Shown here one piece after another: positions 1 through 38,871 of a DNA stretch of 38,871 nt. The DNA is from Gammaproteobacteria bacterium (GTDB lineage Bacteria > Pseudomonadota > Gammaproteobacteria > Porifericomitales > Porifericomitaceae), in NCBI GenBank assembly GCA_028817255.1, contig JAPPQA010000026.1, forward strand, positions 1-38,871. The letters run 5' to 3'. A program made the translations under genes and the position numbers. Position 1 is the stretch's first letter; each line of letters opens with the position of its first letter. The notes under the pieces are model-generated. The model made no database searches. It was not told where the DNA came from and saw only the letters and a list, made by a program, of their open reading frames with translations.

Positions 1-46
1 ATGGCCGCCTGGGCGCCTTCCTTGCATTCCGCTCGTATCTGATCCG

Positions 47-1162
47 ATGGCCGCCGGGCGCGAGCGCTCCGGGCGCCTTTCCCCCTTAAGCTACCGGGAT
101 GCGGGCGTGGACCTCGCCGCGGGCGAGCGGCTGGCGGGTCGCGTCCGCGAGTTGGCCGTTGACACCCCCCGCCGCGGCGTGGTGGCGGGCGTAGGCGGAT
201 TCGGCGCGGTGTTCGATTTGGCGCCGCTGGGGCTGCGCGATCCGCTGCTGGTCTCGGCCACGGACGGGGTCGGCACCAAGCTGCAGCTGGCAGTGCGGGC
301 CGGGGCCCTGGCCGGCGTTGGCATAGACTTGGTCGCCATGTGCGCCAACGACGTGCTGGCGCAGGGCGCCGCGCCGTTGTTCTTTCTGGATTACCTCGCT
401 TGCGGCCGGCTGGACGTGGAGGAGGCGGCGCTGCTGGTGGCGGGCATCGCGAAAGGGTGCCGCATTGCCGGCGCGTCCCTGGTCGGCGGCGAGACCGCGG
501 AGATGCCCGGCGCCTACGTGAAGGAGAAATACGATCTTGCCGGCTTTTGCGTGGGGGCCGTGGAGCGCGAGCGGCTGATTGACGGCGCCTCTATTCGGGA
601 GGGCGACCTGCTCGTCGCGCTGCCCTCCAGCGGCGCCCATGCCAACGGTTACTCGCTGATTCGCAAGATTCTTGATGGAGACGAACAGACGCCTCCGCCG
701 CCCGATACGCCGTTGCCGGAATTACTGGCCCCGACCCGCATCTACGTCCCGGCCGTCGTCGCCCTGTTGCAGGAGGTGCCGGTGCGGGGCATCGCCCACA
801 TCACCGGCGGGGGGCTGCCGGGAAACCTGGTTCGCATCCTGCCCGAAGGGCTGGGCGCCGTGGTGGACGAGGGCAGTTGGCGCTGGCCGGAGCTGTTCGA
901 ATGGTTGCAGGCTCAGGGCAAGATCGCGCGGGAGGAGATGTACCGGGTCTTCAATTGCGGCATCGGCATGGTGCTCTGCGTTGCCCCTGGCGATGAGAAA
1001 CGGGCGCTGGACTGCCTGGCGGCGGCGGGGGAGCCCGGTTGCTGGGTCGCCGGTCGCGTGGAGCGGGTTGCGGCGGGCGCGGATCGGTTTCGTTTTATCC
1101 GGGGGGGGCGGGAGGCCGGCCCGGACGCTGCACCGCGCTCAGAAATCCCCTCAGAATGTTGA
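47..1162 (+). CDS. purM: Phosphoribosylformylglycinamidine cyclo-ligase (AIR synthetase)
   Basis: 371-aa ORF with an ATG start. It carries PurM-type motifs: YRDAGVDLAAGE, SATDGVGTKL, DYLACG, GGETAEMPG, AHITGGG. The last ~25 aa look like a high-GC read-through tail that overlaps the 3' end of trmJ. Confidence 0.9.
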   Translation: MAAGRERSGRLSPLSYRDAGVDLAAGERLAGRVRELAVDTPRRGVVAGVGGFGAVFDLAPLGLRDPLLVSATDGVGTKLQLAVRAGALAGVGIDLVAMCANDVLAQGAAPLFFLDYLACGRLDVEEAALLVAGIAKGCRIAGASLVGGETAEMPGAYVKEKYDLAGFCVGAVERERLIDGASIREGDLLVALPSSGAHANGYSLIRKILDGDEQTPPPPDTPLPELLAPTRIYVPAVVALLQEVPVRGIAHITGGGLPGNLVRILPEGLGAVVDEGSWRWPELFEWLQAQGKIAREEMYRVFNCGIGMVLCVAPGDEKRALDCLAAAGEPGCWVAGRVERVAAGADRFRFIRGGREAGPDAAPRSEIPSEC

Positions 1163-1877
1163 GTTCGTCGCGGTTGGGCAGCGCCCGGTTGAACAGCAGT
1201 CGCAGCCGCCGCATCGGGCTGGCGCGGCGCCTGGAGAGGAAGCCCGTATCCCTCATGCAGCGCTCCAGGTGTTCGTAGAACCGTATCATTTCCTCCGCGC
1301 TCGCCGGCGTCGCCGCAGTCCCGGGAAGGGGCGCCGCCTCCGGGGGCGGCGTCCGCTCGCCGGCCAGCCGCGCGAGCAGCAACTCGTAGCAGATCAGCTG
1401 CGCCGCCGCGGCCACGTTCAGGGAGCGGAAATCCGGGACGGTGGGGATGCATACCAGGCGGTGGCAATATTCCAGGTCCCGGTTGCCAAGCCCGCTCTGT
1501 TCGCCCCCGAAGACGAAGGCGGCCGCCGTGTCGCCATGCCCTGCGTGCCGCAGGGCCATCGCCGCCGCCTCGCGGGGCGTCAGCGTGGGCCAGGCCAGCC
1601 GCCGCCGCCGGGCGGTGGTGCCGAATACCAGCGAGCAGTCGCCGATCGCCTCCGGCAGCGAGCGGCAGACAGCGGCGCGGTCCAGGATGTCGTCCGCCCC
1701 GGCGGCCCGCGCCGTGGCCTCCGCGCAGGGGAAGTTTGCCGGCCGCACCAGGCGCAGCCGTTCCTGTCCCATGGCCTTCATGGCGCGGGCGGCGGCGCCT
1801 ATATTGCCGGGGTGCGTGGTGTCCGCCAGGACGATGCGAATGGCGTCTTGCGGGGCGCCTTGCGGGTTCGGGGGCAT
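1095..1877 (-). CDS. trmJ: SpoU/TrmH-family tRNA (cytidine/uridine-2'-O)-methyltransferase TrmJ
   Basis: 260-aa ORF. IRIVLADTTHPGNIGAAARAMKAMG ... VFGGEQSGL ... SLNVAAAAQLICYEL is colinear with E. coli TrmJ. It lies divergent to suhB, as in E. coli. Confidence 0.85.
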   Translation of the reverse strand: MPPNPQGAPQDAIRIVLADTTHPGNIGAAARAMKAMGQERLRLVRPANFPCAEATARAAGADDILDRAAVCRSLPEAIGDCSLVFGTTARRRRLAWPTLTPREAAAMALRHAGHGDTAAAFVFGGEQSGLGNRDLEYCHRLVCIPTVPDFRSLNVAAAAQLICYELLLARLAGERTPPPEAAPLPGTAATPASAEEMIRFYEHLERCMRDTGFLSRRRASPMRRLRLLFNRALPNRDELNILRGFLSAVQRPGRPPAPPG

Positions 1878-1939
1878 GTGCTGCTGCGAGTCCTCCGCCG
1901 CCTAGGATACCATCCGCCGGGGCGCGGGTAGGGAAGGCC

Positions 1940-2839
1940 ATGCAACCCATGTTGAACATCGCCGTGCAAGCGGCCCGCAACGCCGGCGATTTCCTGGTCC
2001 GGCGCCTGGACCGGGCGGCGCACCTGCATGTGCTGGACAAGGGGCCCAACGACTACGTCAGCGAGGCCGACCGCCGGGCCGAGGCGATCGTCCTCGCCGA
2101 GATTCGCAAGGCGTACCCGGGCCATGCGGTGTTGGCCGAAGAGTCCGGCGCTCAGGCCGGCAACGACTGCCAGTGGATCGTCGATCCCCTGGACGGCACC
2201 ACCAATTTTCTGCACGGCTGCCCGCACTTCGCCGTGTCCGTCGCCGTGCGCCGCGGCACCCGCCTGTTGCATGCCGTGGTTTACGACCCCCTGCGCCAGG
2301 AGATGTACACGGCCAGCCGGGGAGAAGGCGCCTACCTCAACGAGCGGCGCATTCGGGTCAGCGGCCGCGCCGCCAGCGGCCCGAAGGGCCTGAAGCGCGC
2401 CCTGGTGGGCACCGGATTCCCCTTTCGCAACCCGGCCCGCCTGCCGGCCTATCTGGACGCCCTGGAGCGGGTCTGCCGGGCGGTCACGGACGTGCGGCGC
2501 ATGGGTTCGGCCGCCCTGGACCTCGCCGCCGTAGCCTGCGGCCGGCTGGACGGCTTCTGGGAGAGCGATCTGCAGCTCTGGGACATCGCCGCCGGCGTGT
2601 TGCTGGTGGAGGAGGCCGGCGGGTTGGTTACCGATCTGGAGGGCGGCACTGGCCACTTGCGCTGCGGCCAGATCCTGGCCGGCAGTCCCTCCGTCCATGG
2701 CCAATTGCTGCGGCTGTTGGCGCCGTCGGGCGGCCGCCGTCCCGGCCCGCCTCGCCGCCCGGGCGGGGCTGGGGGAAAGGCGCCGCGGCCTGTTAAGAAA
2801 AGGCGCCCCGCCGGTTCCGGCGGGGCGCGCAAGCCTTAG
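1940..2839 (+). CDS. suhB: Inositol monophosphatase family protein SuhB
   Basis: In-frame ATG at 1940 gives MQPMLNIAVQAARNAG..., which is colinear with E. coli SuhB (WIVDPLDGTTNF, HFAVS, GSAALDLA, WD motifs). The ORF-track start at 1736 overlaps trmJ and is rejected. There is an extra basic G/R/P-rich C-terminal tail. Confidence 0.88.
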   Translation: MQPMLNIAVQAARNAGDFLVRRLDRAAHLHVLDKGPNDYVSEADRRAEAIVLAEIRKAYPGHAVLAEESGAQAGNDCQWIVDPLDGTTNFLHGCPHFAVSVAVRRGTRLLHAVVYDPLRQEMYTASRGEGAYLNERRIRVSGRAASGPKGLKRALVGTGFPFRNPARLPAYLDALERVCRAVTDVRRMGSAALDLAAVACGRLDGFWESDLQLWDIAAGVLLVEEAGGLVTDLEGGTGHLRCGQILAGSPSVHGQLLRLLAPSGGRRPGPPRRPGGAGGKAPRPVKKRRPAGSGGARKP

Positions 2840-2861
2840 GTTTCGCCAAAAAGGTTTCGCC

Positions 2862-2895
2862 AAAAAAAAACGCCCCACCGGGAGCCGGCGGGGCG
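2862..2895 (-). terminator. Rho-independent terminator downstream of pilA
   Basis: On the minus strand: CGCCCCGCCGG-CTC-CCGGTGGGGCG (11-bp stem with one G-U pair, 3-nt loop) followed directly by nine T residues. It lies 27 nt after the pilA stop. Confidence 0.65.
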
Positions 2896-2921
2896 CATAT
2901 CCGCTAACGAACGTCGGGTCT

Positions 2922-3410
2922 TTACATGCCCGGCGGGTTGACGGGACCGGGAGACGCGGTACCCCGGCAGTTGGCCGGCAGATACTTCTGGGCCAAGCCG
3001 CCGCTAGGAGCTGAGCAGGTCCACGTGACGCCGCTCGAGCTACCCGTGGCCGCGTACTCTAGCGTCTGGCCCGCAGCGGTATCGCCGCCGATAGCCTGGT
3101 AGGCGATGGACACTGTCGCTGCCGTATTGCTGACTCGATTGTATGTGATGCCCTGTACGATATCCGTAGCGTAGGAGTTAGTGAGCCCCATACCGGCTTC
3201 CTGCTGGTCGGCTGGCATGAAGCCGCTCGAGATATATGCCTCGGCGATGCTGGCCTTGGCCGGCGCGAACAGGTTGATGCCCTCCGTAACCTTGGCCCGT
3301 ATCGAGTTATCAATGAAGGCCGGGATGGCGATGGCGGACAGGATGCCGATGATGACGATCACCACCATCAGCTCGATCAGGGTGAAACCCTGCTGGATTT
3401 GCTTCTTCAT
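2922..3410 (-). CDS. pilA: Type IVa major pilin
   Basis: MKKQIQQG|FTLIELMVVIVIIGILSAIAIPAF is a class III prepilin leader plus conserved N-terminal helix. A C-terminal Cys pair (WTCSAP...PANC) is typical of the pilin disulfide loop. GAGGGA RBS upstream of the ATG at 3410. The track start at 3434 adds 8 aa and is less likely. Confidence 0.88.
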   Translation of the reverse strand: MKKQIQQGFTLIELMVVIVIIGILSAIAIPAFIDNSIRAKVTEGINLFAPAKASIAEAYISSGFMPADQQEAGMGLTNSYATDIVQGITYNRVSNTAATVSIAYQAIGGDTAAGQTLEYAATGSSSGVTWTCSAPSGGLAQKYLPANCRGTASPGPVNPPGM

Positions 3411-3475
3411 CTTGCTTTCCCTCTGTGGAACCATATGGTTTTCGGCGCCTTTGCCGCGCCTTCGCCATTAAAAGT

Positions 3476-3491
3476 AGCAGGAACCGTGCCA
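3476..3491 (-). promoter_or_regulatory. Candidate sigma54 (-24/-12) promoter for pilA
   Basis: The minus strand reads TGGCACGGTTCCTGCT (consensus TGGCAC-N5-TTGCW), with correct GG/GC spacing. It sits about 66 nt upstream of the pilA ATG. The sigma54 activator PilR is encoded immediately upstream. Confidence 0.6.
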
Positions 3492-3652
3492 GGGACGCAA
3501 TTCCCTTTGTGGGAAGGCGCCTCGCACGGGCGCCGCCCGCTTCGGAGGGCGAATATCCAGGGCTTGCCGCGACCCAATGCGTCGAATTGTGACGTGTTGC
3601 GTCGCTATTCTCGGCGGGCGCGGCCTTCCCGCAAGACGGCGCCCGCGCGTCG

Positions 3653-4990
3653 CTATTCCAGGTTCAGCTTCTTCAGGCGGTAGCGCAGGGCGCGCAGGCT
3701 CAGCCCCAGGAGCTTGGCGGCCCGGGTCCGGTTCCAGCGGGTCTGTTGCAGGGCGGCGAGGATCTTCCCCTTGGCGACATCGTCCAGCTGGCGGTCCAGG
3801 CCGGCCCCGGGCGCCGGCGCCTCCTCCGGCGCGGCCTGCGGCGACGCGGCCGGCAGTCGCAGATGCTCGGGGGAGACCGTGCCGGAGTCGCACAGCGTCA
3901 GGGCCCGTTCCAGGATGTTCTCCAGTTCGCGCACGTTGCCGGGATAGTCGTAGCGCCGCAGCCGTTTCAGCGCGGCGGCGCTTAGCCGCGGCGGCGCGCG
4001 GTCGGCGCGGCGGGCCAGCCGTTGCAACACGGCTGCCGCCAGCGGCGGGATGTCTTCGCGGCGCTCGCGCAGGGGGGGCACATGCAGTGCGATCACCTGC
4101 ACCCGGTAGTAGAGGTCGCGGCGGAAGCGTCCGGAGGCCACCAGCGGTTCCAGCGGCTGTTGCGCGGCGCTTAAGATGCGCACGTCCACGGGCCGTTCCC
4201 GTTCCGCGCCCACCGCCCGCACGCTGCGTTCCTGGATGGCGCGCAGCAACTTGACCTGGAAGGAAGCCGGCAGATCGGTGATCTCGTCAAGGAACAGGCT
4301 GCCCCCGTCGGCGGCCTGGAACAGGCCGTCGCGGTGTCCCGTGGCGCCGGTGAAGCTCCCCTTGCGATGCCCGAACAACTCGCTCTCCACCAGTTCGGCC
4401 GGGATCGCGGCGCAGTTGACCGGCACGAAGTGGCCGTTGCGTCGCGGCCCCTGCTCGTGGATGAGGCGCGCGACCAGTTCCTTGCCGGTGCCGGTCTCGC
4501 CGTGGATATAGACCGGCGCCTGGCCGCGCGCCAGGCGGGCGGTCTCCGCCAGGAGATGGCGGATGGCGGGGCTGTTGCCGACCAGCCGGGTGCGAGTTGC
4601 CGCGCTGTCCGCGGGCAGCTGCAGGGCGTTGCGGATCAGGGTGCGCAGTTGCGCCAGGTCAACCGGTTTGCCGATGAAATCGAAGGCGCCGGCCTTCAGC
4701 GCGCGCACGGCGCTTTCCACGTTGCCATGGGCGGTGATGACGATGATCGGGATTCCGGGGTGGCGCTTCTGCGCGAACTTCACCAGTTCGAGGCCGTCGC
4801 CGTCCGGGAGCCGCATGTCCGTGAGGCAGAGCCGGGGGGATTGCTCTTGCAGCGCCCGCTTCGCCCCGGCGATGTCCGGCGCCTCCAGTCCCGCCAGCTC
4901 CATGCGCCGCAACGTGAGCAGCAGCAATTCCCGGATGTCCCGTTCGTCGTCCACGACCAGGACTTGCGGGTTGGCGGCGGCGGGCTTCAT
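3653..4990 (-). CDS. pilR: Sigma54-dependent response regulator PilR (NtrC family)
   Basis: The ATG at 4990 gives MKPAAANPQVLVVDDERDIRELL (receiver domain, DMRLPDGDG). AAA+ sigma54-activator core: GETGTGKE, ESELFGHRKGSFTGA. C-terminal Fis-type HTH (RTRAAKLLGLSLRALRYRLKKL). The 973-aa track ORF is an out-of-frame read-through over pilS. Confidence 0.92.
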   Translation of the reverse strand: MKPAAANPQVLVVDDERDIRELLLLTLRRMELAGLEAPDIAGAKRALQEQSPRLCLTDMRLPDGDGLELVKFAQKRHPGIPIIVITAHGNVESAVRALKAGAFDFIGKPVDLAQLRTLIRNALQLPADSAATRTRLVGNSPAIRHLLAETARLARGQAPVYIHGETGTGKELVARLIHEQGPRRNGHFVPVNCAAIPAELVESELFGHRKGSFTGATGHRDGLFQAADGGSLFLDEITDLPASFQVKLLRAIQERSVRAVGAERERPVDVRILSAAQQPLEPLVASGRFRRDLYYRVQVIALHVPPLRERREDIPPLAAAVLQRLARRADRAPPRLSAAALKRLRRYDYPGNVRELENILERALTLCDSGTVSPEHLRLPAASPQAAPEEAPAPGAGLDRQLDDVAKGKILAALQQTRWNRTRAAKLLGLSLRALRYRLKKLNLE

Positions 4991-6648
4991 ACCGCGATGG
5001 CGCTGTCCGGCGGCTCGAAGCGGACCCGGAAGCAGCAGCCCCCGGTCGAATTGGCATGCAGGCCCAGGGCGGCGCGGTTTGCCTCGCACAGTTGACTGGC
5101 GACATACAGCCCCAGTCCCGAGCCGGCGGCCTCGGTGGTGAAAAAGGGTTCGAACAGCCGCTCGCGGTACTCTTCGCGAATCCCCCGGCCGCTGTCTATG
5201 ACGTCTATGTACGGGGCGCGGCTGTCCGCCTCCGTGCCGCAGACCAGTTCCAGCAGCGGCTGTCGGCGGCTGTAGCGGAGCGCGTTTTCCCCCAGGTTCC
5301 ACAACACCTGGTGGAGTTGGCTGGCGTCCGCGCTGACCGGGCCCGCCCGGCGCTCGATCCGAGTTGAGACATCGTCCGGGCGCAACGATTTCGTCTCCGC
5401 GAATTCCCTGGCGAATGCCGGCAGCCATTGGTCCATATGCAGCTCTTCCCGGTGCGCCGCTTGCCGGCCGAGCGTCATGACATTCTCCACGATGCCGTTC
5501 ATGCGTCGCCCGTTGCGGGCGATGATCTGCACCAGGCGGCGCTCCTCCGCGGAGAGGGCGGCGGACTCGTGCAGCAGTTGGCCGGCATGGCTTATGGCGC
5601 CCAGAGGATTGCGTATCTCGTGGGAGATGCTGGCGGTCAGGCGGGCGAGAGAGGCGTTCTTCAGGGCTGTCGCCCGTTGCTGCACGGCGGCCGAGTCTTC
5701 CAGCACGATGAGCCAGCCCGGCGGCGCCTGGCCGTCTTCTTGCAGCGGGATGCCTTGCGCCTCCAGTTCCCCGAGGCGGGTGCGGAAGGGCGCCCGGCGC
5801 TCGCATTTCTGTGCCAGTATGGCCATGTCTTCGGACAGCTCGCCCAAGGCGCGGCCCTGCGGTTCCCGGGCCGCGTCGCCCAACAGGCGCATCGCCGAGC
5901 GGTTGCCGAATTGCACCCGCAGGCCGCCATCGAGGACCAGGACCCCGGTTTGCAGCATCCGCAGGATGCGCTCGTTCAGCTGGGCGAGGTCTTCCGCCTT
6001 GCGCCGTTCCCGTTCCGCCTGCGCCTCGCTGGTTGCCACCCGCCTGGCGCCGAAGGCGCCGGTGCCGGCGGCGGCGTAGAAGGCAAGGCAGAAGAGCCCC
6101 GTCTGCGGGAAGTTCGCCAGGCTGGGGGAATAGACGAGATAGGCGTACAGCTCCTGGTACAGGACCGCCATGGCGGCCAGGGAGGCGTACAGGAACACCG
6201 CGGGGTTGCCCGCCAGGATGCTGTTGCCGGCAATGCTGACCAGCAGCAACAGCTCGAAGCCGTTGCCCACGCCGCCGCTCGCGTACATCATCAGGGAGAG
6301 GGCGACGATGTCGGCGAGCGTCCCCAGGGTGAGTTGCGTCATGTAGGAGGGCCAGCGCAATTGCGCCAGGATGGCGCCCGGCAGGGAGCACAGGAGATAG
6401 CCGACGACCGTTGCCGGGAACAGGCCCCGGTGGGGCAGGTCGCCGGGGGACGGCAGCCAGTCGGCCAGGATCATGCCGAGGAACAGGAACGCGATCGCGT
6501 TGCGGTACAGGGAGAAGTACAGGAGACCGCGCCAGTTGGCGCGCGGGGGGCGGAGGTCGAAGATCGGCGCCCACCGGAAGGGCGGTCGTTCTTTCCGCTC
6601 AGCCCCGGCAGCGGTTACAGCGGAAATCCTCTCCATTCGTCTGCGCAT
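4987..6648 (-). CDS. pilS: Sensor histidine kinase PilS
   Basis: Multi-TM N-terminus, H-box SISHEIRNPLGAI, and N/G boxes (NLGENALRY, DSGRGI, GSGLGL). ATGA overlap with pilR. The start may instead be the second ATG at 6636. Confidence 0.85.
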   Translation of the reverse strand: MRRRMERISAVTAAGAERKERPPFRWAPIFDLRPPRANWRGLLYFSLYRNAIAFLFLGMILADWLPSPGDLPHRGLFPATVVGYLLCSLPGAILAQLRWPSYMTQLTLGTLADIVALSLMMYASGGVGNGFELLLLVSIAGNSILAGNPAVFLYASLAAMAVLYQELYAYLVYSPSLANFPQTGLFCLAFYAAAGTGAFGARRVATSEAQAERERRKAEDLAQLNERILRMLQTGVLVLDGGLRVQFGNRSAMRLLGDAAREPQGRALGELSEDMAILAQKCERRAPFRTRLGELEAQGIPLQEDGQAPPGWLIVLEDSAAVQQRATALKNASLARLTASISHEIRNPLGAISHAGQLLHESAALSAEERRLVQIIARNGRRMNGIVENVMTLGRQAAHREELHMDQWLPAFAREFAETKSLRPDDVSTRIERRAGPVSADASQLHQVLWNLGENALRYSRRQPLLELVCGTEADSRAPYIDVIDSGRGIREEYRERLFEPFFTTEAAGSGLGLYVASQLCEANRAALGLHANSTGGCCFRVRFEPPDSAIAV

Positions 6649-6832
6649 CCTCCGTTTGCCGGGGGACGAAAGTCCCGCAGCGCGTGCATCGCCTCGTTGC
6701 GCGGGGCCGCGCTCCGCCCCGCCGAAGGCGGTCGCGGGCCGTCTCCAGGCCCCGTAACGCGCGGCGCAGAGCCAGTAGCAGGCACATCGCCAGCCCGGCG
6801 GCGATCAGCGCCAGCAACGCTATGCGTAGCAT
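6599..6832 (-). CDS. Small membrane-anchored Cys-pair (zinc-ribbon-like) protein, PP0621-family-like
   Basis: From the ATG at 6832: MLRIALLALIAAGLAMCLLLAL (TM helix), a basic linker, then CTRCGTFVP ... FRCNRC (two CXXC pairs). This architecture matches my recollection of PP0621-family proteins. The 3' end overlaps the pilS start. Confidence 0.5.
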   Translation of the reverse strand: MLRIALLALIAAGLAMCLLLALRRALRGLETARDRLRRGGARPRATRRCTRCGTFVPRQTEDAQTNGEDFRCNRCRG

Positions 6833-6845
6833 AGGGGCCTTGCCA

Positions 6846-6875
6846 TTGAGCGATTCTCCGTTCGGCTGGTAGAAT
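6846..6875 (+). promoter_or_regulatory. Candidate sigma70 promoter for sucCD
   Basis: TTGAGC-N18-TAGAAT, with a TG two bases upstream of the -10 hexamer (extended -10). It lies about 115 nt upstream of the sucC ATG. Confidence 0.4.
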
Positions 6876-6990
6876 GAGGCGAGGCGCACGCGGTTTCTTT
6901 AGCAAGTATGCCATCGCCCGGCACGAACTTTCACGATATATCATAACACCGCGGGTAACACCGCGGAGAAACGGAGGGACGCGATTTTCC

Positions 6991-8178
6991 ATGCATCTGC
7001 ACGAATACCAGGCCAAGAAATTGCTGCAGGAGTACGGTATCCCGGTGCCGCCGGGCGAGCCCGCCTTTAGCGTGCGGGAGGCGTTGCGTTGCGCCGCCGA
7101 GCTGGGCGAGGGAGGGTGGATCGTCAAGGCGCAGGTGCACTCCGGCGGCCGCGGCAAGGCGGGCGGCGTTCAACGCGCCCGGGATTGGCAGGAGTTGGAG
7201 CGACAGGTGCGCGGCTTGCTGGGGACGCGGCTGATGACCCGGCAGTCGGCTCCGGAGGGCAAGCCGGTGCATTGCGTGCTGGTGCAGGCCGCCGTCGGCA
7301 TCAAGCGCGAGTTATATTTGGCGCTGCTGGTGAACCGCAGCGACTGCCGGGTGGCGATCGTCGCCTCCGCCGCCGGCGGCATGGACATTGAGGAGATCGC
7401 GGAGCGGGAACCCGACAAGATTCACCGGCTGGCGATTGACCCGGTATTTGGTCTCGGCGCCTACCAGTGCCGGCAATTGGGTTTTCTGCTGGGGCTGGAC
7501 GCCGGGCAACGGCGCCGGTTGACGGCGATCCTGCGCGATATGTACCGGTTGTTTGCGGACAAGGACCTGAGCCTGCTGGAGATCAATCCGCTGGTGATCG
7601 ATGACCGCGGGGAACTCCTGGCCTTGGACGCCAAGATCAGCATAGACGACAACGCCCTGTTTCGGCAGGGAATCCTTGCGGAGTGGCGGGACCCGACGCA
7701 GACGGACGAGAAGGAGAGCATGGCCAAGCGCTTCGACCTCAATTATGTTGCCCTGGACGGGAATATCGGTTGCATGGTGAACGGCGCGGGCTTGGCGATG
7801 GCCACCATGGACATCATCCAGTTGCATGGCGGCAGGCCGGCGAATTTCCTCGACGTGGGCGGCGGCGCCACTACGGAGCGGGTGTCGGAGGCATTCAAGA
7901 TCATTGTCAGCGACCCCCAGGTGCAGGCGATCCTGGTCAATATTTTCGGCGGCATCGTCCGTTGCGATCTGATTGCGGAGGGAGTGATTCAGGCGGTGCG
8001 CGAGGTGGGGGTGCGGGTGCCCGTGGTCGCCAGGCTTGAGGGGACGCAGGTGCGCAAGGGGCGGCAGCTCCTGACCGACAGCGGGCTGGCGATTACCCCC
8101 GCGGAGGACCTGGCGGATGCCGCGGTCAAGGCGGTGGCGGCTGCCGGAGAAGATACGGATGCCGATCCTGGTAGATAA
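6991..8178 (+). CDS. sucC: Succinyl-CoA synthetase beta subunit
   Basis: [20 protein letters not shown] start at 6991, preceded by a GGAGGG RBS. ATP-grasp and ligase-CoA domains ([26 protein letters not shown]). Confidence 0.95.
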
Positions 8179-9031
8179 GCACACGCGGCTTTTGTGCCAG
8201 GGCTTTACCGGCCGCCAGGGCAGTTTCCATTGCCGGCAGGCCATGGAATACGGTACGCGCCTGGTGGGCGGGGTGACTCCGGGGCGCGGCGGCGAGAGCC
8301 ACCTGGACCTGCCTGTTTTCAACACGGTCGCCGAGGCCGTGCGCGAGACCGGCGCCGATGCCAGCATGATCTTCGTCCCGGCAGCCTTCGCCGCCGATGC
8401 CATCATGGAGGCGGCGGATGCGGGGATCGGCATGATCGCCTGCATTACCGAGGGGATCCCGGTGCTGGATATGGTGCGGGTGCGCGCGGCGCTGACACCT
8501 TGTTCCGCGGTCCGCTTGATCGGGCCGAACTGCCCGGGAGTGATTACCCCCGGGCAATGCAAGATGGGAATCATGCCCGGGGGCATTCACCGGCCCGGAT
8601 GCGTAGGCATCGTTTCCCGCTCCGGCACCCTGACCTACGAGGCGGTGCATCAGACCAGCGGCAACGGGCTGGGCCAGAGCACCTGTGTGGGGATCGGCGG
8701 GGACCCGATCCACGGGATGGGTTTCGTGGATTGCCTGCGGCTGTTCGAGGAGGACGAGCAGACCCGGGGAGTTATCCTGGTCGGGGAGATCGGCGGTACG
8801 GCCGAGGAAGAGGCCGCCGAGTTCATCGCGGCGGAGATCAGCAAGCCGGTAGCGGCTTATATCGCCGGCGTCACCGCGCCGCCGGGTCGGCGCATGGGCC
8901 ATGCCGGCGCCATCGTTTCGGGAGGGACGGGCGCCGCGGAGCAGAAATACCGCGCCCTGGAGAAGGCGGGCGTCGCCACGGTTCGTTCCCCGGCCGAGTT
9001 GGGCGATGCCATGGCGAAGTTGCTGCAATAG
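8159..9031 (+). CDS. sucD: Succinyl-CoA synthetase alpha subunit
   Basis: [24 protein letters not shown] start at 8159. SRSGTLTYE and the phosphohistidine loop [10 protein letters not shown] are present. Overlaps the sucC 3' end by 20 nt. Confidence 0.95.
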
Positions 9032-9066
9032 CCGCCGCCATCGGCCGCGGTTCCGGGTAGGGTTGC

Positions 9067-10764
9067 ATGTCCGCCCCCGTGTTGCGCATCGTCCTTGCCC
9101 AGCGGAACTTTACGGTCGGCGACATCGCCGGCAACGCGGAGCGCATCGTCGCGTCTTCGGAGGCCGCCCGGGACGAGCACCGCGCCGATCTCGTCCTGTT
9201 CCCCGAGTGCAGCCTCACCGGCTACCCTCTGGACGACCTGCTCTACAGGCCGGATCTGCACCGCCAAGTCGAAGACGGCCTGGCGCGCATCGCGCAACGG
9301 GTGCACGGCATCCATATGCTGATCGGCCATCCCCGCCGGGAGGAAGGGGCGTTGTACAACGCCTGTACCTTGCTTAGGGACGGCGAGCGGCGCCTGACCT
9401 ACTGCAAGCGCAATCTGCCGAATTACGGCGTATTCGACGAAAAAAGACATTTTACCCCCGGTGACCGGGTGCATCTGGCGCACATCAACGGGGTGCGGAT
9501 CGCTCCCACGATCTGCGAAGACATCTGGCACCAGGAGCCGGCGCGGCGCATCCGCGCGGCGGGCACGGAGCTGCTGGTCAATATGAACGCCTCTCCTTTC
9601 GATATCGGCAAGCCGGAAGAACGGCGGCGGGTGTTGCGGGACCGGGTTCGGGAAACGGGGCTGCCCATCCTCTATGCCAACCTGGTCGGCGGCCAGGATG
9701 GCCTGGTGTTCGATGGCGGCTCCATGGCCGTGGATGGGAACGGCAGCATCCTCTTGCAGGCGCCTTTGTTCCGCGAGGGGCTGTACTTGCTGGAGTGCCG
9801 CCGCGGGGCGGGGGGAGGGCGCCTGGAGTTGCGCGCTTCCGTGACCACGCCGCTCCCGGAGCCTGTGGAGCGCGTTTACCGGGCATTGGTCATGGGGGTC
9901 GGGGATTACGTGCGCAAGAACGATTTCGCGGGCGCGCTGGTCGGCGTGTCCGGGGGCATAGACTCGGCCCTGACCTTGTGCATTGCCGTAGATGCCCTCG
10001 GTTCTGACAGCGTCGAGGCCCTGCTCCTGCCCTCTCGACATACGGCCGCAATGAGCGTCGAGGATGCCAGTGAATTAGCGAAGCGGTTGGGGGCGCCGTA
10101 CCGCATCCTGTCTATTGAGCGGACCTGCCCTGCCGTTCTGGAGACCCTGGGCGATGATGCCTTCCCTGCCGGCACGGGAGATACGGAAGATACGGTGGCG
10201 GAGAACGTGCAGGCGCGGTGCCGCGGCGTATTGCTGATGGCCGTGTCCAACCGGAGTGGGAAGTTGGTGTTGGCGACCGGCAACAAGAGCGAGGCGGCGG
10301 TAGGCTATACGACCTTGTATGGAGATACGGTGGGCGGTTTTGCCCCGCTGAAAGATATCTACAAAACCCGCGTGTACGAACTTGCCCGCTGGCGCAACCG
10401 CCAGGGGCGGGTCATTCCCGACCGCATCCTGGAGCGGCCGCCAAGTGCGGAGTTGCGGCCGAACCAAACGGACCAGGACTCTCTGCCCCCTTACGCGACG
10501 CTGGACCCGATCCTGGAGCGCTATATTGAACGGGACCAGAGTCCGGCGGAGATCGTCCGTGCCGGCTTCGATGCCGCCACCGTGCTGCAGGTGGCCGCAC
10601 TGGTTGGCCACAGCGAGCACAAGAGGCGCCAGATGCCGCCCGGGGTGCGTATCGGCAAGCGCTGCTTCGACCGGGACCGGCGCTACCCGATCTGCTCGCG
10701 TTACCGGGAAGGCGGCCCCTCCGAGCCCCCCTCCGAACCCCCTGGACATTCGGGCGCTGCCTGA
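9067..10764 (+). CDS. nadE: Glutamine-dependent NAD+ synthetase
   Basis: N-terminal CN-hydrolase domain (LVLFPEC, ICEDIW) fused to an NAD synthetase domain with the SGGIDS PP-loop. 565 aa. Confidence 0.9.
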   Translation: MSAPVLRIVLAQRNFTVGDIAGNAERIVASSEAARDEHRADLVLFPECSLTGYPLDDLLYRPDLHRQVEDGLARIAQRVHGIHMLIGHPRREEGALYNACTLLRDGERRLTYCKRNLPNYGVFDEKRHFTPGDRVHLAHINGVRIAPTICEDIWHQEPARRIRAAGTELLVNMNASPFDIGKPEERRRVLRDRVRETGLPILYANLVGGQDGLVFDGGSMAVDGNGSILLQAPLFREGLYLLECRRGAGGGRLELRASVTTPLPEPVERVYRALVMGVGDYVRKNDFAGALVGVSGGIDSALTLCIAVDALGSDSVEALLLPSRHTAAMSVEDASELAKRLGAPYRILSIERTCPAVLETLGDDAFPAGTGDTEDTVAENVQARCRGVLLMAVSNRSGKLVLATGNKSEAAVGYTTLYGDTVGGFAPLKDIYKTRVYELARWRNRQGRVIPDRILERPPSAELRPNQTDQDSLPPYATLDPILERYIERDQSPAEIVRAGFDAATVLQVAALVGHSEHKRRQMPPGVRIGKRCFDRDRRYPICSRYREGGPSEPPSEPPGHSGAA

Positions 10765-11553
10765 CTACTTGATCCGGATCCGCTCGATCTCGGCAATCTC
10801 CTTGGACTGGGGGTAGTTCAGCCGCAATACGCGCAAAGCGTCGCGCGACAGTTCCTCCAGTTCCAGAACCTTGTAGGCCCGGGCCATGATCGCCAGCGCC
10901 ATGGGCGTCGAAGGCGTGCGCGGGTAATGCTGTACCACGTATTGGGCGCGATTGGCGGCTGCCAGGTAGGCGCCGCGATTCAGGTAATAGTTGGCCACGC
11001 TGATCTCGTGCTTGGCCAGGATATTGCGCAGATAAACCATGCGCTGCCCGGCATCCGGGGCATACTTGCTGTCTGGGAATTTGCGCCGCAACTCCGCGAA
11101 GTACTCGAAAGCCTGTAGTTTGGAGGCCGGGTCTCTTTGCGAGGCGTCGAGGCGGAGATAGCGATCCGCCAGGCCGCCGCCCCGGTAGAAATTCGCCAGA
11201 CCGCGCAGGTAGTATGCGTAATCCACGTGCGGATGCTGGGGATAGCGCTTGATGAACCGGTCGCAGGTATCGATCGCGTTGTCCGATTCTTCGCTCTTGT
11301 AGTAGAGATAGGCCAGGTCCAGGAGGGCTTGTTGGCCGTATGCGCCGAACGGAGAGCGGCTTTCCAGGGCCGTGTACATTTCCTTCGCTTGTTCATAGTT
11401 GCCGCTCTGCAGGGCGCCCTTGGCCTCTGCGTAAAGCCGTTCCGCGGGCCAGTCCGCGAAGGCGTTTTTGCCGGAGGAGCCGCATGCCGTCAGGAGGCAG
11501 GGCAACAACAAACAGGCGACGCTCCGGAGCATGGTCATCGCAGGCATGATCAT
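10765..11553 (-). CDS. bamD: Outer membrane protein assembly factor BamD
   Basis: Lipoprotein signal with lipobox LLTAC, followed by TPR-like repeats (YEQAKEMYTALESRSPFGAYGQQALLDLAYLYYK..., YPQHPHVDYAYYLRG). Divergent from rluD, as in E. coli. Confidence 0.9.
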   Translation of the reverse strand: MIMPAMTMLRSVACLLLPCLLTACGSSGKNAFADWPAERLYAEAKGALQSGNYEQAKEMYTALESRSPFGAYGQQALLDLAYLYYKSEESDNAIDTCDRFIKRYPQHPHVDYAYYLRGLANFYRGGGLADRYLRLDASQRDPASKLQAFEYFAELRRKFPDSKYAPDAGQRMVYLRNILAKHEISVANYYLNRGAYLAAANRAQYVVQHYPRTPSTPMALAIMARAYKVLELEELSRDALRVLRLNYPQSKEIAEIERIRIK

Positions 11554-11700
11554 GGAAGATTAGAGCAGGGAGGCGCCCTACCGCAAGTCCGCGTCCCTTT
11601 ACTGTCGGCGCCATACGGAATTCGCCGATGCAAATATGGCGTATGCAAGCAGGGACGCACAAGCCGTTACGCAAAGGAGCGCGAAGCGCGCGCTTGCTAT

Positions 11701-11770
11701 GCGGGATTCCGGCTTTCGCCGGAATGACGAGGTAAAGGGCGGGAATGACGAGGTGGGGCATGGGAATGGG
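11701..11770. repeat. REP-like intergenic element: hairpin plus phased GGGAATG(ACGAGGT) repeats
   Basis: Perfect hairpin ATTCCGGC-tttc-GCCGGAAT (11706-11725). GGAATGACGAGGT occurs at 11721-11733 and 11742-11754, and a third GGGAATG at about 11762. Copies are spaced about 21 bp apart. Confidence 0.5.
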
Positions 11771-11821
11771 AGGCCGGCGCACTGGCCCCCGGCATTGCGG
11801 TAGCATAACCTTGTCTGCGGT

Positions 11822-12757
11822 ATGGAAGCAGGCAAATTGTCTTTGCGCATTTCTTCGGATTGCGCGGGTCGTCGCTTGGATCAGGCTTTGGCGCAGCTCC
11901 TGCCGCAGTATTCGCGCTCCCGGATACAGCAGTGGATTCGCGGCGATGCCGTCCGGGTCGAGGGGCGCGCGGCACCGGCGCGCCATCCGGTTTGCGGCGG
12001 GGAGCGGGTCGAGATCCGCATCCCCCGGGAAGGGTCCGACGGGCACTGGCAGGCCGAGGCGATCCCGCTGGCGATCCTTTACGAGGACGAGGAACTCCTG
12101 ATCGTGGATAAGCCTCCCGGACTGGTCGTGCATCCGGGGGCCGGCAACCGCGAGCATACGCTGCTGAACGCTTTGCTGTACCGTTTCCCAGGCCTGACCG
12201 CGGTCCCGCGGGCGGGCATCGTGCATCGTCTGGACAAGGACACTTCCGGCCTGATGGTCGTGGCCAGGACCGGCGCCGCCCATGTTTCCCTGGTCGGGCA
12301 GCTCAAGGAACGTTCTGTCCGAAGGGAATATCGGGCTCTCGTAGCAGGGCGCGTCTCTCACGGCGGGCAGGTAGAGTTGCCGATAGGGCGCCACCCCCGC
12401 CGCCGCACGCGGATGGCAGTCGTGGCGGCCGGGCGGCCGGCGCTTACCCGCTATCGGGTGCTCGAAAGGTTCCCGGGCTATAGCTGGCTGTCGCTGCGCC
12501 TGGAGACCGGCAGGACGCACCAGATTCGAGTGCACATGGCCCATCTGGGGCATCCGGTGGCGGGCGACCCCCTGTATGGCCGGCGCCCGGTCGCGGCGGC
12601 GCCCCTTCTGCCCAGGCAGGCCCTGCATGCCCGCGCGCTCGCTTTGACCCATCCGCGGTCGGGTAAGCGCATGCGCTGGGAGGCGCCGTTGCCCGCCGAT
12701 ATGGCGCGGCTGTTGGCCGATTTGCGCAAAGACGCCGGCAGTGATGCTGGCGCTTGA
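11822..12757 (+). CDS. rluD: 23S rRNA pseudouridine synthase RluD
   Basis: S4-like N-terminus (RLDQALAQLLPQYSRSRIQQWI). Catalytic HRLDKDTSGLMVVA motif and HQIRVH motif. Confidence 0.9.
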   Translation: MEAGKLSLRISSDCAGRRLDQALAQLLPQYSRSRIQQWIRGDAVRVEGRAAPARHPVCGGERVEIRIPREGSDGHWQAEAIPLAILYEDEELLIVDKPPGLVVHPGAGNREHTLLNALLYRFPGLTAVPRAGIVHRLDKDTSGLMVVARTGAAHVSLVGQLKERSVRREYRALVAGRVSHGGQVELPIGRHPRRRTRMAVVAAGRPALTRYRVLERFPGYSWLSLRLETGRTHQIRVHMAHLGHPVAGDPLYGRRPVAAAPLLPRQALHARALALTHPRSGKRMRWEAPLPADMARLLADLRKDAGSDAGA

Positions 12758-12781
12758 GTTTCGCGGGACGGCGCGGCCCCG

Positions 12782-12810
12782 CTTGAATCCTGGGATTGCG
12801 GCGGCATATT
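12782..12810 (+). promoter_or_regulatory. Candidate heat-shock (sigma32-like) or sigma70 promoter for clpB
   Basis: CCCCGCTTGAAT then 14 nt then GCGGCATATT, a partial match to the sigma32 pattern CTTGAA-N13-15-CCCCATNT. It can also be read as TTGAAT-N16-CATATT. AAGGAG RBS precedes the ATG at 12831. Confidence 0.35.
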
Positions 12811-12830
12811 GACCTGTAAGGAGCGACCCG

Positions 12831-15470
12831 ATGCACCCGGAGCAATTTACCCATACGTTGCAACAGCTCCTGGCGGAGGCCAGGGAGCTGGCCCTGGGCC
12901 GTGCCCACCAGGTCCTGGAACCGGAGCACTTATTGGCTGCCATGCTGGCCCGGGAGGAGGGCGAGGCGCGGCGATTGCTGGCGGCAGCGGGAACGGATCT
13001 GGTCCGCTTGCGGCAGAACCTGGCCCGGAGGCTGGACGGGATGCCGCGGGCGGCCGGCGCGCAAAAGGACGACTGCCGTTTGTCCGGGCGGCTGGGGCAG
13101 CTGTTGGACGCCGGCGAAACGCTGGCGCGGCAACGCGGGGATCGCTACATCTCCAGCGAGCTGGTTCTGTTGGCCATGATGCGGGAGTGCGCGCAACTCG
13201 CGGAGCCGCTGCGGGAATGCGGGGCTCAGGCGTCCCGCCTCGAAGAGGCTATCGAACGGTCCCGGGATGGGCGCTCGGTTGACGATCCGGGTGCGGAAGA
13301 ACAGCGCCAGGCCCTGGAGAAATACACCGTTGACCTGACGGCGCGTGCCGAGCGCGGGGATCTGGACCCCGTGATCGGGCGGGACGAGGAGATTCGGCGC
13401 GCCATCCAGGTGTTGCAGAGGCGCACCAAGAATAACCCGGTGCTGATCGGCGATCCGGGAATTGGCAAGACGGCCATTGTAGAGGGACTGGCGCAGCGCA
13501 TTGTGGACGGCGAGGTGCCGGAATTGCTGAAGGACAAGCGTATCCTGGCATTGGACTTGGGGGCGCTGGTCGCCGGCGCCCGGTTTCGCGGCGACTTCGA
13601 GGAGCGCCTGAAGGCCGTATTACGGGATATCTCCCGGGCAAAGGGCAGGATCGTCCTGTTTATAGACGAGATGCACACGGTCGTAGGCGCGGGCAATGCG
13701 GAAGGGGCCATGGATGCGGGGAATATGCTGAAACCCGCCCTCGCGCGCGGCGAATTGCATTGCCTGGGCGCCACTACCCTGGACGAGTATCGCCGACATA
13801 TCGAGCGGGATGCGGCACTGGAGCGCCGGTTTCAGAAGATCCTGACCGGCGAGCCTACGGTGGAAGATACCGTGGCCATTCTGCGCGGCCTCAAGGAGCG
13901 TTACGAACTGCATCACCGGGTGCGGATCGCGGATCCGGCCCTCGTCGCCGCCGCCGCCTTGTCGCACCGCTACATCGCCGACCGCCGCCTTCCGGACAAG
14001 GCGATCGATCTCGTGGACGAGGCCGCAAGCAGGATCAGCATAGAGATTGCGAGCAAACCGGAGGCGCTGGATCGTCTGGACCGGCGCCTGGTCCAGTTGC
14101 GGATCGAGCGCGAGGCCCTGCGCAAGGACCTGGACCGCGCTTCCCGGGAACGGTTTCAAGAACTGCGGAAGCGGATCGAAGGCCTGGACCAGGAGCGCAA
14201 GAATTTGGAACGGGTCTGGAAGGCGGAGAAAGCCGAGTTGCAGGGCGCTCATCGTTTTCAGGAGCGGTTGGACCGGGCCCGGCGGGAGTTGGAAACCGCC
14301 CGCCGCGCCGGGGACCTGAATCGGATGGCCGAGCTGCAATACGGCCATATTCCGGAGTTGGAGGCCAGTCTCCGGCGGGCCTCCGAGAACGGCTCCCGGA
14401 AACTGCGCCTGCTGCGGAACAAGGTCACGGAAAACGAGATTGCCGAGGTGGTCTCCCGGTGGACGGGCATCCCCGCCAGCAGGATGTTGCGGGGCGAGAA
14501 AGCTAAGCTGCTGCGGATGGAACAGGCGTTGCGCCGGCGGGTTGTGGGACAGGATCATGCGCTCTCCGCTATGGCGGACGCTGTCCGGCGCTCCCGTGCC
14601 GGCCTTTCCGACCCGGCCCGTCCCATCGCTTCTTTCCTGTTTCTGGGGCCGACCGGCGTCGGCAAGACCGAACTTTGCCGGGCGCTGGCCGAGTTCCTGT
14701 TTGCCAGTGAAGACGCGACGGTGCGAATAGACATGTCGGAATACATGGAGCGGCATGCGGCGGCCAGGTTCGTCGGGGCGCCGCCCGGTTACGTGGGCCA
14801 CGAGGAGGGCGGCCAGTTAACCGAGGCGGTCCGACGTCGGCCCTACAGCGTGGTCCTGTTCGACGAGATCGAAAAGGCGCATCCCGACATCGCTCATATC
14901 CTGTTGCAGGTGCTGGACGACGGCCGCCTTACCGACGGCCAGGGCCGCACCGTGAATTTCCGCAACACGGTGATCGTAATGACTTCTAACCTGGGTTCCG
15001 AGCGCATCCGCGAGCTGGCGGCGCGGCAGGCGGTGGAACCCATGGCGATCCGGGAGGCTGTCCTGGAGGCCGCGGGAGAGCGTTTCCGGCCCGAATTTAT
15101 CAACCGGGTGGACGAGATAGTGGTTTTTCGCCCGTTGCGGCAGGAGCATATCCGCGTGATCGCCCGCATCCAGCTGGACCGGGTGCGGGAACGGTTGGAG
15201 GTACAGGGGATTCGCCTGCAAGTGTCGGATGCGGCTGTGGACTGGCTGGGCCATAGCGGATACGATTCCGCCTACGGCGCCCGGCCCTTGAAACGTGCCG
15301 TGCAACGCCACCTGCTTGGCCCTCTGTCGCGCGCGCTGTTGGCCGACCGCTTCGCGACTGGCGATACGGTGGCCGTCGAGGTGGAGGGCGAGGCCTTGAA
15401 ATTCGACAGGATCGCGGGAGGCGGCGAGAAACCGGGTCTCCCCGCCGTTGCGACCGGTTCCGAGAGTTGA
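12831..15470 (+). CDS. clpB: ATP-dependent chaperone/disaggregase ClpB
   Basis: 879 aa. Clp N-domain, two AAA+ modules (GDPGIGKT and GPTGVGKT Walker A) and a long coiled-coil middle domain. Confidence 0.96.
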
Positions 15471-15609
15471 CGCCCCGGTCCGGTGGCGGGCGGGTTGGGC
15501 GCGGGGGGAATATGCCCGCGGCGGGCCGGCGTCCGTTGCTGGCATTTGCCGCGGTTTTGCGATAGATTATAGGGGACAGGTCTTTAGCAGCGATCCAGGG
15601 AGCTTTGAA

Positions 15610-17346
15610 TTGGCCGTATCCGCAAACAAGATTCAATTGACCGGACTTGCCCGGAAGCTTGTGGCCCACAAGATTCTGGAGGAGGGCGCGGCCGGAGAGG
15701 CGCTTCAGGCCGCCGCCAGGAAGAACATATCCCTGGTAGTGCATCTGGTGAAGAATAAGCTGGCGCCCGCCAATCGGATCGCGATGGTTGCCGCCGCGGA
15801 ATTCGGGTTCCCGCTGATTGACGCCAGCGCCATTGAAGTGGATGCCGACCTCGTCAAGCAGATCAAGATGGACATCATGCAAAAACGCCGCGTCTTTCCC
15901 CTGTACCGGCGGGGAAGGAAGATATTCGTGGCCCTCTCCGACCCGATGAATCTGCAAGTCCTGGACGAGGTAAAGTTTGCCACCGGCTGCCAGGTCGAGG
16001 TGGTTCTGGTGGAGGAGGACAAACTGTCCGCGGCCATTGAGAGTGCGGCGGAGGCGATGGACACGTCTCTCTCCGATATGACCGAGGGAGACGATTTCGA
16101 AGATCTGGACAATTTGCAGACGGTTGACGAATCCGCCGAAGCCGAGGGAGACGATGCCGCCGCCAGCGACGTGGAAGATGCCCCGGTGGTGCGCTTTGTC
16201 AACAAGGTGCTGCTGGACGCAATCAAGAAAGGGGCGTCGGACCTGCATTTCGAACCTTACGAAAAGTTCTACCGGGTGCGGTTTCGCGTTGACGGAATGT
16301 TGCAGGAGATCGTCAAGCCGCCGCAGATCCTGGCCAAGAAGATCTCTGCCCGCATCAAAGTCATGTCGCGCCTGGATGTATCCGAGAGACGGGTGCCCCA
16401 GGATGGGCGCATCAAGCTGAAGCTCTCCAAGAGCAAGGCGATAGACTTTCGCGTGAGCACCTGCCCGACACTGTTTGGGGAGAAATGTTGTATGCGTATC
16501 CTGGATTCCGATGCCGCGAAACTGCAGATCGACCAGTTGGGCTATGAGGATTTCCAGAAGGAGTTGTTCCTGAACAACTTGCACAAGCCTTACGGCATGT
16601 TCCTGGTCACCGGGCCGACGGGGAGCGGCAAGACCGTCTCCCTCTACACGGGGATCAATATCATCAACAAGGAGGAGGTCAACATCTCGACGGCGGAGGA
16701 CCCGGTCGAGATCAACCTGCCCGGGATCAACCAGGTGCAAGTTGACGAACGCACGGGCATGTCTTTCGGCAAGGCGCTCAAGTCTTTCCTCCGCCAGGAC
16801 CCGGATATTATCCTGGTGGGCGAGATTCGCGACCTGGAGACCGGTTCCATCGCGGTCAAGGCGGCACAGACGGGCCACATGGTCATGTCCACCTTGCATA
16901 CCAACGATTGTCCGCAGACCCTGACCCGGTTGCAGGACATGGGTATTCCTGCATTTGCGGTCGCCACCAGCATCAATATCATCACGGCGCAACGGCTGGG
17001 GCGGCGCCTGCACTCGGAATACCGGAAGTCCATTTCCCTGCCCAAAGAGGCGCTGCTGAAAGAGGGCTTTACCGAGGAGGATGTCGCGGAAAATTTCGAG
17101 CTGTACGAGCCGGCTGACGAGTGCGGCGAAGACTGTCCCACCGGCTACAAGGGCCGGGTGGGGATCTACCAGGTCATGCCGGTCTCCGAAGAGTTGAGGC
17201 GTTTGATCATTGAGCAGGCGAACGCCGTCAAGCTGGCCCAGCAGGCGGAAGCGGAGGGGATATGGGATATCCGCCGCGCCGGGTTGATGAAGGCGAAGGC
17301 CGGCTTTACCAGCCTGACGGAAATCAATCGGGTGACGGTCGAATAA
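15610..17346 (+). CDS. pilB: Type IV pilus assembly ATPase PilB
   Basis: GspE-type N-terminal domain (LTGLARKLVAHKILEE), Walker A GPTGSGKT, GEIRD, and a Cys-rich CGEDCPTGYKGRVGIYQV region. There is no in-frame ATG or GTG near the expected N-terminus. The TTG at 15610 has a GGGAG RBS about 7 nt upstream. The track start at 15448 overlaps clpB. Confidence 0.9.
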   Translation: MAVSANKIQLTGLARKLVAHKILEEGAAGEALQAAARKNISLVVHLVKNKLAPANRIAMVAAAEFGFPLIDASAIEVDADLVKQIKMDIMQKRRVFPLYRRGRKIFVALSDPMNLQVLDEVKFATGCQVEVVLVEEDKLSAAIESAAEAMDTSLSDMTEGDDFEDLDNLQTVDESAEAEGDDAAASDVEDAPVVRFVNKVLLDAIKKGASDLHFEPYEKFYRVRFRVDGMLQEIVKPPQILAKKISARIKVMSRLDVSERRVPQDGRIKLKLSKSKAIDFRVSTCPTLFGEKCCMRILDSDAAKLQIDQLGYEDFQKELFLNNLHKPYGMFLVTGPTGSGKTVSLYTGINIINKEEVNISTAEDPVEINLPGINQVQVDERTGMSFGKALKSFLRQDPDIILVGEIRDLETGSIAVKAAQTGHMVMSTLHTNDCPQTLTRLQDMGIPAFAVATSINIITAQRLGRRLHSEYRKSISLPKEALLKEGFTEEDVAENFELYEPADECGEDCPTGYKGRVGIYQVMPVSEELRRLIIEQANAVKLAQQAEAEGIWDIRRAGLMKAKAGFTSLTEINRVTVE

Positions 17347-17355
17347 ACCGGGGCG

Positions 17356-18555
17356 ATGGCGGAAGTAGCTACATTTCTCTGGGAGGGGAGGGACCGGCAG
17401 GGAAGGCGCCAAAAGGGCGAAAGGAGCGCCGCCAGCGCGGCCCAGATCAAGGCCGCGTTGATCAAGGAGGGCATACGCCCGACCCACATCAAGAAAAGGA
17501 CTCTGAAGCTCGGCCAGGGCAAAATCGAGCCCCGCGATATCATGGTGTTCACGCGGCAGATGGCCACCATGATGTCGGCAGGGGTCCCCATGGTCCAGTC
17601 GCTGGAGATTATCGGCAATGGACACGATAACCAGGCAGTGAAGGCGATGGTCCTGGCGATCAAGGGGGATATTGAGGCGGGAGGGACCATGGCCTCGGCG
17701 CTGGCCAAGCATCCCAAGCACTTCGACCCTCTTTCCGTCAATCTGATTGCAGCCGGCGAGCAATCGGGCGCGATGGAGACCATGTTGCACAACCTTGCCA
17801 CCTATAAGGAAAAGACCGAGTCTTTAAAGGCCAAGATCAAGAAGGCGATGTACTACCCCGTCGCCGTCGTCATTGTCGCCCTCATCGTTTCGACAATCCT
17901 GCTGGTGTTCGTAGTGCCCCAGTTCGCGACCATCTTCGAGAGTCTTGGCGCGGATTTGCCTGCCCTGACCAAGGTCATCGTCGATCTCTCCGATTTCCTG
18001 ATCGCGAACCTGTTTTATGTCATCGTCGGAGGGGGGGCTATCGTCTATGGATTCTTGCAACTCAAGCGGCGCAACAAGACCTTTGCCTTCATGCTGGATC
18101 GGTATTCCCTGAAGATACCGATCGTGGGGGAGATCCTGGACAAGTCGGTCGTTGCCCGCTTCTCCCGCACCATGGCCATTATGTTCAGCGCCGGCACCCC
18201 GCTGGTCGAGGCCATGGTGTCGGTGGCCGGGGCGTGCGGGAATCTACTCTACCATGATGCGGTGATGAAGATGCGGGATGAAGTGGCGACGGGCACCCAG
18301 TTGCAGGTTGCCATGACCAATACGCAGATTTTCCCTAATATGGTGGTGCAGATGGTGGCTATTGGAGAAGAGTCCGGCGCTCTCGACGATATGTTGAGCA
18401 AGGTGGCGGATACCTACGAGGAAGATGTGGACAACATGGTCGAGTCGTTGAGCAGTTTGATGGAGCCAATCATCATTGTTTTTCTGGGCGGGATTATCGG
18501 CACTTTGGTGGTGGCTATGTATCTGCCGATCTTCAAGATCTCGGAAGCGATCTAA
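17356..18555 (+). CDS. pilC: Type IV pilus inner-membrane platform protein PilC
   Basis: 399 aa with two GspF-type repeats and three TM segments. Located directly after pilB. Confidence 0.92.
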   Translation: MAEVATFLWEGRDRQGRRQKGERSAASAAQIKAALIKEGIRPTHIKKRTLKLGQGKIEPRDIMVFTRQMATMMSAGVPMVQSLEIIGNGHDNQAVKAMVLAIKGDIEAGGTMASALAKHPKHFDPLSVNLIAAGEQSGAMETMLHNLATYKEKTESLKAKIKKAMYYPVAVVIVALIVSTILLVFVVPQFATIFESLGADLPALTKVIVDLSDFLIANLFYVIVGGGAIVYGFLQLKRRNKTFAFMLDRYSLKIPIVGEILDKSVVARFSRTMAIMFSAGTPLVEAMVSVAGACGNLLYHDAVMKMRDEVATGTQLQVAMTNTQIFPNMVVQMVAIGEESGALDDMLSKVADTYEEDVDNMVESLSSLMEPIIIVFLGGIIGTLVVAMYLPIFKISEAI

Positions 18556-18630
18556 GCTTTCGTATCCCCGCCGCTGCCGATTTTCTCTTTTTTCGTTGCA
18601 AATCCCGGCGCCTGGGTCGGCGCTTGCGCC

Positions 18631-19434
18631 GTGCTGGGTCTGATCGTTGGCAGCTTCCTCAATGTCGTGATTTATCGGTTGCCCGGCATCCTGGAACGGG
18701 ACTGGGAGGCGCAGTGCCGCGAACTGCTTGACTTGCCGCCGGCAGGCGCCGGGAAACAGCCGTACGGCCTGGTCGTTCCGCGTTCGTTCTGTCCGGCATG
18801 CGATTACCGTATCCCCGCCTGGCAGAATATTCCCGTGTTGAGTTACCTGCTTCTGGGAGGGCGCTGTTATGCCTGCCGTAGCCGCATCCCGGTACGTTAT
18901 CCGCTGGTGGAATTGGCGGGCGGGGCCGTCGCGGCGCTGGCCGCCTGGCGTTTCGGCTTTGGCGGGGAGGCCTTGCTGGCGGCGCTTTTCGGCTGGTCCC
19001 TGCTCTGTCTGGCCGTAATTGACCTGAAGCACCGTCTGCTCCCGGACGTTATTACCCTGCCGCTGCTGTGGCTGGGGCTCGCGGTCAACCTGGGGGGCGT
19101 GTTCGCCGGCCTGGATGCCGCGGTGAAAGGCGCCATTGGCGGGTACCTGGTTCTGTGGCTGTTGTTCCACGCTTTTCGGCTCTGTACCGGCAAGGAGGGG
19201 ATGGGGTACGGCGATTTCAAATTGTTGGCGGCGACCGGAGCCTGGCTCGGTTGGCAATCGTTGCCGCCGGTCCTGTTTTTGGCCGCCTTGCTGGGCTCCT
19301 TGGCGGGGGTCGCCATTGCCTTGCGGAACCGCTTCTGGGACCGGGATATGCAGATGCCATTCGGCCCTTTTCTGGCCCTGGCGGGATGGGTTGCCTTGCT
19401 CTGGGGGGAGGGCATCCGCTGGACGGGGATGTAA
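18631..19434 (+). CDS. pilD: Prepilin peptidase / N-methyltransferase PilD (A24 family)
   Basis: GSFLNVVIYRLP, CPACDYRI...CYACRSRI Cys pairs, and catalytic GYGDFKL and FGPFLALAG motifs. 18631 is a GTG. The in-frame upstream sequence (LPIFSFFVANPGAWVGACA) looks like the normal first TM helix, so the true start is probably upstream (CTG at 18574 or ATT at 18580). Confidence 0.88.
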   Translation: MLGLIVGSFLNVVIYRLPGILERDWEAQCRELLDLPPAGAGKQPYGLVVPRSFCPACDYRIPAWQNIPVLSYLLLGGRCYACRSRIPVRYPLVELAGGAVAALAAWRFGFGGEALLAALFGWSLLCLAVIDLKHRLLPDVITLPLLWLGLAVNLGGVFAGLDAAVKGAIGGYLVLWLLFHAFRLCTGKEGMGYGDFKLLAATGAWLGWQSLPPVLFLAALLGSLAGVAIALRNRFWDRDMQMPFGPFLALAGWVALLWGEGIRWTGM

Positions 19435-19472
19435 CCGAACGGCGGCGCCTGCGTTCCGTACTGCGCATCGGT

Positions 19473-20108
19473 ATGACCGGGGGCGTAGGCAGCGGGAAAA
19501 CGACGGCGGGGGAAATGTTCTGTTCCCTGGGGACACCCGTGATCGATATGGATCGGATCTGCGCGGATTTGCTGGTCCGCGGGCACCCCGTAGCCGGCCA
19601 GGCGGTCCGTAGTCTCGGGACGCAGATCCTGTCCGGGGACGGCCGAATCTCGCGGCGGCGACTGCGCCGCATTGTTTTGCAGGACAAGGAAAGCAGGCGG
19701 AAACTGGAAAGGCTCCTGCATCCGCCGGCTTTTGCCCGGGTGGAGAGGCTATTGCGCGGCTTGTGCGCGCCGTACTGCATTGTCTGTATCCCGCTCTTGG
19801 TCGAAACAGCTTCGGCGGGCCGATTTGACCGGGTCCTGGTTGTTGATTGCAAACCGCGACTTCAGCTTGCCCGGGCCTGCAAGCGGGGGCGGGTTCCCCG
19901 CGATGCGATCCTTGCGATCATGCGCATTCAAGCCAGGCGCGAACAGAGGCTGGCCCTGGCAGACGAGGTGATCGATAACGGCGGCGGTATGGATGCGCTG
20001 CGCGAGCAAGTGCTGCGTTGCCATAGCAGGTATCTTTGCTATTTTGGCCGCCGGCGCCTTGTGCCGGGCATCGGCGCGACCGGCGACCGCGTTCTACTTA
20101 GGGCGTGA
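19473..20108 (+). CDS. coaE: Dephospho-CoA kinase
   Basis: The ATG at 19473 gives MTGGVGSGKTT (P-loop). The remainder is colinear with CoaE (ILSGDGRISRRRLRRIV, LLHP). The pilBCD-coaE order matches Pseudomonas. The track ORF from 19068 overlaps pilD. Confidence 0.85.
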   Translation: MTGGVGSGKTTAGEMFCSLGTPVIDMDRICADLLVRGHPVAGQAVRSLGTQILSGDGRISRRRLRRIVLQDKESRRKLERLLHPPAFARVERLLRGLCAPYCIVCIPLLVETASAGRFDRVLVVDCKPRLQLARACKRGRVPRDAILAIMRIQARREQRLALADEVIDNGGGMDALREQVLRCHSRYLCYFGRRRLVPGIGATGDRVLLRA

Positions 20109-20760
20109 ATGTCTCGGCGGCGGGCGGCGGGTTCCGGCAATTGCGTATCGCCAGCGCGGGGTCCGGCGCCTCCCAAACTCCGCCGCACATGGCAATGCCG
20201 TGCCCTCCGCATTGCCGTGCCGCGGACAGGTCGGTGGGGCGCATGCCTCCCAGCGCGTAGGCAGACGCATGGGCGCGGTCCGCCAGGCGGCGAAACCCGT
20301 CCCACCCCAGCGGCGGGGCGCCGGGATGCGTGGCCGTGGGCAGCACCGGGGACAGTAAGACCAAGTCCGCTCCCAGTCGGTTCGCCTGTTCGACCTCGGT
20401 TGCGTTGTGGCAGGAGGCGCCCAGCCAGCCGCCGGGATGCGTGACCGGCCGCCAGAGGCGTTCTCCCGACAATTGCAGTCCGGCGTCGGGCGGCAGGGTT
20501 CCCTCCCGGCAATGACGGGAGTCTAGCAGCATGGCTGCCCCGTGTTTTCGGCAGCTATCTGCCGCCCGGGCGGCCAGGAGCATGTACTCACGGGCGGCCA
20601 GGCGGCGGGAACGGAGATAGAGCAAGCGCAGGCCGCCGCACAGGCATAGCTCCAGTCTCTCCAGGAACCGATCGCACCGGTCACGGGAAAGATCCGGAGT
20701 GACCGCGCACAGGGCAGGCAGCCGTTCCGGGCGGGATTGTTTATCGGCCATGGGGCGCAT
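20098..20760 (-). CDS. Thiamine-phosphate synthase (ThiE/TenI) family protein, stand-alone
   Basis: 220 aa. Pattern LYLRS...AHGAAMLL...LQLSGE...GASCHN..E...A..LGADLVLLSPVLPT.THPG...LGW..F..L...A.....YALGG is typical of the TMP-synthase TIM barrel. Confidence 0.6.
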   Translation of the reverse strand: MRPMADKQSRPERLPALCAVTPDLSRDRCDRFLERLELCLCGGLRLLYLRSRRLAAREYMLLAARAADSCRKHGAAMLLDSRHCREGTLPPDAGLQLSGERLWRPVTHPGGWLGASCHNATEVEQANRLGADLVLLSPVLPTATHPGAPPLGWDGFRRLADRAHASAYALGGMRPTDLSAARQCGGHGIAMCGGVWEAPDPALAIRNCRNPPPAAETFTP

Positions 20761-20941
20761 GGCGGCGGCAGCAAAAGGCCGCTATTTTGCCGCTGTCCAA
20801 TAAGGTCTCCGCCGCCGCGAAAGAAAGCCGCGGGACTGTCGCAATGGGAGGTTTTTGGATGTCTTGGATTGCGTCGGGGATTGCAGGCAGCGGAGATGGG
20901 GCGGTCGCGGGCATGGGAGTTCCCATCTGGGGCGGGCGGAT

Positions 20942-22156
20942 TCAGGCCAGGTATTCTGCGTTGATCCGGATGTACTCGCGGCTCAGGTCGCAGGTGCTTA
21001 TTTTGGCGGCCGTACGTCCGCGCCCGAGATGGATGACGAACCGCAGGTGCTTCTGGGCCATGAATTGCTTCGCCTTTGCCTCGTTGTAGCGCGGAGAAAG
21101 GCTGCCCTGTTCCACAACCGGGAGATCGCCGAGGAACAGGTTCACTTGTCCGATATCGAGCGCATTCAGGCCAGAGCGCCCCACCGCCGCCAGGATTCGC
21201 CCCCAGTTCGGGCTCCCTCCATGGCAGGCCGTTTTGAACAGCGGAGAGTGCGCGATCAGGTATGCCACCCGCAGGCATTCTTGTTCGTCGCGGCCGCCTT
21301 CTATGCGGATATCAATTATGCGCGTAGCGCCCTCGCCGTCCTCGACGATCGCTAACGCCAGGTGTTCGCAGGTTCGGGTAATGGCGGCCGCGATCCTTTC
21401 GCTGTTTCGGTCCCATCTCCGAATCTCCGGGCCGCCGCCGCGGGCGGTGGCAATCAGGACCGCGGCATCGTTGGTAGAGGTATCTCCGTCCACGGTAATG
21501 CGGTTGAAGGTCTTCCCGGCTGCCCGTTGCAGCATGTGCCCCAGCAGGTTTTTTTCTATGTGGGCGTCAGTAGCGATGAAGGCCAGCATAGTCGCCATGT
21601 CGGGGCATATCATCCCCGCGCCCTTGGCGATGCCGGTCACCGTGATCTCGGTGCCGCCCAGGGTCAGTTTTTCCGAGTATCCCTTGGGCGCCCGGTCGGT
21701 GGTCATGATTGACCGGGCCGCCTTTTTCCATCCTGCTTCCTCCAGGGATTGCAGGCAGGCCGGCAACGTTTTGCAGATTTGGGACACCGGAAGAGGCTCT
21801 CCGATTACCCCGGTGGAGAAGGGCAGTACGGCTTCTACGGGGCAACGACGGGCATGCGCCAGGGTTGCGCATACTTTCCGGCAGTTTTCGAGCCCCGCCT
21901 CTCCGGTGCCCGCATTCGCATTTCCGGCGTTGATCACACAGTAACGCGGCGATGCCAGCGCCAAGTGACGCCGCGCTATCGTTACCGGGGCCGCGGCGAA
22001 GGCATTGCGCGTGAATATGGCTTGCAACAAGGCGCCGTCCTCAATGGCGATTACCGTCAGGTCTGTCCTGTCCTGGCGCAAAGCCTGTGCGGAGGCCACC
22101 CCCAGGCGCACCCCCGCCACGGGGTGGAGCGGGAGAGCCGTGTCGGGTTCATCCAT
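20942..22156 (-). CDS. argJ: Bifunctional ornithine acetyltransferase / N-acetylglutamate synthase ArgJ
   Basis: 404 aa. Autoprocessing-site context PDMATMLAFIATDA. Ends with the INAEY motif. Confidence 0.92.
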   Translation of the reverse strand: MDEPDTALPLHPVAGVRLGVASAQALRQDRTDLTVIAIEDGALLQAIFTRNAFAAAPVTIARRHLALASPRYCVINAGNANAGTGEAGLENCRKVCATLAHARRCPVEAVLPFSTGVIGEPLPVSQICKTLPACLQSLEEAGWKKAARSIMTTDRAPKGYSEKLTLGGTEITVTGIAKGAGMICPDMATMLAFIATDAHIEKNLLGHMLQRAAGKTFNRITVDGDTSTNDAAVLIATARGGGPEIRRWDRNSERIAAAITRTCEHLALAIVEDGEGATRIIDIRIEGGRDEQECLRVAYLIAHSPLFKTACHGGSPNWGRILAAVGRSGLNALDIGQVNLFLGDLPVVEQGSLSPRYNEAKAKQFMAQKHLRFVIHLGRGRTAAKISTCDLSREYIRINAEYLA

Positions 22157-22165
22157 GCCGCGCGC

Positions 22166-24871
22166 TCACTGGGTCCCCGCTTGGCCGTGGCAGTGCTTGA
22201 ACTTCTTCCCGGAACCGCAAGGGCAGGGCTGGTTGCGCCCAACCTTGCGGTCCCGGCGCACATAGGGTTCCCGGCCGCCGGCGGGCATCGTCTGGGCGGG
22301 GTGCAGGATATCCGGGGCGGCTTGGTGTACGGCCTGTATCTGGTGTCCTCTGCCCGGCTCTTCCCTGGCAGGCGTCGCCGCGGCGGGCAGTTGCTCCTGT
22401 TCTTCGGGAGGCCGGAATCTGAGGTGTGTCAGGAATGCGGTGGTGTCGTGCTTGATCCGATCGAGCATGTCCACGAACATGTTAAACGCTTCGTTTTTGA
22501 ATTCTTGTTTGGGATTCTTTGCCGCATAAGCCCTGAGGTTGATTCCCCGGCGCAGGTGGTCAAGGGTTTGCAAATGATCCCGCCAGTTGCGATCCAGCAC
22601 GTCCAGCAGGATCTGTTTTTCCACCTGTTTGATCAATGCTGTGGGTATGTCCTTCGTCCTGTGGCAATATTCTTCTTCGATGCGCTCCTGTATCTGCCGG
22701 CGAATCGTATCGGGGACAACCGAATTCTCCTCCTCCAGCCAGCCGCGAATATCCAGGGTTATTCTGAATTGCTGTTGCAGCGCTTTGGACAGTCCCTCCG
22801 TGTCCCACATCTCAATGGGGCTGTCCGGCGGGATATGGGCATTGACGATTTGAGAAGCCATATCCGTGCGCATGTCGAGCACGATGGGAGAGAGATCCTC
22901 CGCGTCCATGATATCGTTTCGCTGCCCGTAGATGACCTTTCTTTGTTCGTTAGCTACGTCGTCGTACTCCAGCAGGTGTTTGCGGAGATCGAAGTTATGC
23001 GCCTCTACCTTGCGCTGGGCGTTTTCGATCGCCTTGGTGACCCACGGGTGCTCTATTGCTTCCCCTTCCTGCATCCCCAGCTTCTGCATGATCGCCGAGA
23101 CCCGTTCGGATGCGAAGATCCGCATGAGGTTGTCTTCCAGAGAAAGATAGAAACGGCTGGAGCCCGGATCTCCCTGTCGTCCCGAGCGACCGCGCAATTG
23201 GTTGTCTATGCGGCGTGATTCGTGGCGCTCCGTACCTATGATATGCAACCCCCCGCTGGCCACTACCAAGTCGTAGCGTTCCCGCCATCGTTTCTGGATG
23301 ACTTCGACCTCCGCCTCTCCGGGATTTTCGAGGCCCTTGATTTCTATGTCCGGGTTGCCCCCCAGGACAATATCCGTTCCCCGCCCCGCCATGTTGGTGG
23401 CGATCGTGACACTCCCCGGCTTGCCCGCCTGGGAGATGATCTCTGCCTCTTGGGCATGGTGCTTGGCATTCAGCACCTGGTGAGGGATCCCTTCCTTTTT
23501 CAGCAGCGAGGAAATGTGTTCGGAGACCTCTATGGAAGTGGTGCCCACCAGTGTCGGCCGGTTGTGCGACCGGCATTCCTTGATTTCTTCCGTGACCGCT
23601 TCGAATTTCTCCCTTTCCCGCAGGAAAACCATGTCGCCGAAATCTTCCCGGATCATTTTTTTGTGAGTCGGGATGACGATGACTTCAAGCCCGTAGATCT
23701 GCTGGAATTCATACGCCTCGGTGTCCGCCGTGCCCGTCATTCCCGCGAGTTTCCGGTACAGCCGGAAGTAATTTTGAAAGGTAATCGTGGCGAGATTATG
23801 GTATTCCGTCTGTACCGGCACTTGTTCCTTGGCTTCGACCGCCTGGTGCAGCCCCTCCGACCATCTCCTGCCGGGCATGGGACGGCCGGTGAACTGATCG
23901 ATAATTACCACTTGGTTGTCCCGGACGATGTAATCTACATCGCGCTTGTACAGGAGGCGAGAGCGCAGACAGGCGTCCAGGTAGTGCATCAACTGCAGGT
24001 TGTCGGCCGTGTATAGGCTTTGACCGGCACCGATGAGCCCGGAGGCGACCAGCAGTTCTTCCACGCAGGTATGCCCTGCCTCGTTCAGGTGTACCTGCTT
24101 GCTTTTCTCGTCGAGTGTGTAGTTTTCGGAAGCAAGTTTCGGGATCAGGCGGTTGATCTCGGTGTAGAGTTCGGTTTCCTCCTCCGCCGACCCGGATATG
24201 ATCAAGGGAGTGCGCGCTTCGTCAATGAGGATGCAGTCCACCTCGTCAACGATCGCGTAATGGAGTTCCTTCTGGGTTCTTTCGTCGCTGTGCCGCACCA
24301 TGTTGTCCCTTAGGTAATCGAACCCGAACTCGTTGTTGGTGCCGTAAGTGATGTCTGCCGCGTAGGAGCGTCTGCGCTCGGCGGGCGGCAGGTCGGGGAC
24401 GATAGTTCCTACTTCCATGTTCAGAAATCGGTAAACGTCTCCCATCCATTCCGCATCGCGTCGAGCGAGGTAGTCGTTGACGGTGACGATATGGACTCCA
24501 TTGTTCGGCAGGGCGTTCAGGTAGGCTGCCAGGGTGGCTACCAAAGTCTTGCCCTCGCCTGTTCGCATCTCGGCGATCTTTCCCTGGTGCAATACCATGC
24601 CGCCAATCAATTGCACATCGAAGTGGCGCATATCAAGAGTGCGTCTCGCGGCCTCGCGCACGACGGCAAAGGATTCCGGAAGCAATCGGTCCAGCGTCTC
24701 TCCCTGTTCCAGGCGTTTGCGGAACTCGGTCGTTTTTTCCCCGAGTCGGGAGTCGGACAGGGAGCGTAGCTTAGGCTCCAGTCGGTTGATGGTTGCCAGG
24801 GCCGACGAGAACCGCATCAACAGCCGCTCGTTCCGGCTGCCGAACATTTTTTTTAATAACCCGCCGATCAC
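22166..24871 (-). CDS. secA: Preprotein translocase ATPase SecA
   Basis: 901 aa with a GTG start (MIGGLLKKMFGSRNERLL). DEAD motor (MRTGEGKTL, DEVDCILIDEARTPLIISG). C-terminal zinc finger CPCGSGKKFKHCHG. Confidence 0.96.
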   Translation of the reverse strand: MIGGLLKKMFGSRNERLLMRFSSALATINRLEPKLRSLSDSRLGEKTTEFRKRLEQGETLDRLLPESFAVVREAARRTLDMRHFDVQLIGGMVLHQGKIAEMRTGEGKTLVATLAAYLNALPNNGVHIVTVNDYLARRDAEWMGDVYRFLNMEVGTIVPDLPPAERRRSYAADITYGTNNEFGFDYLRDNMVRHSDERTQKELHYAIVDEVDCILIDEARTPLIISGSAEEETELYTEINRLIPKLASENYTLDEKSKQVHLNEAGHTCVEELLVASGLIGAGQSLYTADNLQLMHYLDACLRSRLLYKRDVDYIVRDNQVVIIDQFTGRPMPGRRWSEGLHQAVEAKEQVPVQTEYHNLATITFQNYFRLYRKLAGMTGTADTEAYEFQQIYGLEVIVIPTHKKMIREDFGDMVFLREREKFEAVTEEIKECRSHNRPTLVGTTSIEVSEHISSLLKKEGIPHQVLNAKHHAQEAEIISQAGKPGSVTIATNMAGRGTDIVLGGNPDIEIKGLENPGEAEVEVIQKRWRERYDLVVASGGLHIIGTERHESRRIDNQLRGRSGRQGDPGSSRFYLSLEDNLMRIFASERVSAIMQKLGMQEGEAIEHPWVTKAIENAQRKVEAHNFDLRKHLLEYDDVANEQRKVIYGQRNDIMDAEDLSPIVLDMRTDMASQIVNAHIPPDSPIEMWDTEGLSKALQQQFRITLDIRGWLEEENSVVPDTIRRQIQERIEEEYCHRTKDIPTALIKQVEKQILLDVLDRNWRDHLQTLDHLRRGINLRAYAAKNPKQEFKNEAFNMFVDMLDRIKHDTTAFLTHLRFRPPEEQEQLPAAATPAREEPGRGHQIQAVHQAAPDILHPAQTMPAGGREPYVRRDRKVGRNQPCPCGSGKKFKHCHGQAGTQ

Positions 24872-24947
24872 GATGGCGACGCCCGCATGCCCATGCGGTT
24901 AAGGGAACGGAGGAAGGAAAAAGAGGGCAGGCTCCAGGGAGGGAGGC

Positions 24948-25913
24948 TTACTGCAGGGAAAGAATGTATTCCCTGGGATTTACCGGGACTCCGGCGCGCA
25001 GCACCTCAAAGTGCACATGCGCGCCAGTGGAGCGGCCGGTCGAACCCATGAGAGCGATCGGTTGGTGTTTTTTCACTAACTGTCCTGCCCTGACCAGGTT
25101 TTTCTGGTTGTGCGCGTATAGCGTCCTGTATTCGCCGTGCTCGATCTCCACCAGGTTTCCGTATCCCTGGTAGCGTCCGGATCGGGTCACAATCCCTGAT
25201 GCCAGCGCAATGACCGGAGATTTGTACTTGCCGGTGATATCGATCCCCGAGTGAAACTCGCGTCTTCCGGTGAAAGGGTCGGTCCTCATGCCGTATCTGG
25301 ATGAGATCCACCCGTTGGGCACGGGGCTTCCCGCGGGAGTGGAGCGGTCTTTGAGAGTTTTTCGCATCAGGAACGCTTCGATGGCGTCCAGCTTGTCTTC
25401 GCGGTCCTGGAGTCTCCGTTCCAGGCGGTTGAGAGCGGCCATCAGGTCTATGGCGCCGTCGCCGAAGGCGCGGGAGTATTGCTCCGCGCCCAGAGGTCCT
25501 CCCAGGCCCACCGGGGCATTCCAGTCGAACTCTCCCGGCTCAAGGGCGGCCATGTCGGAAAGTCTTGTGCCCAATGCTTCCAGGCGGAGCACCCTTCCCT
25601 GCAGGCGGCTTAGCGACACGCCTATCGCTTGCAATTGTCGCGTCGCTTTTTCCCTGGCCTCCACGACCGCCGCGCGCCCGCGGTGAATTTCGTCTCTCAG
25701 GACAAGGTCCATCCCTTCCTCGTGCAGGGATACGGAGGCCGCGGCATTTTGCTGCTCCTGGTTGACGTAGGACCGGACTCCCCATGAGAAACATGCGGTT
25801 GCCAATGCGGCCAGCAATGCGCCGAACACGGACAGGGAGAAGAGCATGCGCCCCCATCCCAGCGTGATCGTTTTGCCGCATTTTGCCGGGCCGGATAGAA
25901 TTACTAGCTGCAT
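24948..25913 (-). CDS. M23 family metallopeptidase (LytM-type)
   Basis: N-terminal membrane anchor, coiled-coil region, and an M23 domain with HSGIDI and STGRSTGAHVHFEV motifs. The start may instead be the internal MLFSLSV at 25847. Confidence 0.82.
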   Translation of the reverse strand: MQLVILSGPAKCGKTITLGWGRMLFSLSVFGALLAALATACFSWGVRSYVNQEQQNAAASVSLHEEGMDLVLRDEIHRGRAAVVEAREKATRQLQAIGVSLSRLQGRVLRLEALGTRLSDMAALEPGEFDWNAPVGLGGPLGAEQYSRAFGDGAIDLMAALNRLERRLQDREDKLDAIEAFLMRKTLKDRSTPAGSPVPNGWISSRYGMRTDPFTGRREFHSGIDITGKYKSPVIALASGIVTRSGRYQGYGNLVEIEHGEYRTLYAHNQKNLVRAGQLVKKHQPIALMGSTGRSTGAHVHFEVLRAGVPVNPREYILSLQ

Positions 25914-25941
25914 AACGTTCTTATTATACTACAATCGAAGC

Positions 25942-26418
25942 ATGAATGACGTTCCCGAGGCGCTCTCGCATTTCCTGTGCTCGGCCCCTTCCCCGGAGAT
26001 CCGGAAGACACGCCAGTGTCTGGAACGCTCGCGGGCCATACAGGCGGACCTGAAGCGGCTCTTGCCCGCATCCCTGGTGCCGCATTGCACTGCCGTCTCC
26101 TGGCCCGAACATAACACGCTGCTGCTTTCCGCGGATGCGCCCGCCTGGGCCCTGCGACTCAGGTTCCTGTTGCCTCGCATCATCCGGCATATGGCCGGCG
26201 TCGCTCTGTACGATGGCCTGCACGCGGTGCGGATACGGACGGCCCCCAAGAGGCCCCGCGTGTACGGCGCTTCGGCCTGCCGTCTCTCGCGGACACTCGG
26301 TATTGATGCATCCGTTGCCGGGCGCTTGCGCGCTTTGGCTTTCGAGGTTGCCGACCCCGCGTTGCAACGCTCCTTGGAACGATTGGCCGGTCGTCGCCCC
26401 GATTCGGGAGACATTTGA
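25942..26418 (+). CDS. DUF721 / DciA-like protein
   Basis: 158 aa from the ATG at 25942. LLPASLVPHCTAVSWPEHNTLLLSADAPAWALRLRFLLPRII matches my recollection of the DUF721 core (H-x...L-x-L...AWA-x-RLRF). Located between lpxC and the M23 peptidase/secA genes. Confidence 0.55.
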   Translation: MNDVPEALSHFLCSAPSPEIRKTRQCLERSRAIQADLKRLLPASLVPHCTAVSWPEHNTLLLSADAPAWALRLRFLLPRIIRHMAGVALYDGLHAVRIRTAPKRPRVYGASACRLSRTLGIDASVAGRLRALAFEVADPALQRSLERLAGRRPDSGDI

Positions 26419-26457
26419 AGATATGCCGGGCACGTCTCGTTTCGGTCCTTGCGCCGC

Positions 26458-27372
26458 TTAGGTGGCGATGATCGGTTGTTGTAGAAAGCGAAGAGGTACG
26501 TCCCTTTCGTCTTCGAAGGTAACCAATTCCCAGGCATCCCGGTCGGCGAGCAATAATTTGAGCAGCTCGTTGTTCAACGTGTGTCCCGACTTGTGCCCTC
26601 GAAAAGAACCGATGAGGCTGTACCCCAGGAGATACAGGTCTCCTATCGCATCCAGGATTTTGTGTTTGACGCATTCGTTCGCCGAGCGCAGGCCGTCCTC
26701 GTTGAGGACGCGGTACTCATCCACTACCACTGCGTTGTCCAGACTGCCCCCCTTCGCCAGGTTTTCTTCCCGAAGTTTTTCGACTTCGCGCAGGAAGCCG
26801 AAGGTCCGGGCGCGGCTGACCTCCTGCACGAACGAGGTCGCAGAGAAATCGAATTCGGCAAAGGAGTTGCTTTCGTTGAAAGTAGGATGATCGAACTCGA
26901 TCGAGAACCCCACCTTGAAGCCGTTGAACGGCTCAAACTGTACCGATTTGTCCCCGTCTCTCTCGACGATTTTCTTTTTGATCCTCATGAATTTTTTGGG
27001 TGCGGCTTGCTCCCGGACGCCTGCCGACTGAATCAGGAACACGAAGGGCCCGGCGCTGCCGTCCATGATGGGGACCTCGTCCGCGCTCAGGTCCACGTAG
27101 GCGTTGTCAATTCCGAGTCCGGCAAATGCAGCCATCAAGTGCTCTACCGTGGATACGCGCCCCCCATCTCGCGCCAGCGTCGTGGACAGGCGGGTATCGC
27201 CGATATTTTCGCAGCGGGCCGGGATCTCTCTCACCGGCTCCATATCCGTTCGCCGGAATACGATCCCGCAATCGGGAGGAGCGGGGCACAAGGTTAACAA
27301 GACCTTCGTGCCGTTATGGAGACCTACTCCGGTGGCCCGGATTACGTTTCTGAGTGTGCGTTGTTTTATCAT
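26458..27372 (-). CDS. lpxC: UDP-3-O-acyl-N-acetylglucosamine deacetylase
   Basis: [21 protein letters not shown] start; [23 protein letters not shown], and [13 protein letters not shown] motifs. Confidence 0.96.
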
Positions 27373-27491
27373 ATTTCGGACCCTACATAGGGTTGGTTTT
27401 CCCCGTTTTCCGTACGGGCTGCGCCTTCCCTTTGTTTATGCCGTTTTCGCAGGCCGCCGACGGACTGCCAAAAATCTTTCTCGAAAGACTG

Positions 27492-27517
27492 AAAAAAGCC
27501 GCGCCCCGCCGGCTTTT
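27492..27517 (-). terminator. Weak candidate terminator after the ccm operon
   Basis: AAAAGCCG-(8 nt)-CGGCTTTT hairpin, followed on the minus strand by a T6 run. It lies about 100 nt downstream of the ccmI stop. Only 4 GC pairs in the stem, hence low confidence. Confidence 0.3.
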
Positions 27518-27617
27518 GCCAGTAATCTAAGGTAGAATCCGGCTTATGTCAAGTTTCTACTTTGGTTTGACGGTTTTCGCTTTGGCTTGACGGAAAAAGT
27601 CCGTATCTCTTTTGTTT

Positions 27618-28913
27618 TCAAGGGATCGTCTGGTCAATCACCAAGTCCAGCGTCGCCCCCGAACCGGGGACGGCATCCGCGGGCCCGGCCTGCAAATCCC
27701 CGCTTTGCGGCCTGGCGTTTCCCGACTTCGAGACCCGCGCGCTTACCTGTACGCGGCGGAAACTGGAAAGGCGAGCGGTCGGCATCACCGAGGCGCTGTC
27801 GTCCAGGGTTACTTCCAGGGGCAGGTCGTCCACTCGCCGCCGCGTTGCCGCTACCGGCATGGGCGGCCCCTCCGGCGCCCGCGCGAATACGAATACGGTG
27901 TCGCCGGGGTCGGTAGCGGCAAGCAGGGAAGGAGCAATGGAGATTCGTACCTGAAGCGCTCCGGCATGAGCTTTGGCGGCGGCATCTGGAGAGGCGGCCC
28001 TGGTTGCCTGGGGCGCCGCGGGCGGCGCAATGGCCTCGGCAGGGGCCTCGGCAGGAGAATCCGCGGCCGGGGGTTCCCCGCCCGAGCGTTGTTCCACATG
28101 CGCGATCATGCGTTCCAGTCTGGCAAGCGCCTCGGGTTCGTTCCGTAAAAGCTCCGTGAGTTGTCGCCACCGATCCAACGCCAGGGGGAAATCCCCCGAT
28201 TCGAGCGCAACCAGCCCTGCCAGCCATAGCCCGTCCGCATTGCCCGGCTCCAGCGCCAGCGCCCGTTCTACCAGTTCCGCGGGGCGCCCGGTCAACTGGC
28301 CGTTATTCGCCATGCTGAGCGCGTTTGCGTACTGCAACAGGACTTCGGGGCGGTCTCCCCCCGTCAGGGAGTATGCTTGTTGCATTGCCGCCACGGCCTC
28401 GGAATAGCGTTCCAGGGTCATGTAGGAACGGGCCAGCAGCATCCAGTCGGCCAAGTCCCCCGGCTGTTGCGCAAGGCGCGCCGCCAAGGCCGCCACCATT
28501 TCTTCCACCGAAGGCAGCTCGCTTTTCGGGGCGGCGGCGTCCGGAACGGAGAAATCCGGGTTTCCCAGCTTGAAATACAGGCCAAACACCAATGCCGGCA
28601 ACAGACCCGCGAGACAGTAGGCCGACCACAGGAGGCGCGGCGGCCGTTTTTGCCGCTCCGGGCCCGCGGCGGCAGCGGCCTTGAGATCGCGCAGGAATTC
28701 CCGCTCAATCTCCAGGCGCATCGCGGAGAATTGCTCCTCGGCCAGCGTTCCCAGCCGCAGGTCGCGGTCCAGCGCGGAGATGCGGTCCTGGTAAATCGCG
28801 CGCAGGGCCCGCTCGCGGCTTCGTTCCTCCCCGCCCCGGCGGGGGCTCAACAGGCCGTAGAGCGCCGCCGCCAACACCGCCATCAGCAATATGCCGGCAT
28901 AGAACCAGAACAT
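27618..28913 (-). CDS. ccmI: Cytochrome c-type biogenesis protein CcmI (CycH)
   Basis: The ATG at 28913 gives MFWFYAGILLMAVLAAALYGL (TM1), a second TM segment, then periplasmic TPR repeats. Lies 2 nt after the ccmH stop. The track ORF start at 29255 overlaps ccmH. Confidence 0.8.
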   Translation of the reverse strand: MFWFYAGILLMAVLAAALYGLLSPRRGGEERSRERALRAIYQDRISALDRDLRLGTLAEEQFSAMRLEIEREFLRDLKAAAAAGPERQKRPPRLLWSAYCLAGLLPALVFGLYFKLGNPDFSVPDAAAPKSELPSVEEMVAALAARLAQQPGDLADWMLLARSYMTLERYSEAVAAMQQAYSLTGGDRPEVLLQYANALSMANNGQLTGRPAELVERALALEPGNADGLWLAGLVALESGDFPLALDRWRQLTELLRNEPEALARLERMIAHVEQRSGGEPPAADSPAEAPAEAIAPPAAPQATRAASPDAAAKAHAGALQVRISIAPSLLAATDPGDTVFVFARAPEGPPMPVAATRRRVDDLPLEVTLDDSASVMPTARLSSFRRVQVSARVSKSGNARPQSGDLQAGPADAVPGSGATLDLVIDQTIP

Positions 28914-28915
28914 TT

Positions 28916-29419
28916 CTAATCGGGGCTTTGCCCGCCGGAGTCGTCGCTCAGCAAGGTTTCCAGCCGGTTGCGTTCCTCGGGCGCCAATTCGGGTGCGGAC
29001 TGTGCCGCGCCGCGGTGCGCGGCGAAGCGCAAGACTGTCGCTAAGCCGCCCAGTAACAGGAGAAACGGGGCGAACCAGAGGAAATAGGTGGAGATTTTCA
29101 AGGGGGGGCGGTACAGGACAAAGTCCCCGTAGCGCTGCACCAAGTAATCGGCAACCTGCCGGTCGGTATAGCCCTCCTGCAACAGGCGATATACCTCGTC
29201 GCGCATGTCCTGGGCGAGGTCCGCGCCGGAATCGGACAGCGATTGGTTCTGGCACACCAGGCAGCGCAGTTCCTTGAGCAGGGTCTGGTAGCGCTGTTCC
29301 CGCTCGGGATCCTCGAAGGTGCGGGGCAGATCCGCGGCAGGAGACGCGGAGGAGAATGCGAGCGCCAACAGCAGGAGCCGTCCCGCGCGTCCCGCGAAGC
29401 GGGCGGCGCTAAGCCGCAT
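28916..29419 (-). CDS. ccmH: Cytochrome c-type biogenesis protein CcmH
   Basis: Signal peptide, LRCLVCQNQSLSDS redox motif, and a C-terminal TM segment. Confidence 0.88.
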   Translation of the reverse strand: MRLSAARFAGRAGRLLLLALAFSSASPAADLPRTFEDPEREQRYQTLLKELRCLVCQNQSLSDSGADLAQDMRDEVYRLLQEGYTDRQVADYLVQRYGDFVLYRPPLKISTYFLWFAPFLLLLGGLATVLRFAAHRGAAQSAPELAPEERNRLETLLSDDSGGQSPD

Positions 29420-29473
29420 TGTTCGGCAGGCCGCCGGCAATGCGAGCGGATTCGCGTAGCGAACGAAGCCGCT

Positions 29474-31438
29474 TCAAGCTTGCGTTCCGGTGGCCAGGGG
29501 CAAGCCCTGCGGCAGGTTGCGCCGTCGCCAGGCTGTCCGGTACCGGGGATCGGAGAGCGCCAGCGTTCCCCCCAGGCCCATCACCAGCGCCCCAAGCCAG
29601 ATCCAACGCACCAGCGGCTTGTAGTGCAGGCGAACGCTCCAGGCCCCGTTCCCGAGCGGTTCCCCCAGCGAGACGTAGAGATCGCGCAACAGCCCGCCGT
29701 CTATCCCCGCTTCGGTCATCACCGCGTCGCGCACCGAATAATTGCGCTTTTGCGAATGCAGCACGACCAACGTCCGCCCTTGGCGGGCAACGTGAAACTC
29801 CGCTTCCGTGGCGCGGTAATTGGGGCCGGGGACGCTCCGTAGCGCAGCCAGTCGGAATTCGTAACCGGCCAGCATCGCGCTGTCCCCGACCGCCATGCGC
29901 TTATGCGCCTCGTCGCTATGCAGGCTGCTTACCAGGATGCCGCACATGGTGACCGCCAGCCCCATATGGGCCAGGCACATTCCGTAGAAGCCGCTGGACA
30001 GGTTCTGGCGACCGGCGGCAAGCCGCAGCCGCAACGTTTGCAGCGTGCCAAGCGCGATCCAGGCCGCCATGCCCGCTCCGCAGGCTGTCGGCAGGACCCG
30101 GTCCTCCGTCAGCAGCGCCGCGCAGGCGACGCCTACCAGCACGCTTCCCCACAGCGCGGCGCGCAGGCGGGGCCACAAGGCGGAGGCCGCATCCGCGCGC
30201 CAGCGCACCAGCGGGCCCATGCCGACCAGCACGATCACCGGCGCCATCAGCGGCACGAATACGGCGTTGAAATACGGAGGACCTACGGACAGCTTGCCCA
30301 TGCCCAGCACTTCCGCCGCCAGCGGGTAGAGGGTGCCAAGCAGGATTGTCGCCGTGCTGACCGTCAGAGTGACCGCGTTGACCAGCAGGAAGGTCTCGCG
30401 GGACATGGGCCGGAACTTTGGCCCGGCCGGCGAATTCGGCGCCCGCCAGGCGAACAGCGCCAACGCGCCGCCCACAAAAACGGCGAGTAATCCCAGGATA
30501 AACACCCCCCGCTCCGGATCGGTGGCAAAGGCATGCACCGAGGTTAGCACCCCGGACCGCACCAGAAAGGTCCCCAGCAGGCTCAGGGCGAAGGCGCAGA
30601 TCGCCAGCAGCGCCGACCAGTTCCGGTAAACCCCTCGCTTGTCGGTGGCGGCCAGCGAATGGATCAGGGCTGTGCCGACCAGCCAAGGCATAAAGGATGC
30701 GTTTTCCACCGGGTCCCAGAACCACCAGCCTCCCCAGCCGAGTTCGTAGTAGGCCCACCAACTGCCCAGGGCGATCCCCAGCGTCAGGAACACCCAGGCG
30801 GCTATTGCCCAGGGGCGCGCCCAGCGCGCCCAGCCGAGGTCCAGACGTCCCTCCAGCAGCGCGGTGGCGGCAAAGGCAAAGGCCACGGCAAACCCTACAT
30901 AGCCCATGTAGAGCATGGGCGGGTGGAAGATCAGGCCCGGATCCTGTAACAGCGGGTTGAGGTCCGCTCCGTCCGGCGGGGCAGGGAAATGCCTTTCGAA
31001 CGGATTGGAGGTCAGGAGCATGAACAACAGGAATCCGACGCTGATAATGCCCAATATGCCGAGCAGGCGCGCGGCGAAGGCGTCCGGCAGGCTTCGGCTG
31101 AACATCGCTACCGCCAGCGTCCACAGGCCCAGCACCAGCGACCAGAGCAACAGGGAGCCCTCGTGCGCTCCCCAAACCGCCGAGACGCGGTAGCCCAGCG
31201 GCAGGGCGGAATTCGAATTCTGCGCCACGTAGAGCACGGAGAAGTCGTGGTTGACGAATGCCTGCGTCAAGGCGCCGAAGGCCAGCGCCAGGCAGACAAA
31301 CTGGATCGTTGCCATCGGCCGGGCCACGGCCATCCACGGCGCGACGCCGTACGCCGCGCCCATGAGCGGCAGGATTGCCTGGATCAGCGACGCGCCCAGC
31401 GCCAGCGCCAGGCAGAACAGCCCCAGCTCGACGATCAT
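29474..31438 (-). CDS. ccmF: Cytochrome c heme lyase subunit CcmF
   Basis: 654 aa, polytopic. Trp-rich motif WAYYELGWGGWWFWDPVEN. ATGA overlap with ccmE. Confidence 0.95.
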   Translation of the reverse strand: MIVELGLFCLALALGASLIQAILPLMGAAYGVAPWMAVARPMATIQFVCLALAFGALTQAFVNHDFSVLYVAQNSNSALPLGYRVSAVWGAHEGSLLLWSLVLGLWTLAVAMFSRSLPDAFAARLLGILGIISVGFLLFMLLTSNPFERHFPAPPDGADLNPLLQDPGLIFHPPMLYMGYVGFAVAFAFAATALLEGRLDLGWARWARPWAIAAWVFLTLGIALGSWWAYYELGWGGWWFWDPVENASFMPWLVGTALIHSLAATDKRGVYRNWSALLAICAFALSLLGTFLVRSGVLTSVHAFATDPERGVFILGLLAVFVGGALALFAWRAPNSPAGPKFRPMSRETFLLVNAVTLTVSTATILLGTLYPLAAEVLGMGKLSVGPPYFNAVFVPLMAPVIVLVGMGPLVRWRADAASALWPRLRAALWGSVLVGVACAALLTEDRVLPTACGAGMAAWIALGTLQTLRLRLAAGRQNLSSGFYGMCLAHMGLAVTMCGILVSSLHSDEAHKRMAVGDSAMLAGYEFRLAALRSVPGPNYRATEAEFHVARQGRTLVVLHSQKRNYSVRDAVMTEAGIDGGLLRDLYVSLGEPLGNGAWSVRLHYKPLVRWIWLGALVMGLGGTLALSDPRYRTAWRRRNLPQGLPLATGTQA

Positions 31439-31869
31439 GGAGGTTTGGCAGTGGATATGCCCAGCGCTTCGGCCACCTCTGGCGGCATATAATTTTCGTC
31501 GTGCTTGGCCAACACTTGGGATGCCTGGAACACGCCGTCTTCGCGCAGGCGCCCGTTGGCAATGATTCCCTGTTCCTCACGGAACAGGTCGGGCAGTACG
31601 CCTTCGTAGAGCACCACGATTTCCCGCTTCAGGTCCGTTACCGTAAAGCGTACGACAAGGCTGTCCTGGTCGCGCCGCACGCTGTCCTTTACCACCAGGC
31701 CGCCGACGCGGAAGTCTCTCCCGGAGGGCGCCTCTCCGGCCGCCACCTCCTGGGGCGTGTAGAAATACAGCAAATTTTCCTGAAAGGCCATGAGGATAAG
31801 CGCCGTACCCGCGGCAGTTGCGGCGAGGATCCCGCACACCATCCACTTCCGCCGGGTGCGCAAGTTCAT
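31435..31869 (-). CDS. ccmE: Heme chaperone CcmE
   Basis: The ATG at 31869 gives MNLRTRRKWMVCGILAA (membrane anchor). OB-fold region and heme-binding HDENYMPPEV motif. Confidence 0.9.
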   Translation of the reverse strand: MNLRTRRKWMVCGILAATAAGTALILMAFQENLLYFYTPQEVAAGEAPSGRDFRVGGLVVKDSVRRDQDSLVVRFTVTDLKREIVVLYEGVLPDLFREEQGIIANGRLREDGVFQASQVLAKHDENYMPPEVAEALGISTAKPP

Positions 31870-32024
31870 GGATTTTTCCGGTTTCGCAGGAGGCGCAATG
31901 CCCGCCTCTCGCGCCAGGCGGGCACCAGCGCATTTAACAGCAGCACCGCCGCTGTCACTCCGTAAGATGCCCATACGTAGGAGGCGTAGCCTCCCATGGC
32001 AAGAAAATCACGCACAGTTGTCAT
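31866..32024 (-). CDS. ccmD: Heme exporter protein CcmD
   Basis: 52 aa, MTTVRDFLAMGGYASYVWASYGVTAAVLLLNALVPAWRERR, typical CcmD. 4-nt overlaps with both ccmC and ccmE. Confidence 0.78.
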   Translation of the reverse strand: MTTVRDFLAMGGYASYVWASYGVTAAVLLLNALVPAWRERRALRLLRNRKNP

Positions 32025-32773
32025 CCCTGTGGCCCGGTTTCCCCCAGCGCCGCCTTGCGCACCCAGGCATGATTGCGTTCCCGGGTCAGGATGTCGCAAC
32101 GCGCCCGGATCAGCAGGGCATACGCATAGTAGCACATGAAGCCCGCCGCCATGCACAGCAGCGGCGTCAGCATGCTGGCATGGATGGCGGGCGCGGCGAG
32201 ACGGCTTACCGAGGCTCCCTGGTGCAGAGTATTCCACCATACCACCGAATAGTGAATGATCGGGATATTTACGATCCCCACCAAGCTTAGCACCGCCCCG
32301 GCGCGGGCCGCTGCCCTGCGGTCTTCGATTGCCGACTGCAACGCCATGTAGCCCAGGTAGAGGAACAGAAGGATCAACTCCGAACTCAGGCGCGCGTCCC
32401 ATACCCACCAGGCGCCCCAGGTCGGTTTGCCCCAGATCGATCCGGTGACCAGCGCCAGGAAAGTGAAAGCCGCGCCCAGCGGCGCGCTGTTGCTCGCCAC
32501 CACCTCCGCCAGCTTCAGTTTCCATATCAGCAACACTGCCCCGGCAGTGGCCATGACCATGTAAACGAATAGCGACATCCAGGCGCTGGGGACATGCACG
32601 TAGATAATGCGGAAGACGTCTCCCTGCAAATAATCCGGCGGCGCGAGCACCAGGCCCCCATACGCGCCGGCCGCCAACAGCAGCGCGCAGGCAAGTCCGA
32701 GCCATGCGCTTAATCGTCGGGAGAGAAAATAAAAATCCCGTAGCGACGCGTATTTGTAAAACCGTTGGAACAT
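32021..32773 (-). CDS. ccmC: Heme exporter protein CcmC
   Basis: The ATG at 32773 gives MFQRFYKYASLRDFY. RIIYVHVPSAW and the Trp-rich WGKPTWGAWWVWDARL motif are present. Confidence 0.92.
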   Translation of the reverse strand: MFQRFYKYASLRDFYFLSRRLSAWLGLACALLLAAGAYGGLVLAPPDYLQGDVFRIIYVHVPSAWMSLFVYMVMATAGAVLLIWKLKLAEVVASNSAPLGAAFTFLALVTGSIWGKPTWGAWWVWDARLSSELILLFLYLGYMALQSAIEDRRAAARAGAVLSLVGIVNIPIIHYSVVWWNTLHQGASVSRLAAPAIHASMLTPLLCMAAGFMCYYAYALLIRARCDILTRERNHAWVRKAALGETGPQG

Positions 32774-33474
32774 CAGCCGATCCGTACCCGCAGGGAAAGG
32801 GCGGCAGCCGGGGGCGCCAGTGCCAGGGCGAGGAGCAGCATGCCCCCCAGGAAATAGAATTCGGCAGTCGGCGCGCGGCCAGCCGCGGCATTTTGCACGG
32901 CTACGGTGGAGACGATCAACACCGGCACGTACAAAGGCAGGAGTAGCAGGGCGGGAAGGGCGCTGCCCTGCCGCAGGCCGACGACCAGGGCCATGGCCAC
33001 CGCGCCGACCAGGCAGAGCGTCGGCGTGCCTATGATCAAGGTAAGCAACAGGGGCGCCAGAGCCGCGGCCGGCAGGCGCAGCAGTATCCCCAGCAGGGCC
33101 GCGGCCAGGAGCAGCGGGAGCCCGCTCAGTATCCAGTGCGATACGACCCGGGTCGCCAACAATACGCTCAGCGGATGGGGCGAGAGCAACCACTGGTCCA
33201 GCGTGCCGTCCTCGAAATCGGGACGAAACAGTCCATCCAGCGACAGGCAGACCGCGAGCAGGGCAGCCACCCAGACGATGCCCGGCGCCGCCTGCCGCAA
33301 TAGGGCGCTCTCCGGTCCCAGGGCCAGCGGAAACAGGGCGCCCACCGCAACGAAGAATATCAGGGGGACGGCCGCTTCCGCGCGGCGGCGGGATGTCAGC
33401 AGGAATTCTCTAGTCAGCACTTCGAGACAGGCGCGGCCCAGCGAGGCGGCGGATGCGCCTGCCAAGGGCGCCAT
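32773..33474 (-). CDS. ccmB: Heme exporter permease CcmB
   Basis: 233 aa from the ATG at 33474 (alternative ATG at 33534). PLIFFVAVGALFPLALGPE, FEDGTLDQWLLSP. Six TM segments. Confidence 0.85.
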   Translation of the reverse strand: MAPLAGASAASLGRACLEVLTREFLLTSRRRAEAAVPLIFFVAVGALFPLALGPESALLRQAAPGIVWVAALLAVCLSLDGLFRPDFEDGTLDQWLLSPHPLSVLLATRVVSHWILSGLPLLLAAALLGILLRLPAAALAPLLLTLIIGTPTLCLVGAVAMALVVGLRQGSALPALLLLPLYVPVLIVSTVAVQNAAAGRAPTAEFYFLGGMLLLALALAPPAAALSLRVRIG

Positions 33475-33612
33475 GTTTGCGGGCGCCCGGGCCTGCAAAG
33501 GCGCCCGTTCCCGGGGTTCCTCGCCGCGCGTCATTGTTCTGCCGCGAGCCGGTTCGCCGCGCCCGGGTCGCCGCATGGATTTTCCGCAACGGCGCCCCAT
33601 TCGGGCAGAGGC

Positions 33613-33640
33613 TTGACAACCGGGAAACGGTCCATATAGC
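33613..33640 (+). promoter_or_regulatory. Candidate sigma70 promoter for the multiheme cytochrome module
   Basis: TTGACA (33613-33618), 16-nt spacer, TATAGC (33635-33640). It sits in the only AT-rich patch of the ccmB/cytochrome divergent region. A TACAAT also occurs at 33652-33657. Confidence 0.35.
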
Positions 33641-33700
33641 ATTTCATGAACTACAATGATAAACGATAAAGCCCTGGGCATACGATAGAGATGCCGAACA

Positions 33701-33723
33701 GCATATCGTGGGGCACGATATGC
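33701..33723. promoter_or_regulatory. Perfect 10-bp inverted repeat (candidate operator or leader hairpin)
   Basis: GCATATCGTG-ggg-CACGATATGC, with no mismatches. It lies about 60 nt downstream of the candidate -10. A related half-site, GCATACGATAG, occurs at about 33679. Confidence 0.4.
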
Positions 33724-33779
33724 GAAGCGTCGGTAGCGTATCTCCAGAGGTTCTATCGGTAAGTAGTGGAGGGCGCGCA

Positions 33780-36395
33780 ATGACAGGCGACAGCTGTATT
33801 GCGTTGCGAAATCGTTCTTGGTTGGGGCGCTTTGCGCGGGGCGGCGCATTCGCATTCGGGAGAATTCCGCGGGCGTCGCGCGCGTGGGTGGTGGCCTGCC
33901 TTTCGCTTGCAACCCGGTGGGCCGGGTTGCGGTTGCCGGTTCCGTTGCGGTTGTCGGTTCCCGTTCGGCGGCGCCGGAACCCGCGGGCCTTGCTGTTGGG
34001 TTCCCATAAACGCCGGGGTCATTCCTGCCTTTTGCCCTGTCTTTTGCTGTTGCCGTTGCCGCTCTTTGCCGATGCGGCTCTGGCGGCGCCGGAAACCGCG
34101 CCGTCGCAAGGGGGATGTGTCAGCTGCCACCAGGGCATTGAGCCGTTCTCGGATTTGCAGGGCCCCATGATGGCCGCCATCATGGCCATCGGCAGGGCCA
34201 ACCAGGACCCCCAGGGATGCGTGGTTTGCCATGGCGGGAATCCTGTTGCCGCGACCAAGGAAGAGGCGCACTCCGGGGCGCCTGTGGCGCTGAAAGAGGG
34301 CATAGGGCCACAGATGTTCTATCCGGATCCGGGCAGCGTATGGATTGCGGACCGCACCTGCGGGCAGTGTCATGTCGGTTATGCCGAACGCTTGACTAAA
34401 TCCCTGATGAACACCGAAGCCGGAAAATTGCAGGGTAATTTATGGTCTTGGGGCATGCTGGACGATCACAAAGTGATCTGGGGCAACTACGCCATCAAGG
34501 ACGAGGACGGCCCTGTTCCCAAGGTGGGCACGGATGCCTACAAGGAATACATGACGGCATACGTAAAATCGCACCCCGATCAAATGCCGAGCGAAATGAA
34601 GCAAGTGCCGGATGTCGATCTGAAGACGCTTGCCCAGCACCCGAATCAGGCCGGGTTTACGTACTCGCGCCAGCAATGCCAGCGTTGTCATGTGGGCGTA
34701 ACGGGACGCGAGAAACGGGGCGACTACCGCGGCACGGGATGTTCGGCCTGTCATGTTCCCTATAGCAACGAGGGTTTCTACGAAGGGGGCGATCCGACCA
34801 TCAGCAAGAAACAGCCCGGCAAGTTGCTGGTGCATCGGATGCAGGCGACCCGCAAGACCAAGGTCACGGTCGGCGATACTACCTACTCCGGCATCCCTTC
34901 GGAAACTTGCAATACCTGCCATAATCGCGGCAAACGGATCGGAGTGAGCTACCAGGGGATTATGGAGTTTCCTTACGGCAGTCCCTACAACGAACAGGGG
35001 GGCAAGCAGCCGCCGTTGCATACCAAGCAATATCTGTTCATTAAAGATGATCTGCATCATCAGATAGAAAGCCGGGAAGGCAACCCGAAGGGCGGTTTGC
35101 TGTGCCAGGATTGCCATACCACGATCGACATGCACGGCGACGGGAATTTGTTTGGGACTACCCTGGCCCAGGTTGAGATCGAATGTTCCGACTGTCATGG
35201 CACTCCCGATCGAGCCCCCTGGGAATTGCCGATCGGTTATGGCGAGGAGTTTCAGCAGCCCGTGTCGGCCAAGGCGCGCGGGTTGGCCGACAAGTTGACG
35301 CCTCATATGGCTATGGCGACAATCTACGATCCGGAAGATGGCTACCTTTTGACCGCGCGCGGCAATCCTTTCGGCAATGTGGTCAAGCGGGGCGAAAAGG
35401 TCGTCTTGCACTCGGCCTCCGGGCTGGATTTCGAGGTTCCCGTGCTTAAATCCATCAAGGAGCATGACTCGTGGAATTCCATTAATGGCAAGGTGGCGAT
35501 GTCGCGGGTTTCCAAGCATATGGATAGCCTGGAGTGTTACGCCTGTCATGCGGACTGGGCGCCGCAATGCTATGGCTGCCACATCACTGTGGATTATTCC
35601 AAGGGGAAAACCGATATAGACTGGATCAGGAATGCCAACTCGCGGCGGCCCAACGGTTTGACCGTGGACAACGATTTGGGCACCAATGGGCTTCCGGGGC
35701 CCGGAAAGGTATCCGAGACTCGTTCCTACCTGCGGTGGGAGACTCCTGTGCTGGGAATCAACGGCGAGGGCCGCGTTAGCCCCATGATGCCGGGATGCCA
35801 GGTGGTTACCACCGTGATCGATGCGCAAGGGAAGACGGTAGTTTGGAATAAATCCTGGGAAACGCCCAAGGGCAAGGGGATGGATTATGCCGCGGTCCAG
35901 CCGCATACGGCGGGGCGCAAGGCCCGCACTTGCGAAAGCTGTCACAATAATCCGAAAACCCTGGGCTACGGGATCGAGGATGGCCGCTTCCTGAAGGGGT
36001 ACGACAAAGGCTTTGTCGTAGATCTGGTGACGGCGGACGGGAAAGTGATCCCGCGGCAGTACCAGCAGCAGTCGTCTCCCGTGCCCGGCCTGGATCATGA
36101 TGTTTCCCAAATTGTTACCCGGGATGGGAAGCAGTTGGTCAGCGTCGGTTCGCACTGGCCTCTGACCGGGCCGTTGCCGGCCAAGATGCGGGAAAAGATA
36201 GAGCGCACCGGTCTTTGCATGGGCTGTCACCAGGAGATGACCAACGAAGAAATCTGGCCCAAGGTTAACTCCGAAGGTTGGGTGGATAACGAGGAGCACC
36301 GGCAGGTGATGAACCGCGCATTGCACGAGTACGCAAAGTCCGCTCCTCTGGAGCGCGCGGATGAAGACAAGGGCGAAGACAAGGACAATGAATAG
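33780..36395 (+). CDS. Secreted dodecaheme c-type cytochrome (12 CXXCH), family unassigned
   Basis: Twelve CXXCH motifs. First Cys at residues 137, 171, 218, 324, 345, 401, 466, 492, 610, 621, 742 and 837 of the ORF numbered from 33708. Sec-type signal: KRRGHSCLLPCLLLLPLPLFADAALA|APE. The start is uncertain. The ATG at 33780 has a GGAGG RBS but leaves about 70 aa before the signal peptide. TTG/CTG codons at 33945-33996 give a normal signal peptide. Confidence 0.85.
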   Translation: MTGDSCIALRNRSWLGRFARGGAFAFGRIPRASRAWVVACLSLATRWAGLRLPVPLRLSVPVRRRRNPRALLLGSHKRRGHSCLLPCLLLLPLPLFADAALAAPETAPSQGGCVSCHQGIEPFSDLQGPMMAAIMAIGRANQDPQGCVVCHGGNPVAATKEEAHSGAPVALKEGIGPQMFYPDPGSVWIADRTCGQCHVGYAERLTKSLMNTEAGKLQGNLWSWGMLDDHKVIWGNYAIKDEDGPVPKVGTDAYKEYMTAYVKSHPDQMPSEMKQVPDVDLKTLAQHPNQAGFTYSRQQCQRCHVGVTGREKRGDYRGTGCSACHVPYSNEGFYEGGDPTISKKQPGKLLVHRMQATRKTKVTVGDTTYSGIPSETCNTCHNRGKRIGVSYQGIMEFPYGSPYNEQGGKQPPLHTKQYLFIKDDLHHQIESREGNPKGGLLCQDCHTTIDMHGDGNLFGTTLAQVEIECSDCHGTPDRAPWELPIGYGEEFQQPVSAKARGLADKLTPHMAMATIYDPEDGYLLTARGNPFGNVVKRGEKVVLHSASGLDFEVPVLKSIKEHDSWNSINGKVAMSRVSKHMDSLECYACHADWAPQCYGCHITVDYSKGKTDIDWIRNANSRRPNGLTVDNDLGTNGLPGPGKVSETRSYLRWETPVLGINGEGRVSPMMPGCQVVTTVIDAQGKTVVWNKSWETPKGKGMDYAAVQPHTAGRKARTCESCHNNPKTLGYGIEDGRFLKGYDKGFVVDLVTADGKVIPRQYQQQSSPVPGLDHDVSQIVTRDGKQLVSVGSHWPLTGPLPAKMREKIERTGLCMGCHQEMTNEEIWPKVNSEGWVDNEEHRQVMNRALHEYAKSAPLERADEDKGEDKDNE

Positions 36396-36792
36396 AAATC
36401 GCGGAGCGAAGGCCGTTTTCGGTTTCGCGGGTCTGTTGTTATGCCTGCTCGGGAGTTCTGCCCGGATATGGGCGCAGGAGGACACGGGAGAGGTTTCCGA
36501 TTACACCGTGAGGCAGCTCCTTGCGCCGTGCACTGAGGGCGATAACGATTCCCGGTGGGGGGCCGTGGCCGAATCCGAGTGCGAACAATACATCAAGGGC
36601 TTTACCGATGCCCTGCTCATTTTCTCTGCCGACAGCGACGGTATTTGTTTGCCCGAGGCGGGGAACCGGCCGGATGAAATTCGCTGGGCCTTCATGAAGT
36701 GGGCCCACCGCCATTTTTCGGAGATCGACGAGTTATCCGCTGCCGAGGGCGTGCAAGCTACGTTGCAGGCATCTTTCGCCTGCGATAAGTAA
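36388..36792 (+). CDS. Small secreted four-cysteine protein (possibly Rap1a/Tai4-like fold), function unknown
   Basis: The ATG at 36388 lies inside AATGAATAG and so overlaps the cytochrome stop codon (translational coupling). Signal peptide MNRNRGAKAVFGFAGLLLCLLGSSARIWA|QED. The mature protein is about 105 aa with 4 Cys, including CEQYIKGFTDA and ICLPE. Confidence 0.65.
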   Translation: MNRNRGAKAVFGFAGLLLCLLGSSARIWAQEDTGEVSDYTVRQLLAPCTEGDNDSRWGAVAESECEQYIKGFTDALLIFSADSDGICLPEAGNRPDEIRWAFMKWAHRHFSEIDELSAAEGVQATLQASFACDK

Positions 36793-36835
36793 GTAAATTT
36801 CGTTTTGCGGCCTTTGTTGAGGTTCTTCACGCCTT

Positions 36836-37993
36836 ATGCGATTCATGACTGCCCCGATGCTCGCTGTTGCGACATTAACCGCAACCTTTTCTCCGGCGCA
36901 GCATACGTGGGCGGAAGAACCGGACCCCCAACTCCGGGTATCCGGAGATTTGCGGTTCCGCGCGGAATGGGATTGGGATTCGCGGCGCGCGAACGGCGCC
37001 AAGCGGGATGACCGGGGGCGCGCCAGAATTCGTGCCCGGATCGCTGTTCGGATCGACCCCAACGATCAGTTCGAATTTTTGACGCGATTTCGCACGGGTT
37101 CTCGCGCCAGCCAGCAATCGCCTCATGTCACGGTGGCCGATTTCAGCGGCAACCCTACCGGCACGCAGGAAGTCGTAATTGACAAGTGGTATGTGAAGGC
37201 AAAAGGCAAGGTGGCGGAGGCCAGGGCCTGGCTTTGGGGGGGGCGCAACAGCCTGCCATTTTGGAAGCAAAACGAACTGTTGTGGGACGATGACGTTACC
37301 CCGGCCGGCGTGGCAGGGGGCGCCGAGTTCGATTTGAGAGCGGGAAAGTTGGCGGTTGCGGCGGGTTACCTGTTGTTGCCGGACGGCATAGATCATTTTC
37401 ACGGCAACGGGGTGCCGGTCCAGTTCGCCTATTCCGGGGGCCTCGAGGAGCTGCAATGGCATATGGCCGCTGGCGTTTTGCTTATAGACGGCGAGCCCGG
37501 CGCGCGTAATCTTCGCATGGGGAACGGCGCGCGAGACTACACGATCTGGAATGGTTCCCTGCAGGTCGTACGGAAGTTTCTAGGCGTTCCGGCTATTTTT
37601 GGCGCGGACGTATATAGCAACAGCGAAGGTTATTCCGCCGGGGAAATCGCGCGGGATTTTTCCGCGGCATCCGGAGTGGGCAAGGACGACACCGATGGCT
37701 TTGTGCTTTCGCTGCGGGTGAAGAACCTGGGCAACGAGGGGCAATGGCAGTTGGGATACTATTATGCGGATATCGAAGCCCTTGCGGTTCACGCATCCTA
37801 CGCGCAGGACGATTGGATGCGCTGGGGTTCGAGTTCGCAAACGGATGCCAGCGATTTCAAGGGGCATGAATTCCGGGTCGGCTGGTCGCCGATGAAAAAT
37901 TGGCAATTGCTGGCCCGGTTATACACCGTCGAGGCGCAAAACAGCCCGCAGGACGGAAACCGCTTCCGCTTCGATATCAACTGGAAATTTTGA
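36836..37993 (+). CDS. Outer-membrane beta-barrel protein (putative porin)
   Basis: Signal peptide (MRFMTAPMLAVATLTATFSPAQHTWA|EE). Alternating amphipathic beta-strand pattern throughout (LRFRAEWDWDS, RARIRARIAVRID, WQLGYYYADIE). C-terminal OMP signature RFRFDINWKF with terminal Phe. No CXXCH motifs. Confidence 0.75.
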   Translation: MRFMTAPMLAVATLTATFSPAQHTWAEEPDPQLRVSGDLRFRAEWDWDSRRANGAKRDDRGRARIRARIAVRIDPNDQFEFLTRFRTGSRASQQSPHVTVADFSGNPTGTQEVVIDKWYVKAKGKVAEARAWLWGGRNSLPFWKQNELLWDDDVTPAGVAGGAEFDLRAGKLAVAAGYLLLPDGIDHFHGNGVPVQFAYSGGLEELQWHMAAGVLLIDGEPGARNLRMGNGARDYTIWNGSLQVVRKFLGVPAIFGADVYSNSEGYSAGEIARDFSAASGVGKDDTDGFVLSLRVKNLGNEGQWQLGYYYADIEALAVHASYAQDDWMRWGSSSQTDASDFKGHEFRVGWSPMKNWQLLARLYTVEAQNSPQDGNRFRFDINWKF

Positions 37994-38370
37994 CCCGCGG
38001 CGTTCCCTCTGGCCGGCGTTTCCCCATGCCCGGGGGTCCGCCGTTGCCCTGCGCCTTCCCATTCCGATGAACCGGCCGGTGGCGGCGTATTCCTGCGCGG
38101 GGCGTGTTCCTGCGCGGACTGGGGCGGCCCCCGAACCGCCTGCGTGTAGGCCCGTGTAGGCTAATGAAGGGCTGCGTACAGGTCGTGCGCGGGACCGCGC
38201 ATATGAGACAAAATCGCCGCCTCTGCCAGGCGGGCGTGAATCGGCCTGCGTTTGGGGCGCATTTCCGAATTCGGCGTTTTTCTTCCTAAATGCTTGTATT
38301 GTCAGTGATTTCTCTCTTTTTTCGTCGTCCGCGCGCGATATTCGGGCTGGGCGGGCCTCCGCTTTTGCGG

Positions 38371-38399
38371 TTGACAATTCCCCCGGAGCCAGGAAAAAT
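38371..38399 (+). promoter_or_regulatory. Candidate promoter of the tRNA-tuf operon
   Basis: TTGACA (38371-38376), 17-nt spacer, AAAAAT (38394-38399), followed by a GC-rich discriminator-like stretch. tRNA-Tyr begins 18 nt downstream. Confidence 0.4.
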
Positions 38400-38416
38400 G
38401 CCATGTTCGCCCTTCT

Positions 38417-38501
38417 GGAGGGGTACCCAAGCGGCCAACGGGGGCAGACTGTAAATCTGCTGGCTTTGTCCTTCGTAGGTTCGAATCCTACCCCCTCCAC
38501 C
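38417..38501 (+). tRNA. tRNA-Tyr (anticodon GTA)
   Basis: Hand-folded cloverleaf. Acceptor GGAGGGG/CCCCTCC, anticodon arm GCAGA-CTGTAAA-TCTGC, long variable arm, T-arm GTAGG-TTCGAAT-CCTAC. Confidence 0.9.
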
Positions 38502-38554
38502 GTCGGAGAGGCGCGTATTTTTTAAGACTCGGACGAGTGTTCTTGCCGAGGCAT

Positions 38555-38625
38555 GCGGGTGTAGTTCAATGGCAGAACCTCAGCCTTCCAAGCTGAAGAT
38601 GTGGGTTCGATCCCCATCGCCCGCT
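38555..38625 (+). tRNA. tRNA-Gly (anticodon TCC)
   Basis: Acceptor GCGGGTG/CGCCCGC (one G-U pair), anticodon loop CTTCCAA, T-loop TTCGATC. 71 nt; CCA is not encoded. Confidence 0.9.
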
Positions 38626-38705
38626 CGAGGGGCCCGCTTGAGCAGCGGCCGCAACGGTTGGCGGAGCGCTGGAGAGCGGGATGTGGGACGAAGCAGGTAT
38701 AGCAT

Positions 38706-38781
<76 letters not shown>

Positions 38782-38823
38782 GAGACTAAGGGACAACGCA
38801 AAAGCACGGTTTAGGAGGGAAGG

Positions 38824-38871
38824 ATGTCGAAGGCGAAATTCGATCGCAACAAGGCGCATGTGAACGTGGGC
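38824..38871 (+). CDS. tuf: Elongation factor Tu, 5' fragment (runs off the window)
   Basis: AGGAGGGAAGG RBS then MSKAKFDRNKAHVNVG, the canonical EF-Tu N-terminus. The tRNA-Tyr/Gly/Thr-tuf arrangement matches E. coli tufB. Confidence 0.9.
   Translation, partial: MSKAKFDRNKAHVNVG

Follow-up and report, generated by a model that had tools for sequence, protein, structure and literature searches.

A 12-haem cytochrome c distantly related to Geobacter ExtM, its conserved Rap1a-fold partner and an optional porin gene in a gammaproteobacterial contig

The extHIJKLMNOPQS cluster of Geobacter sulfurreducens encodes the cytochrome ExtM (GSU2935), the porin-like ExtI, the rhodanese ExtH and the small protein ExtJ, and ExtI has been implicated in selenite and tellurite reduction (PMC5877670). 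ExtM itself has no demonstrated activity. The window analyzed here (a 38,871-nucleotide stretch, contig JAPPQA010000026.1 of a gammaproteobacterium in the Porifericomitaceae) resembles the ext cluster in having genes for a porin-like protein (as ExtI) and a small protein (as ExtJ) beside that of a 12-haem cytochrome, but it lacks the rhodanese, ExtKL selenoprotein, ExtN-S, and Rieske/cytochrome b genes. By sequence comparison, the window cytochrome is a distant, larger homologue of ExtM, a member of the superfamily but not an equivalog. The features of the locus are as follows.

33613..33642, plus strand: promoter-like TTGACA-18-TAGCAT site upstream of gene 1 (10/12 matches, a consensus match only)
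33780..36395, plus strand: gene 1, 12-haem c-type cytochrome (public gene call, ATG 33780)
35568..35582, plus strand: haem-10 attachment motif CYGCH, six residues past the haem-9 motif CYACH
35790..35804, plus strand: PGCQV with the lone Cys603 (numbered from 33990), the only cysteine outside haem motifs in the mature protein
36388..36792, plus strand: gene 2, small secreted Rap1a-fold protein (Pfam PF18602, E = 3e-12)
36836..37993, plus strand: gene 3, predicted outer membrane 16-strand porin without cysteine, accessory partner (Pfam match, PF16930, Porin_5)
36947..37042, plus strand: arginine-rich first two barrel strands (DLRFRAEWDWDSRRANGAKRDDRGRARIRARI; model strands E33-47 and E60-73)
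27618..33576, minus strand: ccmB-C-D-E-F-H-I operon, divergent from gene 1, without ccmA and ccmG
27618-28913, minus strand: ccmI
28916-29419, minus strand: ccmH
29474-31438, minus strand: ccmF
31435-31869, minus strand: ccmE
31866-32024, minus strand: ccmD
32021-32773, minus strand: ccmC
32773-33576, minus strand: ccmB

The initial annotation described three co-oriented genes for secreted proteins, with 12 CXXCH motifs, an overlap of genes 1 and 2 in AATGAATAG, and a 43-nt gap before gene 3, back-to-back with ccmBCDEFHI; all of these were confirmed. The ATG of gene 2 lies inside AATGAATAG at 36387-36395, overlapping the stop codon of gene 1, and gene 2 has an alternative start at 36361. All three products have an N-terminal hydrophobic signal-like segment, and none has a lipobox conserved in its homologues. 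Profile searches gave Pfam matches for genes 2 (PF18602) and 3 (PF16930), but gene 1 missed the ExtM equivalog cut-off. The suggestion of an undescribed system holds in that our literature search found no description of this cytochrome family, but the cytochrome is no orphan, given its colinear match to ExtM. Each protein has hundreds to thousands of homologues, so the features of the three genes are not due to chance.

Gene 1 lies in a frame open from 33708 to 36395 on the plus strand and encodes exactly 12 CXXCH motifs and one extra cysteine. Its start is ambiguous. The ATG at 33780 has GGAGG 8 nt upstream, and homologue N-termini can be aligned only from about TTG 33990/33996, just 5' of the hydrophobic signal segment LLPCLLLLPLPLFADAALA, which ends in ...FADAALA and is followed by APE. 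Position 33613, originally given as the beginning of the module, is the promoter-like site and not a gene start, and the 5' leader of gene 1 has no conservation in the nearest relatives. The mature cytochrome has approximately 770 residues for 12 haems (approximately 64 residues per haem), including large beta-rich regions without haem. In Pfam it weakly matches c7, c3, and MtrC/MtrF domain II/IV (44 bits for the last of these). Invariant histidines outside the motifs are about as numerous as the haems, which is enough for nearly all haems to be bis-His, so a pure electron-carrying role is compatible with the sequence. The AF2 model, built without haems, is moderate (pLDDT 64.8), and Foldseek comparison of this model with PDB gave nothing below E = 4. 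PDB was searched by sequence and by profile with each of the three proteins, which yielded nothing useful and no solved structure, and a plasmid search with the cytochrome gave no match.

The relationship to ExtM is based on colinear similarity. With the NCBIfam ExtM model (NF040943; cut-off, 800 bits), the window cytochrome scores 236.5 bits in a match that covers profile positions 128-510, whereas the true equivalog P0244 reaches 826 bits. BLASTP of the cytochrome against P0244 gives E = 3e-67 and 28% identity, with residues 40-661 aligned to 28-520. The two proteins share 12 haems, haem motifs 1-11, and the PGCQ cysteine; haem 10 is thus retained in P0244 together with this cysteine. Relative to ExtM, the window cytochrome has about 150-180 additional residues. 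TusA, DsrE-like, and TauE genes also occur next to ExtM relatives. Unlike Geobacter ext, the window family occurs in marine Alpha- and Gammaproteobacteria with its own fnr-ccmFHI operon. The window porin and small protein matched no NCBIfam model at E <= 1, and a relationship to ExtI or ExtJ thus did not emerge from this library, which may hold no model of either. Two other multihaem systems were considered, the Uet undecahaem cluster of Tenderiales and the OmcB dodecahaem cytochrome of Geobacter, and these are different proteins.

Homologues of the cytochrome form more than 3000 clusters at 90% identity. Across 80 genomes of Alpha- and Gammaproteobacteria they are 65-79% identical, and the best 120 of the >3000 matches, from the same two classes, have 69-79% identity. 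About 250 alignment columns are invariant, including all 12 CXXCH motifs. Family size and these invariant columns suggest enzyme-like constraint. The distribution is marine, with many marine sediment MAGs and cultured Roseobacter-group strains, and hosts include sulfur oxidisers (Thiotrichales, Beggiatoa-like bacteria, Acidiferrobacter, and Woeseia). Family members are annotated merely as "cytochrome C" or "hypothetical protein." A gene for the Rap1a-fold protein is directly 3' of the cytochrome gene in 75 of the 80 loci, but the barrel gene is next in only three. The conserved unit is the cytochrome and its Rap1a-fold partner, not the trio; of the three genes whose co-occurrence the initial annotation had marked for testing, the pair stands and the barrel does not. 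Pfam enrichment among the 110 nearest non-redundant neighbour ORFs found nothing apart from the core genes, and no partner reductase or sulfur-transfer genes are conserved in the cytochrome neighbourhood.

Rap1a/Tai4 proteins are type VI secretion system (T6SS) immunity proteins; they are small and periplasmic, as is predicted for the gene 2 product. The gene 2 product matches PF18602 across its whole mature length with 47.3 bits (gathering score 27.7) over profile positions 1-90 of 90. Rap1a/Tai4 genes adjoin a cognate peptidoglycan amidase effector or T6SS genes, whereas gene 2 and its counterparts have the cytochrome as neighbour in 75 of 80 loci. The gene 2 subfamily also differs from Rap1a/Tai4 in its own four invariant cysteines and acidic motif (PCxEGDNDSRxG...ExECEQY in the homologue alignment). 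No amidase effector or T6SS family was found among neighbours of the module, and a T6SS immunity role for gene 2 was rejected because of the recurrent cytochrome neighbour and the lack of T6SS or effector genes nearby. The gene 2 product has no sequence-detectable similarity to solved structures.

OprP and OprO are anion-specific porins with an arginine ladder in the pore. The gene 3 product (385 aa, starting 43 nt past gene 2) has a partial match to PF16930 (48.1 bits against a threshold of 22), and PF16930 is present in 120 of 120 porin homologues among the matches listed. Its AF2 model is a barrel of approximately 16 strands (pLDDT 87.9), and the top Foldseek matches are the 16-strand porins OmpM1, OmpF, OprO, and OprP (E down to 1e-14; TM approximately 0.52 for OprO/OprP). 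An alternating run of arginines invariant in 34 homologues (R40, R42, R57, R60, R62, R64, R66, R68, and R84) is on strands 1-3. These residues may face the lumen and line the pore in a manner comparable to OprP/OprO. The porin recurs in the closest relatives, and it also accompanies a second subfamily of the cytochrome (57-59% identity), where the genes are arranged differently and divergently. Elsewhere the PF16930 family adjoins unrelated genes, such as those for transglutaminase-like proteins.

Iodate reductase (Idr) loci have an AioAB-like molybdo-enzyme plus two cytochrome c peroxidases, and the idrABP1P2 island is known from Pseudomonas sp. SCT as well as Denitromonas sp. IR-12 (PMC8692401). 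The nearest relatives of the window porin are within idrP1P2BA clusters (loci L086, L087, and L091), and porins 53-54% identical to it are directly downstream of idrA. A neighbor-joining tree places the window porin in a clade whose other members of known context are linked to idrP1P2BA (the same three loci) or to the cytochrome (L084 and L092). One locus, L011, has the order cyt-partner-porin-X-idrP-idrP-idrB-idrA. The nearest porin relatives accompany molybdo-enzyme clusters, so the barrel is not a cytochrome sheath; the model indicates a 16-strand diffusion porin. Idr islands and the window share a PF16930 porin clade, and Idr is a periplasmic anaerobic oxyanion system, as we propose for the window module. 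The catalytic Idr protein is a molybdopterin/Rieske enzyme with two di-haem peroxidases, but the window has neither an AioAB-like molybdo-enzyme nor the two peroxidases. A PF16930 porin is thus a dedicated component of some iodate reductase clusters; it is unmentioned in the iodate papers searched, as is this cytochrome.

In E. coli-type Nrf systems, a multihaem gene and CcmF/H/I-like lyase genes without ccmE are under an FNR-type box. Many relatives of the window have a similar organization. Of the 80 genomes, 45 have a ccmF gene no more than 10 kb from that of the cytochrome, and the most common layout (approximately 35 of 80 loci) is ccmI<ccmH<ccmF<fnr without ccmE, divergent from the cytochrome-partner pair. 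At least 23 of these 35 loci have a 4-nt overlap between the stop codon of fnr and the start of ccmF. The regulator carries the FNR cysteine motif, and CcmF/H/I of the relatives match NrfE, NrfF, and CcmI models. TTGAT-N4-ATCAA boxes with at least 9/10 matches are in 35 of 81 upstream regions, compared to 14 of 400 windows taken as background. A fused ResB-CcsA synthase is encoded alongside in a more distant relative. The link to ccm genes noted initially was correct in adjacency but understated, given the fnr-ccmFHI genes beside so many relatives. The window itself has the full ccmBCDEFHI neighbour, which resembles a housekeeping set in a core chromosomal region, and it has no FNR-like regulator; no FNR box of at least 8/10 was found upstream of gene 1 (best box, 7/10). 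Unlike Nrf, it also has no NrfH or NrfBCD quinol dehydrogenase. NrfA has five haems and CXXCK, whereas the window cytochrome has 12 haems, no CXXCK, and no NrfA similarity. All 12 motifs are canonical CXXCH, which gives no evident reason for a dedicated lyase. Membership in NrfA was rejected for lack of CXXCK and of any NrfA family match (Pfam and NCBIfam), and membership in the octahaem Otr, MccA, or HAO enzymes, which may be marked by a special motif (CX15CH or a Tyr cross-link context), for lack of a family match at E <= 1 and because all motifs are CXXCH.

In TsdA and SoxA, the reaction takes place at His/Cys-ligated haems. In TsdA, SoxXA, and DsrJ, a cysteine thiolate is the sixth haem ligand, whereas in the window cytochrome the indication is co-variation in sequence of Cys603 with haem 10. 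Cys603 is invariant in 110 family members. Across the superfamily, loss of the haem-10 motif accompanies loss of the lone cysteine (both present in 47, neither in 18, discordant in 1 and 6; Fisher p = 5.5e-11). Cys603 probably either binds haem 10 as an axial ligand or is cross-linked to it. No Pfam or NCBIfam match of the cytochrome to the TsdA, SoxXA, or DsrJ families was found.

With moderate confidence, we propose that the module encodes a multihaem oxidoreductase that works anaerobically in the periplasm on a small oxyanion and may be accompanied by a porin for its substrate. Genes 1 and 2 would form a soluble periplasmic redox enzyme made of the 12-haem cytochrome and an obligate, disulfide-rich Rap1a-fold subunit. 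Family-wide, the enzyme would be produced under anoxia through an FNR-type regulator and a putative dedicated NrfEFG-like CcmFHI haem lyase. Eleven haems would serve as the electron path, and haem 10, with the invariant cysteine as axial ligand or cross-link, would be the likely reactive center. The substrate may be a small inorganic anion (iodate or iodine species, a sulfur or selenium oxyanion, or nitrite), which in this organism would enter the periplasm through the co-transcribed, arginine-lined porin. The module encodes no quinol dehydrogenase, so the quinol pool would probably be the electron source, with bc1 and soluble cytochromes as intermediates. We infer periplasmic location, catalysis over pure electron transfer, cysteine ligation, anion selectivity, and the direction of the reaction. 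One suggestion made from the sequence alone was periplasmic redox chemistry served by a dedicated porin for the substrate, and the evidence favors it. The clues to the substrate diverge three ways, toward idr, nap, and sulfur-transfer genes.

Other explanations were weighed. The cytochrome could act in the periplasm as a 12-haem wire or capacitor, handing on electrons under anoxia from bc1 or quinol dehydrogenases to Idr, Nap, Nos, and other periplasmic reductases, with the small protein as a stabilizing subunit and the porin as an unrelated neighbour; we regard this joint reading as rather unlikely. It fits the scaffold with weak c7, c3, and MtrC domain II/IV matches, the number of conserved distal histidines, the lack of a known catalytic motif, and occasional adjacency to napA or idr, and distant relatives are clustered with Rieske/cytochrome b modules and other multihaem proteins, as with ExtO/ExtP (PMC5877670). 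However, simple carriers seldom have such a low haem density, such beta-rich regions, or as much as about 70% identity between classes, and no partner reductase is conserved nearby. The cysteine tied to one haem, the putative dedicated lyase and regulator, and the recurrence of the porin in two subfamilies with different layouts all suggest substrate chemistry instead. An Nrf-like reductase of nitrite, NO, or hydroxylamine would explain FNR control and NrfE/F/G-like lyase genes in relatives, and two Thiotrichales loci have napA as the divergent neighbour, while a Tropicimonas locus has it no more than 7 kb away; nap is near in only these three of 80 loci, however, and the missing CXXCK and lack of similarity to the NrfA, Otr, and HAO families make such a role very unlikely. 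The lead idea of the initial annotation was an outer membrane porin-cytochrome conduit. MtrCAB, MtoAB, PioAB, and Pcc systems, like the window, have a multihaem cytochrome gene beside an outer membrane barrel gene, and the weak MtrC/MtrF match (44 bits) is in the same direction. MtrB and PioB barrels, however, have approximately 26 strands and 650-700 aa and no homology to the window barrel, MtrA/DmsE are decahaem proteins of approximately 300-350 aa, and Cyc2 has an N-terminal CXXCH haem domain fused to its barrel, while the gene 3 product has no cysteine. Models of MtrB/PioB and MtrA/DmsE gave no match, and that of OmcA/MtrC reached 28 bits (cut-off, 209). A lipoprotein cytochrome is absent, and soluble molybdo-enzyme clusters make use of porins from the same clade. 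The annotation had itself judged, from size and haem density, that the parts do not belong to MtrAB, Pcc, or Cyc2, and this was borne out: such a conduit was rejected on barrel size and fold, absence of family matches, and absence of the barrel in 77 of the 80 loci. It is extremely improbable that electrons are exchanged with Fe, Mn, or an electrode by this route, and nothing points to the Fe(II) or electrode use that had been mentioned.

Two further rival explanations specify the substrate. An iodine-specific module, in which the pair is an Idr-independent iodate reductase or an HOI reductase and the porin an iodate channel, draws on the idr- or cytochrome-linked contexts of the porin clade, the porins downstream of idrA, locus L011, which joins both systems, and the marine distribution of the family. 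We consider it quite unlikely, since idr is within 10 kb in only one of 80 cytochrome loci, porins do not discriminate strictly between substrates, neither protein is mentioned in the iodate papers searched, and the ExtM family has no known iodine chemistry. Similarly low is the probability of an enzyme for thiosulfate, tetrathionate, sulfite, or selenite with a His/Cys haem like that of TsdA, SoxXA, or DsrJ. Coupling of Cys603 to haem 10, the rhodanese (ExtH), TusA, DsrE-like, and TauE genes beside ExtM relatives, and the sulfur oxidisers among the hosts agree with such chemistry, and ExtI is needed for selenite and tellurite reduction (PMC5877670). On the other hand, the cysteine ligation is putative, no sulfur-transfer genes are conserved beside this subfamily, Pfam and NCBIfam reveal no sequence similarity to TsdA or SoxA, and the ExtM evidence comes from a relative only 28% identical.

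A self-contained locus for an fnr regulator, a putative dedicated haem lyase, a 12-haem protein, and a small partner bears the marks of an uncharacterised respiratory enzyme. Were the pair to act as a reductase of iodate, of sulfur or selenium oxyanions, or of nitrite, marine anoxic element cycling would gain a missing catalyst, and the ExtM superfamily a first clue to its function. A bolder possibility, which we think unlikely, is that the cytochrome-partner pair constitutes a new class of anaerobic periplasmic oxyanion reductase, with a cysteine-ligated haem on a 12-haem scaffold and its own FNR-controlled lyase, widespread in marine sediment Alpha- and Gammaproteobacteria. Such a class could include molybdenum-independent iodate (or HOI) reduction or a new thiosulfate, tetrathionate, or selenite respiration. 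Cultured carriers suitable for genetics are Roseibium aggregatum, Aliiruegeria spp., Tropicimonas spp., and Shimia abyssi. A by-product of the comparison is that a single cysteine follows one haem throughout the superfamily.

The three genes noted beside the ccm operon were borne out: gene 1 encodes a cytochrome with 12 CXXCH motifs, the products of genes 1, 2 and 3 each have a signal-like hydrophobic segment at the N-terminus, genes 1 and 2 overlap within AATGAATAG, a 43-nt gap separates genes 2 and 3, and the ccm operon is divergent. The features are as follows (coordinates, strand, description).

27618..33576, minus strand, ccmB-C-D-E-F-H-I, divergent from gene 1
33708..36395, plus strand, gene 1 open reading frame, with exactly 12 CXXCH and one further Cys
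35568-35582, plus strand, haem-10 motif CYGCH (CXXCH) of gene 1
35790-35804, plus strand, PGCQV, containing the sole Cys of the mature cytochrome outside haem motifs
36388..36792 (alternative start 36361), plus strand, gene 2, starting within AATGAATAG and overlapping the gene 1 stop codon
36836..37993, plus strand, gene 3, 43 nt past gene 2
38417-38781, plus strand, tRNA-Tyr(GTA), tRNA-Gly(TCC) and tRNA-Thr(GGT), directly after gene 3

The start of gene 1 is ambiguous. Public gene calls use ATG 33780, with GGAGG 8 nt upstream, and alignment with homologues begins only at about TTG 33990/33996, immediately ahead of the signal segment (...LLPCLLLLPLPLFADAALA, followed by APE). Position 33613, where the initial annotation began the module, is a promoter-like TTGACA-18-TAGCAT site. 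The approximately 70 codons from ATG 33780 to the conserved signal peptide (33780-33990) are Arg-rich and non-conserved, and they include an 18-nt tandem repeat, GTTGCGGTTGCCGGTTCC, in two copies (33926-33961). Gene 1 may thus have either an extended N-terminus or a long leader. The ccm operon lacks a ccmA ahead of ccmB, and ccmG is missing between ccmF and ccmH; ccmB as called carries an N-terminal extension (267 aa). In the window, ccmI (27618-28913) is 4 codons shorter than its counterpart in an otherwise near-identical public contig with the same cytochrome (L081:3827-5134), which points to strain-level indel variation. The remaining window genes are core chromosomal (purM-like, suhB, pilS, sucC, nadE, bamD, clpB, pilB/C, secA, and lpxC). 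In L084, a close relative, a phage-type integrase and an excisionase adjoin the same three-gene module; together with the tRNA cluster after the module, this suggests that the module may be mobile.

Homologues of the cytochrome number more than 3000, and the best 120 of these are 69-79% identical, approximately 775 aa long, and named only "cytochrome C" or "hypothetical protein" in their sources. Relatives are encoded at 196 loci in species-representative genomes, 80 of which were retained for comparison. Hosts among the 80 are marine Alphaproteobacteria (Rhodobacteraceae, Roseibium, Rhodospirillales, and Kiloniellales) and marine Gammaproteobacteria (Thiotrichales, Beggiatoa-like, Woeseia, and Acidiferrobacter). 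Carriers available in culture include Roseibium aggregatum, Aliiruegeria sabulilitoris, Tropicimonas isoalkanivorans, and Shimia abyssi. Across 110 members, every one of the 12 CXXCH motifs is invariant, as are about 250 further columns. Pfam gave only generic c7, c3, and MtrC-domain matches, and the top NCBIfam match was ExtM, the 12-haem cytochrome of the Geobacter "selenite/tellurite reduction operon", scoring 236 bits where the cut-off is 800, which rules out identity as an ExtM equivalog. An exhaustive search of 50%-identity representatives recovered 1344 relatives, 234 of them at E <1e-30. One of these proteins, P0244, is a true ExtM equivalog (826 bits), and it is colinear with the window cytochrome over residues 40-661 (28% identity, E = 3e-67) with haem motifs in register. 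This alignment indicates that the window cytochrome belongs to the ExtM superfamily, of which it is a distant and larger member. A structure database search found no related solved structure; the AF2 model of the cytochrome is moderate (pLDDT 64.8), and Foldseek returned no match to it.

The 80 loci were compared using tblastn and clustering of their ORFs. The trio did not hold up as a conserved unit, because the barrel is present in only three loci (L011, L014, and L056). A Rap1a-fold gene lies immediately 3' of the cytochrome in 75 of the 80, a Crp/FNR-family gene is divergent and directly upstream in 51, and ccmF is within 10 kb in 45. The most frequent layout is ccmI, ccmH, ccmF, and fnr on one strand, divergent from cytochrome and partner; seven loci differ in having ccmE-ccmF-ccmG-ccmH-ccmI downstream of the cytochrome. 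In at least 23 of 35 loci there is a 4-nt overlap between the fnr stop codon and the ccmF start, indicating that fnr-ccmF-ccmH-ccmI is an operon. The regulator has the FNR-type CxxCxxxxC plus central Cys pattern, and a TTGAT-N4-ATCAA box (at least 9/10 positions) is found upstream of the cytochrome in 35/81 loci, compared to 14/400 random windows from the same loci. The CcmF, CcmH, and CcmI proteins match CcmF/NrfE, NrfF, and CcmI/NrfG models. Like NrfEFG, the haem lyase of the Nrf nitrite reductase system, the family's fnr-ccmFHI is a lyase set without ccmE headed by its own oxygen-sensor paralogue, and by this analogy it may be a dedicated, anoxia-induced haem lyase. Searches of the window found neither an FNR-type regulator nor an FNR box; its ccm genes form a full ccmBCDEFHI operon, and the window is a variant of the fnr-ccmFHI pattern. 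At another locus (L171:3116-8099), a fused ResB-CcsA (system II) synthase lies directly downstream of a 44%-identical relative that lacks both haem 10 and the lone Cys. This synthase adds a second type of dedicated maturation gene to the ExtM superfamily, so linkage to cytochrome maturation genes is a superfamily trait.

Gene 2 matches Pfam Rap1a (PF18602, 47 bits). Its homologues are approximately 125 aa and share the motif PCxEGDNDSRxG...ExECEQY and four invariant Cys, which probably form two disulfides. No T6SS effector adjoins gene 2, so a role as an immunity protein was rejected; its most likely role is that of a small subunit or an assembly factor. In a cytochrome subfamily with 57-59% identity, a TPR protein and a 206-aa protein take the place of gene 2.

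In TsdA and SoxXA, the reactive centres are His/Cys haems. In the cytochrome family, the PGCQV Cys is invariant. Among 72 superfamily representatives covering both sites, the haem-10 motif and the lone Cys are both present in 47 and both absent in 18; one has the Cys alone and six have the motif alone, four of these with Gly at the Cys position in PG-x-Q. Fisher's exact test for this association gives p = 5.5e-11, a value inflated by relatedness, though there is diversity among the replaced motifs. Both features are retained in the ExtM equivalog. On the simplest reading of this co-variation, the Cys would be the distal ligand of haem 10 or be cross-linked to it.

Gene 3 is assigned to PF16930, "putative porin", in Pfam. 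Its AF2 model is a confident barrel of approximately 16 strands (pLDDT 87.9), and the top Foldseek matches are 16-strand diffusion porins, including OmpM1 (TM 0.61-0.76), OmpF/OmpC, OprB, and OprO/OprP. It has no MtrB/PioB model match and no Cys, and these features together rule out an MtrB-type sheath and Cyc2. Invariant Arg residues alternate on the first strands (R40, R42, R57, R60, R62, R64, R66, R68, and R84), which is compatible with an anion-selective pore.

The best-supported model, in which we have about even confidence, is that the 12-haem protein and its small subunit would form a soluble periplasmic redox enzyme for a small inorganic anion, with haem 10 and its Cys as the reactive centre. 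Across the family, the enzyme would be produced in anoxic conditions, with its own lyase maturing it; the dedicated Arg-rich porin would be added where the general outer membrane is limiting, as in the window. The main rival is that the cytochrome is a non-catalytic electron carrier or store, which we consider unlikely; a 34%-identical relative has Rieske/cytochrome b and further multihaem genes alongside. A conduit across the outer membrane is far less probable still. The initial annotation had likened the module to porin-cytochrome conduits while noting a poor fit of the parts to those families, and the conduit idea is essentially excluded by the diffusion-porin fold of gene 3 and its lack of an MtrB/PioB match. 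Multihaem periplasmic oxidoreductases with a dedicated lyase are already known, and the cytochrome falls in the ExtM superfamily; therefore, this is not a novel kind of system. The family is noteworthy for its abundance, conservation, and Cys/haem-10 signature. Literature searches found no papers describing it.

Gene neighbourhoods offer clues to the substrate. Apart from core genes, no family was enriched among the 110 nearest non-redundant neighbours. The periplasmic nitrate reductase gene napA neighbours the cytochrome gene in divergent orientation in two Thiotrichales MAGs, and in a Tropicimonas genome the distance is about 7 kb (L062:6364-9111, L070:1-2545, and L037:784-3273; scores above the equivalog cut-off). 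With the Nrf-like layout, these neighbours suggest nitrite as a possible substrate. The Cys-haem and ExtM neighbours suggest that it may instead be a sulfur or selenium oxyanion. TusA and a faint DsrE-like gene lie upstream of an ExtM equivalog (L168:1266-5631), genes for a 365-aa ExtN-like protein and a Rieske protein lie downstream, and a TauE-family exporter is close by; these neighbours hint at sulfur trafficking. The Geobacter ext cluster encodes rhodanese-like ExtH, porin-like ExtI, which is required for selenite/tellurite reduction, and small ExtJ (PMC5877670).

The third suggested candidate, iodate or an iodine species, comes from the link between the porin and iodate reductase (idr) genes. 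The same cytochrome-partner-porin order is found in the two nearest cytochrome relatives, one with a phage-type integrase beside it, and the 57-59% subfamily has the same porin, but divergent. The nearest porins without a cytochrome link (53-54% identity) lie directly 3' of two cytochrome c peroxidase genes, a Rieske gene, and an AioA-like molybdopterin gene, a set that, under the Reyes-Umana et al. criterion (PMC8692401), is the signature of idrABP1P2. A single-strand locus in a "Proteobacteria bacterium" MAG (L011:9875-20667) has the order cyt-partner-porin-X-idrP-idrP-idrB-idrA, where X is a 262-aa protein whose CarboxypepD_reg-like match is weak; this locus alone among the 80 unites the cytochrome module and idr. 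Among 80 porin-centred metagenome loci, a cytochrome relative is adjacent in eight, idr genes occur in about seven, and a transglutaminase-like gene is present in 19. Neighbour joining places the window porin in a clade whose members of known context are idr-linked or cytochrome-linked. These contexts indicate that the porin is a recurrent but optional partner of the cytochrome that is also used by a periplasmic oxyanion reductase. Neither the porin nor the cytochrome is mentioned in the iodate papers searched.

Idr-type clusters with a PF16930 porin directly downstream or nearby were seen at L086:1-8255, L087:162-7158, and L091:634-9059, and in the first of these moaA and tatA follow. Other PF16930 porins (L156:8001-11437 and L160:1190-9548) adjoin a cytochrome bd subunit I-like membrane protein and an EB_dh cytochrome, an 800-aa c-type protein with an ethylbenzene-dehydrogenase-like domain, which is another uncharacterised redox context for these porins.

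Follow-up and report, generated by a model that had tools for sequence, protein, structure and literature searches.

A strongly conserved dodecahaem c-type cytochrome clade, distantly related to ExtM and encoded beside a Rap1a-like protein in marine Alpha- and Gammaproteobacteria

The window considered here is a 38,871-nucleotide stretch of DNA from a gammaproteobacterium (GenBank assembly GCA_028817255.1, contig JAPPQA010000026.1). Toward its end lies a gene for a dodecahaem c-type cytochrome (33990-36395, forward strand, stop codon at 36393-36395), assigned to its family by homology searches and followed by genes for a small Rap1a-like protein and an outer-membrane beta-barrel; a cytochrome c maturation operon diverges from it upstream. 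The reading frame is open from 33708, and its translation is uninterrupted over 33708-36395 (forward strand). The gene caller begins the protein at ATG 33780 (871 aa), which was also the start taken in the initial annotation (33780-36395). However, close homologues measure 770-790 aa and carry only 26-52 residues between Met1 and the first haem motif, and the segment 33780-33989 has an atypical second-codon-position GC content (GC2) of 0.69, against 0.34-0.52 in the gene body. Homologue lengths, homologue N-termini and codon-position GC together point to TTG 33990 as the probable true start. This start yields 801 aa, an ordinary Sec signal peptide (HKRRGH, then LLPCLLLLPLPLF, then ADA with cleavage before the next A) and about 772 mature residues, so that the mature length of about 770 residues given initially stands even though its start codon does not.

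The predicted Sec (SPase I) signal peptide, MLLGSHKRRGHSCLLPCLLLLPLPLFADA, occupies 33990-34076 (forward strand), is cleaved before ALAAPE as read from the sequence, and resembles those of homologues, which are 20-30 aa long with AxA-like cleavage sites. It was claimed initially that the protein has no lipobox, and this holds: nothing before the first haem fits [LVI][ASTVI][GAS]C (GHSC and LLPC have the wrong residues at -1, -2 and -3), the predicted cleavage at ADA/A is of another kind, and lipobox-like sequence occurs in only 4 of 119 close homologues. The cytochrome is thus predicted to be exported by Sec and, in the reading proposed below, would be soluble and periplasmic.

A regular-expression count finds exactly 12 CXXCH motifs in the reading frame, starting at nucleotides 34116, 34218, 34359, 34677, 34740, 34908, 35103, 35184, 35535, 35568, 35931 and 36216. 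CXXCK, CX3CH, CX4CH and CX15CH are absent from it, as is any CXnCH other than overlaps of canonical motifs, in agreement with the twelve canonical motifs originally reported. Downstream of the signal peptide, 24 of the 25 cysteines fall in CXXCH motifs, far above chance. Haems 1-3 (CVSCH, CVVCH, CGQCH; 34116-34373, forward strand, as are all features of the cytochrome) form an N-terminal cytochrome-c7-like trihaem module, matching Pfam PF14522 (Cytochrome_C7) at 47.8 bits (cut-off 24.8) over residues 39-128 of the 801-aa form. Haems 4-8 (CQRCH, CSACH, CNTCH, CQDCH, CSDCH; 34677-35198) form a core like domain II/IV of MtrC, with a match to the pentahaem model PF22113 (MtrC-MtrF_II-IV_dom) of 45.8 bits over residues 226-405; it is the most conserved haem core, its motifs being kept in 39-40 of 40 divergent relatives at a column identity of 0.85-0.93. 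The close pair of haems 9 and 10, CYACHADWAPQCYGCH (CYACH-X6-CYGCH; 35535-35582), had been singled out at the outset and proves invariant throughout the close clade. It lies within a beta-rich domain (residues ~428-611 numbered from 34062, by AlphaFold2 secondary structure), and divergent relatives keep haem 9 in all 40 cases and haem 10 in only 27. Haem 11 (CESCH, 35931-35945) and haem 12 (CMGCH, 36216-36230), together with the conserved stretch between them (35931-36230), complete the set, the former kept in 39 of the 40 relatives and the latter in 30.

The haem-free stretches, first estimated at roughly 100, 115, 120 and 90 aa, are counted at 101 aa (haems 3-4), 112 aa (haems 8-9), 116 aa (haems 10-11) and 90 aa (haems 11-12). 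Their description as large heme-free inserts does not survive: column identity within them (0.76-0.88) is on par with the haem core, shorter versions occur in ExtM, and they are ordered and in part beta-rich in the predicted structure. By conservation and by model, these segments are conserved domains and not inserts. The AlphaFold prediction, in which haem is not included, reached a pLDDT of 40.6 from an alignment of 48 close homologues and 91.3 (pTM 0.89) from a diverse 60-sequence alignment; in the latter model the non-haem domains are ordered, one of them beta-rich. The acidic, Lys-rich C-terminal tail ERADEDKGEDKDNE (36351-36392) had been called unusual. It is indeed present, but it is poorly conserved (column identity ~0.3), aligns to nothing conserved and has a pLDDT of 52-61; at 54 aa against a family median of 41 aa, the tail is some 13 aa longer, and it is probably a lineage-specific extension, predicted to be disordered, and not a family feature.

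The gene neighbourhood was surveyed across 84 loci of the close clade, and neighbours were also grouped by unsupervised clustering with GC3-guided gene choice. The most constant neighbour is the gene for the small secreted Rap1a-like protein (36361-36792, forward strand; 143 aa with 4 conserved Cys), which overlaps the stop codon of the cytochrome gene in the window and directly follows the cytochrome in 79 of the 84 loci. It matches Pfam PF18602 at 47.3 bits (cut-off 27.7) and carries the conserved motif C.EaDNDaR.G..aE.ECEQY...ClP...DEvRWAf..W...F.C. This protein belongs by its Pfam match to the Rap1a/Tai4 fold family and probably lacks the immunity role, since no effector or T6SS gene lies in the neighbourhood examined and the gene is fixed beside a cytochrome. 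It is accordingly a candidate partner or small subunit of the cytochrome; no Rap1a-like gene was found near divergent relatives or ExtM. The outer-membrane beta-barrel gene (36836-37993, forward strand; 385 aa, C-terminal ...NWKF) lies 44 nt further on, in the same orientation as the Rap1a-like gene, and partially matches Porin_5 (PF16930, 48.1 bits). It stands beside the module in only 5 of the 84 loci and, from this distribution, is accessory and not core.

On the other strand, 27618-33576 holds a divergent System I cytochrome c maturation operon, ccmB-C-D-E-F-H-I by Pfam and gene calls, without ccmA and ccmG. Linkage to ccm haem-lyase genes recurs in 47 of the 84 loci, in four different arrangements. 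In Rhodobacterales, a missing ccmE beside ccmF is not on its own evidence of paralogy. Dedicated haem-lyase genes beside catalytic cytochromes have precedent in NrfEFG with NrfA and SirEFG with SirA (PMC6976685). Because every motif here is a canonical CXXCH, a special lyase is not obviously needed. Maturation genes also adjoin non-catalytic EET cytochromes, for example in the uet cluster, an observation that speaks against the catalytic reading preferred below. A regulator of the FNR type, with an N-terminal Cys cluster and an ETvSR helix, is encoded upstream in 54 of the 84 loci, and TTGA-N6-TCAA boxes occur in 31 of 82 upstream regions against a background of 0.018 per 500 nt. At the window locus an FNR gene is missing, and no FNR box lies upstream even with one mismatch allowed; Rfam finds no riboswitch or other RNA in the leader of the gene. 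Beyond the Rap1a-like, FNR and ccm genes, the clustering returned no conserved neighbour; the next ten neighbour clusters have unrelated Pfam functions (LysR, SDR, EamA, MCP, others). A c550-like gene adjoins in 7 loci. Rieske or cytochrome b genes are linked in none of the 84, and the survey revealed no linked quinol dehydrogenase, no conserved membrane partner or fixed redox partner, and no sulfur-relay, molybdoenzyme or other substrate-indicating gene.

Homology searches returned more than 3,100 matches, with an identity of 69-79% across classes (Alpha- against Gammaproteobacteria), and 473 loci of the clade in a collection of one genome per species. The nearest true relatives are the ExtM-type dodecahaem cytochromes. 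ExtM itself (GSU2935, of the Geobacter sulfurreducens extHIJKLMNOPQS cluster; NCBIfam NF040943) agrees in the order and register of its twelve CXXCH motifs, shares the lone Cys, contains shorter versions of the haem-poor segments and is likewise Sec-exported without being a lipoprotein. Alignment of the window protein to P0230, a bona fide ExtM, is collinear at 28% identity (E = 2e-67), with 12 of 12 motif columns shared. The window protein is nevertheless not ExtM proper, a possibility ruled out by its score on NF040943: 237.3 bits over profile positions 128-510 of 599, against an equivalog cut-off of 800 and 826 bits for P0230. It is also about 170 aa longer, and its locus differs from ExtM loci in both directions, having a Rap1a-like partner absent from those and lacking their linked genes (Rieske/cytochrome b, the ExtKL selenoprotein, rhodanese, TusA/DsrE). 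An ext-type cluster would show ExtN, the Rieske protein ExtO, the cytochrome b ExtP, ExtKL and ExtI; the window instead shows ccm, Rap1a-like and Porin_5 genes. Judged by these matches, the cytochrome belongs to a distinct, very strongly conserved and uncharacterised clade inside the ExtM superfamily, distantly related to Geobacter ExtM. Surface cytochromes evolve fast, and conservation this strong, haem-free segments included, is more often the mark of an enzyme or of a protein that docks tightly. The twelve haems and periplasmic placement also recall the GSU1996-type nanowire cytochromes, whose c7 model fits the three N-terminal haems; but membership is ruled out by the single Cytochrome_C7 match, with the remainder of the chain unmatched. 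Here there is one c7-like module (residues 39-128) and no 4 x 3 repeat, in 772 aa with large ordered non-haem domains as opposed to about 320 aa.

Wider searches added little to this placement. No confident homology to a characterised enzyme emerged from PDB sequence, profile or Foldseek searches: phmmer gave 0 PDB matches to the cytochrome, a profile search of the PDB gave haem-motif-level matches only (NrfA, ActA, MccA; E = 1e-6 to 1e-2 for NrfA and MccA), and a Foldseek comparison of the pLDDT-91 model with PDB structures retrieved no entry at E <= 0.001, a weak negative because loop-rich cytochromes are hard for the 3Di alphabet. PADLOC matched neither the cytochrome nor the Rap1a-like protein nor the porin. 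A tblastn search of PLSDB plasmids found no match and so provides no evidence for a plasmid-borne module. Literature searches found no published experimental work on, or description of, this cytochrome family.

A single non-haem cysteine remains in the mature protein (MPGCQV; 35796-35798, forward strand), Cys579 when numbered from 34062 and Cys697 of the 895-aa reading frame. It is invariant in the close clade. Among 81 representatives of the family, 47 have both this Cys and the haem-10 motif, 22 have neither and 12 are discordant (6 each way), a co-occurrence with Fisher p = 2e-9 across the superfamily, although this value ignores phylogeny. Where relatives lack haem 10, the motif is replaced by YYGY or FFGF and the Cys by I, F, Y or L. 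Ligand columns can be read in this alignment because His/Met swaps at H358 and M116 mark other axial-ligand positions. Taken together, the covariation suggests that haem 10 is His/Cys-ligated, with Cys579 the candidate for its distal ligand or partner. Haems of the His/Cys kind are mainly known in TsdA, SoxAX and DsrJ. What the window protein would have in common with these is a lone conserved Cys associated with a specific haem; they bear 2-3 haems as against 12, sequence similarity to them is undetectable, and ligation in the present case is deduced from the alignment.

The clade protein probably serves in low-oxygen conditions, as a respiratory enzyme or an electron hub. Our preferred reading, which we hold tentatively and at short of an even chance, is that of a periplasmic, low-oxygen-induced multihaem oxidoreductase with a Rap1a-fold partner and a Cys-linked centre at haem 10. 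The cytochrome would act in concert with the disulfide-bonded Rap1a-fold protein whose gene directly follows its own. An FNR-type oxygen sensor would switch the module on in most lineages, so that the module would act under low oxygen. Eleven haems could form a wire leading to the pool of c-type cytochromes in the periplasm, while the twelfth, haem 10 of CYACH-X6-CYGCH, would sit in the beta-rich, haem-poor domain, where the free Cys of MPGCQV might ligate it or where it might react through that Cys. The resulting His/Cys-type centre would reduce or oxidise a small inorganic substrate, for which sulfur or selenium species seem most plausible. The hint of sulfur comes from the known His/Cys haem proteins and from ExtM surroundings: the ExtM orthologue in L088 adjoins TusA and DsrE-like genes and a TauE exporter, and the Geobacter ExtM cluster includes a rhodanese-like protein and a selenocysteine cytochrome (PMC5877670). 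By this analogy the cytochrome possibly acts on sulfur or selenium species. That the clade is an unrecognised dodecahaem respiratory oxidoreductase of marine sediment Alpha- and Gammaproteobacteria with all of these attributes, namely a His/Cys haem 10 as active site, maturation helped by its own linked CcmFHI-type lyase, a dedicated Rap1a-fold subunit, induction by FNR and an anaerobic redox step on sulfur, selenium or other small molecules to which no gene has so far been assigned, we think unlikely.

The best-surviving alternative is non-catalytic: a periplasmic electron hub or store, in which, when oxygen is limiting, twelve haems would act as a wire or capacitor, passing on or buffering electrons exchanged by the bc1/cytochrome-c pool with other reductases or oxidases of the periplasm, with the Rap1a-like protein as a docking or stabilising subunit. 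All twelve motifs are canonical. Outside them, 12 His are invariant in the close clade; as distal-His candidates they would be enough for twelve bis-His haems, so that an open or unusual site is not required. The c7-like N-terminus and the MtrC-pentahaem-like core are electron-transfer modules, ExtM is regarded as an electron carrier of the ext cluster, the homologue P0122 adjoins an ACIII-like complex and a haem-copper oxidase, and maturation genes elsewhere co-locate with purely electron-transferring cytochromes. Against this, a plain wire would seldom keep about 70% identity between classes, 100-aa haem-free domains included, an invariant free Cys coupled to one haem needs accounting for, and no fixed redox partner is encoded near the gene. 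We give this alternative a chance somewhat lower than that of our preferred reading.

An enzyme of the nitrogen cycle acting on nitrite, NO or hydroxylamine, in the manner of NrfA, ONR or HAO and with FNR/Dnr control signalling denitrifying conditions, is improbable. FNR-family regulators and boxes would suit it, as would the many denitrifiers and nitrate-storing Beggiatoa-like bacteria among the hosts, the weak similarity to the haem motifs of NrfA in the profile search (E about 1e-6) and the NrfEFG-like ccmFHI linkage reminiscent of NrfA. Indeed NrfA-NrfEFG and SirA-SirEFG are likewise periplasmic multihaem systems under anaerobic control with linked ccmF/ccmH/ccmI-type genes, which here score on the NrfE/NrfF/NrfG models. 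Yet the PDB matches span only about 80 residues around a generic H..G..C.DCH motif, nir, nor, nos and nap genes are not linked, and the regulator has the Cys cluster of an oxygen-sensing FNR, unlike the Dnr/NnrR type. The protein differs from NrfA and SirA in having no CXXCK or CX15CH and no membership by sequence or fold, and the NrfA, ONR, HAO, OTR and MccA/SirA families give no Pfam or NCBIfam match at E <= 0.01. A resemblance to catalytic octahaem enzymes, raised in the initial annotation, thus finds no counterpart in HAO, OTR, MccA or NrfA, and membership of these penta- and octahaem families is ruled out by the missing variant motifs and family-profile matches.

More doubtful still is an outer-surface or trans-outer-membrane EET cytochrome paired with the downstream porin as a conduit. 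The beta-barrel gene lies 44 nt past the Rap1a-like gene in the window and follows in 4 other loci, and haem density resembles that of MtrC/OmcA, as the initial annotation had pointed out; moreover, haems 4-8 match the MtrC pentahaem domain, and haem and beta-rich domains are interleaved as in MtrC, OmcA and UndA. The resemblance is confined to that one PF22113 match: the match to TIGR03507 (OmcA/MtrC decahaem) falls short of the 209-bit cut-off, scoring 28.3 bits across some 90 residues, and of the four-domain fold shared by MtrC, OmcA, UndA and MtrF only one domain was found, with no Foldseek match, loop-rich cytochromes being a weak case for that search. MtrC/OmcA membership is ruled out by this score, the absent lipobox and the lack of a Foldseek match to solved structures. 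Those proteins are deca- or undecahaem and outer-surface; the window protein has 12 haems, is no lipoprotein and has neither an MtrAB partner nor an MtrA-like periplasmic one, and its clade is far more conserved. A linked T2SS is not conserved. As for the barrel, MtrB and UetC conduits have 26-28 strands; at 385 aa the present one is far smaller and so unable to sheath a 770-aa cytochrome. Taking a conduit to mean a barrel of at least 20 strands and about 650-700 aa plus a periplasmic MHC inserting into it, conserved as a unit, the MtrAB, PioAB, OmbB-OmaB-OmcB and Uet types are all ruled out by barrel size, by occurrence in 5 of 84 loci and by the absence of a second multihaem gene from the module. 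Finally, an artefact, with the long reading frame a two-gene fusion or a sequencing or assembly error, draws on the unconserved, non-coding appearance of the N-terminus from ATG 33780, but it is effectively refuted by the identical protein on three independent contigs, by 115 of 119 close homologues that are collinear at 770-790 aa with 12 motifs, and by a whole-chain pTM of 0.89, leaving doubt at the start codon only.

Multihaem cytochromes carry out much of the anaerobic cycling of nitrogen, sulfur and metals, and reactions or structures are known for only a handful of families. The present clade, whose members are currently annotated as "cytochrome C" or "hypothetical", has no solved structural relative, retains about 70% identity between classes and is accompanied by an oxygen-sensing regulator and by cytochrome-maturation genes; together these traits are the mark of a specific function, under selection, in low oxygen. 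An account of that function would also inform ExtM of Geobacter and cable bacteria. Its hosts run to hundreds of species, of kinds usually met in coastal and deep sediments, spanning Rhodobacterales, Rhodospirillales, Woeseia, Acidiferrobacter and Beggiatoa-like Thiotrichales, and they include the cultured Roseibium aggregatum, Aliiruegeria, Tropicimonas and Shimia, in which function is directly testable.

The open reading frame at 33708..36395 of the forward strand runs without interruption and encodes exactly twelve CXXCH motifs, the number given by the initial annotation, which had also stated correctly that variant motifs are lacking (CXXCK, CX3CH and CX4CH all number zero). Since 24 of the 25 cysteines that follow the signal peptide fall inside these motifs, the twelve-motif pattern is not the product of chance. 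The closely spaced motif pair (CYACHADWAPQCYGCH), the missing lipobox and the long haem-free stretches (101 aa between haems 3 and 4, 112 aa between haems 8 and 9, 116 aa between haems 10 and 11, and 90 aa between haems 11 and 12) were likewise recovered, and the observed feature is therefore real and was correctly seen. The acidic C-terminal tail (ERADEDKGEDKDNE) is present as described, but it is not a feature of the family: it matches nothing conserved in the alignments, extends about 13 residues beyond the family median tail of 41 aa and is modeled at low confidence, and is a lineage-specific appendix.

The start codon requires revision. The initial annotation began the protein at ATG 33780, a choice shared by automatic gene callers on identical public contigs (871 aa), but homologue lengths and codon-position GC point to TTG 33990. 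More than 100 homologues span 770–790 aa and carry their first haem motif 26–52 residues after the start. The stretch at 33780–33989 would add an Arg-rich extension of 70 residues that occurs in none of them, and its codon-position GC resembles non-coding DNA (GC2 of 0.69 vs. 0.34–0.52 in the gene body). Translation thus probably begins at TTG 33990, giving an 801-aa precursor with a normal Sec-type signal peptide (n-region HKRRGH, hydrophobic core, ADA|A cleavage site), of which about 772 aa remain after maturation. With this start the divergent intergenic region measures roughly 410 nt, and a sigma-70-like site lies at 33613–33642. Short imperfect tandem repeats (GGTTGC x5.7 and an 18-nt unit x2) are located just 5' of the probable start at 33925–33961, and the signal-peptide coding region contains 12-nt and 16-nt duplications at 34024–34081; slippage at these repeats may lie behind the odd Leu/Pro-rich character of the signal peptide.

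Profile searches of Pfam and NCBIfam, which the initial annotation had proposed, matched no characterized family above cut-off beyond generic haem modules. In Pfam these were a c7-like trihaem module over haems 1–3 (47.8 bits) and MtrC/MtrF domain II/IV over haems 4–8 (45.8 bits). The top NCBIfam match was ExtM (NF040943), a cytochrome with 12 haems encoded in the ext cluster of Geobacter; the score of 237 bits falls short of the 800 required, which rules out an ExtM orthologue. Membership of MtrC/OmcA is excluded on the same grounds (28 bits vs. an NCBIfam cut-off of 209), and the protein does not belong to the enzymes NrfA, HAO, OTR or MccA either. A word-indexed protein search returned over 3,100 relatives; the top 120 share 69–79% identity and bear uninformative names (“cytochrome C,” “hypothetical”). 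When 50%-identity representatives were searched exhaustively, 1,339 matched at E <= 1e-3, of which 235 reached E <= 1e-30. One representative, P0230, clears the ExtM equivalog cut-off (826 bits) and aligns collinearly with the window protein (28% identity, E = 2e-67), with all twelve haem motifs in register. Among 40 divergent relatives, haems 1–9 and 11 are retained in 38–40, haem 10 in 27 and haem 12 in 30. Together, the profile scores, the P0230 alignment and the conservation of haems place the cytochrome in the ExtM superfamily but not among ExtM orthologues, and we assign it on sequence evidence to a distinct, expanded clade within that superfamily.

In a one-genome-per-species collection, the hosts of this family are marine and sediment Alphaproteobacteria (Roseibium, Aliiruegeria, Tropicimonas, Shimia, Rhodospirillales, Kiloniellales) and Gammaproteobacteria (Acidiferrobacter, Woeseia, Thiotrichales including Beggiatoa-like bacteria, Chromatiales, Competibacteraceae). 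A literature search found no description of the clade, and ExtM itself proved to be known by name and context only. The protein is of an ordinary type, the multihaem cytochromes c, and represents a variant that is undescribed and unusually well defined, distinguished by an expanded ExtM-type fold without a solved relative, a fixed Rap1a-fold partner, an association with FNR and ccm genes and, probably, a thiolate-linked haem.

A structure model built from a 60-sequence alignment (28–78% identity) reached a pLDDT of 91.3 and a pTM of 0.89. Helical regions are predicted to bind haems, and a beta-rich domain at about residues 428–611 (numbered from nt 34062) would contain haems 9 and 10 together with the single cysteine outside the motifs. 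The initial annotation had regarded the haem-free segments as inserts, a description that does not hold: their column identity (0.76–0.88) is on par with that of the haem core, ExtM has shorter versions of them, and they are ordered in the model, in which they form domains rather than insertions. The whole chain is under very strong purifying selection. A PDB sequence search matched no chain, a PDB profile search gave matches to NrfA, ActA and MccA at the level of haem motifs only, and Foldseek, which is weak for such proteins, returned no PDB match for the model.

The single non-motif cysteine of the mature protein (MPGCQV, nt 35796–35798) is invariant across the close clade. In 81 superfamily representatives covering the region, this residue and the haem-10 motif occur together in 47 and are jointly missing from 22, while the remaining 12 are discordant (Fisher p = 2e-9, kinship ignored), several of these being fragments with visible damage. 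Sequences without haem 10 have aromatic residues in place of its motif (YYGY, FFGF), and I, F, Y, L or H instead of the cysteine. Such paired loss would be expected of a cysteine in contact with haem 10, the simplest case being that it serves as the sixth ligand. His and Met also exchange at two further columns of the superfamily alignment, H358 and M116, which reads as a signature of axial ligands. The cytochrome additionally possesses twelve invariant non-motif histidines, which would also permit an all-bis-His arrangement.

The neighborhood was surveyed by targeted tblastn across 84 loci, comprising 80 fetched from the one-genome-per-species collection (in which 473 stretches encode a relative) and others from metagenomic contigs. 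A Rap1a-like gene lies directly downstream of the cytochrome in 79 of the 84, and a Crp/FNR-family regulator, usually divergent and upstream, accompanies it in 54. Linkage to ccmF and ccmI was found in 47 loci each and to ccmH in 43, while a c550-like monohaem cytochrome (7/84) and a porin (5/84) are infrequent. GC3-guided clustering of all neighbors revealed nothing conserved beyond the Rap1a-like, FNR and ccm genes, the next clusters having unrelated functions. In the window, the gene for the 143-aa secreted Rap1a-fold protein (36361..36792) overlaps the cytochrome stop codon and is followed by that for a 385-aa barrel protein of the outer membrane, which matches Porin_5 in part (36836..37993). 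The Rap1a-like proteins have four common cysteines and a strongly conserved acidic motif; their gene adjoins the cytochromes of the close clade, whereas it was absent near divergent relatives and near ExtM. At one locus (L086:8001-12811) a 46%-identical homologue, P0125, is instead translationally coupled to an MMPL/RND-type membrane protein.

The ccm linkage takes four different arrangements. In Rhodobacterales, Roseibium, Hyphomicrobiales and others, an fnr-ccmF-ccmH-ccmI operon, FNR-like gene first, diverges from the cytochrome (L003, L025–L032 and about 35 other loci, e.g., L003:3266-7781), and its products score on NrfE, NrfF and NrfG models. In several Rhodospirillales (L021, L040, L044, L057, L083) an fnr-cytochrome-Rap1a-like module sits between ccmC and ccmE; in one Thiotrichales MAG the module is upstream of ccmBCEFHI; and in the window a divergent operon (27618..33576, reverse strand) precedes the cytochrome. 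This last runs ccmB-C-D-E-F-H-I; ccmA is missing in front of ccmB, as is ccmG from between ccmF and ccmH, and either these two genes must be located elsewhere or the operon represents an incomplete second set. The regulators linked to the cytochrome carry a cluster of cysteines near the N-terminus and a recognition helix reading ETvSR, and they score highest on FixK and FnrL models. Perfect TTGA-N6-TCAA boxes precede the cytochrome gene at 31 of 82 loci, compared with a background rate of 0.018 per 500 nt; at the window locus neither an FNR-type regulator nor an FNR box was found. Dedicated lyases adjoining NrfA and SirA offer a precedent for the ccm linkage (PMC6976685), although maturation genes accompany non-catalytic cytochromes too.

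These comparisons show that the clade combines an export signal that lacks a lipid anchor with twelve sites for covalent haem, a small partner protein in fixed association, control that is frequently of FNR type and linked haem-attachment genes. We propose a periplasmic, enzyme-like protein. Most of its haems would pass electrons to the pool of soluble cytochrome c, a route suggested by the lack of any linked quinol dehydrogenase and by the c550 gene that adjoins in some loci, and its reactive site would be haem 10, of His/Cys type and housed in the beta-rich domain. The principal alternative is a non-catalytic electron hub, favored by the uniformly canonical haem motifs, by the ligand count that the twelve invariant histidines provide and by one homologue that adjoins alternative complex III and oxidase genes. 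That homologue, P0122 (L087:4097-14697), is a 59%-identical 12-haem protein upstream of both haem-copper oxidase subunit I and an alternative-complex-III-like set (multihaem ActA-like, Fe-S ActB-like, NrfD); the contig also carries an intein-containing RtcB. A nitrogen-cycle enzyme is possible, though neither family nor context evidence supports it. A surface porin-cytochrome role is unlikely, as the porin is rare and small, the cytochrome has no lipobox and an MtrA-like partner is lacking.

For the enzyme-like protein, the substrate class is the weakest step, and the hints are toward sulfur or selenium chemistry. His/Cys haems occur in TsdA, SoxAX and DsrJ, many hosts of the family are sulfur oxidizers, and the ExtM orthologue P0230 (L088:1266-5631) clusters with TusA, DsrE-like, ExtN-like and Rieske proteins, with a TauE-family exporter nearby, which ties ExtM-type cytochromes to sulfur-relay proteins. 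A similar hint comes from the Geobacter ExtM cluster, where a rhodanese-like protein is accompanied by a cytochrome that contains selenocysteine and is implicated in the reduction of selenite and tellurite (PMC5877670). The function of the cytochrome can be tested in cultured hosts.

On one alphaproteobacterial chromosome (L005:11350-17372), the module and a c550-like gene are followed by PilN-, T2SS-M- and secretin-type genes, an adjacency that is probably coincidental because it is conserved nowhere else. The remainder of the window consists of housekeeping genes. Its type IV pilus genes form two groups, at 2922–6648 (pilin, PilS-type kinase) and 15448–19434 (PilB, PilC, PilD), lying among sucCD, nadE, bamD, rluD, clpB, argJ, secA and lpxC, an arrangement in keeping with the chromosome of a gammaproteobacterium, not with an island. 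GC varies from about 0.58 to 0.72 along the window (15001–19000, 21001–27000 and 33001–38000 compared); the cytochrome-porin region, at 0.58, does not fall below the pilBCD and secA regions, and composition thus gives no sign of recent acquisition. At the right end, a tRNA-Tyr(GTA), tRNA-Gly(TCC) and tRNA-Thr(GGT) cluster occupies 38417–38781, preceded by a promoter-like site at 38371–38399.
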